Source: Eledone cirrhosa (lineage: Eukaryota). Taken from it: DNA of 64,000 bases. The notes below the pieces were generated by a model. That model saw only the letters and a program-made list of their open reading frames with translations. It was not told the origin of the DNA and ran no database searches. Every line of letters starts with the position of its first letter. Within the stretch, counting starts at the first letter, position 1. The position numbers and the translations under genes are program-made. The stretch lies in NCBI GenBank assembly GCA_964016885.1, contig OZ024740.1:369768001-369832000 (forward strand). The letters are read 5' to 3'. Positions 1 through 64,000 of this stretch are shown one piece after another.

Positions 1-564
1 GTGTTCGTTTCTTTTACTGAGTATTTTCATAGTTTGTCAATAAATTTGCTGTGTATTCGTAATGCTACTCACACAACACCAGATTCCGCCATTTTTTTCT
101 TTTTTGGGGGTGACCACTTATAGCGATGAACGGCTGCGTGTTCGTATCACGTCAGGGTTACCAATATTGCGGGAGTACTGGGTTGTATGAATGTAACAAG
201 GAATACATTGTTTGTGTAGATAATATTTAATTAACAATGGTAGATAGTATAGTTGTCATGTCAAAGAAATAGATGATAGAATGAAACAAAGTTAGTCGTT
301 ACCGTTTTGATTGCCAGGCAAACGCGGCTGGCAGAGGACGCCTGGCTAAGGCCAGGCGCCGGAAGGCCAAATGAGAGAATGAGAACTTAAAGTTGTTAGT
401 TTTATAGGGTTCTGACCGGAAGTTACAGAAAGGGTTCTACTTCCCGTCTAGATGTTAATCCAAACAAGGGAGACAACCGCTACATATTTATTTATATTTT
501 CAAAACATTGAGTGTTCTTCCTGTTGTTATATAGGACGTGATTACACACACATATATATGTGTT

Positions 565-735
<171 letters not shown>

Positions 736-1465
736 TAATCGTTAAGTCAGAAGGTACAATATTGTATTTATTCATTGTAGGTTTTCCTGTTATACCAGCA
801 TGGGGCTGTGGTACAAATAGTAAAACAGTGATCTGCATGAGGGTCTAGACAAGAACTATTATTAAAATATGTAATGGTATTGTGGACGGTTTTCCTAAAT
901 TAAAAGGAATGAAACATTAATTCCAGTAAGAGTAGCTCATCAAAGACAACTAATTACAAATAATTTACCAGTGGAAGAAATGAGCGATGTAGTAAACAAT
1001 AACGTTTAAATATAATAGGGTAAAGCGTACAGTTATTGAAGACTATCGTAGTGAGCAAAATTTATAAATGATAAAGTATACAAACACATTAAGTAAAGAC
1101 ATTTTACTAACTCTAATATATAGTTACAAAGGATAACATACACTAAAATAGAGCTAAATTGATACTAATGGGAATGATAAAGCCTAATATCACTTCGTAA
1201 GTGAATTTATAAAAAATATGTTTAGAATATATAAAAGGAAAGTTAACATTAGGGAAGCATAAAACATCATTAAATATATCTATAAAAATATTAATGTTCA
1301 GTGAATTAAGAAATTTCACTGACTAAATTAGATTAGTACAGAGATAATCTACATTAAAAATATGGCTGGGGAACGAATATCATGTTTCGGGATAGTTTAA
1401 TATAATGGTAATGTATAAAAAGTATATGATACAAATTCTCTAATTATGAATAAGAATATATAAAC

Positions 1466-2093
1466 AAGGGTGTAATAGGTCTAATTAATCTGGCTCGAAG
1501 AAAGAAAATGTCCTATGTGGATAACGAGGAAAGATATATTTCGAATTGAGAAGGATATTTTTAAAGTAATTATTTCTAGCGCATCTAACGTTTATACAGA
1601 GACAGGCCTGGTGGGTGGGCGGAGTCTTTTGAAAGGCATAGGGCCTCTTATTATCCCCCTCCGCCTTCCATCCAGGGCTTGTTGTGCTCGTCCGGGAGTT
1701 CACTTGACCGTTGGTACAAAGGCGGAGAGCGTCAAGGACGAACTCAGTCGTCCTAGCGGCACCAGAGTGCATCCTATGAGATTCTTGTTCTCGCCTGAAA
1801 TTATTCTTGTTATCTGAGGCCCCACATAACTGTGCCAGGTCGTAGACCATGGTTTTACGGAATTTAAGCGATTCAATTATTTCTTTGGCTTTATGACCGA
1901 CGCGAAGTCTCTCTACAACAACAGCTCGACGATCGGATTCTGAAAACATGTCGATTACTAAGCAACTCGTGCGCCAATAGCCAGACATCTACTTGGTGTA
2001 GTAATTTTCTATCGGCACCCTCGAAACATCACTACACAACAACCTCACGACGCTGTTCCCATGTAAATATCCTGGATATATCTGCACCTCACT
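1466..2093 (-). mobile_element. Internally deleted Tc1/mariner-like DNA transposon remnant
   Basis: ORF 1485-1988(-) contains DRRAVVVERLRVGHKAKEIIESLKFRKTMVYD, resembling a Tc1-type N-terminal HTH. The ends loosely resemble CAGGGTG...CACCCTG terminal inverted repeats near TA. Confidence 0.5.
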
Positions 2094-3286
2094 GTATATA
2101 TTATCAAGATAATTACATTAATGGTTAAGAAGTAATGGATGGATGTAAAGCACTTGTATACATCTTACCCCCACGTGTGGACAGCTGCACATACCCAGAA
2201 TCCGAAATTAAGTTCTAAATGTGAAGCATGCCCAAACTGCATGGAAGCACCATATTAGATTTGTTTATTAGTTAGGCCATGGGTGTGTACGTGTTAGAAT
2301 CTGTCGGTGTATTTAGATGGCGATACTGCTAATACATGTATTTTTGTGCTTGGCTGATACTACAGTTAATTCTGTAAATAAATTCAGGTAAGGCCTATGT
2401 TTTACTGTGTGAACATTTCATTGTTGTGTAGAATTACGGGCAGTAGTTACAGTTGGGGTTATGGTTAGGCGCAATAGGTATATAGGATTGTCGACTAAGT
2501 GTAATTATGTAGTTCAGGCTTAGTTCTCAGTGTGGGTTTTAACTTCATTTGTTTCAAAAGGTGTTTCCATGCACGTTTAATTATATTAAATGCCTCGTTA
2601 CTGGAATTGACAGAGTGGGTGTAATAGTTAGCATATTTCTACTCTTTAAAACTGTTATTGCTTAGACTGATTCACATGTGATGGGCGTCGTTCATGGAAT
2701 TTCTATTTTCGTTAGTAATTCTTATTAATATATTTGGCTTTACGTATGTAACATCTGGAATGTCTATATATCAAACAATTCTCATGCTTTGAGAAATGTT
2801 GCTTGATCTTGCCTTCACTCACACTCACTTAGATCTGTTGACTTAGGTCCGTAGACAATGGTTTCCACATTAGAAGCCTCGGCTAGAGGGTTTCATTCAA
2901 GCCACCGAGGAACAATCTGGTATTTTAAGTTTGGCAGGCTATATCGTGATGTAAAAATTCATGCTGTTAGCACAAGGAGCGTCAATTTTGACATATGTTC
3001 GTTTATCAGGCAAGTAACATGTCATCCGTTACAAGACGTAAATAACCTACCATACAAACATTGCACATATTAGAGTCAATTCGTTTCATTCCATTGTTTC
3101 TCGCATAAAACACTCATTTGCAATATGTTTCAATACCCCTCAGTCTACATGCTTCAAAACCGGCAATGCATACTAGTAGATATCGGTCTATAATAAACAC
3201 ATCACATACACACAAAGGCCTACAAAACAAAACACATACAAACACAAAGAATTGCACACACACACACACACACTCACACACGCGGG

Positions 3287-3384
<98 letters not shown>

Positions 3385-3486
3385 TAGACTTCTCCAAAAC
3401 AAACCTTTTTGCTGTATATATATAAATATATATATATGTGAGAGTGTGAGTGTGTGTGTGTGTGTGAGTATGCGTGTGTGTGTGTA

Positions 3487-3563
<77 letters not shown>

Positions 3564-4029
3564 AGCAAAAACGTTTGATTAGAAAAGTCTGCTGAAGATC
3601 TGAATTTGTCGTTGTTATTAATTTGTCTTTCAGGTCTTATGTCTTGTTGTCTATTTCTGTGCTGTCCTGATTTATCTATTTTATCCCATTTTCCAATCTT
3701 TACATTTGATTTATTCCATTTTCCAACGCATAACGTCTTCATAATCGTTTCAAAAGTTAATTCAAAACTTGGTGGCTGATTTCTAACTAATTCATTTACA
3801 ACCCATCGCAACCTCACTCACATACCCTGGGGGAAACCGAAAACTATATTAAATGATACACATTAAATGATATACATATATATACATGTATATAAATTGC
3901 AAAGTGTCACCACAGAATATGAACCTGGAGATTGCGAAAGCATGAAAGTACTTGTTCAATTAAGACTTAACATTTAATATTCTACCATACTATTTCATTC
4001 TAATACCATTATAATTTTAAAGGATTGTG

Positions 4030-4210
4030 AATTGGCAGTATCGGTAGAGGGTCGGACGCCATGCTTTCCAGCATATTTACGTCCCTTTACGATCTGAGTT
4101 CAAATCCCGCCGAGGTTGATTTTGCCTTTCATCCTTACGGGGTCGATAAAATAAAGTACCAGTAATGCACTGGGTAATTGCTGTCCTTGTGCCTAAAGTA
4201 GAAACAATTA
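4030..4210 (+). mobile_element. tRNA-type SINE, abundant family A
   Basis: B-box-like GAGTTCAAATCC followed by GCCTTTCATCCTTACGGGGTCGATAAAATAAAGTACCAGT. The same sequence recurs at least ten times in the window. Confidence 0.85.
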
Positions 4211-5178
4211 TATTTTAAAGGATTGTAAATAAAACGAGTAAATCAGACGAAGTTGGAATTCCTTTTATTAATATATATATATTGTTATACTGTACCTCTC
4301 TCTATATGTGGTGTGAATATATGCACTTTGTAGACTATGAAATGTATGTGTTTTAACTATGCCAACATGTACTTATCTGAGTTTTTATGCATAAACATAT
4401 TAGTAATATTTTAGAGCGTATAATATGTTATATTATGCTGAGTGCAATTTACTACACCGTACTATATTCTGTTGGTTAAGTTGTATGTTATCGCATTACT
4501 ATATCATATTATCTTATTATAATGTTCATCTTTCCTAGCCATCTTTCCTAGCCATAACATTAATTTATATTCACCTTAAAACTCAATACAACACTAATCA
4601 CCATTTATTTTGACATTCCTTTTAAATTCACTATACAAGATACATTCAACTATCAGTTTGACAATCCCCTTCCTAATAGATTTTTATGCCATTTCTACTA
4701 ACACCTTTCAACCATTCCTTTCAAAGGTTCATGACCTCAACTAAAGTGTATTACTTTTCATCTTAACACCATATGAAAAAAATAATTTGATTCGTTAGTT
4801 CTTCAACTACCTCCAAATATGGACATGATACTAATTCTGAGTAAAATTAATATTGAATAAAATTATTATTGCTTTTGAAAACAGCTGGTGATATGCATGT
4901 AAGTAAATATTCTCTCTATCTGATAGTTTGTAAACTTACATAGATCAATAACTGAGTATAGATACAATGTATTATCACCATCTAGAAACAATCGTAAAGC
5001 AGTGAAGTATATCTCTAATGACTTGATTTTTATTTCATTGTTTTAACTTATATCATGACACTTTTCCTTTTAATGTTTTATTGTTTTCTGAGATTTATCT
5101 TAACCTACAACATTTTCAACATATGGATTACATTGAGTTCTTCATACAGAATAGACCCCTCAACTTACAGTGAATACC

Positions 5179-5249
<71 letters not shown>

Positions 5250-5253
<4 letters not shown>

Positions 5254-5447
5254 CGGAGGAGTTGTGGTAAGGAACCAGATGGACCATAACGCACCAGAGT
5301 ACTCAATACTTAGGGTAGTAGAGGAGAAAGTATGACCCGACGGCAGAGCTCAAACCGTTTCTACGGCTATTTCTGGACTAAAGAGTAGTCCAGATATAGC
5401 CGCCGAAACAGCTTCAGCTTTGCCGTCGGGGTCATACTTTCTCCTAT
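5250..5447 (-). mobile_element. Short foldback element (probable PLE 3'-end remnant with inverted arm) in (TA)n
   Basis: Hairpin at about 5322-5445 plus a unique tail. Homologous copies at about 6352-6507 and 53330-53508. Confidence 0.6.
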
Positions 5448-5517
5448 ATTTAAATATATATATATGTATGTGTGTGTGTGTGTGTGTATATATATATGTG
5501 TATACAAACATACATAT

Positions 5518-5591
<74 letters not shown>

Positions 5592-5613
5592 ATGTATGTA
5601 TATATATATATTT

Positions 5614-6353
<740 letters not shown>

Positions 6354-6507
6354 ACAAAGACGGTCTGGTAAGATACCAGATGGACCATAATAGACCAGAC
6401 TACTCAATACATAGATAGTAGAGTGGGTAATAGGAAAAGTGTCCGTTCGGATCTAGCCCTTGAAACGGCCGCAGCTTAGATGTCGGGTTCCTGACTCTTT
6501 TCCTATG

Positions 6508-6550
<43 letters not shown>

Positions 6551-6710
6551 AAAGTAAGTCCATAGAATCATTAGATTAAATATATACTGTATTTCATCTC
6601 CCAATCAGCATAAATCAACCACAAAAGAAATAATTTAAACGAGGCTATACGTTTAAAATATACTTATGAAGAAACAATAGATAAATGACAGCTTTTTATC
6701 CGCTACTCAC

Positions 6711-6744
6711 AGCTACAGAGAATTTACCTAATATCCCTAATAGC
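6711..6744 (-). CDS. Possible small host exon (LLGILGKFSVA)
   Basis: Minus strand has a ttctacAG acceptor and GTGAGT donor around a 34-nt open segment, phase-compatible with a candidate exon at 8323-8367. No homology recognised. Confidence 0.25.
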
Positions 6745-7087
6745 CTGTAGAAATTAACTAGACATAAAGTCAACCATACATAATTAGGCACAAAATGAAA
6801 GTTAAAAGAAAAAATGTACATAAACTTTACCAAAATCATCAAAATATTTATACCCCAAGTGGTTTCATTCCATTTTTGAATATATCCGATCTTGGATAAA
6901 TCAGATAACTCAATTGGACAAAAATTGTTCTTACATGATCCCCGCCAGAAACGAATTCAAAATGGCTACGAATCATCTCGTGGCTAGTGATCAAGGCAGA
7001 AAGTTTATGATTGGTGCCTGTCGGCGAGTAGGTTGGTTGCTAGAAAGCGCACCGAACACTGCTTAAAGTTTTACTCAACATTACGGG

Positions 7088-7348
7088 AGTATATACAATT
7101 TAAAGGGTATATACATATAAACTAGACAGAGTCATAGACATATATATATGTTTCTGGCAAAAATATGGTGTGGCTCAATGACGAATTAATTAAATATTAA
7201 AAATCAGAGCAATATATAAAAATATATATTGCTCTGATTATTAATTATTTAATTAATTCGTCATTGAGCCACACCGTGAATGGTTGCCAAAGTCATATAT
7301 ATATATCTATGACTCTGTCTAGTTTATATGTATATACCCTTTAAATTT

Positions 7349-7350
<2 letters not shown>
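7088..7350. repeat. Foldback inverted repeat, about 130-bp arms
   Basis: TTTAAAGGGTATATACATATAAACTAGACAGAGTCATAG... is mirrored by ...CTATGACTCTGTCTAGTTTATATGTATATACCCTTTAAA around a centre near 7219; it abuts (TA)n. Confidence 0.85.
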
Positions 7351-7379
<29 letters not shown>

Positions 7380-7401
7380 ATGTGTGTGTGTGAGAGAGTA
7401 C

Positions 7402-7456
<55 letters not shown>

Positions 7457-8106
7457 TGCGCGTGTTTATAAATATATGGATAAATCCATAAAAATATACA
7501 TCAATATACTATATTTATTTAATCTCCTGGAAATATAAGGCTAATGCGAAGGAAATTGTATTTTCTGTGGTTCATTCTTTTCAGTACTGAGTATGAGATA
7601 GAGAAAATGGGCGAATAAAGCTACAATAAATTAGATAATAGAAAGTGTCAAATATATATTTAAAATTCTTCGCATGTGTGTGTGTTGCATGTAATATTCT
7701 GTTCATGATATATTCCTATAAAATGCAGTTACTTTGAAAAAAAGGGTTTGTATTATTTTATAATAGATCCCCGATCACTAACCTTCGTATGTAATTTAGT
7801 TACTAATGTCATGACATGGTGTCATTGGCCGGGATGCCAACCAATGATATAAAAACCTTTTGTCATTAATTTCAAATGCTTTTATTTCATCATTCGTACA
7901 GTTTTGTTATATAAGATCAAATATATAAACTTTGACAAACTGCAAATGCTAAATATATTGTATTTATGTATGAGGCAGGCGCCGATATATAAGGGAAAAT
8001 GTATATATATATATATGAAAAGTTAAATCGCTAAATCCAGCGGTAATGTCATTCAATAATTCAGACTAAGTGGAAGGCGAATGCTTAGAGGAGAGACAGT
8101 CAGTAT

Positions 8107-8163
<57 letters not shown>

Positions 8164-8322
8164 CAACGAATACTGTACTGATGAGGGACATAACCCTGTA
8201 ATAGTTCAATCTCAAGACAGAAAGGAAACAACACAACTTTAGAAGAATTTTCGACCATCTACTTATATGCCAAAAACAAGATATGTATATCGCTTCTGCA
8301 GTATATGATTACTCTCACTCAC

Positions 8323-8367
8323 TTGTCCTCTGCCTGTAGTTCTTCTCCGCATCTTTCAGACTTTCTT
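8323..8367 (-). CDS. Possible small host exon (RKSERCGEELQAED)
   Basis: Purine-rich 45-nt segment with a GTGAGT donor and a weak AAG acceptor on the minus strand. Speculative. Confidence 0.2.
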
Positions 8368-9589
8368 CTTGGATAATTTAGATAATGAAACAAAGAAACG
8401 TAAATATATAAAAAATATGAAGTGAATATAAAATTGTTACTACTTTCCCATAGATATCGGAAAAAATCGCAGGAGGTATGAATACACATGTGTATATGTA
8501 AAATATATATAATTCATTAATTAATTGTAGAGGACTCAGTGATAAAAATGTAAAAGACCGCCGAGATTAGTATCCCTTCACTTAGACAGAGTTCTTATCA
8601 AGGCTGGTGAGTTCTATCTACTCGGAGCAATTCGGTTTAACGACATGTAAATTCGTGTTTTCCCCTACTCCTTGTCAATTCCAAACATCTGCACAACGAG
8701 AAGACCAGAATGTTTCGATTGCCAGGGCTATATGAGACGCAAGACGATTGAGGCCTGTAAGTAAAAAGTAAATAAACCTACATAATGCATACATACGAAC
8801 ATACACCCACAGGGACACACACATTTATATATATATTTAAGACGTTTACCCGAGCGGTTAGAATTATGAATCCAGATTTGGTTACTGTTGGAGATTTTAT
8901 AGATTACGTTTGTCATTTGAGGCAAGAAAATGCTGTTAGTTTATGTATTACAAGTTTTCCTCTCTGTATATACGACATCATATCTGATCCTTGGCACATA
9001 TTTGAGGAACAATCATGAGATGTGTATGCCTGTGTATAATTTATATATACATGTATGTGTGCACATATATATGTATGTATTATCTATGTATATCGTTTTC
9101 GTTCACCATCGTATCTTTCTTACACAGAGGTCATTTGCATAACGGTATAACAATTGCTTTCCCAGTGAATACTGCGTGGAGGTTGGCTCTGTCCCCTAAG
9201 ACCTATGTTGCGATATAAATATGTTCATATGTTCATTATTTGCTCATACATGCATAAACAATCTTTTCACGCGTATCCTTTTTCTCAATCTGCATGCCCA
9301 TTTTATTATCTCAGCTATATGGACACTATACATATAGACCTCTAGCTATACACCCATATGATATATGAATATGATATATTAACAAAGGTACTCACACAAC
9401 ACACACACATAAACACAAACAAACAAACAAAATCACTAAGGCGTGAATGGTGTTTTCATACACCTTTAATTACGCATATATATAATTTTATTCCCTCACA
9501 AATAAAACATTGAAATTCAAATATATCCTTTTACTGACAAGACAGTGGCAAGAACATTTCAGGAGCGGTGGTCATTATTTATTATAGCA

Positions 9590-10600
9590 TTATCAGATTG
9601 TGTAGATAACATTTCTCCATGGCTGTATGAATACTGCGAAGAAAGGAAAGTTCCAATTACATAGTATTTGGCTTCCAGACAAATACGTTTAAATTTGTTG
9701 CTTCAATATTCCTCCGTAGAAATCGAGATGACAGAAGAGCATCATGCTTTAAAGTTAAAAAAAAGGCAACAATTGTACTAATACTGTACAAATATGCTAA
9801 AAGGAGCATGGCAAAAGGTTTTGATTGTTCGTATGAGCCAACGATGGTTCAATAAATTTCGACATTTACAAGAGGTTTGAGTGGTGATTAAGCTTAGCAA
9901 GTGGGTTCTATATGAACTGAATGAAAACAATCGAAGAGTATTTGTTTTCATCTGCAACACTCTTCATTCTCGATAGTGGAAATCTCCATTATTTGACTAT
10001 CTAGCAACAAGGGAGGAAACTTGTATACTCTATTAAAATGTTAAACGCTAAGGGTAGTGGGCTTAATCAGGACAAGAAGGTTTGGTAAACATGTGTTGTC
10101 ACATAACGAGTGTAATGCACTTTGAAACCTTGACACAAAACCAGACAACCACAGCTCAAATGTACTCTGAACAACATGATCGATTTAATGAAAAGTTAAA
10201 AAAAGGTACTCTTTTGTCAAGTGAAGGGTTGCTACTTTTTCTTACACAATTCCCGAACTAATAGTTCAAAAATTACATGTTCCATAATTGAGGAACTTGG
10301 CCGTAAAAGCATTCCACTTCTTCCATATTCTACTGATCTTGCGACTTCTGATTATCATTTATTCTGACGTTTACAACAGTTTATTAATGGAAGAGTACAA
10401 TTCCTGAGAGACATTTGAAGTGGACTTGTGTGAGTTTTTTTTTTCCTCAAAGCCATCAGACGTAAGAAACCTTTCACATCGTTGGAAGCATAATGTTGAT
10501 TTAGATGGTAAATATATTCTTGATTAACTTATTGCGTAACTTTTCTATTTCTTCAAAACCTACTACCAACAACGACATTACTATTGAGATGATCTAATAT
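9590..10600 (+). mobile_element. Degenerate mariner transposon
   Basis: 10323-10364 translates to PYSTDLATSDYHLF, matching the mariner YSPDLAPSDYHLF motif. No long ORF; boundaries approximate. Confidence 0.7.
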
Positions 10601-10684
10601 ATATGTATATCCGTGTGCGTGGTGTGATTTGTTTGTGTGCGTGTGTGAGTATATATATATATTAATTTAGTAATGTATATATAT

Positions 10685-10715
<31 letters not shown>

Positions 10716-13700
10716 GTGTGTGCGTGCTCATTTTCCAAGTAGTTTTCTTAAAGATAAATCATGAAGTTTCACAAGCTCTACTTCTTCGATCCGGCATCTT
10801 CTAATATTTATTAAAGTAGACACATCATATACATTTCTAGTCAGAATTATTTTGACAAACTCATATAAAACAGCGTTAAAATAAACTACGAAATAAATGA
10901 AGTTGTGTTCATATCACATATAATTATTATCAAATATACTTTCTATTACCAAACATACTCCCTGAATATTACAGGTGTGTACACTAAAAATACAATTATT
11001 ATGAAAGGTAAGATAACTATTTAAATTTCAAACATTATTAAAATTGGGTTATATAACGAAGTAGTGCAACCGAATCTCACTGACCCGTAAAACCCCGTTT
11101 TCATGATATCATATTACATTTGCTAGAATCATTTCACGTGAAATATATTTGCTTTAATATTTCGCTTGTGTAGTTATGCAATACTATGCAACAATTTTGA
11201 TTTGTACTCTGTAAAATGTTCGAATAAATCAACATCATTCCGTCAATATGCACCTGTCATATAAAATGTCTAGTTCATATCTTGAAACGCAAGAGTCAAC
11301 AGGCCGTATGAATATGGAAATTGCGAATATTAATAATTCGTTTTCATATTTTCTTTAATTTCCCAAATACGAAGACGGTCTGAGATGGCATCTCTTTATT
11401 GATTACTTTCTTATTGAGATGTAGATTTCTTTTTGAATAAGGGGGGGGGGGGGGTATCTATCAATATACTATTTTATTTCAATTGAAATGATTGCCTATC
11501 TTGGTATGGGTTAGTCCTTAAGATAAACATTAAATCTCTTCGTTTTATGTATAATTTTATTTTACTGCGATTTCTGCACAAAATATGATAGCACCCCCGT
11601 TACTGATTTTTTCATGCAGCTGAGTTACGTATTTCACTCGATTCATTTATTTACGTTATAGTTCAATTCAGTTTATATTATCAAAACTCTTATATTCTTC
11701 TCTAATCTTGTGAGATTCGAACCAACGATTGTTAGCGACCCCTCTGAAATTGTCACCTTACTACTAAATATAAAATTAATACTATACTGCATTTTATATC
11801 GATTTCATTTAAATAAATGTAAATAATCTGTATTTACCTCCTGTGTTAATGGATTAATCAATATGATAATAAATAGTTATATTCACGACAACTGTAAATT
11901 CCTTGACTCACTACATTAAATATGATAGAACCGAATCTATAATATCCTACTTGTACTTATTCTTCAATGAGGGGTGCAAGTTAAATGCAACTGTCATGTG
12001 TGGCAGAATAAAAAAAAAAACATTTAAATTAAACACCAATCACATTTCCCAATTTTACCACCTTCTGCTGTCTCTATTTCATACGATTATTTTATTATTT
12101 TACATACTACAATACTTTTCGTAGTATAGTCCTTATGGAACTACCATATTTAAGGTATAATATAGGATAGATTTAATATATAGAAAATGAGTAAATCTTT
12201 CATCAATATCTTCACCGGTTTTGTGGAAATTATGAAAAGATATTCCGACAAATGTTCGTATATTTTTGTCCTTAAAACATACAAATATGCATTTGTCTTG
12301 AATGTGTTAATTTATTTAAAGCTAAATAATTCTATTAAAGTCAAAATTAGATTATATAATTTTCTTGACTTTTCAAATCGCAAAAACAGTTGTACCAAAT
12401 AAATATTTAGCACCTTGCTTGAGAAATTAAAATGAAGATGTTAGACGTAAACACGAATTGTTGGCTTTTTGTTAAAATACGAAGAAATGATTGACCAAAT
12501 GTAACAAAAGTCAGCAATATATACATAGCTAATAATTTATTAGAAATAATTATTTATAAATGAATTGCAATACTGTTAGTATTAAAAGGAATAGTTAATC
12601 AACTTCATATCGGTATATGTAACGTAGTGAAACATTATTTACTGCGGTGATTCAGCAGAATAAGTAGAATATGTACATTCCTCTCGGAAATCTCCAGCTA
12701 ATTATATTGACAACTTCTCACTAGATATTATACATATCTGTTATACACAGTATGTAATATTATGTATACCACAAATTTATGTCTTTATCTAATGAACGGG
12801 CAAAGAATTGTATCTATATATTCCCACTATTGGCACACATTCGACATCATTATTTTTTTGACACAGTTAATTTTATAGCCGCCTGTATATTACTCACTCT
12901 TGAGAGACCGAAAGAGAGATTCTAAGCATCTCAGTTTGAAGTCAGAAGCTACATAGAAGATTTGGTGTCGAACATATTGCGACTGTATAATTGGAATACA
13001 TTGGGACCCATAATATGTTGTTTTACATTTCGAATTCATTATCGTCGATGGTTAATGCAAACTTTCAATGTCTCTGAAATTAATTGCTCAACTAGCGGAA
13101 TCGAGATAATCAATTATTCGCGCCCCTAAATATATATGACTATGTGCGCCCGGCAGAGAATATTTTTCTTCTTAAAGCTGTTGCGATAGCATACATAATT
13201 ACATGAAAAATAATTACACTTCTGTATTTCATTTAGTTCTTCTTTCTGTATTGTTATTTCACTAGGTTAAATTCGACATATTCTCGTTCTAAAATCGATA
13301 CAATAATTGTTCATATATTTGACACAAGATCAGCAATTTGATGTAAAAGGGAAAGTCGATTACATCAAACCCAGTGTGTTAATGATGCTTCATTTTATCG
13401 ACCCCTGAGGATGAAAAGCAAAATTGACAGTCGGCAGGAATTGAACGCAGAATGTAAATGGCATATAATTATATGCTGGAAACTATGGTGTCCAACCTTC
13501 TAACGAAACTGCCTATCAACAACCAATCTCGTTCTGGAATCGATATGATAATGACCTGGTCCTCTATATGTTCACTATATGTTCATTATGCGTTCAATTC
13601 TTCAAATAGTTATTTTAGACATAAACAATGTTCAATTGTCAGATAGTTATTTTAGACATAAACAATGTAAAAGGTAATTTTTACTCAAACTAAAACCTGT

Positions 13701-14503
13701 TTTTTACGTTTGAGCTAATCACAATACTGAAATAGTCAACTGGAATAATTGATCTACAAAACCGAATAAATTATAATTCACATTAAAATATATACCAGCA
13801 CAAAATCACTTTTCTCCCATCGAAAATATACAAAACTACCTGACAGCTATATAAATCAATGTCATCTGTAGAAGTCAATCCGTATTATCTCTGTTTGAGA
13901 AAAGTTTTAGTCAAAAGTAATCCAGTCGAGACATGCATGCCCATTCTACATTCACACGTCGTTGACTTCATTGTCCAGTACGCTGTCCGTTAAAAGACAG
14001 TATGACTCTAAATGAGAAGGATTTGTTTTGAGTTTCTGCAGTTCGAACAACAATGTAGAGGATTTTGTCGCTAACTTAAATGGCAGAGTCATTGTAATAT
14101 TTGTTTTTGATAAGCATAAACTGTTCTTCCATTTTTCCATTGATCTTTCATTATATGATTTTATTATCCAATATTTTAAAGAATAAAATTAAGACGCTTT
14201 TCATGAAATTCTTTCATGATAAATCAATAGACATGTCTGTAAACCAGATTTATAGGAAATACGTATTTAAATGGAATACTTATGTTATATATAACAATGT
14301 GCTTTATTTTATCAATATGGATATCGAATATATAATCCGGAATGTTTACGGTTAAAATCTCAACTTAAAGCAGTTGACATGTTATCAATTTGAAAATCAC
14401 GACTCACCTTTCTTCAAAATCTGTTCTGTATTCTGTACACAGTACTACGCCTCTCTCACTATTTCTCTCTCCCCTTCTATGTCTCTCTGTCACCGTACCC
14501 CCT

Positions 14504-14570
<67 letters not shown>

Positions 14571-14849
14571 ATTTTCAATCCTGGGGTTATGAAAAACAAA
14601 AAAACGGAAATCTATATAATGCATCATCAATTTTCTATCAGATAGACAATTATATCAAGTAGTATGGATTAGGACGATCAAATCGTCAACAACAACAAAA
14701 GAGACGAGTTGCGGAAAGACATTCATGACAAAGAGCGAACACACCTGTGCAGAGGTTAGGAATATCTGTAGATGCTCCTCTCTAAGTGCAGAGCTGCAAA
14801 AGCATTGACTTGTCAACGTTTCATATTTTTCTAAGACGTTGCCTACCAC

Positions 14850-15720
14850 CTTGATTTCCGAGGTGTTCGACCCAATCATGGTACCACCGTACCTGTATAC
14901 GTATGCAGCCCTTCCACGTCCCTGCAGGAGCAGCATGTCCTGCGACAGCTTTAACTTCTGCAGTTAAGAGTTCGAGATTCAATAAATACAGAAGGAACGA
15001 AAGCAAGCACCCTTAAAGGATCGAGCACTTGATTTGGAACAGTTGCGATATGTGGTTATTTACTTCTATCACCGAGGAGATACCTCTGTGCATTGCAGCG
15101 AACCAGCCTCCGAAGACCTCGACCCAAAGGAGCTGCTTTGGGAATAGAGTGTAAGTATCGATGGACGACGTTATGGAAAGCTATCGTTTAATCCAAATTC
15201 ATTATAGACGCACCGAAGTCGGATTTATTCCGTATCCTCTCTATGCTGTATTGCCTGAGTTGGAGGTTGCGGTCTATGAATTCGTTTGAGATTGCAAAGA
15301 TTTACTCCTCCTTCACCAGATTCTTGACAGCAAACGCTAACCTCGTTGCTAGCACCTTAGCCAAAATCCTAAATTGTATCTATAACGTCTTCCTTGCATG
15401 TCTTTTTTCTTCAGGTTTACTTCGCCCCTCAAATTAGAGGATTTTAAATCCTTCCGTTCTGCTGCCAGTTGAAGTAAACGATTTCGAGATCAGACTCCAT
15501 ATTTACTTAAATCTCGTAGGGCATACCATCAAAACCGAGTTATTTCTGCCTCGTAGAGGCGGTCGTGGCGTTCCGAATCTCGGCGGCTGTTATGGACGTT
15601 TTGCATCACACCGCATCAGCCGCAGAGAGTCGAGGAAAGGCATCAAAGTAGGAACTGTAGTCCCCTATTTTCTCCAAACCCCGCTCGCTACGAACAGTTT
15701 GCTGTTGAGGGCAAAAATGG
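14850..15720 (-). mobile_element. L1/Tx1-like LINE reverse transcriptase fragment, decayed
   Basis: Minus strand encodes GFDGMPYE and ILAKVLATRL, typical non-LTR RT motifs. Confidence 0.65.
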
Positions 15721-16089
15721 CTTACGTTTCAGTTTCCAAGCAGATATGTCAACGGGGTGTTGCCATCAATGACCACACGAAGCTCTACGTCAATGGAAAG
15801 GCAAATTAGGTATGAGATCTTGTCAATCTTCGCCGGATTGATCTGGACAAGTATCACCAGACTGATCCCGGACTTGTCTTTCTTCGAGATGTTTCGCTTC
15901 TCTCTGGGTTGAAGATTAGTAGTGTTCAATAGATGTCTATCTCTGGCATGGTCCCAGAAAATATAGTCTTTAGTATTCTTGTTGTCATTTAAGATGTAAA
16001 CATTATGAAAAGGAACAGTAGAACACAGAGTACTACTTTCTAAGGCCCTCGCTTTTGAAGAACACTGAGAAGCTCTAAAACATCTTGGC

Positions 16090-17170
16090 CCTTGCAAAAT
16101 GTTGCATATCTGCCATGAAGCTCTTTAAAGCTGCCTCCTGACAATGTTCCTCGGTATCACTGCCAGGCCAGATATTTCTGGAAGTTGTCCATAGGCCCCG
16201 GGCTTAAAGTTATCTTGAAGAGAGCGAACAGCTGATCATCTTCGACGCCAGGGTCTCCTTGAGGACGTCGTCGCTCTTCCGCTCCACTAGTCCTCTATAG
16301 AACACTGAGGTCCTTGTTCCACCGATACTAGTGCACAGCTGGTAGAAGGCTATGATCGCTTGCAGACCATGAAGTACGTCCCTTCCATAAAAAGCGGAAG
16401 AGGAGGCGCTCTATTTTTGTCAGAGTTGGGCCGGGGCAAGAAAACTGTTAGCTGGTATCAGAAGACCGATGCGATGAACGCATTCGCCACCTCTGCCCGA
16501 CCTTTCAGGGACAGCTTCCTCTCGGGCCATTTCTGGGTGAGAGAGACCACCCTGCTCGTCACCTCGCTCCAGACCCCGATCAATTTAACCGGTCCTTTCG
16601 TCCAGCGCTCCATGACCTTGTTGGACGGCATGGACTTGACTCTCCAGGTTCCGAGCTGCAAGCCCACCGACTTTTCCTGGTTTAATTTTGCTCCCTTCAC
16701 TGCTTCATATTCCTTGAGAGCCGTGCCGAGCATCTGGACATGTCCCGTGCTTGACACCACCATGGTGACGTACTCGGCGTAAAATAGACCCAAATCTGGC
16801 CGCCTCGATGACCGTAGCCAAGTAACGATGGTCGACCCTATCAAATTCCTTAGATTGATCCAAGTTGATCAGGGTCCACCCGTGCCAGGTTCCTTAACGA
16901 CCCTCTCTGTGATGTATCGCATGAGGTGGAGGTTTTCGTGGATGGATCTGTCCGGAATGGCGCATGTCTGCGCCTCTCCCTCGAGATCACCGATAACATC
17001 TGCCAAGAGGTCGCTAGACAAGTCTGGCATATACGTATAAATCTCGTAGGGCAGACCATCCAACCCCGGCCATTTACCCCTCGTGCAGTCAGATATCGCT
17101 TCCCTTATTGCACCTGCTGTTATCGGTTTTTCTCAATACTGCGCTGCGGTCCTCGAGAGCTGCGGAAATT
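16090..17170 (-). mobile_element. L1/Tx1-like LINE reverse transcriptase fragment, decayed
   Basis: ORFs 16869-17063 (DGLPYE, QTCAIPDRSIHENLHLMRYI) and 16458-16844 (YEAVKGAKLNQEKS, WPERKLSLKGRAEVAN). Confidence 0.8.
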
Positions 17171-17172
17171 CC

Positions 17173-17218
<46 letters not shown>

Positions 17219-17219
17219 T

Positions 17220-20200
17220 CTATCCCCACAGACGACAATATATCTTCCAACAAAGGGTAGGAAGGGAGTTCTGGACAAATGTTGTGACCACATAGCAACT
17301 TTCCCATACCATGAACTACCGCAACCTAAACCCAAACCCAACACGAGTCGAAGGGAATGGGAGATTATCCATGAACTAAAAACCAATATTGACATTATAA
17401 TTAAGGAAGCGGACAAGGAAAGTACTGTCCTCATTATGGATGCTGAACGATAAAAAAATTCTATGTTCTCTCTCTTACAAGATACTAACTACTATGAAAG
17501 AGTAAAACCCTACCAGCAATCAAAAACGATGACCAGATTAAACACATTCAGGAAGAATTAACTAAAAAGGAATGCGATTATTTAACACATTTTTAATACA
17601 AAACCAGCAACCTTTACGGACTTCCGAAGGTCCACAAGTGTAAAACAATTAACGCTGCCTGTAAACAATCCACCTCAACCTGCGTACACACACAATACCC
17701 CCACAGACCTTAAATTAAGACCAATTGTAGCGGGCCCACAATGTGAAACACACAGACTAAGCAACTTTATAGACATACTACTAAAACCAATTCTGAAATA
17801 CATACCAAGCCTTGTAAGAGACGATCTGGACCTCTTAAACCACCTCCCCAAACATGTCAACAACGACACTATTATTGTGTCTTTCGATGTAGGGAATCTC
17901 TACACAACGATCCCACACGAGTACGGACTAGAAGCAATAGGAGTCTGGCTAGAGAAATATCCCAATGAGATAACTGACAGAATAGAAAAAAGCTTCATCA
18001 CCGACGGATTAAAATCTATTTTACAGAACAACTTTTTTTATTCCGATTGCAGTACTTACAAGCAAATATCGGGGACTGAGATGGGTACACTTATGCCAAC
18101 TTAGTCATGGCATACTTGGAAGTCCAGATAAATGAACACTCCAAATCAAAATACGAATTGAACTCCCACAAATATTTATCAGAGAATTGGAAACGCTACA
18201 TGGATGATTGTCTCATTCTTTGGTCTCACACACCAGACCAACTAAATGATTTCAAAAAATTAATTAACGGCATCAATAACCACATCCAGTTCACAGTGAA
18301 ATACAGCCAAGATCAACTCCCATTTCTGGACATCTTAATCATAAAAAAAGTCACAAATATTGAAACTGACATACACTACACACCAACAGATTCCAAACAA
18401 TACCTGATATTCACCTCCAACCATCCAAAGCGCACGAATCGGAACATCCCTTTTAACCTAGCAAGAAGAATGTGCATAATTGTCTCCAATTATGAAACCC
18501 GAAATAAAAGACTTCAAGAATTAAAGGAAATTCTACTCGAAAGACAGTACCCACCATTACTAATAAATAATGGAATAGAAAGGGCTAAAGCAATAGGCAT
18601 TGATGAATTACGAAAACAGGAATACATTCAAGGTACATCCAATATTCTATCATATATCTCAACACACAACCCAAGAAATGCGGAAGCTTACAACACTATT
18701 CACAAGAACATCCCACTATTGAAACAAGACCCAAGAATGAAAAAAGCCCTTGAAACACACAAAATAATAAAAAGCAAAAGACAACCAAAATCACTGAAAA
18801 CATTACTCACCAATGCCAAATTACCTACCACAAACCCACAACCAACTGTCAAAAATGTGGTCGCTCTAATTGTGGAACCTGCACTCACCTCATTGAAGGG
18901 AACACGTATACATTTTAATCAGGACAAAATTCTGCTGTAAATAATCTACTTTATGCCATTAAATGTAAAGGGTGCAATGATGATTGTATAGGACAAACTA
19001 AACTCACGCTCAGAAACAGAATGACAGTTCATCGCCAACAATTACGAGATCCTGCCACAAGACAGATACCACTCAGTGCACATCTAGACATATGCGCAAG
19101 TAATAAGACACCTACATTCCAAGTCTTCCCATTTTATCTTTGCGCTGACAATACAACAGAACAAATAAGAATAAATAAGGAAAATATGTTTATTCAAAAA
19201 TATAGACCAGCATTAAATATACTTTAATATACATTATGTCAAGAAAATAACATGCTAACCATCCAAACAGACACATACATACACACACACATAACACCTT
19301 CTATTTTAGAAAATAAAAACCAGAACTAAATAAACCTTAACATACGTTAATTCTCTAACACCTTAACATGCTAACAAAACACACACACATAACTCCCTCC
19401 CCCATTTCTACTAACGGATTCATTTTCCTACACACACACACACACACACATAAAACCCAAACACACAGACACACACCACTCCCTCCCCCATTTCAACTAA
19501 TAGAATCATCTACCTACACACACACACACGCACACACTCACACACACACACACACACACACACAAGAACACAAATAAACATATATATCTCTACTTTCTTG
19601 ATTTCAATAGAAAATCTGAATTTTGACACCCCAGCACACCAGCCATATTCACTGAACCAGAACAATTCTCCCCATCCCGTTTTTCTTGACCATTAATTTT
19701 TGTTTGGCACAAAATACCTTAAAAGGCTACAAAATAAATTCCCAAATACGGGCGCGAAATTTAATGCATTTGTTCACGTGACACTCATAATTTCATTTAT
19801 AACCAATCAAATTACATTTCAGCACATCAGTCATACTCTCTCCATCCCTTTTTCTTGACCATTATCTTTCTGAGTTCAAATCCCGCCGAGGTTAACTTTG
19901 CCTTTCATCCTTACGGCGTCGATAAAATAAAGTACCATTAATGCACTGGTGAATTGCTGGCCTTGTTCCAAACGTAGAAACAATTATCTTTTGTTTGGAA
20001 CAAAATTCTCTAAGTGGCTACAAAAAAATTCTAAAATACAGGCGCTAAATGTAATGTACCTGTTCGCGCGACAGAAATTTATAACGAATAAAATTACATT
20101 TATAAAAAAAAGAAGCCTGCGTGAGTCACTTTTTTTCAGCAAAAGGAAATTCAAACACAAACTAGCGCGAAAGCTGATGTGCTTATTCACGTGACTGCAT

Positions 20201-20610
20201 CAAGCAACCAAACTTCACTCATATAAGAAAAAACACCCTGAGCCCCCCCCCCCCTTTTTTAAGGCAAATATAATAAGAACTTTGTAACGCGAACTGGCGC
20301 GAAATTTATTATACTTATTCACCAACCAACCCATTACTTCTCTAAAAACCAAGCATTTCGAGCCACGTTTTTCCATATCAAACAGAAGTAACATTCCAAA
20401 ACCAACTAGATGTGAAAAAAACCACACACCCTCCATCTCAATTCTACTTCGGAAAAGCAGAAGAACTGCGAAACCGGTAAAGGAACCAAATAAATATATA
20501 TATTTTTTTTAAAAGACTCCAGTTGCATTTTCTATTTCATCTTTTTTCCTTATACTTTCACTCGTGTAGGACACCTAGTCTTTTTCCTTTCGTCAAAAAA
20601 CCTCACTTAC
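17220..20610 (+). mobile_element. Penelope-like element, Neptune-like, frameshifted RT + GIY-YIG with 3' pLTR
   Basis: IIIKEADK, LYGLPKVHK, LRPIVAG, SFDVGNLYTTIP, QISGTEMGT, RYMDD, LPFLDI, a cysteine-rich linker and YAIKCKGC..IGQT..RMTVH. A SINE is nested at about 19870-19985 and a degenerate HHR lies at the end. Confidence 0.9.
20442..20486 (+). ncRNA. Degenerate minimal hammerhead at the PLE 3' end
   Basis: CGGAAAA-GCAG-AAGAA-CTGC-GAAA-CCGG-TA followed by AATAAA. The core deviates from CTGANGA. Confidence 0.45.
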
Positions 20611-20844
20611 TAATATATATATATATATATAATCAACAACAAAGAACGCCTATAGCATATGCATATCTTTAATTGCTAACATTGTTTCATCCGCACTATA
20701 AGTGGGACTCATCAGAGCATAAAGGTTGATTACATATCACACAAGCAATAACAAATCCAAGACATTGAAGAAATAAAGAATAAAAAATATTGAGGAAGTA
20801 AAAATAAAAATAAACATTGAAAAATAAACATTGAAAAATAAACA

Positions 20845-21846
20845 TTGAAAAAAAACTCGCAGGCTGATTACTATAATGATGCCTTAGCTAGATCCGGCTT
20901 TAGGAACACATTGTATTATACCCAGGGAAATAATAGTCCTAATAGTAGCTCTACCAGTGTTGTTATAACACATAATATGTCCATTGGTAATAGAGGTGTC
21001 GCGAATGGGAGGGTTCTAAATGCCGGTGGAATGAACCAGCAGGGTACCATTAGTCTAAGCAATAGCAATGGTAGGCCTCGCAGCTCCCCGCATAAATTAG
21101 GTGAGCATAGTAACCGTAGAAATAATAATACTAATAATAATAATAGTGATGGAAATAAAAAGAATAAAAAGAATAGAAGAAGATTGAATACATACTTCAA
21201 CCCCCCTTTTAACTCTGAAGTGGCTATAAATATTCCTAGGGCCTTCTTCTCTGTGTTAGAAAGGAACTTCCCTCCTGGTAATAGGTACCACTCTATCCTC
21301 AATAAGAATGTTGTTAAACTTTCGTATTCTACAACCCAAAATCTGGCCTCTTATCTGGCCATTACTAATAATAGGAAAATAAAGGAAGGCCTGGACAACC
21401 TAAGCCTAGGGGAAAACACGGTAGTGGACAGAGGGGGCCGGAACACAAGTGGTGATCGTTCTGAGAATAGCATCACCAGAAATTGTAACTGTAGAAGGGC
21501 TTCAGGCTGCCCCCTGAATGGTTTCTGCCTTATTAGAAACATAGTTTATGCGTGTGATGTGGTAACTACGGCGTCCACTAAAACCTATATAGGATCAACC
21601 TCCACCCCCTTTAAGACCAGGTTTAACTCTCACCAGTGCACTTTTAGACACAATAAACTGAGGAACTCCACCTCCTTGGCAGCGTACGTCCACAATTTAA
21701 AAAATGCACGAACACATTACACACTTACTCGGCGGCAGGTTGCTAAATCCCATCCATATACTCCTCATAATAGAGTATGTAACCTATGCCTTGCCGAATC
21801 CCACTCTATTATATTTGCTAAATGCCCTCTACTAAACAGAAAGTGA
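20845..21846 (+). pseudogene. C-terminal PLE ORF: RT thumb remnant + GIY-YIG endonuclease
   Basis: CNCRRASGCPLNGFCL..IVY..KTYIGST..FKTRFNSH..CNLCLAE..LLNRK; the frame continues EIFSSCPH after an in-frame TGA. Confidence 0.85.
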
Positions 21847-23880
21847 GAAATATTTTCCTCTTGCCCCCACCGAATATTAAGCTCTTTCTTCTACTTTAAA
21901 CCTATTAGCTAGCACTTCCTTAATTCTCCAGTTGGGCTATCTTGTGTAACTGTCTCTTATTGTGTGTAACTGTTTCCTATTGTTTGTCTTCTATGTATAT
22001 GAGTCAGTGAGTGTATACGTATGCCTGTGGAAGAATATTGATCTGGATATTGGGGTGTACAGGTGAGTGGGTGTGTATGTTAATAAGCACCCCTGTTTGC
22101 CACAGCGGATGTAACCCATCCACGCTCGCCTACCCACCATTGGTGCATTGGTGGGTCTATCCCGACTTGTATCTTGCGGATCTGTACCTCTGTATGCGCA
22201 TGAGTTATGATGTAATGTATCTATGTAGAGCGTGTACTGTGATATAGGCTGCACAAATAGAAATCTAGTCTGTAAGTGTGGGCGGACCTGTGCCATCTCG
22301 CCGTAAGCAGTAGATACGTGGCACATGTACGTGTTGCCCTCCTATTCTGTGGTTTAAGATCTACAGGCTGACTTCTGGGAGCTCTTGCCCGGTGTTGTAG
22401 TCTTTCTAGCACGATCGGCCTTCCATATATTGACGGTCGTTGTTATTATCCCAAAAGTAACGTTTTGGCCCCGATAGCCCTCCGTAGTTACTAACGGTCT
22501 GTGTACACTTGAATCGGGCAATGGCACGTGCGGACACGATTATCTTCGTGGGAATTTAATTTGATTTATTTTACTGCATCTCCTCGTATGTATTTATTTT
22601 GAATGTATTATCCGTGGTGGTGGGTCTTGCCTAATGTGGTATTTCTGTGTTTAATATCAGCTTTGACCCGGGTGTCCTACGCTGTGTGTGTGTGCGTGTG
22701 TGTCTGTGTATACATTTATATGTGTATGGGTGTAGGTGGCTGTATATGTCTGTATATAAATATATATATATATGTATACCGTCTCTGCATATGCATGTGG
22801 TGTGTATATGTGCATATACGTGCAGAACATATTGGTGTGTATAATCTTGAGATGTCCCAATGCGGTGACTTCATGATATTGGCTCTTGAAGCTATTTTTT
22901 ATATATCTTTTGTATGCGCTGTTGAGTATGCATATTAACCCGCCTGACCCAGCTGTATTTGCTTGCTTTCGGCTAGCCCGACTGCACCTGTTTGCTTTCG
23001 GCCCACTTGTCTGCCTCTTGCTGCTGCACGTGAATTCTCCTACCTTCCTTCGATGTACCTCTGTTGACCATTGGACTCCTGCCCGGGTGTGAACCGGTTT
23101 GTGATTACCCCACCGCTCAACTGTGTGAATGCACACCCGTGACTTTCGAGTGAACTTTTGAGACTGCCCAACCTGGGACGTCTCCATTGCATTGCAATGG
23201 TCAAGTGATACTGATAACTGTGACACTTAGGGCCTTCGTGGGCCCCTGATATATTCAAGAAAAATATATATCTTATCTCAATTTACTTTATTTTATTTTA
23301 TTTTATTTCATTTCATTTTATTTTATTTTATTTATTTAATTTTATTTAATTTAATTTTATTTAATTATATCTTATATTATATTATTTTATTTTAGTTTAT
23401 TTTATTTTATTTTATTTTATTTTATCTTATTTTATTATTATATTATATTATATTTTATTTTATATAATTTTAATTTTAATTTTATTTTATTTTATTTTAT
23501 TTCATTCCTTACCCTGTAACACTATTATCTGTATATTTTATATGTATGTTTTTTATATTTTCTTATATATATTATATGTCTATTGTTTACCTATTTTTCA
23601 CCTATTTTTTATCTATTCTTACCTACTCCTATCTATCTTATCTATTCTTGTCTGTTCTCTTATCCATGTTTATGCTTGTATGTAACTATATGTTGACAGC
23701 ACCCCGCCCAACTGTGACTGATAGCACCCCTTATTTTTCAATTATTTTTCAATGTTTATTTTACAATGTTTATTTTTATTTTTACTTCCTCAATATTTTT
23801 TATCTTTTATTATTTTTTATTCTTTATTTCTTCAATGTCTTGGATTTGTTATTGCTTGTGTGATATGTAATCAACCTTTA

Positions 23881-23926
23881 TGCTCTGATGAGTCCCACTT
23901 ATAGTGCGGATGAAACAATGTTAGCA
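23881..23926 (+). ncRNA. Minimal type I hammerhead ribozyme (inverted copy at 20674-20719, minus strand)
   Basis: TGCT-CTGATGA-GTCCCACTTATAGTGCGGAT-GAAAC-AAT-GTT-AGCA: stem I TGCT/AGCA, intact core, GUU triplet. Confidence 0.8.
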
Positions 23927-24062
23927 AGTAAAGATATGCATATGCTATAGGCGTTCTTTGTTGTTGATTATATCACGGCTCTGTCCTCAGATATCGAGCT
24001 AACCTTATACTGCCTGTTGGATAAGTGGAGTGTTATACACCCCTGATCCTCTCCCTAATATA

Positions 24063-24237
<175 letters not shown>

Positions 24238-25144
24238 CATATATATATGCCTCTGTATGTATGTGTGTGTGTGGGAGTGTGTAATCACCAGTGTGTAAGT
24301 AAATTTAAATGTATTTACATGTGTACATATCCATTCAGTTATGTAAATATACAATCAACTGTCTATGTATGTATGTATGTATGTATATGTTGACACCCAT
24401 ATGTATTTTGAACGCTTCTTCTATATGTATTCACGTGATTCCTAAATATATGGAAAACATTTTCAGTGAAGCTCTTATCTCATTTCCTTAGTGGATATCT
24501 TCCTTGGAAGATACGAAATCGTTTTGTTTTTATACTTCAAACATGTAGAACCAAAATTGTATACACTTTTTGTTATATTAATATACAAACAAATTTTAGT
24601 GGTATTTATTCTTTATGAACGTGAAACGATTTCTAAACATACGGAATAACATTCTAACATGGAAACAGCAACCAATCTTCTATGTGTGAATAAATGGTTG
24701 GTTATTCTCATTAGTTAAGATCGGGTGATGTATATGTATATTCATATATAGTTATGTGTATATATATGTACACACATGTGCATATTCTCGCTTTCTTATG
24801 ATGTAGCTCCGAGTGTGATAAGAAGAAATAACTTTTGTTTATATATTTATACTTGATATCGTATTTCAGCTTTTCTTTAAATTGTTATATTCTATCGTGT
24901 ATTCTTCTCATATTTCCGTAACAATGCCTTTAGAATGAATAACCCAAGGGGTTTGTTTGATTGTAAATAATAGTTGTCGGAATTTCATATAAATCTACAT
25001 TGTGTATATTGTTATTGTTTTCGTTTAAATCTCAGAAAAGTTCTAATATATTCAGTCATTCTCTTTTAGATTGAAATAGAAAGTCGTTTAATAGAATATA
25101 AAGCTACATATGTACAGTGTATATTCCCCAGTCTTCTATCTATG

Positions 25145-25430
25145 TGGAGGCATGTGACCTAGTGGTAAGGGAGTTGGACTTACGATCATAATGTCGTGGG
25201 TTCGATTCCTGGGTTGCGTGTTGTGTTCTTGACTAAAACACTTCATTTCACGTTACTCCAGTATACTCAGCTGAAAATGAGTACCAGCAATAGCTGGATG
25301 TTCAACCCTGCGATGGACTGGCGTCCTGTCCATGGGGCAGTCTTGTGCTCTCAGTTGCTTCACGCCATGAAACCGGGATAAGCACCGGCCAAATGGGCCT
25401 TCTGGCTTAAGACAGACTTTAGACTTTAGA
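25145..25430 (+). mobile_element. tRNA-derived SINE, family B
   Basis: A box TGACCTAGTGG, B box GGTTCGATTCC, central CCCTGCGATGGACTGGCGTCCTGTCC (V-SINE-like) and a short repeated tail (GACTTTA). Confidence 0.8.
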
Positions 25431-26859
25431 TTGCTATCTACATCATTTATATTGTGATTCAGTATTTTTGTAATACGTAGTTATGTTATATAGCAAATAT
25501 TTTCGGATAAATATATATAAAATACATAAAGTTTGGATAAATAATACATATTTTAAATTGTGATATGAAAGTGGTTTTCCGTATTCGGCGTTAAAGACGC
25601 CTATGTATAGAGTGTACATACAATTCTGTTTCTCTGATTTATTATATTGAGATTATCTAAATGTATGGACAAGTAAAATTGTACTTGTATTTCAGGATCC
25701 ATTATTTCAAAAATGGGATTTTGATGATGCAGTGTAAGCTATAGATTATGATCTGAACTACATGAAACCATACATACCGACTAACACTATATACAGTCAA
25801 TTGCACGTATTTCATTATACTTCATTCAAAACTGAATTATGTCGATGAAGTTCGACAATGAGAACCCACTTGGGACAACTCTGTATGTATTTTCGACCAC
25901 ATAATTCATTTGTGTACTAACATCACATACGGTAGCCGTCAAATGTCAATTTGACAGCATGGTTTCATATTCAGTGTCTAAATAAAACGTACGATGGCCA
26001 AGGCTGTAATCATTTTGATTAGAGATCTGCTATAATCAGGACTGAACTGGAGATTCAACAACAAATCTAGTATTGAGAATTCTTCATCTTTGCATAGACG
26101 GAGTAAAGTATAAATGTCTCTGTCAATACGATCAAAATGTGCCCATATTAATTCAACACATGAATAACGCTCCTTAAGTAATCTGTACTCAAATCAAACA
26201 TTTCTAATTGCATTATATTATTGATCAAGAATTTAATTCACTTGTCTTGCCATGAACTTAGATTCATCTAAACGTTACACAGCCGCACAGGTACTCACAC
26301 ACACAAACACAGACTCATACACACATACACACACACACACACACAGATATATATATATATATATATATCATATATACATACATGGAATGTGTGTGTGTGT
26401 ATGTATGTGTCTATATATGTGTGTCTGTGTCTTTGTCTATACGTGTGTTTGTGTGTATTTGTGTGTGTTTTGCGTGTTTAAATGTCTCTCTGTGTGTGCA
26501 AGTAGGTGAGCGTGTACGTTCGTGAGATATTTCGGCAAATGTGATTATATAACTGATATTAGTATGCTGGTATATTTTTTCCTTGTAGTTTATACTCGAT
26601 CAAGCAGTTATAAGCTAAAAACCTTTCCATATATGACCGAAAAATATAATTCAAACGTAACTCTGCATTGTCGAATGTGTTCTTGCTTACTTTGAGACGA
26701 TAACATGTAATTTGACAAATAATGCATCGGTTATATAATGGACCCTCTGTTGGGTCATGAAATTTGCAATTATTTTACTCGAGTTAAAAAGAATTATTGT
26801 TAGTCTAAGAAACTAAACTGTTAATGTGGAATTGACATGTGTAAACTTACAAAATAATT

Positions 26860-27585
26860 ATTATTTCTACGTTAGGCACAAGGCCAGCAATTACCCAGTA
26901 AAATCCTGATACATGATTAAGCAGTTCGTTTTGAAGCCACGGAAAACTAGCGTAAATCCGCCAGCACAGCGACGTGAGTATTTGCTGCTGAAACTCTGTT
27001 TAGGATATACATTGGGGATGTTGTTGGTGACGGACATGAAAATAAAAATAATAATAATTGTTTCTACTTTTGGCACAAGGCCAGGAATTAACCAGTACAT
27101 TACTGGTACTTTGTTTTATCGACCCCGTAAGGATGAAAGGTAAAGTTAACATCGCCGGGATTTGAAATTAGTACGTAAAGGGACGTAACTCTATGCTGAA
27201 AGCTTGGTGTCTGAGGCTCTACCAATACTGCCAATCCAATAACAATAATAATTGTTTCTACTTTAGGCACAAGTCCAGCACATTTAGGGGAGGAGATAGT
27301 TGATTAAATCGACCAGAGCGCGTGACAGGTACTTTATTATATCGACCACGTAAGGATGAAAGAAAAAGCTAACCACGGCGTGATTAATAATAATAATTGT
27401 TTCCACTTTTGGCACAAGGCCAACAATTACCCACTGCATTACTGGTAATTTATTTTATCGACCTCGTAAGGATGGAAGGCAAAGTTAACCTCGGCGGGAT
27501 TTGAACTCAGAATGGCAAGGGCCGTAACTCTATGCGTCAAAGCATGGCGTGCGACTCTCTACCGATACTGCCAATACACCGTGAT
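26860..27585 (-). mobile_element. Cluster of family A SINE copies and fragments
   Basis: Repeated reverse-complement ACTGGTACTTTATTTTATCGACCCCGTAAGGATGAAAGGCAAAG segments. Further copies at about 13345-13460, 48655-49075, 50805-50985, 51075-51243 and 61527-61707. Confidence 0.85.
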
Positions 27586-27929
27586 TAATAATAATTATAG
27601 AATCCATGGATTATAGAATCCATGGATTTGAACTTGGAGTGTTCCATTTCAAGAAGCAATACTGCAAAATTTGTTGTTGTTTTTTCGTAGAAGATAAGTA
27701 TTGTTGCTGACGTGTCATTCTCCCCTCTCCACAACACTGATATTGTCCTATGGAAAAACCAAATGCAGATATATCTTAGCACCATTGTCATCGCAAATAT
27801 CTGTTCACAGTAGTGTAGACTGGAGCAACTTGCACCAGATCCAGGAATCGAGCTCAAGACCGCATACATGCATACATACATACATACATACATACATACA
27901 TACATACATACATACATACATACATACAA

Positions 27930-28556
27930 GAAAAATCCCCTTGAGCAGCCATATTGCGAACTGCGCAGGAAGGACACTACCCAACTTTAAAATCTTCCCC
28001 TTCTACAAGTGCTCAGATTCGTTCACACAGCAACAAAGAATAAACAAAGAAAATCTATTCCTTAACAAATTTAAACCAAAACTAAACGGGTTATCACCCC
28101 AATAGAATTGTCATAAAATATAAACACACATACGCACGGAATGACAGATATGTGTGTGTATGTGTGCATGTATATAATTATCACTACTATTAAAGACCAG
28201 AGACTAGTTCTGTAGAATCAGGTTTATTCGTTGACAGACCATGCCTTTGTGTGACCAAACAGCCATTTTAAACCCTGCACGTGCACACACATATATCTAT
28301 ATATATATGCGCACACAGAATTCACCACTGTCGATTGCGGGGCCCAATCTACATGAAGAACTCAATGTGATCACAATGACTTGTATTTTAATTTCACTGT
28401 TCTAACTTCTTATATTATGCAAAAAATATATGTGTATGTATGTATATATAGAGATTTGGAGGCCATTTCTCTATGTGTGTGGGTGTATGTGTGTGTATGT
28501 ATGTGTGTGTGTGTGTGTGTGTGAATGTGTGTATGTATATGTATGTATGTGTGCAT

Positions 28557-28602
<46 letters not shown>

Positions 28603-29150
28603 ATGTATATGTATGTCTGTGTGGATGAGGGTATGTGTATATATAGGTGTAAGTGCACTAAATCCCTTTCTATCACTCTCCCCTCTCCTACCGACCACAT
28701 GGAGATATATGTATGCATATTACTTCCACCCCCTAACTGACCAGCAGCTGGCCATCTGGCCATTGCTAAATCTGACCTTTTAAAAAAAACCACTCCCCAC
28801 AAATATTTCCTCATTCACTACCAGAAAGGGACACACAGCAGTCAACTTGCTGCTACCAAGATGAAACACTACTATGAAATCCCACACTGAATTTTATACT
28901 TGAATTTTCAAATCTTAAATTTTAACTCTTCATATTATTAATTTTTCTTAATATTAATCAACATTTGAAAAGATGGCTTTTGCAGACCCATCGAAACCGA
29001 TCATTTTTTATACCCTTTATTCTTTCCTTACCTTATAAAATTATATGTTTTGTCACAAAAAAGTATTCTGTCTCTTATATATTCCATGTGCCATTACCAA
29101 CCTCAATTTTCTCTGTAACCTTCGTTTTGTGTAGAAACTTACACTTTTCA
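27930..29150 (+). mobile_element. Neptune-like PLE 3' fragment (end of GIY-YIG + pLTR)
   Basis: IPLSSHIANCA..FKIFPFYKC..RINKENLFLNKFKPKLN is homologous to ORF 19021-19227; an HHR variant follows. Confidence 0.8.
28961..29006 (+). ncRNA. Minimal hammerhead variant with U3/A8 core
   Basis: TTGAAAA-GATGG-loop-CCATC-GAAA-CCGA-TC. The C3U and G8A changes keep the 3-8 pair; stems I and III are imperfect. Confidence 0.55.
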
Positions 29151-29166
29151 TATTTATATATATACA

Positions 29167-32380
<3,214 letters not shown>

Positions 32381-34024
32381 AACAGAAGATGCGAGGGTGT
32401 GCGGCTGTGTTTGGGATAGCTTCCTTATATCATGTAAATTACCAGCTCAACAGACTGTTTAATATATGTCATGGAGTTGGTGTCACTTTTGCAGAGATGA
32501 AATATCCAAATATTTATAGACTGTGCTCTTAAATTGGTTCCCTAAAATAACCAAAACCATATTCGTTTAATTTCACAAATGTTCACTCAATTTGTCATCA
32601 TTTTCCTGAACTGAGTTCGTTATGACAAGTACAATTTAGGAAATTGTTTCTAAAATTATAACTGAGATTCAAATAAAAAGAGTTTTATAGCGAATTTTAA
32701 AATATAAATTGAGCAAAAATGACCATAATCGATTATATCTAATTTAACATAATGTATTTTTATATATAGCAAATTTACTTCTATACAATCTAAACTGTAA
32801 CGTGCAGCGTTAATCAGATATATTATATGATGTGATTTAGGCAGTGATCTTTAACTATAGATAGGAATATTCTTATTCACGGTACATATAATATCATTTT
32901 TATAATAAGTGTTTTAAAATGAAATATCAAATAGTGTGATTTTCTTTAATCTGCCTTTTGTAAATTTTGGCCATGGAAATCTCATGCTGCATGGTCTAAG
33001 CCATTTTCATATTTTCTATTTCATTAATGTAAATAAACTTTTGAAATCTGCTTCCTTTCCTACATAATTTATAATTTCACGCATGGAAGCGAAATGTACC
33101 TTTGTTATTGAGTAAAATAAACAAACAAAGCCTTATAAGAAACTATATTTAAATGGTTTTAACTATACGTTCGGCTCTTTATCTTGTATTTTGTATTTAT
33201 TTATCTTCATTTCTCGAAATAAATGTATAATACTAAAACGTGATTGCCAATAGCTACTTATGATGTGCACCTATCACAATATAAAGTCTTATGCAAGAAC
33301 TCTATTCAATACATTTCTAAATATATTTTAGTTTTTTAGTATTTTTTTCTGCAACATCAATTACACACTATGACATGTTGCCTCCTTTAGTAGTTCTGCT
33401 CTGAGTAATTCCCCTCCACCTACCAGAAAGAAAAATTACTCCTTTAATTTATCAATATCTCCATCATTTTTAAGAGGCGTTAAGCATTGTGATTTCCTAA
33501 ACATTAAATCATACTATACAAGTTTAAAATTTAGCCTCTGTTGACCTAAGATCTGATGTATGATAATGCATTGAAACTTGTTAATACTTATATGGAAATG
33601 TTTCAAGTACTTACTTTCATGTGCTTTATTTCCAAAAGCTATTTCATATTTATCGTGATCTATCATGAATGAAATCGAATGTCAACTGGTTTCCTTATCA
33701 TACATTCTAATATTATGTATTTCACGTTTGCTAATGTTTTAACTTAATATGAACTTTACTCGCATCTTAATATTTGGTACATAAGACAATATTATAAAAT
33801 AATAATCATCTACTTCGAGCAGTTTCATTTAATATGACATTTTATATTAAAATACATATAATATATAATCTTCATTGCAATAATTATTATAACTGTTTGT
33901 AGATGATGTAAATGTGAAATATTCACACTATAATAAATATATTTGTATGAAATAAATGTTTAATGCGTTATGTCCTTTTATATATAAAACTGAATCAGCT
34001 GCCAATATATGTTGTAATACAAAG

Positions 34025-34275
34025 GTCAGGCATGGTCGCAGCTGTCATTAAGATGAATCACCTTCAGAATGTTGTTAGAGGCATATGTATCTGTGGAATG
34101 TTCGGCCACTTCTACGCCGATTAAAGTAACTGGTTGTTCCGTTGATAAAACTACTGGAAAACACATCGACTGAACTGATGAGGTCCAGCAAAACATCTTT
34201 GTAACCACATGCAATGAAAATAACCGATAATTAATATCCATTACATATAAACTTTAGATAGCGTCTCCATGTTAG
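34025..34275. repeat. Dispersed repeat fragment (second copy at about 48413-48635)
   Basis: Shared GAATGTTCGGCCACTTCTACG...CATCGACTGAACTGATGAGGTCCAGC...GAAAATAACCGATAATTAATATCC. Confidence 0.8.
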
Positions 34276-34594
34276 AATGTTAGCCTAAATAGCTTGTGCA
34301 GGAAGGGTTTATTGAAAAGCAAATCTTATGCTTTTCTGTTATAATGAGTTTGTATAATAATAGCAAATATCTTTGATCAAAGATTGCATAGATATTTATG
34401 ATCATCCAAAATAAGCATTTCTCATCTTCTATAATTCATCCGCACCAATAAAAGGATATAACAAAACTAATATCGTACATACATGATGACCCTGTGAGAA
34501 GCAGGTGAAACACCAGAGTAAAAAGACTCGCAGTTAAGCATCAATATACACACACACAAATACACACAGACACAGACGCACACACACATATATG

Positions 34595-34640
<46 letters not shown>

Positions 34641-34641
34641 C

Positions 34642-34719
<78 letters not shown>

Positions 34720-34800
34720 CTTCCCGAATGAAACAGTTGTGATCCTGTAGAAGTCATATCTTTATAAAATATACTATCCATCTCTCTCTCTCTTTCTCTT

Positions 34801-34854
<54 letters not shown>

Positions 34855-34855
<1 letters not shown>

Positions 34856-34957
34856 GTCAAAAATGAAACGAAATTTCATTTATCACTCTTAGTACGGCTG
34901 TTACTTAAATATAAGTATGTATACGTACATACATATACGTATACAGACGTTCTGTAG

Positions 34958-34962
<5 letters not shown>
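34855..34962 (-). mobile_element. Left piece of an older diverged copy of the 466-bp family (right piece 41765-41945)
   Basis: AAATGAAACGAAATTTCATTTATCACTCTTAGTA...CAGACGT aligns to the unit with mismatches, and collinearity resumes after the array. Confidence 0.75.
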
Positions 34963-34993
<31 letters not shown>

Positions 34994-35232
34994 GTAAGTA
35001 TGCATGTATACGTACATACATATATGTATACAGACGTACAGTAGCATGCACATATATATATATATATACATATATATATACATATGCATACAGGTACACA
35101 TACATGTATGCACGTATCAGTTTAGCGGCGCTAACGTCGCTTTGTTCGTTTGTAAACAAACTGAACAGCCTGAATTTATGCCATACGGTGTTAAGGCAAC
35201 CACGTCACCTTTTTGTTCAACACTGACACAGG

Positions 35233-35277
35233 AACGATGTACTAGTTTCAAGCTTGTTAGCTATCATCAGCACCGTT
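35233..35277 (-). ncRNA. Minimal type I hammerhead ribozyme, first of 11 minus-strand copies spaced 466 bp apart
   Basis: Reverse complement reads AACGGTG-CTGATGA-TAGCT-AACA-AGCTT-GAAA-CTAG-TA-CATCGTT. Confidence 0.85.
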
Positions 35278-35350
35278 TACCCATCTGCCAGATAGTTGAA
35301 CGTTCGAAAGTATATACTTTCCTTATGAAAATTAACGGCTGAGCAGCCTA

Positions 35351-35358
35351 ATTTGCAT
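35351..35358. promoter_or_regulatory. Octamer motif ATTTGCAT in every array unit (also 57639-57646)
   Basis: Exact octamer, conserved in the diverged relative. Function is inferred only. Confidence 0.35.
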
Positions 35359-38300
35359 ATTGAGTGAGTTAAATCGGTCAGGCATACCGAAAACGATAAA
35401 TTGAAACAAAATGAAAACGAAATTTCATTTCTCACTCTTAGTATGGCACTTACTTAAATGTAAGTATGCATGTATACGTACATACATATATGTATACAGA
35501 CGTACAGTAGCATGCACATATAAATATATATATACATATATATATACATATGCATACAGGTACACATACATATATGCACGTATCAGTTTAGCGGCGCTAA
35601 CGTCGCTTTGTTCGTTTGTAAACAAACTGAACAGCCTGAATTTATGCCATACGGTGTTAAGGCAACCACGTCACCTTTTTGTTCAACACTGACACAGGAA
35701 CGATGTACTAGTTTCAAGCTTGTTAGCTATCATCAGCACCGTTTACCCATCTGCCAGATAGTTGAACGTTCGAAAGTATATACTTTCCTTATGAAAATTA
35801 ACGGCTGAGCAGCCTAATTTGCATATTGAGTGAGTTAAATCGGTCAGGCATACCGAAAACGATAAATTGAAACAAAATGAAAACGAAATTTCATTTCTCA
35901 CTCTTAGTATGGCACTTACTTAAATGTAAGTATGCATGTATACGTACATACATATATGTATACAGACGTACAGTAGCATGCACATATATATATATATATA
36001 CATATATATATACATATGCATACAGGTACACATACATATATGCACGTATCAGTTTAGCGGCGCTAACGTCGCTTTGTTCGTTTGTAAACAAACTGAACAG
36101 CCTGAATTTATGCCATACGGTGTTAAGGCAACCACGTCACCTTTTTGTTCAACACTGACACAGGAACGATGTACTAGTTTCAAGCTTGTTAGCTATCATC
36201 AGCACCGTTTACCCATTGCCAGATAGTTGAACGTTCGAAAGTATATACTTTCCTTATGAAAATTAACGGCTGAGCAGCCTAATTTGCATATTGAGTGAGT
36301 TAAATCGGTCAGGCATACCGAAAACGATAAATTGAAACAAAATGAAAACGAAATTTCATTTCTCACTCTTAGTATGGCACTTACTTAAATGTAAGTATGC
36401 ATGTATACGTACATACATATATGTATACAGACGTACAGTAGCATGCACATATATATATATATATACATATATATATACATATGCATACAGGTACACATAC
36501 ATATATGCACGTATCAGTTTAGCGGCGCTAACGTCGCTTTGTTCGTTTGTAAACAAACTGAACAGCCTGAATTTATGCCATACGGTGTTAAGGCAACCAC
36601 GTCACCTTTTTGTTCAACACTGACACAGGAACGATGTACTAATTTCAAGCTTGTTAGCTATCATCAGCACCGTTTACCCATCTGCCAGATAGTTGAACGT
36701 TCGAAAGTATATACTTTCCTTATGAAAATTAACGGCTGAGCAGCCTAATTTGCATATTGAGTGAGTTAAATCGGTCAGGCATACCGAAAACGATAAATTG
36801 AAACAAAATGAAAACGAAATTTCATTTCTCACTCTTAGTATGGCACTTACTTAAATGTAAGTATGCATGTATACGTACATACATATATGTATACAGACGT
36901 ACATTAGCATGCACATATATATATATATATACATATATATATACATATGCATACAGGTACACATACATATATGCACGTATCAGTTTAGCGGCGCTAACGT
37001 CGCTTTGTTCGTTTGTAAACAAACTGAACAGCCTGAATTTATGCCATACGGTGTTAAGGCAACCACGTCACCTTTTTGTTCAACACTGACACAGGAACGA
37101 TGTACTAGTTTCAAGCTTGTTAGCTATCATCAGCACCGTTTACCCATCTGCCAGATAGTTGAACGTTCGAAAGTATATACTTTCCTTATGAAAATTAACG
37201 GCTGAGCAGCCTAATTTGCATATTGAGTGAGTTAAATCGGTCAGGCATACCGAAAACGATAAATTGAAACAAAATGAAAACGAAATTTCATTTCTCACTC
37301 TTAGTATGGCACTTACTTAAATGTAAGTATGCATGTATACGTACATACATATATGTATACAGACGTACAGTAGCATGCACATATATATATATATATACAT
37401 ATATATATACATATGCATACAGGTACACATACATATATGCACGTATCAGTTTAGCGGCGCTAACGTCGCTTTGTTCGTTTGTAAACAAACTGAACAGCCT
37501 GAATTTATGCCATACGGTGTTAAGGCAACCACGTCACCTTTTTGTTCAACACTGACACAGGAACGATGTACTAGTTTCAAGCTTGTTAGCTATCATCAGC
37601 ACCGTTTACCTATCTGCCAGATAGTTGAACGTTCGAAAGTATATACTTTCCTTATGAAAATTAACGGCTGAGCAGCCTAATTTGCATATTGAGTGAGTTA
37701 AATCGGTCAGGCATACCGAAAACGATAAATTGAAACAAAATGAAAACGAAATTTCATTTCTCACTCTTAGTATGGCACTTACTTAAATGTAAGTATGCAT
37801 GTATACGTACATACATATATGTATACAGACGTACAGTAGCATGCACATATATATATATATATACATATATATATACATATGCATACAGGTACACATACAT
37901 ATATGCACGTATCAGTTTAGCGGCGCTAACGTCGCTTTGTTCGTTTGTAAACAAACTGAACAGCCTGAATTTATGCCATACGGTGTTAAGGCAACCACGT
38001 CACCTTTTTGTTCAACACTGACACAGGAACGATGTACTAGTTTCAAGCTTGTTAGCTATCATCAGCACCGTTTACCCATCTGCCAGATAGTTGAACGTTC
38101 GAAAGTATATACTTTCCTTATGAAAATTAACGGCTGAGCAGCCTAATTTGCATATTGAGTGAGTTAAATCGGTCAGGCATACCGAAAACGATAAATTGAA
38201 ACAAAATGAAAACGAAATTTCATTTCTCACTCTTAGTATGGCACTTACTTAAATGTAAGTATGCATGTATACGTACATACATATATGTATACAGACGTAC

Positions 38301-40460
38301 AGTAGCATGCACATATATATATATATATACATATATATATACATATGCATACAGGTACACATACATATATGCACGTATCAGTTTAGCGGCGCTAACGTCG
38401 CTTTGTTCGTTTGTAAACAAACTGAACAGCCTGAATTTATGCCATACGGTGTTAAGGCAACCACGTCACCTTTTTGTTCAACACTGACACAGGAACGATG
38501 TACTAGTTTCAAGCTTGTTAGCTATCATCAGCACCGTTTACCCATCTGCCAGATAGTTGAACGTTCGAAAGTATATACTTTCCTTATGAAAATTAACGGC
38601 TGAGCAGCCTAATTTGCATATTGAGTGAGTTAAATCGGTCAGGCATACCGAAAACGATAAATTGAAACAAAATGAAAACGAAATTTCATTTCTCACTCTT
38701 AGTATGGCACTTACTTAAATGTAAGTATGCATGTATACGTACATACATATATGTATACAGACGTACAGTAGCATGCACATATATATATATATATACATAT
38801 ATATATACATATGCATACAGGTACACATACATATATGCACGTATCAGTTTAGCGGCGCTAACGTCGCTTTGTTCGTTTGTAAACAAACTGAACAGCCTGA
38901 ATTTATGCCATACGGTGTTAAGGCAACCACGTCACCTTTTTGTTCAACACTGACACAGGAACGATGTACTAGTTTCAAGCTTGTTAGCTATCATCAGCAC
39001 CGTTTACCCATCTGCCAGATAGTTGAACGTTCGAAAGTATATACTTTCCTTATGAAAATTAACGGCTGAGCAGCCTAATTTGCATATTGAGTGAGTTAAA
39101 TCGGTCAGGCATACCGAAAACGATAAATTGAAACAAAATGAAAACGAAATTTCATTTCTCACTCTTAGTATGGCACTTACTTAAATGTAAGTATGCATGT
39201 ATACGTACATACATATATGTATACAGACGTACAGTAGCATGCACATATATATATATATATACATATATATATACATATGCATACAGGTACACATACATAT
39301 ATGCACGTATCAGTTTAGCGGCGCTAACGTCGCTTTGTTCGTTTGTAAACAAACTGAACAGCCTGAATTTATGCCATACGGTGTTAAGGCAACCACGTCA
39401 CCTTTTTGTTCAACACTGACACAGGAACGATGTACTAGTTTCAAGCTTGTTAGCTATCATCAGCACCGTTTACCCATCTGCCAGATAGTTGAACGTTCGA
39501 AAGTATATACTTTCCTTATGAAAATTAACGGCTGAGCAGCCTAATTTGCATATTGAGTGAGTTAAATCGGTCAGGCATACCGAAAACGATAAATTGAAAC
39601 AAAATGAAAACGAAATTTCATTTCTCACTCTTAGTATGGCACTTACTTAAATGTAAGTATGCATGTATACGTACATACATATATGTATACAGACGTACAG
39701 TAGCATGCACATATATATATATATATACATATATATATACATATGCATACAGGTACACATACATATATGCACGTATCAGTTTAGCGGCGCTAACGTCGCT
39801 TTGTTCGTTTGTAAACAAACTGAACAGCCTGAATTTATGCCATACGGTGTTAAGGCAACCACGTCACCTTTTTGTTCAACACTGACACAGGAACGATGTA
39901 CTAGTTTCAAGCTTGTTAGCTATCATCAGCACCGTTTACCCATCTGCCAGATAGTTGAACGTTCGAAAGTATATACTTTCCTTATGAAAATTAACGGCTG
40001 AGCAGCCTAATTTGCATATTGAGTGAGTTAAATCGGTCAGGCATACCGAAAACGATAAATTGAAACAAAATGAAAACGAAATTTCATTTCTCACTCTTAG
40101 TATGGCACTTACTTAAATGTAAGTATGCATGTATACGTACATACATATATGTATACAGACGTACAGTAGCATGTGTACCTGTATGCATATGTATATATAT
40201 ATGTATATATATATATATATGTGCATGCTACTGTACGTCTGTATACATATATGTATGTACGTATACATGCATACTTACATTTAAGTAAGTGCCATACTAA
40301 GAGTGAGAAATGAAATTTCGTTTTCATTTTGTTTCAATTTATCGTTTTCGGTATGCCTGACCGATTTAACTCACTCAATATGCAAATTAGGCTGCTCAGC
40401 CGTTAATTTTCATAAGGAAAGTATATACTTTCGAACGTTCAACTATCTGGCAGATGGGTA

Positions 40461-40505
40461 AACGGTGCTGATGATAGCTAACAAGCTTGAAACTAGTACA
40501 TCGTT
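40461..40505 (+). ncRNA. Minimal type I hammerhead ribozyme (also 40927-40971 and 41393-41437)
   Basis: 7-bp stem I AACGGTG/CATCGTT, CTGATGA and GAAA cores, palindromic stem III ACTAGT, GUA triplet (predicted cut after 40498). Position 10.1-11.1 is U.U. Confidence 0.85.
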
Positions 40506-41734
40506 CCTGTGTCAGTGTTGAACAAAAAGGTGACGTGGTTGCCTTAACACCGTATGGCATAAATTCAGGCTGTTCAGTTTGTTTACAAACGAACAAAGCG
40601 ACGTTAGCGCCGCTAAACTGATACGTGCATATATGTATGTGTACCTGTATGCATATGTATATATATATGTATATATATATATATATGTGCATGCTACTGT
40701 ACGTCTGTATACATATATGTATGTACGTATACATGCATACTTACATTTAAGTAAGTGCCATACTAAGAGTGAGAAATGAAATTTCGTTTTCATTTTGTTT
40801 CAATTTATCGTTTTCGGTATGCCTGACCGATTTAACTCACTCAATATGCAAATTAGGCTGCTCAGCCGTTAATTTTCATAAGGAAAGTATATACTTTCGA
40901 ACGTTCAACTATCTGGCAGATGGGTAAACGGTGCTGATGATAGCTAACAAGCTTGAAACTAGTACATCGTTCCTGTGTCAGTGTTGAACAAAAAGGTGAC
41001 GTGGTTGCCTTAACACCGTATGGCATAAATTCAGGCTGTTCAGTTTGTTTACAAACGAACAAAGCGACGTTAGCGCCGCTAAACTGATACGTGCATATAT
41101 GTATGTGTACCTGTATGCATATGTATATATATATGTATATATATATATATATGTGCATGCTACTGTACGTCTGTATACATATATGTATGTACGTATACAT
41201 GCATACTTACATTTAAGTAAGTGCCATACTAAGAGTGAGAAATGAAATTTCGTTTTCATTTTGTTTCAATTTATCGTTTTCGGTATGCCTGACCGATTTA
41301 ACTCACTCAATATGCAAATTAGGCTGCTCAGCCGTTAATTTTCATAAGGAAAGTATATACTTTCGAACGTTCAACTATCTGGCAGATGGGTAAACGGTGC
41401 TGATGATAGCTAACAAGCTTGAAACTAGTACATCGTTCCTGTGTCAGTGTTGAACAAAAAGGTGACGTGGTTGCCTTAACACCGTATGGCATAAATTCAG
41501 GCTGTTCAGTTTGTTTACAAACGAACAAAGCGACGTTAGCGCCGCTAAACTGATACGTGCATATATGTATGTGTACCTGTATGCATATGTATATATATAT
41601 GTATATATATATATATATGTGCATGCTACTGTACGTCTGTATACATATATGTATGTACGTATACATGCATACTTACATTTAAGTAAGTGCCATACTAAGA
41701 GTGAGAAATGAAATTTCGTTTTCATTTTGTTTCA

Positions 41735-41769
<35 letters not shown>

Positions 41770-41948
41770 CATACATGCACACATATATATGTACGTATGG
41801 ATTCACCGAACATTTATTATAATGCTCGGTGTGTTTGTAAACAAACATCCCGAATTATGCCGTACAGTGTCTTACAACCATCGTTGCTCGTTTGTTCAAC
41901 ACTGACAAAGGAACGCTGTACTAGTTTCAAGCTTATTAGCTATCGTAT

Positions 41949-41981
<33 letters not shown>

Positions 41982-42055
41982 AAGGATCGATCGACTTTCG
42001 TCAAATCGGACCTAGGAAACAATGTTTCCGTTGGTCTTTACAATTGCTATTACTA

Positions 42056-42141
42056 TCTATCGGTCGCAACTCCAGGTAGAAGGAGCAGCGTGAAATAATT
42101 ATTTCACGCTGCTCCTTCTACCCGGAGTTGCGACCGATAGA
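42056..42141. repeat. 86-bp loopless palindrome with one mismatch
   Basis: TCTATCGGTCGCAACTCCAGGTAGAAGGAGCAGCGTGAAATAA|TTATTTCACGCTGCTCCTTCTACCCGGAGTTGCGACCGATAGA. Confidence 0.95.
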
Positions 42142-42248
42142 CATAACGCATCGCCCGGTCCAGGAATCGAACTCACAACTTCAAATTTGTGAATCCAATT
42201 CTCTAACCATTCTGCCACACGCCTGTATATATATATATATATACATAC

Positions 42249-42386
<138 letters not shown>

Positions 42387-42434
42387 GTATGTATATATAT
42401 ATATACAGGCGTGTGGCAGAGTATATATATATAT

Positions 42435-42476
<42 letters not shown>

Positions 42477-43089
42477 AGGATGAATATAAAATGAAAGTGC
42501 TTTTGTTAAAAAAGGAATTTATTAGGTATTGACATATGTTTCTGTAACAGACCGAATACCTATGTATCGCTGCTTGCGTAATCATATATTGTTAGCAAGT
42601 ATTCGATAGCAAATGTATAATCAGTTGTCACTTCTTCAGAGATTTTGGATAAACTGGATAAAATCAGAAAAATTGAAGTATTTATATTAGTAAAAGAGGA
42701 AGGAACAGAGGGGATAGTATATGACATGGTAAAATAATTTACTGCTAAACAAGTATATAATGGGTTTTTAATGAGAATACCATGAGTAAATCTAAATAAG
42801 AATTTTGGGAGTGCCAATTTTAATCTCTACTTGAGCAACTGGACAGTGGACAGGGCTGGTCATTTGGTGCAGTAGTATTAATTATAAAGTGTCAATTGGG
42901 GAAGGGGGAGATTTCGATTGCTACTAAATAACATCAATGCTAGTAGCCAGCTGGTATATGCATTAGGGAATTGAATCAAGAAATCAGAAATCTCATTTAT
43001 AGCAGTTTGTATTAAAAGGTAAATAATAGAAGAGTTGATAGAATTAAGACTAATAAAGAATGTTCATATCTATTTTGACAATCAAACGG

Positions 43090-43868
43090 GAGTATATCTG
43101 GTACAACCCGGTCTGTAACAACTCTATTAAAACCAATCTACCCTCAAAATTCTTTCGATTAGTTAGAAAACACTTTCCAACATCACATAAATATAATAAA
43201 ATCTTAAACCCTAACACTATTCGACTTTCATATTCAACCGCCCCTAATATTGAACAACATATAAAAAAGCTTAACGCAAAACGGTTGTATAAACGCCTTC
43301 CAACACATAACAATACACGTAAAACATTAGCTATAACATCACAAAACAACAAACAACATCCTGTCCTACATAAGCAACCTCATCAACCCATCCATGGCAA
43401 TACAACAACGCAAAATTATAATTGCAACTGTGTCCAACCAGGAATGTGTCCGTTGAACAATCAGTGTCTTGAACGCAACATCGTATACAAATGTACTATC
43501 GAATCGGATAGACAGAAGTGGTACTATGTGGGATCTACAGCCACCCCCTTCAAATCACGCCTTTATAGACATCGTTATTCGATAAAACATGAAAACCAGC
43601 GTTATGTAACAACACTCGCAGACAAGGCTTGGCAGCTGCGTGAAAATAACCAAAAATTTCACCTAAAATGGGATATAATAGCGGCTGCCCCCCCCCCCCC
43701 CCCCCCCCCCAATCCCATGGACAGGAATTGTGTAAATTATGTAATGTAGAATTATTTTGTATTATGAAATCCAAAAACATTTTATTAAATAACAGAATAG
43801 AGCGATCGTTATACTGTAACCATCGCTTAAAATCTACATTTTCATATTATAAATACTACCAGGATTGA
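43090..43868 (+). pseudogene. PLE GIY-YIG endonuclease C-terminal fragment, frameshifted at a poly-C run
   Basis: IWYNP..CNCVQPGMCPLNNQCL..IVYKC..YYVGST..FKSRLYRH, then CKLCNVE..LLNNR..CNH in another frame. Confidence 0.85.
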
Positions 43869-44335
43869 ACGCCTGTCTCTATCCCCGTTTGATTGTCAAA
43901 ATAGATATGAACATTCTTTATTAGTCTTAATTCTATCAACTCTTCTATTATTTACCTTTTAATACAAACTGCTATAGATAAAATGAGATTTCTGATTTCT
44001 TGATTCAATTCCCTAATGCATATACCAGCTGGCTACTAGTATTGATGTTATTTAGTAGCAATCGAAATCTCCCCCTTCCCCAATTGACACTTTATAATTA
44101 ATACTACTGCACCAAATGACCAGCCCTGTCCACTGTCCAGTTGGTCAAGTAGAGATTAAAATTGGCACTCCCAAAATTCTTATTTAGATTTACTCATGGT
44201 ATTCTCATTAAAAACCCATTATATACTTGTTTAGCAGTAAATTATTTTACCATCTGTCATATACTATCCCCTCTGTTCCTTCCTCTTTTACTAATATAAA
44301 TACTTCAATTTTTCTGATTTTATCCAGTTTATCCA

Positions 44336-44457
44336 AAATCTCTGAAGAAGTGACAACTGATTATACATTTGCTATCGAATACTTGCTAACAATATATGAT
44401 TACGCAAGCAGCGATACATAGGTATTCGGTCTGTTACAGAAACATATGTCAATACCT
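44336..44457 (+). ncRNA. Hammerhead-like motif with a ~90-nt extended stem II (inverted copy near 42525-42645)
   Basis: CTGAAGA; GTGACA/TGTTAC, ACTGA/TCGGT, TATCG/CGATA and CTTGC/GCAAG helices; GAAA-CATATG-TC; AATAAA downstream. Stem I pairs poorly. Confidence 0.55.
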
Positions 44458-44630
44458 AATAAATTCCTTTTTTAACAAAAGCACTTTCATTTTATATTCA
44501 TCCTTTCTACATTTCTCCGGAATATAATTTATACTCGTTGAGCAAACCGGCACGTACGCTGTTCACTCCGAATAGAAGGAGCAGCGTGAAATAATTATTT
44601 CACGCTGCTCCTTCTACCTGGATATATATA

Positions 44631-45777
44631 TTTATTAAAATAACAGATTAAAGTTTAAGCAAAGAATCGCTACTTTCTATACGTGGATATTTTACGTCTT
44701 GATGTGGGAGCTAAGTATATGTTTTGTTTATACCATTACTTATTTTCATAGGTAAGTATATATTACCCGTATGTTTCGTGAAGGTACGTATACCTTCTCG
44801 TACGTATATTTGATTGTTTATGTTATGGCGTATAATTTTTATTTTTTTTTTTTATTCTGGTACATATGATTTTGCTATGTGTATACGGGAGTTTTGCGTC
44901 TGTGTGAGTATGCAGGTTCGTACATATGTAGGGTGTGTGTATATGTGTACTTCATGTTTTGGTTGACTTAAGTTTCCGAACATTCGTGTATTTATATGTA
45001 GGTATGTGTGTGCGCGCTTGTTATATACGTATTTATTTATTTATATACGTTTATATAATTATTTATTTATTTGTATACACGCATACACACACACACATAT
45101 TTATATGTGCGTGGTTTTGTATACCTATGGTAATTGTTTTGCGTATGCTTGTGCATGTACGTATTTGTTTGCGTGTATGTATTTATTTATTTCTATTACT
45201 TCTGTATTGTATTTATTTACTTTGTTCTTAACTCTGTAGCGGAGATTCATTCGGTCTCCTAGTTAGAATTTTAGTCTACAACTTCTGCTATACCATTTAC
45301 GTGGTTTTGTCTTTGCGTGCTATGGTTCTCCACGCTCCACATATGACGTATTATCTTCGTTTTTTTCGTTCATTGCCAGATAACGTCTCTATGAACCAGC
45401 TAAGAGAACATTAGTCTATGGCCTCTTTTATACCATAAACGTGGTCCTGTCTTTGCGCGTAATTGTTTTTCACCGCTCCTATTAATGACGTATCTTATTC
45501 GTTTTTTCCCGTTCTTTGCCAGCGAACGTTTCCACGAACCAAAGTATCGTCTTCCTGTCTTCCTCCGGTTGCAACGTTTTTTTAAATATCCACTTCTGCG
45601 TTTACAGATTGACTTTGTTAGTTTCAGAAGATCCCGTTAAGGGTGAAAGCAGCGATTCTTTGCTTAAACTTTAATCTGTTATTTTAATAAATATTTGCTC
45701 TACGGTTCTTTTATATTTGATATATATTTATCCTTATAGAGCCCTCTTTGGATTTTAGTCTTGAAATTTATTATTAT

Positions 45778-45781
<4 letters not shown>
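44631..45781 (+). mobile_element. PLE pLTR-only insertion with a ~40-bp inverted 5' arm
   Basis: 44631-44672 is the reverse complement of about 45651-45692; the body is homologous to 29386-30360; flanked by (TA)n. Confidence 0.8.
45620..45670 (+). ncRNA. Hammerhead-like motif with CAGAAGA core
   Basis: AGTTT-CAGAAGA-TCCC-GTTAA-GGGT-GAAAGCA...TGCTT-AAACT. The same core is present in the copy at 29496-29546(-). Confidence 0.55.
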
Positions 45782-45820
<39 letters not shown>

Positions 45821-46279
45821 TATATATATATACGGGGTAACAAATAATAGTTAAATGCAGTCCACTTAGGTATAGTCCAGTTATGGTATTCCAGGTAGTG
45901 GATGATATTAACGCTTGGCTTGGTTTGACTCAACAAGTTTGACTCATAAGATTCAAACCTCCGTGAATCGAACCAACACAACATAGCTTTAAATTAAGAT
46001 ACCTACTACCCACAGAAATATATTCATTAAGTATACTATATCCTTCACAAGTCTATACCACACAAATGTCTGTAAGTACCTCATCAACCCACAAACTTAT
46101 TCCTTCTCAGCTGCTGCCATCATTTGATCCTAAATCCTAGTTTTTCTCAAATCACTACTACAATGTAACTTTACCTTCCTTTTGCCATAATTACAATTAG
46201 CACGCATATCTCTTTGCATGTATGTATATTTTTGTACGAGTGTATATTGATGTGTATGTATGTGTCTATGTACACATGC

Positions 46280-46366
<87 letters not shown>

Positions 46367-46778
46367 TGTGTGTGTGTGTATGTGTGTGTGTGTAAGTGTA
46401 AATATATGCGTATATTACTTCGTTAACCTCTGTATTAACTCAACAACTATTTAGCTTTGACAGTGTCATCCCACCCATGTATGCTATTGAAGATGAAAAG
46501 AAAGACTGTAAACACTGGCTTATCTTTATAATTTAAAATTGATACACACTTCGATACTCTGTACATGCCAAACTCTTACTTTTGCCTCATGACAGCTAGT
46601 TTTGCACGCCATAATGTTAGATACATTATACCCCCCACCTAAGTAATGTCAGGGTCTCCTCAAATAATTTATTAATAGCATTGTTGTAATTGTTGTTATT
46701 GTTCTAATTGAATGCCATTACTACTTCATATAGTAGCCTGTATATTCTTTTCTTGCCTGTGTATTCTCTTCATTCTCG

Positions 46779-46893
46779 CATGCTCCGAAGATCTGACTCG
46801 TTATAATTTTGTATTGGCGATCGAGTAACGTGAAAATAAGCGAATAGCGATCTCTAGACCTACCAGTTCAGAGAAACAATTGTCAGCTATGAG
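46779..46893 (+). ncRNA. Hammerhead-like motif with long stem II and CCGAAGA core
   Basis: CATGCT-CCGAAGA-TCTGA...TCAGA-GAAA-CAATTG-TC-AGCTATG, followed by ATTAAA. Confidence 0.55.
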
Positions 46894-46940
46894 ATTAAAA
46901 ACCTTTTTTGTATAGCAAACCATGTCAACCTTCTTTCCTG

Positions 46941-47007
<67 letters not shown>

Positions 47008-47010
<3 letters not shown>

Positions 47011-47590
47011 AAAACGAAGAATCAGTGATGCATCGGAGCACAAATTTATTATGTATTATAAATGTTTCTCCAACGAAAATCTCGAGGTGCGATCTGTTTG
47101 TGGATCGAACCTAACCTTGGATTCGCAAGTCCTCAGATACGTCCAGCGATTTCGAACAAATCGTCTTTCTGCTGTACTCTGCCCTTCGACTTACTATCAT
47201 GTGCCTTCATCCTGTTTGCACTATACTGCGATTGGTTGTTAGTTCCGGACGTGATCTTAGCTTATGGCCATTCCAATTTGCCCACTGACCATTTCCATTC
47301 ATGCGTGAGCTAATCCCGTCGCCAAAGATTACTGCTAAGTATATGAGGGGTTTCATGACCTCTCCTGCCACTCCCTGGCTTGCCCGTCCCTCCACACACA
47401 TACACACACACACACGTGTGGTCATACATACATAGACATTCCTAGCCGTTAATCGCACGTAATAAATTTGTGTTCCGATGCATCACTGATCCTTCGTTTT
47501 CTATATTATCATACTGTGCTCCAAAGGAGCGTAGATGAGTGTTCAACCGGCATTCCGCCTATGGACGAATCCTAGCAAGCTTACCACAAA
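47008..47590. mobile_element. PLE-type foldback remnant with an HHR on the minus arm (47052-47141)
   Basis: About 47010-47055 is inverted against 47458-47503. The minus strand reads GTAT-CTGAGGA-long stem-GAAA-CATTTA-TA-ATAC-AT-AATAAA. Confidence 0.65.
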
Positions 47591-47619
47591 TATATATATA
47601 TATATATGTGGGGGGGGGG

Positions 47620-48069
47620 CTGGTCTGATGGTAGCTAAGATGCTTCCATCGGCGGTATGCCGGTTGAGCACTCTATGTTCTTACAGAGCAGAGTATGATA
47701 CAATATAGAACGAAAAATCAGTGATGCATCTGAATTCGATTTATTGTGTTACAATTGTTTCGCCGGCAGACAGCTCGAGACACGATCATTGTGTGGATAT
47801 GTCTGATTCTGGATCTGCAGGTTTGTCGGACACTTCTAATAATTTCGGATCAAATTTTCTCACTGGGGTGTTAACGAAGAGGATGTTTTTTTACGCTAAC
47901 ACCCCAGTGAGAAAATTTGTTCCGAAATTATTAGAAGTGCCCGACGAACCTGCAGATCCAGAAACAGACAGATCCACACAATGATCGTGTCTCGAGCTGT
48001 CTGCCTGCGAAACAATTGTAACACACAGTAAATTGAGTCCAGATGCATCACTGATTTTTCGTTTTATAT

Positions 48070-48072
<3 letters not shown>
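47620..48072. mobile_element. Foldback element with ~170-bp arms, related to 47008-47590
   Basis: 47702-47872 mirrors 47894-48070. Each arm has CCGAC(G/A)A...GAAA-CAATTG-TA-ACAC. Confidence 0.8.
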
Positions 48073-48101
<29 letters not shown>

Positions 48102-48250
48102 TTTTGAGTTTATGTTGGTTGTAAACTGGAGTCATATGACTCCAGTTCCCCAGTGAATTAACAACCCAACAAGGAACTGGGCATATCAGAGTATTGACAA
48201 TATCATACACCTAAATAACATATGTACTTGTCTATACCATACTAATTCAA

Positions 48251-48305
48251 ACTGCCTGAAGAGGTCACAGCCAAAGATGGTTGTCACTGAAATATATATA
48301 GCAGT
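48251..48305 (+). ncRNA. Minimal type I hammerhead ribozyme
   Basis: ACTGC-CTGAAGA-GGTCACAGCC-AAAGAT-GGTTGTCACT-GAAA-TATATA-TA-GCAGT, immediately followed by AATAAA. Confidence 0.8.
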
Positions 48306-49739
48306 AATAAACGAAGCTAAATTTTAATCATTTGACTTTTATTTAACTTTATTTTATATATATATATATATGCACTCTCTCTCTAAACAAATGACGATAC
48401 TTTTCTCTTTCAATCGATGAGTCTCCTTGAGTATGTTGTTAGAGACATATGTATATGTAGAATGTTCGGCCACTTCTACGCTGATTAAAGTAACTAGTTG
48501 TTCTGTTGATAACACTATTGAAAAGCACATCGACTGAACTGATGAGGTCCAGCAACACATATTTGTAACCACATCCTATGAAAATAACCGATAATTAATA
48601 TCCATTACATATGAATTGAGATAGCGTTTCCAGCTTATGATATAGATTATTATCACTAAAGCGTCAGACACCATGCTTTGCTGCATAGAGTCATGGCACT
48701 TTACGGTCTGAGTTCAAATGCCGCAGTGGTTAGCTTTGCCTTTCATCCTTACGGGGTCGATAAAATAATGTACCAGTAACGTACTGGGTCGATCTAATCC
48801 ACTTTCACCTCCCGACCAAATTAGTGGCCTTGTGCCTATACTAGAAATCATTATAATATAGACTATTATCGCTAGAGCGTCGGACAACATGTTTTACCAC
48901 ATAGGATAACGGCACTTTACAGTCTGAGTTCAAATCCCGCAGAGGTTAGCATTGCAACCCATCCTTAAGCGCTTGATAAAATAAAGTACCAGTAATGCAC
49001 TAGGGTTGATTTAATAGACATTCCCCTCCCCACAAAAAAAAATTTCTGGTCTAGTGCCTAAATCAGAAACCATTAATATTAGTATTATTTGTCCCTGGAC
49101 GAGACGCTATGGCTCCGTAAGTTATGTTTGTGAACATCCATTTATATTGTTTTTTTATCATTTTTTTTTTCCTTACAAATTTGTTACTATGAGGGCATAA
49201 GGCTTCATCCCCCCCCCCCCCATAGGTTTCGGTTTTGGCCCCAAATATATGAACTTTAAATTAAATGTGTGCCATAATATCTTTTGTAAAAACAAATGGA
49301 GGTTATACCAACTTCCAATTCATGCCAAGGCGGGAAAATTCTCGAAAAAAGCGTGCGTCGCGGAGTGATTCGGAAAGCACTCTGAAGAGAAACAACAGCT
49401 ATGTCAACACCACTATTATAAACACCACCATCAACGTCACAGCCACCAGCAAAACAGCAGTAGCGGCAATGAAAAGAAGAACGATGGAAGCAACAGCAAA
49501 AACAACTCCAACTATAACAACACTGAAACCAACAACGCGAATAACGACAATGCTTCCAGCAGCAACAACAACGTAAACAACAAGATTACATTTGCAGCTG
49601 TCGCTGAAAAAGCTCAAGCCTATTGTAATATTGATTTTACTGAAAAGAAAGAACGTTTGGCCTAAGAGGAAAAATATCATTACCCGAGAAAAAATCTGGG
49701 CCAACTTAAACGTCCCCGAGGAGAATTTAAAAATATAGA

Positions 49740-50420
49740 TGTATTTCGGTGCAATCTCACAAAGCCGAGATAGCCTCTCAAGGACAAGTTTGAGCAATAA
49801 TGGTATAGTCCACATAGAAAGGGTCAAACAATTCGCGAGAATCTACGTGCTCTTCGAAACTGATGCCCTTGTTATCATGCATTCGGTGATCCCCTGCAAG
49901 ACGGACCAGAGAGTCATATACTCGTCCTACATGGTCAAGAGGACAGTAAAGATCCGTATCCCCAGGATTCCGCCGGGACTGGACCCATAGTGGCTCCTGG
50001 AATGCGTTGCGGCAGATGACCCTGACACCCTCTTCAATGTGAAATTTGCAAAGAGAGTGAGAGGTAGTCCGGTACTGATTTGCAGATTATTATCCAAATC
50101 AGACCCGAAGAGATAATATATATATATATATCTGACCACATCAAGCTGCCAGACGTGTACGAAACACGGGTACGACGAATGGTAAATGATAGCACTGTTT
50201 CGTTCGTGGCGAAGCCACACACCTGCTAAAACTGCAGGTGATGGGCAAGTATCTTGGAAGAAGTAACGAGCAGGGTGGCCACTGTCACCTAGAAGTGTGC
50301 CGAGAGGAATCTATCGTTGAAATTTCGGGAGAGGTGGTGAACGAGTACATGGGGTCCGTCATCTACTACCGACAGACCGACATGCCATGCCCCCCGTTTT
50401 CGCCTCGCCAAATTGGAACG
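49740..50420 (+). mobile_element. Possible decayed L1/Tx1 ORF1 fragment
   Basis: TVKIRIPRIPPGLDP and a broken cysteine motif near 50220; more GC-rich than its flanks. Weak. Confidence 0.3.
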
Positions 50421-51717
50421 TTTGCTCTTCAACCTCATTCATGATATATAAGGTTAGAGAGTGGCATGGAATATGTAACCTGTTGGTTGGGTGAATATAT
50501 TCGCTGATTTGCGAGCCTCCTGTGATAACAGCCCAGCGAATGTGGCCCTTGGAGTGAAACGCTGTCCACACTAACCTGGCTGCGGCTTAGAATGTTTGGT
50601 TTTTAACTAGATAAATAATCAATTTCCCTCCAAGAATATACTCGGTCGTTTACAGCCCAGTTAATTTGGACCTCACTTTAATACAATGGATTAGAAAACA
50701 GACTGGGACTGACCACAAAATATAAACATCTATATTCACGAAATATTTTTAAAACATCGGAATTCATCGAATTTAAATACCACAATACTCCCATTATAAT
50801 CCATTTGCAGTATCGGTAGAGGGTCGGACGCCATGCTTTGACGCATAGAGCTACGGCCCTTTCCATTCTGAGTTCAAATCCCGCCGAGGTTAGCTTTGCC
50901 TTTCATCCTTACGGGGTCGATAAAATAAAGTACCAGTAATGTACTGTGTAATTGCTGGCCTTGTGCCAAAACTAGAAACAATTATAATTAGCATTCAGTG
51001 TGTACGGACACACATGGATGTCAAAACGAACACCACGCATATTTTCTTCACGCAACATGGATTGACAGTAACGTTAGGCGGTCGGACGCATTGCTTTGAC
51101 GCATAGAATTACGGCCCTTGCCATTCTGAGTTCAAATCCCGCCGAGGTTAACTTTGCCTTTTATCCTTACGGGGTCGATAAAATAAAGTACCAGTAATGC
51201 ACTGAGTAATTGCTGGCTTTGTGCCAATAGTAGAAACAATTATTAATGTATTAATTTACTAATATTCTGTTTATCCCTCTCCTATTTCTGACGGGACGAT
51301 ATACTCATATTTTTATACATAGGCACCCCTTTAAGTGCAGTCACCGCTAAGTGACCTATCCGATAGGCGGAAAATAAATTAGAATATTCTCTAACGCTCA
51401 TCCCACTTACTAATGAATTTAACAGCACGCGAGGGCCGCATGTGGACGAGTAAGCACGCCTTCTACAGGCGGTTTTCAAGTCAAATTATCATTTTCGTTT
51501 TTATTTTATTTTTCACTTTTCCTCTACGATATATATGGGTTCAACGTAAGTAACGTTTTTGTAATTCTGTCGAAGATTCCTGATGAGTCCTGTCTTGCAT
51601 CATAATTGGATGGCGGAGATGAACCATTGAAATATGTTTAGTTATTTCACAGAATTAAAAGTTACAACATATCTTCCAGTACAGCCTTCTTTTGTCGTTT
51701 TAAATACACACACATAG

Positions 51718-51923
<206 letters not shown>

Positions 51924-52237
51924 TTGAGTATGTGTTGGATGTTTACCGAGACTTCAGTATGCATGGTAGAGCACTCAACGAAGTGCGCAGAGCATCTGTT
52001 TACTGCTGAGTAATTTAAAAACAAGAAGTGTAAGTCAACAGCTTAAAATTATGCTTCCAGTTCTTTGAGAACAACACTATACTTCGGAACAGGAAAATAA
52101 CGGAGGTAAACTTTGTTCCACATAATGTGTTTCTGTTTTTTTCTGTTCTAGCTCTCTGATAAGGTCATAGATCACCGAAATATATATTAGAAAGAATATG
52201 ATTAAACGAAGTTAATATTAGCATGTTGACACACTTA

Positions 52238-53297
52238 TCTATATATATAAAACTGTGGTTGTCTGTCTGTCTATCGATTTTTGGCACACATCTCCTCTTA
52301 GAATCTCTCACGGAATTGCACCGAAATTGCTATACTTGTACATTGAGCCCTAGCGAAGACATCGGAAAAAAAAATTTCAAATTGACCCACCCTATGTGAC
52401 GAAATCGAATATAATGTATCGATTTTTGAGCGTAAGTTATCAGTTATTTCCCTTTGTTCTGTTTACATTGAGCGTCTTACGTAAAAAATTACGCTGGCTT
52501 TAACAGTTGTCGAGCCAGCAAAATATTGACCTGCAAAATTCATCAGTTCGAACACTAAGCTTCCGTTTTGCTTCATTTCCATTTAAAAGCATTTTAAAAC
52601 AATATTTTTACTTGAAAACAAGTCTATTTAAAGACTACGTAAAACAAGCAAATATTTCGTCGTTAGGCGTGCAGACAGACAGTCGTGCAGACAGACAGTC
52701 GTGCAGAGAGGTGATATAGGCGTGCAGACAGACAGTCGTGCAGAGAGGTGATTTAGGCGTGCAGACAGACAGTCGTGCAGAGAGGTGATATAGGCGTGCA
52801 GACAGACAGTCGTGCAGAGAGGTGATATAGGCGTGCAGACAGACAGTCGTGCAGAGAGGTGATATAGGCGTGCAGACAGACAGTCGTGCAGAGAGGTGAT
52901 ATAGGCGTGCAGACAGACAGTCGTGCAGAGAGGTGATATAGGCGTGCAGACAGACAGTCGTGCAGAGAGGTGATATAGGCGTGCAGACAGACATAACTGA
53001 TAATTTGGTTACGCTAATGTTTTTCTCTGCGTTGCAGTGTTTACATTTTCGTTCTTTGTTAATAAATCACCAGTGCAGTTTCTATCCCCAGCATCCTCTT
53101 TTGTTATAACATTCGGGTTATCGTTATGTTTTCTTAACTTCATAAGGCATATTGTTGGTTGAGGGAATATTAATCAAAACACCACATGCAAATCTGCACA
53201 GTAGACACTACAGTTTTTAAGCCAAGAAAGAAACTTAACATTGTAACTTTAACACAGCTACTGAGCGACCCCGAGCAACGCCGGGCTTTACTGCTAG
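52238..53297 (+). mobile_element. Non-autonomous Helitron
   Basis: 5' TCTATATATATAAAA and 3' hairpin CCCCGAGCAACGCCGGG...CTAG, inserted between A and T. The 3' end matches the large Helitron. Confidence 0.88.
52664..52992 (+). repeat. 37-bp minisatellite inside the Helitron, about 8.5 units
   Basis: Unit TAGGCGTGCAGACAGACAGTCGTGCAGAGAGGTGATA. Confidence 0.95.
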
Positions 53298-53329
53298 TTG
53301 TTTATATATATATAAAAAAGGGGGGGGGG

Positions 53330-53505
53330 GTAAGATAAAATGTGAACCATAACGCACCAGAGTACTCAATACTTAGGGTAGTAGAGTGGGTAATAGGAAA
53401 AGAGTTAAGACACCGACGACTGAGCTCCGGCCGTTTCGACAGCCGGTTCGGATCTAGCTGTCGAAACGGCCAGAGCTCAGGCGTCGTGGTCTTGACTCTT
53501 TTCCT

Positions 53506-53508
<3 letters not shown>
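53330..53508 (-). mobile_element. Short foldback element, same family as 5250-5447 and 6352-6507
   Basis: Shared ACCATAACGCACCAGAGTACTCAATACTTAGGGTAGTAGAG tail plus a hairpin at about 53393-53508. Confidence 0.7.
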
Positions 53509-53571
<63 letters not shown>

Positions 53572-53629
53572 CGTTTCCGAATTTGTTTAGGAAGATTCTT
53601 TATCTGAAAACGTGTGTTGAAACCGATAC

Positions 53630-53919
53630 TGTTATACTTTGGGAGGGTCATGTTGCCAATGAGAAACACACGGACCAGTTGCTTTCACTTCAATTTATTA
53701 TAAATTTCCGGTTGGAGAACAAAGGAGAGGCACAAAACAAAGAAAAGAATCCCCAGTGACTGAAGAGGTCACAGAATGTGTCACACAAGAACTTTTATAA
53801 TATATGAACAACCACCCGGATGTGGAACTAACCAACTAACCGGAAATTTATAATAAATTGAAGTGAAAATTACTGGTGCGTGTATTTCTTATTGGCAACA
53901 TGACCCTCCCAAAGTATAA

Positions 53920-53921
<2 letters not shown>
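53630..53921. repeat. Foldback with ~85-bp arms in (TA)n
   Basis: TGTTATACTTTGGGAGGGTCATGTTGCCAAT... mirrors ...ATTGGCAACATGACCCTCCCAAAGTATAACA. Confidence 0.85.
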
Positions 53922-53996
<75 letters not shown>

Positions 53997-54136
53997 GAAC
54001 AGATTAATTAGAGTTTAAGCATAGAATCGCTGCTTTCACCCTTAAGGGGATTTTTGTGTATGTGTGTGTGTCGGGTCCAATCGGGGGTAACTGATTGATG
54101 ATTTCTTCTAGTCCTGTAGAAGTCATTTCTATATTA

Positions 54137-54243
<107 letters not shown>

Positions 54244-55242
54244 TGTAAGTGTGTGTGTATGTATGTATACATGTATATATGTATGTGTGCATGCATGTAT
54301 ATATGTATATGTGTGCCTGTATGTACGTTTGTATAACTGAGCCCATGTTTGTGCTCGTATATATATCGTAATGATTAATAGTTTAGAGTAGCAGACTGCG
54401 TAGCATACTAATCTACAACTCATTAGCTATTATGTCCTATTCCAAGTTACTGATACTCGTATGTTTGAGTCTAAGAATGTGTTATACTAGAGAGAAACAT
54501 TACAATAATGCGGCTCTTTAATCATTTTCTAAATACGTTTTAAATTAGACATAACGTTTATTGATTTTTCCAGGTGGTTAACCTTCATGACATTCTACAA
54601 CGTTAATATTTGGTGTTTGCGTGTTTCGTATTTTGTAAATGACGACATCTAAACATTTCCTATTGTTTCTCTTTTCAAGAACAATGTCTTACTACTTTTA
54701 CTTATCTCTATTTATACCCTAATACATTTACTAATTTAAAAGTTATTTTTAATTGAAATACAAGAAAAACTTTATCTATCCTAGAAAAGGATGGGTGTGC
54801 TCAATGTTTAATGAAGTGGAATATTTGGAAACCAGTATTGCTTTGCTAACCATTAATGGTCTGCTTCAATTCATCAGAGAATTTTTGAGCACCCGCGAAA
54901 TCGAGAGGCTGAACCTATATCATTTCGCCAATGCAATAATTTTATTTCTATACATTCTCTCCCAAGTACGTTGGAAAGGAAGCGAGTATACCAATATAAA
55001 AGAAATGAATCAATAATGGTTTTTGATGTGTAATGGGTTATTCATAGCCACTGTGTTGTTAGTTTGGACATTCAGGCCAAAAGTATTAACATTTAATGAA
55101 CAACGTTTCGATAAACTCCAATAAATTAATCCATAGCTCAAGAAATACTAGGAATATTTATGAAGCTTTTCATCTAAGCGTGAACCTAATGACATTAATT
55201 CTTTTGTATCTCTGTTTCCAGTTTTTTAATATATATATATAT

Positions 55243-55280
<38 letters not shown>

Positions 55281-55608
55281 ACATACATATGTATGTATAT
55301 ATATATATAATTATATGCATATTGCTTATATGCATATATATGTATATATACGTATGTACATATATATTTGCATATATATATATATGTGCGTGTGTATATG
55401 GGTGTGTGTGGTTATGCATGTATGTTTATGTGTATCTATATACATATAACCTATAAATAACTCCACAGAGACTGGAAAGTATTATTTAAAATGTATTGCG
55501 ATATTGATTGCTTCAGATCAACTCTTCATGTGTCAGACAAAAGGAAATATGTTACGTGGATTTTACATATGCACAGATGCTGCAACGAAATTAAGCTGGC
55601 AACTTAAC

Positions 55609-55672
<64 letters not shown>

Positions 55673-56149
55673 CAATATGAGGAAACCTCCTATTGATATT
55701 TTGTGTAGGAAAAGAACTACAAAAAGAATAATGAAACATAAAAATTACTTGCTAAGAAACGCAAGATGAAATAATCATGATATCTAGTGTTGGTTCTCCA
55801 GATGCATATATGCCTGAATTTTTATAAATCTGGTTACATTTAACAAGTAAATTGTGGCAACTCAACTCACATTGTAAAGGTTAAAAGAGAGATTTAGCTG
55901 AATGATTCATTATATAAATGCCTTATTTAATTTTGTTTCCTTACTCCATTAGCCAACTGTATTTATATATTTCTTTCAAAGGATATTAAGCAGATTATAA
56001 GACAGAATCGGTAATATAAACGGCAAGGGATATATCACTCGAGGCTTTTAATTGCTAATGTACGACATGCACGTCATACACTGCACGCGCATACACACAC
56101 AGACAGCTCCTCTCTTCATATATATATATATTTTTTTTATTATTTATTT

Positions 56150-56190
<41 letters not shown>

Positions 56191-56350
56191 TTCCCCCACA
56201 CGCTCACACATTTCGTTGTCAGCACGTGCCCTTTTTGACTTTATTTTGTTTTTGAATTTTATTTTTATTTTCTTATATATATATATATTATTGAGGGTAT
56301 ATATTATTATTGATGTTATTGATGTTATTGTTATTATTATTGATGACATT

Positions 56351-56417
<67 letters not shown>

Positions 56418-57283
56418 TATATTGTATGCATGTATGTATGTGTCTATGTATGCATGTATGTATGTGTCTATGTCAAAGGGCAACGGAACTCTTAAGAGTC
56501 AATGGCCATCCAAGGTCACGGGGAGAGATGACACCTTAGCCCTTGTCAAGGTAGAATTCTAGGAGAAGGAAAACTCTGATATAACACCTGCAACTCTGAT
56601 GGTATCCAATGATGTTGACTTGTTCTTCTTTTTGGTAAATATCATCTTGGTTAAGGGACTGGCTTTGTGCAGTGCCTTTGCTCACTATAAAAGATTCACG
56701 CCACAGGCATTGCTTTATATCTGGAGATCTCTCTGCACTTGTCGTCACATGGTACCATGGGCCCAGCACTATGTGTCAATAATTGTCACAAGTGTAGTGT
56801 TTGTACCAGAGTTTTCAAGTTGCTGGCTGGACTAAAAAGTCACACTCGTTCAGCGCATCGGTAGGGGTTCTCCTACATGGATATAAAGTAGTGGCCGTAC
56901 TCGAAATCGAGTTGGCAGCCACCATATATATATAGTATTTTTGTTCTTATTTATTTGTTTATTTAGTTATTCCTGTTTCTAAACTACTTGCCATTGACTC
57001 GCACATATTTATACTTGCTTGTGCATGTGTATATATATATATATTTAAAGAATGAAGATTAACATGGTTGGCTGTATAATAAGGGCTTTATTTAAAGTGT
57101 TGACAATTGTTTCATTGATCATGTGGGTCTAGAGTTCGCTAATAGCTTGATGTTGTGTTATTCGATCTCCAATACATTATTTACCTCTGGTCAACACATC
57201 AGAGTACGTAGATGTGAAAATAATTCACTCGAGGCAAGACATATAGAAAGAAATAGCGTATAATTAAAACAATAATATCTTTA

Positions 57284-57805
57284 AACAATTAAGTTAAAAA
57301 TGTACATCTACATATGCATACTGAAATACTAGTGTGTATATGAATACACACACGTATACATTTGTAGGTGTAACAAGTCTTTCACTGGTTGCTTTACTGT
57401 GAGCAACTCAGCTATTCTGTATGTAAACACACAGACAAACCGGTTTTTAGAGTCATACTGGTTTTCGGGGGAACACCTTCCCTCTATTCTCCAGAAAGCC
57501 AGACAAGGAATATTGCACTAGTTTCGTTGTTGTTACAACTCATCAGCAATATTTACCTATCTACCGGCTCTTCTGGAGAATCGTAAAAGCACATATCGTT
57601 ATATGCTTTTTCTATGAAAATTAGTAGTGGGCAGACTAATTTGCATAGAGTGTGAGTACGCACCGGTTCAGCGGAGACGATAAAAACAAATAACGAAACG
57701 AAATTAAATTTCGTTTCGTTTGTAACTCACTTTTGTATGACTGACGCTTAAACAATTAAGTTAAAAATGTACATCTACATATGCATACTGAAATACTATA
57801 TATAT
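57284..57805 (-). mobile_element. 1.1-mer of a 467-bp hammerhead monomer, diverged relative of the 466-bp array
   Basis: 51-bp terminal direct repeat at 57281-57331 and 57748-57798; 9-bp TSD ATATCTTTA at 57275-57283 and 57806-57814; shared motifs in the same order as the array unit. Confidence 0.85.
57509..57553 (-). ncRNA. Minimal type I hammerhead, probably inactivated (GUG triplet)
   Basis: AATATTG-CTGATGA-GTTGT-AACA-ACAAC-GAAA-CTAG-TG-CAATATT. Confidence 0.8.
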
Positions 57806-57808
57806 ATA

Positions 57809-60800
57809 TCTTTATATATATAAAAGCGATGATGTGTGTGTGTCTGTCTACAACTTTGCATGCATAAGGCTTTCACAATTACCAACTGAATTTGACCAAA
57901 TTTTCTGTGCCCGTTCCACACGTCGCTAAGATTGTCACATCACAAACATTTTTCAAATGGACCCATGTTGAGCAATAAAAAATCGACATCAAAATTATAG
58001 GTAGAAAAATTGATGTAAGGGAGATAACAAATTTTATTTTGACAATCCTTATAAAAAAGGGAGTTAACCAACTTTTCAATATAAACATCACATTTATTTG
58101 AAGATAAATCACTACTATTATATTTTGTTTCTTGTTTATTCTTTATTGCACTTTCAAAGTTAAAAAAAAACACTTGTTGTTTTAACTTGTTTCACTATAT
58201 TAAGTGTTAATGTTCGCGTTGAGGGCATAATCTCGCAGCAGTATCGAATTGACGAGATTTTGATGATGGTTGGTTTATTTTTAGAACAATCGTTATGGGA
58301 GTTTCAATTCAAACCATTGGGACCTACAACATTTTCATTTTTAAAACTTTCATAATCAAAGCCATTTCGGTAAACCAGATTTGTTTATTACTTTCACTTC
58401 AAACCCAAAATGGGAAGAGATTCAGAAAATACTCTTTCCAGGTCAAAAAGCCACAGCCAGGCAGGATCTTATTGCCAGAGTTTTCCATCTTAAGTTAATT
58501 AAGCTCATGGAACTTATCAAAACAGATGGCCCAGTACAATTTGACATGCTTACAATTGAGTGGCAAAAACGAGGCTTGCCACATGTCCACGTTCTGATCT
58601 GGTTAAAGACAAAACTTAGATCAGATGAAATTGACAATGTCGTTTATGCTGAGTTTCCGGATCCTACAATCGACAGGGACCTTTACCAAAAAGTTAAAGC
58701 ACACATGGTGCATGGCCCATGTGGCCATGGATTTCACAACAACCTACCGTGTGTTAAGGACAAGTCTAGGTGCTCAAAGAAATTTCCGCCGACAGTTCCT
58801 TAAGGACACTCAGACTGGTCATGACGGATACCCACTATATCGCCGAAGAAGATCCGAACATGGTAGATTCACAGCAAGTGTTAGCAAACATGAGTTTGAC
58901 AACAGATGGGATATAATCCACTCCTTATAAAGATTGTTGATGCACACATAAACGTAGAATACTGTAATTCGATTAAATCTATAAAATACATTTGTCAGTA
59001 CATTAATAAAGGCTCTGATGCTGCTACATTTGATTACTTCGGGAAAAACAGCCGAGATTAAGTGGCCCAGTACCAAACTGGAAAATACATTAACTCTAAT
59101 GAAGCCTTCTGGCGGATTTTCAGATTTGTTATACATCAACGGCATCCTGCTGTTCAAAAACTTCAAGTGCACCTGGAGAACGGTCAGAGAGTATATTTTA
59201 CGAATGCATCAGCTGCTCAGTTAGCACAAGAACCAAAGGATACTACTCTTACCACTTTCTTTAAACTATGTCAAGAAGATCCATTTGCTAAAACCTTACT
59301 ATATCCACAAGCCCCATCTTACTAAACCTGGGACAAAAATGCATGGAAGCGAAGAAAAAAGGACAGTGTGTCGAAGGTTATCCAGGCATCAAGTTCAACG
59401 AGTGCTTGGGCAGAGTTTATACTGTGCCCCCAAACCAACACGAGTGCTTCCATTTTCGTATGCTACTGCAACGGTGGCGGATGTTGCTCTTTCACATTCA
59501 CCTGCCAGCCTAAGAAATGTATTTGCGGTTCTTTTGCACTCGTGCAACTTATCTGACCCTCTGTCCTTGTGGATGATATATAAGGATGAACTAACAGACG
59601 ACTACAGACACCAAGCACAATTGCTGCTTCCAGAAATAGAGGTCGGCTTTATTAATGAATTATACAACAGAGCTCTCATTGATATTGAGGACAAGTTAGC
59701 TCTGATTGGAGGAAAGGTTTTACGTGACTACTGTTTACCAGAAACTCATCGTACAGACTCAAACAAACTTCCCACAGATATCATACAGGAGATTTATTAT
59801 GACATCCATGGTCTCGGCCTCTACGTCACAAATAATGAGCCAAAACTTCTAGCTGATCAGCGACTGGCTTATACCACCATTACTGATTTGGTATTTCAAA
59901 GAGGAGGTGGCATATTTTTCCTCGATGCTCCAGGGGGGACAGGAAAAACTTTCGTTACTAAACTTCTTCTTGCAAAGGTTAGACAGAATAAGGACAGAGC
60001 AATAGCAGTTGTGTCCTCTGGAATCGCAGCAACTTTGCTCCCTGGTGGAAGGACGGCACATTCAGTTTTTAAATTGCCTCTTGATTTGGCAAAATTGGAA
60101 ACTCCTACTTGTCATATCACCAAAGACGCCGAAAGGGCTTATCTGCTGCGAAGGTGTCACCTTATTGTTTGGGATGAGTGCAGAATGGCGCACAAAGGTG
60201 CTCTTGAGGCACTAGACAGGTCTTTGCAAGACATACGGGATTGCAGTGGTGTTATGGGGGGTGTCACCCTTCTGCTATCAGGAGACTTCAGACATACTCT
60301 TCCTATAATACCGAAAGGAACAAGAACAGATGCGGTAAATGCATGTCTTACGTCTTGACCATTATGGCGACAAGTGACATCATTAAGAGTAACTACCAAC
60401 ATGCGTGCAAGGTTGCATGGGGACCCTCTGTCATCAACATTTTTTGGAGACATTCTTACAATAGGAGATGGTAACCTACCTCCGGATACAGATGGACACA
60501 GCAATTGATCACATCTGCAATGTAGTTGAAACTGTCGTTGATCTCAAGGCGAGTATATTCCCGAACTTGCGTGATAACTATACGAATCGTGATTGGCTAT
60601 GCGAAAGAGCCATTCTTGCACCCAAAAATATCACGGTTATCTGTATTAACGATCAGCTTCTTCAGCTTCTTCCTGGATGTCCACGGATATATAAATATAT
60701 TGATACTGTATGTGATTCACAGGATGCGGTCAATTATCCAGTTGAATTTCTAAATTCTTTAAATCCTCCTGGTTTACCTCCTAATACATTGGTTCTGAAA

Positions 60801-61882
60801 GAGGGAACATCAGTTAATTTGCTGAGAAATATCACTCTTCCAAATCTATGCAATGGTACACGCCTTGTGATTAAAAAAGTGTCTCCACTTAGTATTGATG
60901 CTACCTTTCTATCCGGGTGTGGAAAAGGCGAGGATGTGATAATAACAAAAATTAGCCTGACTACATCAGGCGTGGATACTCCCTTCTCCTTTCGCCGAAC
61001 CCAATTTCCCCATCGTGTTGCCTTTGCAATGTTCATAAACAAGTCGCAAGGTCAAACTCTGTCTGTCGCTGGAATTCACTTGGATGAACCTTGCTTTTCG
61101 CACGGACAATTCTACGTTGCCTGCTCACGAGTTGGCAGGCGAGATAATCTCTTTGCGTTTGTTCCAAAAGAAAAACAAAGAATATCATCTATCCTGAAGT
61201 ACTTTAGTGTTAACAAAAAAACTTATTACAGTTCTGCCTTGACTTCACCTTACTCATTACGAAACATACCAAGGAATATGTCATGCAGGATATTTTGGAT
61301 TATAAGTTTAAAATGTAACCATACACAGCAAAGGATGCTCTCAAAGAATATATTTTCTCTTATTCTACTCTCATTGTTTTTTTGTTTGTATACAACTCTG
61401 CTTTCATTACAACTTTTGTACTTTAGTAAAACTGCCTGTTCTTTTTACAGATTTGCAACGTGTATTGTCTTTAATCATTTTTATAACTACATCCTGTTCA
61501 GTGTTTTCCTTCATTATCAGCATAGTGGATTGGTAGTATCGGTAGAGGGTCGGACGCCATGCTTTGACGCAAAGAGTTACGGCCCTTCCCATTCTGAGTT
61601 CAAATCACGCCGAGGTTAACTTTGCCTTTCATCCTTACGGGGTCGATAAAATAAAGTACCAGTAATACACTGGGTAATTGCTGGCCTTGTGCCAAAAAGT
61701 AGAAACAATTATCAACATAGTTTTATGTGTACAAAGATTGCACTAAATATTCGTTTGCATTAATTATTGAAGACTTCTGCTTATTTTGACATGTTGGGAC
61801 ATATAATGTTCTTCTTTTACTTCCTAGCTGTATATTCTTAGCATAATTTCAAACCCCGAGCAACGCCGGGTAAATCTGCTAG
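57809..61882 (+). mobile_element. Helitron with decayed Rep/helicase
   Basis: 5' TCTTTATATATATAAAAG and 3' CCCCGAGCAACGCCGGG...CTAG followed by T. A SINE is nested at about 61527-61707 with an imperfect 14-bp TSD. Confidence 0.93.
58290..61210 (+). pseudogene. Helitron RepHel (HUH replication initiator + Pif1-family helicase), frameshifted
   Basis: FITFTSNPKW, EWQKRGLPHVH, MVHGPCG, DAPGGTGKT, IVWDEC, LLSGDF, NKSQGQTL and FSHGQFYVACSRV across several frames. Confidence 0.93.
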
Positions 61883-62749
61883 TCAATAATAAAATAGCGT
61901 ATAATCTAAACAATAACATCAATAATAATAGATGTATGGTAAATAGGTTGAGAAGTTACAGATGTAAAAAGTAAAAGTAAACTATAAGATAGGTTACATC
62001 AAAAATTAAGAAAAATGAGAGAATGAAAAATATAAAGGGATAAATAAATAAATAAGTGAGAGCTTGTAAGTACATAGTAGTAGTTTTTAAGTAAGTGTTC
62101 TTATAAGGATTCCCTGGTGGGAAACTAGATTCGAGATGTACATAGATACGTGTAGAGGGTCCGATAAAAGAGATAATAAATTAGAGATTAATTGCTGGAT
62201 GTATGTATGATATTTATGGGCTAGGGATGATGGGACATTTGATAAACGCTTGTTGTAAATGTTTTGCTGATTGTTCTATTTTAATGGGGTTGATGTTGTT
62301 TCAGTGAGAGAGGGTGAAAGAAATGTTCAGAGATTTATGATCCAGTGCCTAGTTGGGCGTTTGATAGCTAATAGCAGTGCGATGGTGTGTATTATGTATG
62401 TAAAATCTCTCTACACGTATCTATGTACATCTCGAATCTAGTTTCCCACCAACGAATCCTTATAAGAACACTTATTGAAAAACTACTACTATGTACTTAC
62501 AAGCTCTCATTTATTTATTGTTCTCTTTATATTATCTATTCTCTCATTTTCTTACTTTTTTATATAACCTATCTTATATTCTACTTTTACTTTTTACATC
62601 TATAACTTCTCTACCTATTTACCATACATGTATTATTATTGATGTTATTGTTTAGATTATACGCTATTTTATTATTGATGTTATTGTTTTAATTATACGA
62701 TATTTTTCTATATAAGTCTTGCCTCAAGTGATTTACCTTCACATCTACA

Positions 62750-62858
62750 TACTCTGATGTGTTGACCATAGGTGAATAATGTATTGGAGATCGAATAACG
62801 CAACACCAAGCGATTAGCGAACTCTAGACCCACATGATCAACGAAACAATTGTTAGTA
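62750..62858 (+). ncRNA. Hammerhead-like motif with long stem II and CTGATGT core (inverted copy about 57097-57207)
   Basis: TACT-CTGATGT-GTTGA...TCAAC-GAAA-CAATTG-TT-AGTA. The left-arm copy has a GUC triplet and the same A9U change. Confidence 0.6.
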
Positions 62859-64000
62859 CTTTAAATATAGCCATTATTGTGCAGCCAACCATGTTACTCT
62901 TCATTCTTTCACTATTATTCCTCCAAGTATAACCTGCATATCAATTACCGCGAACTCGCTGCATAACTATGGAAGCATCTTGTTGAGTCGAAAAAAAGCC
63001 GGACGTTAAAACTATCCACGACGGAGAGTACTCAAAAACTCTAACTGGATTACCTATAAAGATAACTTGTTATCCCATATTTATATATATGTGTGTGTGT
63101 GTATGTATGTTTATATATATATATGTTTATATATATATATGTGTGTTATATATATATATATGTATGTTTATATATATATATGTGTATGCGTGTGTATGCT
63201 TGTATATATGTGTGTATGGGTATGTATGTGTACGTGTGTGTGTATATATATATATATATTTGTGTGTTTATGCGTATATACACGTGCGCGTATGTATAGA
63301 GCTTTTTCTTTTTTTGTGTTTTTGTGTTTGTATGTATGTTTATATGTGTGCGTACACACCCTTTTCATATGTGTGCGTGTGTATTCGTGTGTAGATTTTT
63401 GAGTGCATATATATATGTGTGTATATGTATGCGTATGTATTTATGTCCCTGTTCGTATTTCTATGTAGACGCATATACGCTTATGTGAGAGAGTATACGT
63501 CTACGTATTATTACGTATATGCGCGTAGTTGAGTGTATGTATGTTTATGTTCTGGATATTTATTTTTTTATATATATATATTTTTTATATTTTTTCCCCT
63601 ATTTCCTTTTCGCCCGTTTATCAGCCTCACTTTCATATTTCCTAAATGTTGTTTTCAAATCTATATTTAATAAAAAGACCATGTTATTTATTCATTCTGC
63701 CGACTGACGACAGACGCAACATCTGCCTTCAAGAAACGACTGGTAAATTAAATACTTATCTGATGTTGTTTATTATATAACTATATATATATATATACAT
63801 TTTCAATGGTAGTTGAGTTGCCACATTTTACTTGTTAAATGTAAACAGATTTATAAAAATTCAGGCTTATATACACCTGGTGAACCAACACTAGCTATTA
63901 TAATTATTTCATTTGTATGCTTCATTTTTCTTTATATATAGAAACAATTATTCTTTATATATATATATATATATATATATATTTGGTTTACGCGACTCAC

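What the first reader, a model, noticed from the sequence alone, without database searches (positions are those of the whole stretch)
38600..41740. The array is shaped like one PLE-type insertion with an inverted 5' arm, giving a ~3-kb palindrome
Seen: orientation flips at 40171-40173 through a 3-nt microhomology, both ends lie in (TA)n, and read on the HHR strand the element is 3.4 antisense units followed by 11.1 sense units. Coding PLEs in this window have the same layout (20631-24064, 42472-44572). Inference: a PLE reverse transcriptase went round a circular template about 11 times and folded back, instead of the array growing by unequal crossover. The palindrome could form long dsRNA or a cruciform.
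Basis: partly seen in the sequence, partly recalled or inferred. Interest (0 to 1): 0.82.

Follow-up and report, generated by a model that had tools for sequence, protein, structure and literature searches.

The report
Two-armed hammerhead retrozyme insertion
A 466-base non-coding repeat with a predicted self-cutting RNA motif sits here as two back-to-back runs of copies in a TA microsatellite, and the fixed ends of many such insertions suggest that a Penelope-type enzyme likely copied one RNA from both cut DNA ends at once instead of folding back.

Summary
The layout is real: 11.12 units (34991-40173) and 3.37 inverted units (40171-41740) of a 466-nt type I hammerhead repeat, a perfect 1517-bp palindrome with a 50-nt spacer, both ends in (TA)n. 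The flanks are the two co-linear halves of one older copy, so this is one insertion, not a foldback artefact. The family has 4,066 exact hits. In 18 of 19 young two-armed loci one arm ends at site A and the other at site B, about 61 nt apart. Either arm is the longer (9 and 9). Inner ends are arbitrary, and all 40 adjacent strand switches share one polarity. Two coding Hydra-like PLE families show the same pairing. Best reading: both target ends prime cDNA, at the two RT start sites known to bound the PLE tail, and the cDNAs join. A circular template is likely but unproven; one locus shows a multimeric template. No RNA evidence. This scan reached the same reading earlier for other retrozymes of this genome. 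Known kind, useful mechanistic handle.

The parts
34991..40173 (-). Long arm: 11.12 tandem copies of the 466-nt unit; outer end at site B (unit phase 118), no tail
   Evidence: five substitutions and one 1-nt deletion, each private to one unit
40171..41740 (+). Short arm: 3.37 copies, identical to the major unit; outer end at site A (unit phase 57)
40171..40173 (.). Junction of the two arms, 3-nt overlap
   Evidence: chance of 3 nt or more is 6.9%
38657..41740 (.). Perfect palindrome: 1517-bp arms, 50-nt AT-rich spacer 40174-40223
41680..41740 (+). 61-nt 'tail': the stretch between start sites B and A, present at this end only
   Evidence: pair I7 maps 34991 onto 41679
40461..40505 (+). Predicted type I hammerhead (one of 14 copies): 7-bp helix I, conserved core, 4-bp helix II, minimal palindromic helix III; predicted cut between 40498 and 40499
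   Evidence: by inspection; no Rfam match at gathering score; cleavage untested
34961..34990 (.). (TA)n target, left
41741..41773 (.). (TA)n target, right
34860..34960 (-). Left half of an older diverged copy of the same family (unit phases 69 to about 180, 84% alike)
41774..41944 (-). Right half of the same older copy (phases about 200 to 393, 76% alike), co-linear with the left half
20627..24067 (+). Comparison: coding Hydra-like PLE, short inverted arm ending at its site B (23973-equivalent), main arm ending at its site A with a 94-nt tail
42469..44565 (+). Comparison: second coding Hydra-like PLE, inverted arm 42469-43090 ending at its site B; tail cut short by a hairpin element

Best explanation
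This is a single young insertion of a non-coding 466-nt hammerhead repeat into a (TA)n tract, likely made by a borrowed Penelope-like (PLE) RT-endonuclease that likely primed cDNA from both cut target ends, one at site A and one at site B of the same RNA, probably a circle, after which the two cDNA ends would join by short microhomology. Shown: the two-arm layout, the split target, fixed and paired outer ends, arbitrary inner ends, one polarity, the same unit variant in both arms, the same rules in coding PLEs. Inferred: cutting of both strands, one RT at each start site (a dimer), read-through past the ribozyme site on a circular or uncut multimeric RNA, end joining. The palindrome is a by-product of that geometry. 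The partner PLE is not identified.
For: Single insertion: flanks are co-linear halves of one older copy split at its (TA)n. Polarity: 40 of 40 adjacent strand switches in 66 stretches (L031-L095 plus window) diverge from the junction as here. Paired ends: 18 of 19 young two-armed loci are A+B, the other is B plus an end shortened to phase 80; over all 40 two-armed junctions 30 A+B, 1 B+B, 9 unresolved. Arm lengths: A longer in 9, B longer in 9. Inner ends uniform round the unit (Rayleigh p about 0.29) and 0 of 38 within 10 nt of the ribozyme cut. Both arms share locus-specific variants in 11 of 17 loci; 0 of 43 unit-specific variant calls sit at the same position in both arms. Units identical in 142 of 346 within-locus pairs against 4 of 136 between-locus pairs. 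Junction overlaps exceed chance modestly (13 clean junctions, p 0.019). Both start sites begin with the same 5-nt motif, found 3 times in the unit. Coding family 1: 12 of 12 two-ended loci are A+B and either arm can be longer; family 2: 7 of 9. Literature: purified PLE protein cuts and extends both strands, starts internally, is predicted to be a dimer, and the tail is the stretch between two RT start sites (PMC11167929).
Against: No biochemical or RNA evidence in this organism. The sample is the first 113 Mb of one contig. The circle is not proven: L080/L081 has a three-unit haplotype run twice in one arm and once, shifted by one turn, in the other, which points to a multimeric template there or to one arm copying the other; L082/L171 has haplotype blocks; 3 of 22 loci carry variants shared by some units only. 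For the anole PLE uncut RNA is the main substrate and no strand difference in start site was seen. 4 of 17 young junctions have 1-18 unassigned bases, not microhomology. Family 2 has 2 of 9 A+A loci, though in both the host flanks are inverted too. Three reverse-polarity neighbours exist at gaps of 67, 295 and 1258 nt. At this one locus a foldback from the long arm is geometrically possible. No coding PLE with matching terminal sequence was found.
Confidence: 0.68

Rival explanations
1. Foldback or self-priming (first reader; akin to the self-priming model proposed for Penelope): one cDNA goes round about 11 times, snaps back and copies itself, and an endonuclease cut or other resolution fixes the second end.
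For: Possible at this locus (short arm equals a stretch of the long arm). Self-priming is in print (PMC3846280) and the tail has been ascribed to endonuclease resolution (PMC8557442). The shifted haplotype run in L080/L081 fits copying of one arm.
Against: One fixed start cannot give a longer second arm, yet A is longer in 9 and B in 9 loci, likewise in coding PLEs. It needs two mirror-image routes and a stop at one exact nucleotide in mid-array. 0 of 43 variant calls mirrored at the same position (weak, since a tandem copy may be in another register). Both ends are RT start sites in vitro for another PLE.
Confidence: 0.15
2. Twin priming as above but on an uncut linear multimer read through from a source array, with no circle.
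For: Helix III is minimal, like the slow axolotl type (PMC7229834); uncut RNA is the main PLE substrate in vitro; L080/L081 and L082 show multi-unit haplotypes; coding PLEs also run past the unit joint.
Against: Most arrays are uniform for a locus-specific variant across both arms, which asks for a one-unit bottleneck; linear copying alone cannot lengthen arrays (inference); other animal retrozymes accumulate as monomer circles.
Confidence: 0.3
3. A short insertion grew in place by unequal crossover or slippage and was inverted later.
For: Li et al. 2026 favour local amplification for such arrays. Some loci show haplotype blocks.
Against: All six variants here are private to single units. It does not explain 40 of 40 polarity, paired A and B ends, or both ends in (TA)n.
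Confidence: 0.06
4. The inversion is a foldback-read or assembly artefact.
For: The junction itself could not be tested: it lies in a repeat that the read tool skipped. The palindrome arms have no differences while six variants lie outside them (post hoc p about 0.03).
Against: The right flank is new sequence that continues the older copy, not a mirror of the left flank. Mirror duplications look different: L172 and L174 have the same end twice and inverted host flanks. Contigs of public run X2 hold ten other left-to-right joints of this unit, and runs X2, X3 and X8 show (TA)n loose ends at site A (libraries not on record, may include the source sample).
Confidence: 0.03

Closest known systems
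Animal non-LTR retrozymes (Cervera and de la Pena 2020, PMC7229834; Li, Clavereau and Pollet 2026, bioRxiv 10.64898/2026.07.22.740005)
   Same: Non-coding, low-GC tandem unit with a type I hammerhead in each copy; dispersed arrays; proposed circular template copied into tandem cDNA by a PLE enzyme.
   Different: Word searches of these two texts found no account of inverted two-armed insertions, fixed paired ends or a tail (PMC7229834: 'inverted' 0 hits; Li et al.: 'inverted' only in a reference, 'priming' and 'tail' 0). Supplements and figures were not seen. Circles and cleavage are shown there, not here.
Endonuclease-bearing Penelope-like elements, Hydra clade (Craig et al. 2021, PMC8557442)
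   Same: Partial tandems, adjacent inverted truncated copy, a tail at one end, (TA)n targets, hammerheads. The window's coding PLEs show the CxCX5C linker, and family 1 the DKT motif.
   Different: This unit has no RT or endonuclease. Tails here are 61, 94 and about 105 nt against the 30-40 reported. The paper leaves the origin of tandem and inverted structures undefined.
Anole PLE PAc in vitro (Frangieh et al. 2024, PMC11167929)
   Same: Two internal RT start sites bounding the tail; both target strands cut and extended; AT-rich targets; predicted dimer.
   Different: It reports no strand difference in start site and does not treat inverted insertions ('inverted' 1 unrelated hit). The near-obligate pairing of one A with one B end per insertion is what these loci add.
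LINE-1 twin priming (recalled from memory, no call)
   Same: Second target end primes a second cDNA; arms diverge from a microhomology junction.
   Different: As recalled, L1 arms cover different parts of a linear RNA and the second start is not fixed; here the arms overlap, run many units and start at fixed sites.

Membership tests
Animal non-LTR retrozyme | Type I hammerhead motif in each tandem unit | tested here: met
   14 copies with core, helix I, II and minimal III; one has a helix III substitution. No Rfam hit at gathering score, so the call rests on motif and pairing.
Animal non-LTR retrozyme | Short tandem unit, dispersed arrays | tested here: met
   466 nt (just above the 150-450 of PMC7229834, inside the 51-972 of Li et al.); 10,122 and 4,066 exact pattern hits in the genome.
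Animal non-LTR retrozyme | Low GC, no RT or other recognisable protein, no LTR layout | tested here: met
   GC 36%; no ORF of 150 aa or more in the array; longest ATG frame 112 aa, not examined further.
Animal non-LTR retrozyme | Expressed, self-cleaved and circularised RNA | not testable with these tools
   Needs RNA data or a bench assay. Circular fold is stable (z about -9.6), partly owing to the TA hairpin.
Animal non-LTR retrozyme | Target-site duplication | tested here: inconclusive
   Hidden in (TA)n; the target is nonetheless split in two.
PLE-type insertion (works like) | Inverted truncated copy adjacent to a tandem run, diverging from the junction | tested here: met
   40 of 40 adjacent switches.
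PLE-type insertion (works like) | Tail at one end only | tested here: met
   18 of 19 young two-armed loci.
PLE-type insertion (works like) | (TA)n target | tested here: met
   Outer flanks listed.
Autonomous PLE | RT plus GIY-YIG ORF | tested here: not met
   None in the unit.
Derivative of a named PLE family | Unit homologous to the pseudo-LTR of a coding PLE | tested here: inconclusive
   Two coding families checked (L096-L170); the hits found look like separate neighbouring copies of the unit. Other PLE families were not searched.

The most novel reading that the evidence does not exclude
PLE integration is an obligately asymmetric twin-priming reaction: one RT of a dimer starts at site A and the other at site B, one on each target end, and on a small hammerhead circle the two chase each other round, so that every retrozyme array with an inverted arm is the direct print of one rolling-circle event. 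Two loci where an A-ended arm of this family joins the tail-less end of another family hint that the two RTs can even use different RNAs.
Probability: 0.45. Interest if true: 0.72.

Novelty: new member of a known kind. Interest (0 to 1): 0.5.

Why it matters
How PLEs make their tandem and inverted insertions is stated to be unresolved (PMC8557442), and PLE mobilisation of animal retrozymes rests on co-occurrence and sequence kinship. Here a non-coding element carries the full PLE integration print, and the A+B pairing joins two in vitro facts (both strands extended, two start sites) into one testable rule. It also implies hundreds of kilobase-scale near-perfect palindromes in this genome (extrapolated: 14 of 22 young loci sampled are two-armed; about 900 young loci if 100 hits per 22 loci holds). 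The locus itself is not unique: L084 and L080/L081 have longer shorter-arms.

Tried and rejected
Rfam at gathering score: no match. DNA search of the genome with the unit: nothing, the words being too common. Pfam: 0 families for 5 PLE-like ORFs, so their class rests on motifs and on a full 873-aa frame. Sequencing runs: no RNA holder listed; runs X1 and X5 hold one unit-sized contig only and their kind is unknown; X24 laid no reads; the 40172 junction fell in a skipped repeat, so expression, editing and the junction are untested. Partner search: neither coding family's ends match the unit. Idea that arms stop at the ribozyme cut: 0 of 38, about 1.7 expected by chance, so no pile-up but low power. 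Foldback from the short arm through the 50-nt loop: impossible, the other arm is 5.2 kb. A genome count of this locus's exact microsatellite variant was not obtained; among fetched loci the same unit occurs in L095, L093 and L085. L082 was left out of end counts because it runs into an assembly gap; L080 and L081 were merged. Two of the 19 'young' loci (L069, L070) scored young only through a short arm. The 43 one-arm variant calls include a few alignment side effects of a deletion in L080/L081. Paper searches for twin priming or both-strand priming in PLEs or retrozymes listed no paper that states the A+B rule; most subscription journals and all supplements and figures were out of reach.

Full report
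Observation. The array has a 466-nt period: 34991-40173 holds 11.12 units and 40171-41740 holds 3.37 units in the other orientation. The arms overlap by 3 nt. The innermost exact palindrome is 38657-40173 against 40224-41740 with a 50-nt spacer. Both outer ends abut (TA)n. Each unit has a type I hammerhead by inspection (7-bp helix I, core, 4-bp helix II, minimal palindromic helix III); Rfam gave no match. The hammerhead strand runs away from the junction in both arms. Below, 'phase' counts from window 38600 on the plus strand; the predicted cut is at phase 366/367.

One insertion. The flanks 34860-34960 and 41774-41944 align to phases 69-180 and 200-393 of the unit at 84% and 76%. They are the two halves of one older copy, split at its own TA tract. 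A foldback read would mirror the left flank; it does not. The long arm has five substitutions and one deletion, each in one unit only; the short arm has none. All six lie outside the palindrome (post hoc p about 0.03), unexplained.

The family. A 40-nt hammerhead pattern has 10,122 exact hits and a 65-nt young-subfamily pattern 4,066 (reversed controls 0). Only the first 100 places of each were listed, all on contig 1 up to 113 Mb. I fetched 65 stretches around them and mapped arms by unit phase. All 40 adjacent strand switches (gap under 60 nt) have the window's polarity; three reverse neighbours lie at gaps of 67, 295 and 1258 nt. Outer ends fall at two sites: A (phase 56-62, mostly 57) and B (112-125, mostly 116-119), in (TA)n. 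Of 19 young two-armed loci, window included, 18 have one A and one B end; of all 40 junctions 30 are A+B, 1 B+B and 9 unresolved. The A arm is longer in 9 and the B arm in 9. The 38 inner ends are spread evenly (p about 0.29) and none is within 10 nt of the ribozyme cut. Here the long arm ends at B and the short arm at A, with a 61-nt tail (41680-41740). Both sites begin with the same five bases, which occur three times in the unit.

Junctions. Of 17 young junctions examined closely, 13 are clean with 0-5 nt overlap (sum 21, p 0.019 against random joins) and 4 have 1-18 unassigned bases. The window's 3 nt alone has a 6.9% chance.

Template. Units are identical in 142 of 346 within-locus pairs and 4 of 136 between-locus pairs (the between-locus mean distance is raised by two old loci). 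In 11 of 17 two-armed loci a locus-specific variant runs through both arms, for example 9 of 9 units in L084; none of 43 unit-specific calls sits at the same position in both arms. This fits one template variant per event, copied twice independently. Against a monomer circle in every case: L080/L081 has the run 'plain, 8-nt deletion, substitution' twice in the A arm and once, one turn earlier, in the B arm, and L082/L171 has haplotype blocks. A multimeric circle, a linear multimer or later local exchange would explain these. I put a circular template for this locus at about 0.55-0.6.

Coding PLEs. The window's two truncated PLEs belong to young families with open frames up to 873 and about 780 aa. 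The CxCX5C linker, the DKT motif (family 1), a hammerhead (family 1) and (TA)n targets match the Hydra clade as described in PMC8557442; no tree was built and Pfam was silent. Family 1: of 16 loci (15 fetched, 9 chosen for opposed endonuclease hits, plus the window) 12 show both ends and all 12 are A+B, tail 94 nt; the tail-less arm is the longer in at least three and the tailed arm in at least two. Family 2: 7 of 9 chosen loci are A+B, tail about 105 nt; the two A+A loci have inverted host flanks as well, so they look like later mirror duplications or artefacts. Neither family's ends match the unit, so the partner is unknown.

Mechanism. A strand that starts at one fixed site and folds back cannot make a second arm longer than itself, and has no reason to stop at one nucleotide in mid-array. 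Read inward from the flanks, both arms are the strand complementary to the hammerhead RNA, as expected if each target end primed its own cDNA. Purified anole PLE protein cuts and extends both strands, initiates internally at two sites that bound the tail, is modelled as a dimer and mostly uses uncut RNA (PMC11167929, main text read). I therefore infer twin priming with one start at A and one at B, read-through past the ribozyme site, and joining of the cDNA ends. Foldback keeps about 0.15: it is in print as a hypothesis (PMC3846280, passages) and possible at this single locus.

Reads. No RNA holder was listed. Contigs of run X2 show ten other left-to-right joints of this unit, and X2, X3 and X8 show (TA)n loose ends at site A; X3 also covers the unique left flank. 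Libraries are not on record and may include the source sample. The 40172 junction was skipped as a repeat. dsRNA, editing and cruciform are untested; the central 351 nt fold at -186 kcal/mol as DNA, as any such palindrome would.

Comparison and novelty. The element fits animal non-LTR retrozymes (PMC7229834: passages and Discussion read; Li et al. 2026: parts 1-3 of 5, through the Discussion). Inverted arms, tails and (TA)n targets are known for PLEs (PMC8557442: passages and the Hydra section). In the texts read and in five searches I saw no statement of paired A+B ends or of two-armed retrozyme insertions; supplements, figures and most subscription papers were not seen. LINE-1 twin priming is recalled, not looked up. 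Earlier notes of this scan reach the same reading for a 310-nt family in this genome and file a 467-nt family as a PLE-style retrozyme; my reading was written down before that look-up, and those notes are not independent support.

Verdict. Interest 0.5, for the testable rule on PLE integration, not for this locus alone.

Noticed in passing
L038:3659-3701 and L059:3121-3189: An A-ended arm of this family is joined directly to 43-69 nt of another abundant repeat whose tail-less end lies in (TA)n: possible mixed two-armed insertions from two different RNAs. L058 and L077 may be similar.
   Followed up: partly
window 53406-53493 and 5404-5438; L031, L038, L093, L110: A second short non-coding family with back-to-back arms, a tail at one end and (TA)n targets; no hammerhead core found near it.
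   Followed up: partly
L080/L081 (G000:C1:69577966-69586757): About 19-unit two-armed array with a three-unit haplotype run in both arms, shifted by one turn.
   Followed up: partly
L172 and L174: Coding PLE loci with the same end twice and inverted host flanks: mirror duplications or assembly foldbacks.
   Followed up: partly
window 57500-57760: Distant relative of the unit with its own hammerhead (minus strand, 57546); an octamer-like motif (name recalled) is kept in both, at unit phase 12. A link to snRNA-type promoters is recalled only; one search did not confirm it.
   Followed up: partly
window 58345-61619, with inverted repeats 57041-57291 / 62665-62915: Broken Helitron-like Rep and PIF1 helicase frames (Pfam PF14214, PF05970) lying between 87% inverted repeats.
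   Followed up: no
window 17586-18940 and 31489-32217: Further PLE-like RT fragments of two other types, by motif inspection.
   Followed up: no
window 42075-42130 and 44573-44616: Two copies of a short perfect hairpin element; one cuts the tail of the 42469 PLE.
   Followed up: no
window 36642: The private substitution here falls in helix III of one unit's hammerhead.
   Followed up: no
window 34175 and 48539: Two related sequences with a hammerhead-like core on the plus strand.
   Followed up: no
window 52684-52993: Young 37-nt minisatellite, 8.4 copies, 99% alike.
   Followed up: no
public runs X1 and X5: Each holds a single unit-sized contig (470 and 486 nt) of the young variant and no flank; run type unknown.
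   Followed up: no

Follow-up and report, generated by a model that had tools for sequence, protein, structure and literature searches.

A 467-bp non-LTR retrozyme likely inserted by a Penelope-like element from two fixed start sites

The locus

The window, a 64-kb stretch of an animal genome of 3.0 Gb which is rich in TA microsatellites, carries a short retrozyme insert at the beginning of a Helitron (Table 1). Throughout, 57281 is taken as position 1 of the unit. The insert is a 5′-truncated single arm with its fixed (U) end at the left, and the closest other full unit differs from it at 5 positions. As the original prediction had described, an exact 51-bp direct repeat is found at a period of 467 bp (57281-57331 and 57748-57798). 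No open reading frame of at least 120 amino acids overlaps the insert. The GC content of the 2-kb bin containing it is 36%, below the 50% limit for retrozymes.

Table 1. Coordinates of the features discussed in the text
Feature	Position	Strand	Remark
Related 466-bp family-A array	34991..41740		two inverted arms, U end left, T end right
Host repeat	57041..57277	+	split by the Helitron
Target duplication, left copy	57275..57283	+	last 3 nt (TTA) common to the U start site of the element
Retrozyme insert	57281..57798	-	one 467-bp unit (57281-57747) and 51 nt of the next unit
Type I hammerhead	57509..57553	-	palindromic CTAG loop III; N17 at 57516 is G, this copy only
Inverted pair of octamer-like motifs (ATGCAAAT)	57612..57648		conserved in both families
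Internal tail copy between U and T start sites	57680..57748	-	69 nt; T site at 57680
TA filler, 5′ junction	57799..57805	+	7 nt TATATAT, between repeat and right 9-mer
Target duplication, right copy	57806..57814	+	host ATA and first 6 nt of the Helitron
Helitron, TC...CTAG	57809..61882	+	Rep and PIF1 remnants; TA-rich 5′ end is the insertion target

The insert is flanked by the 9-mer ATATCTTTA, which occurs at 57275 and again at 57806. The empty site was reconstructed by comparing copies of both flanking repeats (20 loci each). The Helitron starts with TCTTTA and ends with CTAG at 61882; it had inserted at A^T in a host repeat which resumes at 61883. Since its first six bases now stand on either side of the retrozyme insert, the duplicated stretch measures at least 6 and at most 9 nt, so that no fewer than 6 nt are genuinely duplicated target. 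A chance repeat, with the Helitron start on the right and the host repeat on the left, is ruled out by the host's own TC, which resumes after the Helitron. The original prediction of a 9-bp duplication holds for the duplication itself and for the presence of both 9-mers, with the qualification that the last 3 nt are shared with the element; the filler ahead of the right 9-mer had also gone unmentioned. This filler is present in neither the retrozyme unit nor the reconstructed empty site. The TTA overlap between the left 9-mer and the U start site is primer microhomology.

Read from two repeat families, the duplication exceeds the 4 bp which serve as the lower limit for retrozymes. Its length is readable at this locus, whereas (TA)n targets do not permit the measurement. 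A one-armed 1.1-mer with a readable duplication is atypical, the majority of copies being inverted two-armed inserts in (TA)n. The value of this single copy lies mainly in its non-microsatellite target, which exposes the stagger of the nicks (6-9 nt).

The hammerhead ribozyme

A type I hammerhead is present in every unit of the short tandem repeat. In the copy under study it has the predicted elements: stem I AATATTG/CAATATT, stem II GTTGT-AACA-ACAAC with AACA as loop II, and CTAG in loop III. At gathering scores, Rfam returned no match anywhere in the window; the HH9 model matched the hammerhead with an E value of 7.7e-8 and 37 bits, under the 52-bit cutoff. The triplet of this copy is GUG. 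All 89 other insertions covering position 17 carry either U17 (67) or C17 (22), and G17 was found in none of them. The triplet of the 467-bp family is GUU or GUC; GUA, which had been suggested as the triplet to restore, belongs instead to the 466-bp array family. Cleavable hammerhead triplets follow the NUH rule. Because G17 is private to this copy and runs against that rule, the U17-to-G change has probably killed its ribozyme.

In 13 selected representatives, two-sided changes affect 3 of 7 pairs in stem I and 3 of 5 pairs in stem II, and the covariation score of both stems is 0.25 compared with at most 0.10 in slid controls. The compensatory changes from which selection on the fold had been proposed are thus present, but they mostly represent a single split between two families and provide modest evidence that the fold is conserved. 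Selection on unit length, claimed alongside, is not supported: the spacing of related hammerhead cores includes 422-433 and 484-502 bp. The circle fold predicted for the unit is stable (z -9.1 versus 60 shuffles).

In the inverted octamer-like pair, none of the 12 base pairs covaries, so that it appears to be kept as sequence and may possibly be a promoter element. The octamer/snRNA-type promoter of newt satellite 2 offers a parallel, for which we found no confirming paper.

The retrozyme family

A pattern for the hammerhead core common to the 467-bp and array families has 38,717 exact matches in the genome. The 467-bp unit itself has at least 202 matches, counted in the best 40 scored places of 653 candidates, and full units among the matches listed are 98-99% identical to it. 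Subfamilies of the 467-bp retrozyme are found at about 98, 93 and 86%. With the 466-bp array unit, homology amounts to about 61%. Beyond the ribozyme, where the original prediction depended on such a relationship, similarity between the two units is significant on both sides (z 7.4 to the left and 19.7 to the right, 300 dinucleotide shuffles each). The array in the window is nested inside the TA tract of an older relative. With a non-coding, LTR-free unit of 467 bp that occurs as dispersed copies and as multimers, the element is, as far as sequence can tell, a non-LTR retrozyme.

Two fixed ends

The outer ends of the copies lie either at position 2-7 (U, untailed) or at position 400 (T, tailed), and each is joined to (TA)n. 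Exact junctions number 2,085 for T-(TA)n and 375 for U-(TA)n, while the reversed controls gave 0. Within the tail, a hairpin (57692-57720) finishes 12 nt ahead of T. Free circular permutation with varying phases, as originally proposed, is not what these copies display: they end at either of two constant sites, which are separated by about 69 nt.

Pairing of the ends was counted in 101 insertions: unit matches supplied 22 of them, the first 41 T places (on C1) 40, and the first 46 U places 39. Overlapping views (L007, L008, L016, L018, L023, L028 and L030) were dropped before the count, L013/L005 and L071/L035 were each treated as one insertion, and L060 and the second L102 copy were discarded as duplicates; this second L102 copy is still included in the 75 junctions and 65 arm pairs considered below. 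The insertions comprise 76 T+U, 2 U+U and 0 T+T cases, 20 with a single fixed end and 3 unresolved. Hence T+U pairing is found in 76 of the 78 insertions with two fixed ends. These 76 are inverted inserts, and 9 of the calls depend on a second arm of only 5-24 exact nt. Given a T anchor, the far end is U in 29 cases and T in 0; given a U anchor, it is T in 31 and U in 2 (Fisher p 2e-15). Far ends defined independently of the pattern lie in TA runs of at least 6 nt in 23/24 and 27/29 cases. Among the 100 T places listed, the sole inward-facing pair closer than 20 kb consists of two separate insertions (L043).

A tail located between two start sites and at one end of inverted inserts is the arrangement expected of a non-autonomous element mobilised by a Penelope-like element (PLE). 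What was known as a tail 'often at one end' becomes a near-strict rule (0 T+T in 78), from which each strand is expected to have one start site on a single RNA.

Arms, junctions and template

Of 65 T arms, 49 cross the ribozyme cut site, and so do 50 of the 65 U arms; 17 T arms and 16 U arms cross it twice. Inner arm ends are spread across the unit, and a pile-up of cDNA ends at the cut site is rejected (12 of 150 close to it versus 12.8 expected). Since the arms run through the cut site and show no excess of ends there, a cut linear monomer is not the template; target-primed reverse transcription from a longer template, as the original prediction had it, is supported. Arm lengths do not differ between T and U (medians 520 and 466, p 0.24).

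The junction between the arms is gapless in 52 of the 64 scored. At least 2 nt are common to both arms in 32 of these and at least 4 nt in 17, compared with roughly 20% and 3% expected by chance on our own estimate, although choosing the best of many references inflates the counts somewhat. Both arms terminate in the tail hairpin at 6 of 75 junctions. Even so, these inserts are T+U, as expected if two cDNAs of the same polarity annealed at the palindrome. Snap-back self-copying as the origin of the inverted arms is rejected, as it would yield identical ends.

In 58 inserts, the two arms of one insert differ at a mean of 0.9 recurrent sites, whereas a typical other arm differs at about 20, with just 3% of other arms coming that near. 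The two arms therefore trace back to a single RNA or a single parent locus. Within each of the arrays L046, L047, L053, L058 and L063 the units are uniform, and every one of these arrays has a haplotype of its own; a variant private to L063 occurs in 14 of 14 covering segments, both arms included. Such uniformity calls for a monomer step, for example a circle. Haplotypes are mixed within arrays L071/L035, L080, L077 and L005, which a single monomer circle cannot yield. Variants private to one insertion fall into 237 columns found in a single unit, 23 in all copies and 19 partial; 14 are in both arms as against 202 in one arm. Together with the mixed haplotypes, the single-unit variants indicate that multimeric templates or later local turnover also occur.

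A Penelope-like partner in the same genome

Genome-wide, 22,711 candidates correspond to a PLE protein fragment from the window, and many of them lie in open frames of 775 amino acids. Among them is a Neptune-type unit of 4,688 bp with intact ORFs that encode a reverse transcriptase (RT) together with a GIY-YIG domain at the C terminus; Pfam recovers PF00078 (just below the cutoff) and PF01541. The translation reads CX4CxxC, in line with the CX2-5CxxC that the available text of PMC8557442 gives, ahead of GIY-YIG, for the Neptune clade; the placement is by domains and motif. Named eukaryotic relatives of the protein come from bivalve molluscs (46-50% identity), and no related solved structures were found for the Neptune ORF. 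Pfam named none of the 5 PLE-like and 1 LINE-like fragments within the window.

The geometry of the Neptune-type ends resembles that of the retrozyme. Two sites 66 nt apart abut (TA)n, with 7,169 and 1,071 exact junctions. By reading, 32 regions comprise 15 T+U, 1 U+U and 0 T+T cases, the others being one-armed or unclear. The sole U+U case is apparently a local duplicate, and two apparent T+T pairs (L193 and L194) proved to be separate insertions. The hairpin stops 12-13 nt short of T in the Neptune-type element as well as in both retrozyme families. Short pLTR-only pieces account for many of the Neptune inserts.

The partner is well supported as a PLE; its identity with this particular Neptune family is moderately supported. 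The assignment to Neptune is by geometry only, because (TA)n is also where other PLE families of this genome end (their tails measure about 38 and about 94 nt) and no pLTR match was seen: among the first 60 matches listed, at 30 loci of one Neptune family, similarity was confined to AT-rich low-complexity sequence, and the 1.5-kb flanks of these loci mostly stop before the tail. Core and loop III of the Neptune ribozymes are unlike those of the retrozyme. Two retrozyme-Neptune fusions, L048 (T+U) and L212 (T+T), could equally well result from later deletion between neighbours.

Proposed mechanism

We consider it likely that this non-LTR retrozyme is inserted by the RT/GIY-YIG protein of a PLE, probably of Neptune type, from circular or uncleaved multimeric RNA. 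The scheme combines observed properties (fixed ends, their pairing, TA targeting, target duplication, read-through of the cut site and the equal geometry of an autonomous PLE) with an enzyme, a circle and a dimer that we infer.

Arrays would be transcribed on the hammerhead strand, and adjacent ribozymes would cut as dimers via the palindromic loop III to release monomers that circularise. The PLE protein, probably a dimer, would then introduce nicks in the two strands of a TA-rich target, with the RNA bound at its tail hairpin. Priming would start from one target 3′ end at T and from the other at U, which lies 69 nt upstream, in both cases by way of 2-5 nt of TA microhomology. Both cDNAs would run upstream through the ribozyme site, often over several units, before being joined by microhomology or at the palindrome into an inverted T+U insert. 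In the copy in Table 1, only the U-primed cDNA (518 nt) would have been captured; its end would have been linked, with a few TA bases added in between, to the opposite strand; the nick in that strand, 6-9 nt away, would create the duplication. The element seems to work like a non-autonomous passenger of PLEs. In favour of the scheme, another PLE has in vitro two RT start sites which flank the tail, and both strands are extended, according to the available text of PMC11167929; against it, the start site reported there is alike on top and bottom strands.

A bolder version, to which we give somewhat less than even weight, holds that PLE integration is obligatorily asymmetric double priming by an RT dimer on a monomeric retrozyme circle, with the tail as the spacer between subunits and arrays born at full size. 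If true, each target strand would be given its own start site, tailed for the one and untailed for the other; both RT subunits would roll round one circle, and the cDNAs would then be sewn together.

Alternative explanations

The most serious competitor retains enzyme and start sites, with a linear, uncleaved multi-unit transcript as the only template and circles uninvolved. In several arrays the haplotype order is mixed or roughly periodic, the arms of L066 and of L013/L005 begin with the same unit type before the U arm switches, a pattern to be expected of a heterogeneous linear RNA, and the main substrate in vitro was unprocessed RNA (as described in the part of PMC11167929 available). Linear copying alone, however, never spreads a new variant to every unit, as 12-unit arrays uniform for their own haplotype and the private variant of L063 require, and somewhere in the lineage there has to be a monomer step. 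We regard it as possible but rather unlikely that circles play no part, and the linear-template and circle readings can both hold. Arrays might also grow from short PLE-made inserts by local satellite-type amplification (unequal crossover), as in Li et al. 2026, in which case the length of the template would not matter. Recent expansion of this kind could account for the uniform arrays, and higher-order patterns are irregular in L080 and in the 31-unit L071/L035 array. This route appears improbable, given that short dispersed inserts are already longer than the cut monomer in both arms (the 17 T and 16 U arms noted above), that T and U ends are intact around multi-unit arms, and that the 51-nt redundancy of the copy in Table 1 comes with a truncated end and filler.

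Were the copies leftover pLTRs of an ordinary coding PLE, truncated at insertion, then fixed ends, tail, inverted arms and TA targeting would all follow as PLE features (PMC8557442, in its accessible part), and short pLTR-only pieces have their counterpart in Neptune. The original prediction had named constant attachment to a coding PLE, as ordinary pLTRs with fixed ends, among the outcomes that would speak against it. The ends are indeed fixed, but attachment is lacking: units stand head to tail without an ORF between them, the retrozyme has no RT and GIY-YIG ORF between repeats as an autonomous EN+ PLE has, and in none of the 101 insertions does the retrozyme stand beside a PLE ORF as its direct pLTR, L048 alone abutting one. 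We therefore judge this origin very unlikely. Still less credible is movement by a LINE through L1-type twin priming, or by the adjacent Helitron. Inverted 5′ arms and microhomology joins are known for L1 too, and the copy in Table 1 touches a Helitron end. In L1 inversions, the internal site at which the second primer lands varies; here both outer ends are at fixed homologous sites and a poly(A) end is missing. The first bases of the Helitron are duplicated round the insert, which makes the Helitron the target, and the insert is absent from 17 of 17 other Helitron starts listed.

Relation to known systems

Metazoan non-LTR retrozymes of coral, mussel, axolotl and newt (satellite 2) are likewise described, in the accessible text of PMC7229834, as tandem units of low GC content that do not code for protein and contain a single type I hammerhead; they range from dispersed monomers to long multimers and have duplications of more than 4 bp when present; here a stable circle is predicted as well. 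With 467 nt, the unit is slightly over the 150-450 bp given there and within the 51-972 bp in the available part of Li et al. (10.64898/2026.07.22.740005). Self-cleavage and accumulation as circular RNA belong to the definition of non-LTR retrozymes; for the 467-bp family, the corresponding observations are a predicted fold and covariation. The account in PMC7229834, as far as accessible, describes its retrozymes without fixed tailed and untailed ends, inverted two-arm inserts or (TA)n targeting.

Reverse transcription of a circle into tandem cDNA and a PLE partner were proposed by Cervera & de la Pena 2020 (PMC7229834, accessible text). Li, Clavereau, Pollet 2026 likewise found retrozymes together with Neptune/Poseidon PLEs and proposed mobilisation in trans; their evidence, in the part available, is distribution and pLTR homology in Xenopus and favours local satellite growth, while ours is junction geometry. 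Relative to EN+ PLEs of the Neptune/Poseidon type, as portrayed in the accessible portions of PMC8557442, PMC3846280 and PMC11167929, the retrozyme lacks an ORF and has a tail of 61-69 nt instead of 30-40. It has primer microhomology at both start sites, whereas PAc starts without homology in vitro (PMC11167929, same portions). The one-end tail rule of EN+ PLEs has here been counted for a retrozyme and is nearly strict.

Circle-templated tandem cDNA, PLE partners, the one-end tail and two RT starts have thus all been proposed already (10.64898/2026.07.22.740005, PMC11167929, PMC7229834, PMC8557442, PMC3846280, PMC4209133; available text). The class of element is known; in the open-access literature we found no paper counting end pairing or reporting the tail signature in a retrozyme. 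Both retrozyme insertion and the inverted one-tailed structure of PLEs are called open in these papers. With its thousands of junctions, a young family provides direct evidence, at the level of the genome, for the use of PLE start sites by a retrozyme. A small natural substrate (a 467-nt RNA and a TA target) together with candidate intact ORFs makes the system suitable for a test in vitro.

Nested and heterodimeric arrays

An older relative, 75-84% alike, flanks the 466-bp family A array (window 34860-34990 and 41738-41944), and its TA tract is the insertion site of this array. Retrozymes are nested within the TA tracts of one another. At another locus, an older family-A-like array (L109:1602-4490) comprises two unit types which alternate in the order A-B-A-B, with lengths of about 412 and 454 bp. 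Pattern matches in the genome to the hammerhead core shared by both retrozyme families gave core spacings of 424/422 and 484-502, which suggests further heterodimeric arrays beyond L109.

Within the retrozyme, an inverted octamer-like pair (window 57612-57648) is conserved without covariation and is reminiscent of newt satellite 2, whose promoter is of the snRNA type.

Penelope-like elements and fused inserts

Both PLE remnants in the table are untailed at (TA)n on the left and tailed on the right, and the first contains hammerheads at 20715(-) and 23885(+). The Neptune element bears a minimal hammerhead (L181:6908-6947; core variant U3-A8, loop III CCGG) 77 nt upstream of its untailed U site. 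Two inserts between TA runs, L212:560-1227 and L048:604-4340, fuse a Neptune arm to a retrozyme arm. These could reflect either co-integration or the product of a later deletion.

Additional features of the window
Feature	Window position	Details
Neptune-type RT fragment	17586-18940	frameshifted; family has many intact 775-aa frames
PLE remnant	20627-24065	GIY-YIG-like C-terminus, inverted arms
PLE remnant	42469-44512	GIY-YIG-like C-terminus, inverted arms
Minisatellite	52684-52993	37-bp unit, 8.4 copies, 99% identical

Other hammerhead families

The Eledone cirrhosa genome is rich in hammerhead elements. Several additional type I families occur at window 48256 and at other loci (L006, L036, L065, L086, L096, L100 and others). 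Their loop III is a 6-nt palindrome (TATATA, TATGTA, TGCGCA), and they are often arranged as inverted pairs.
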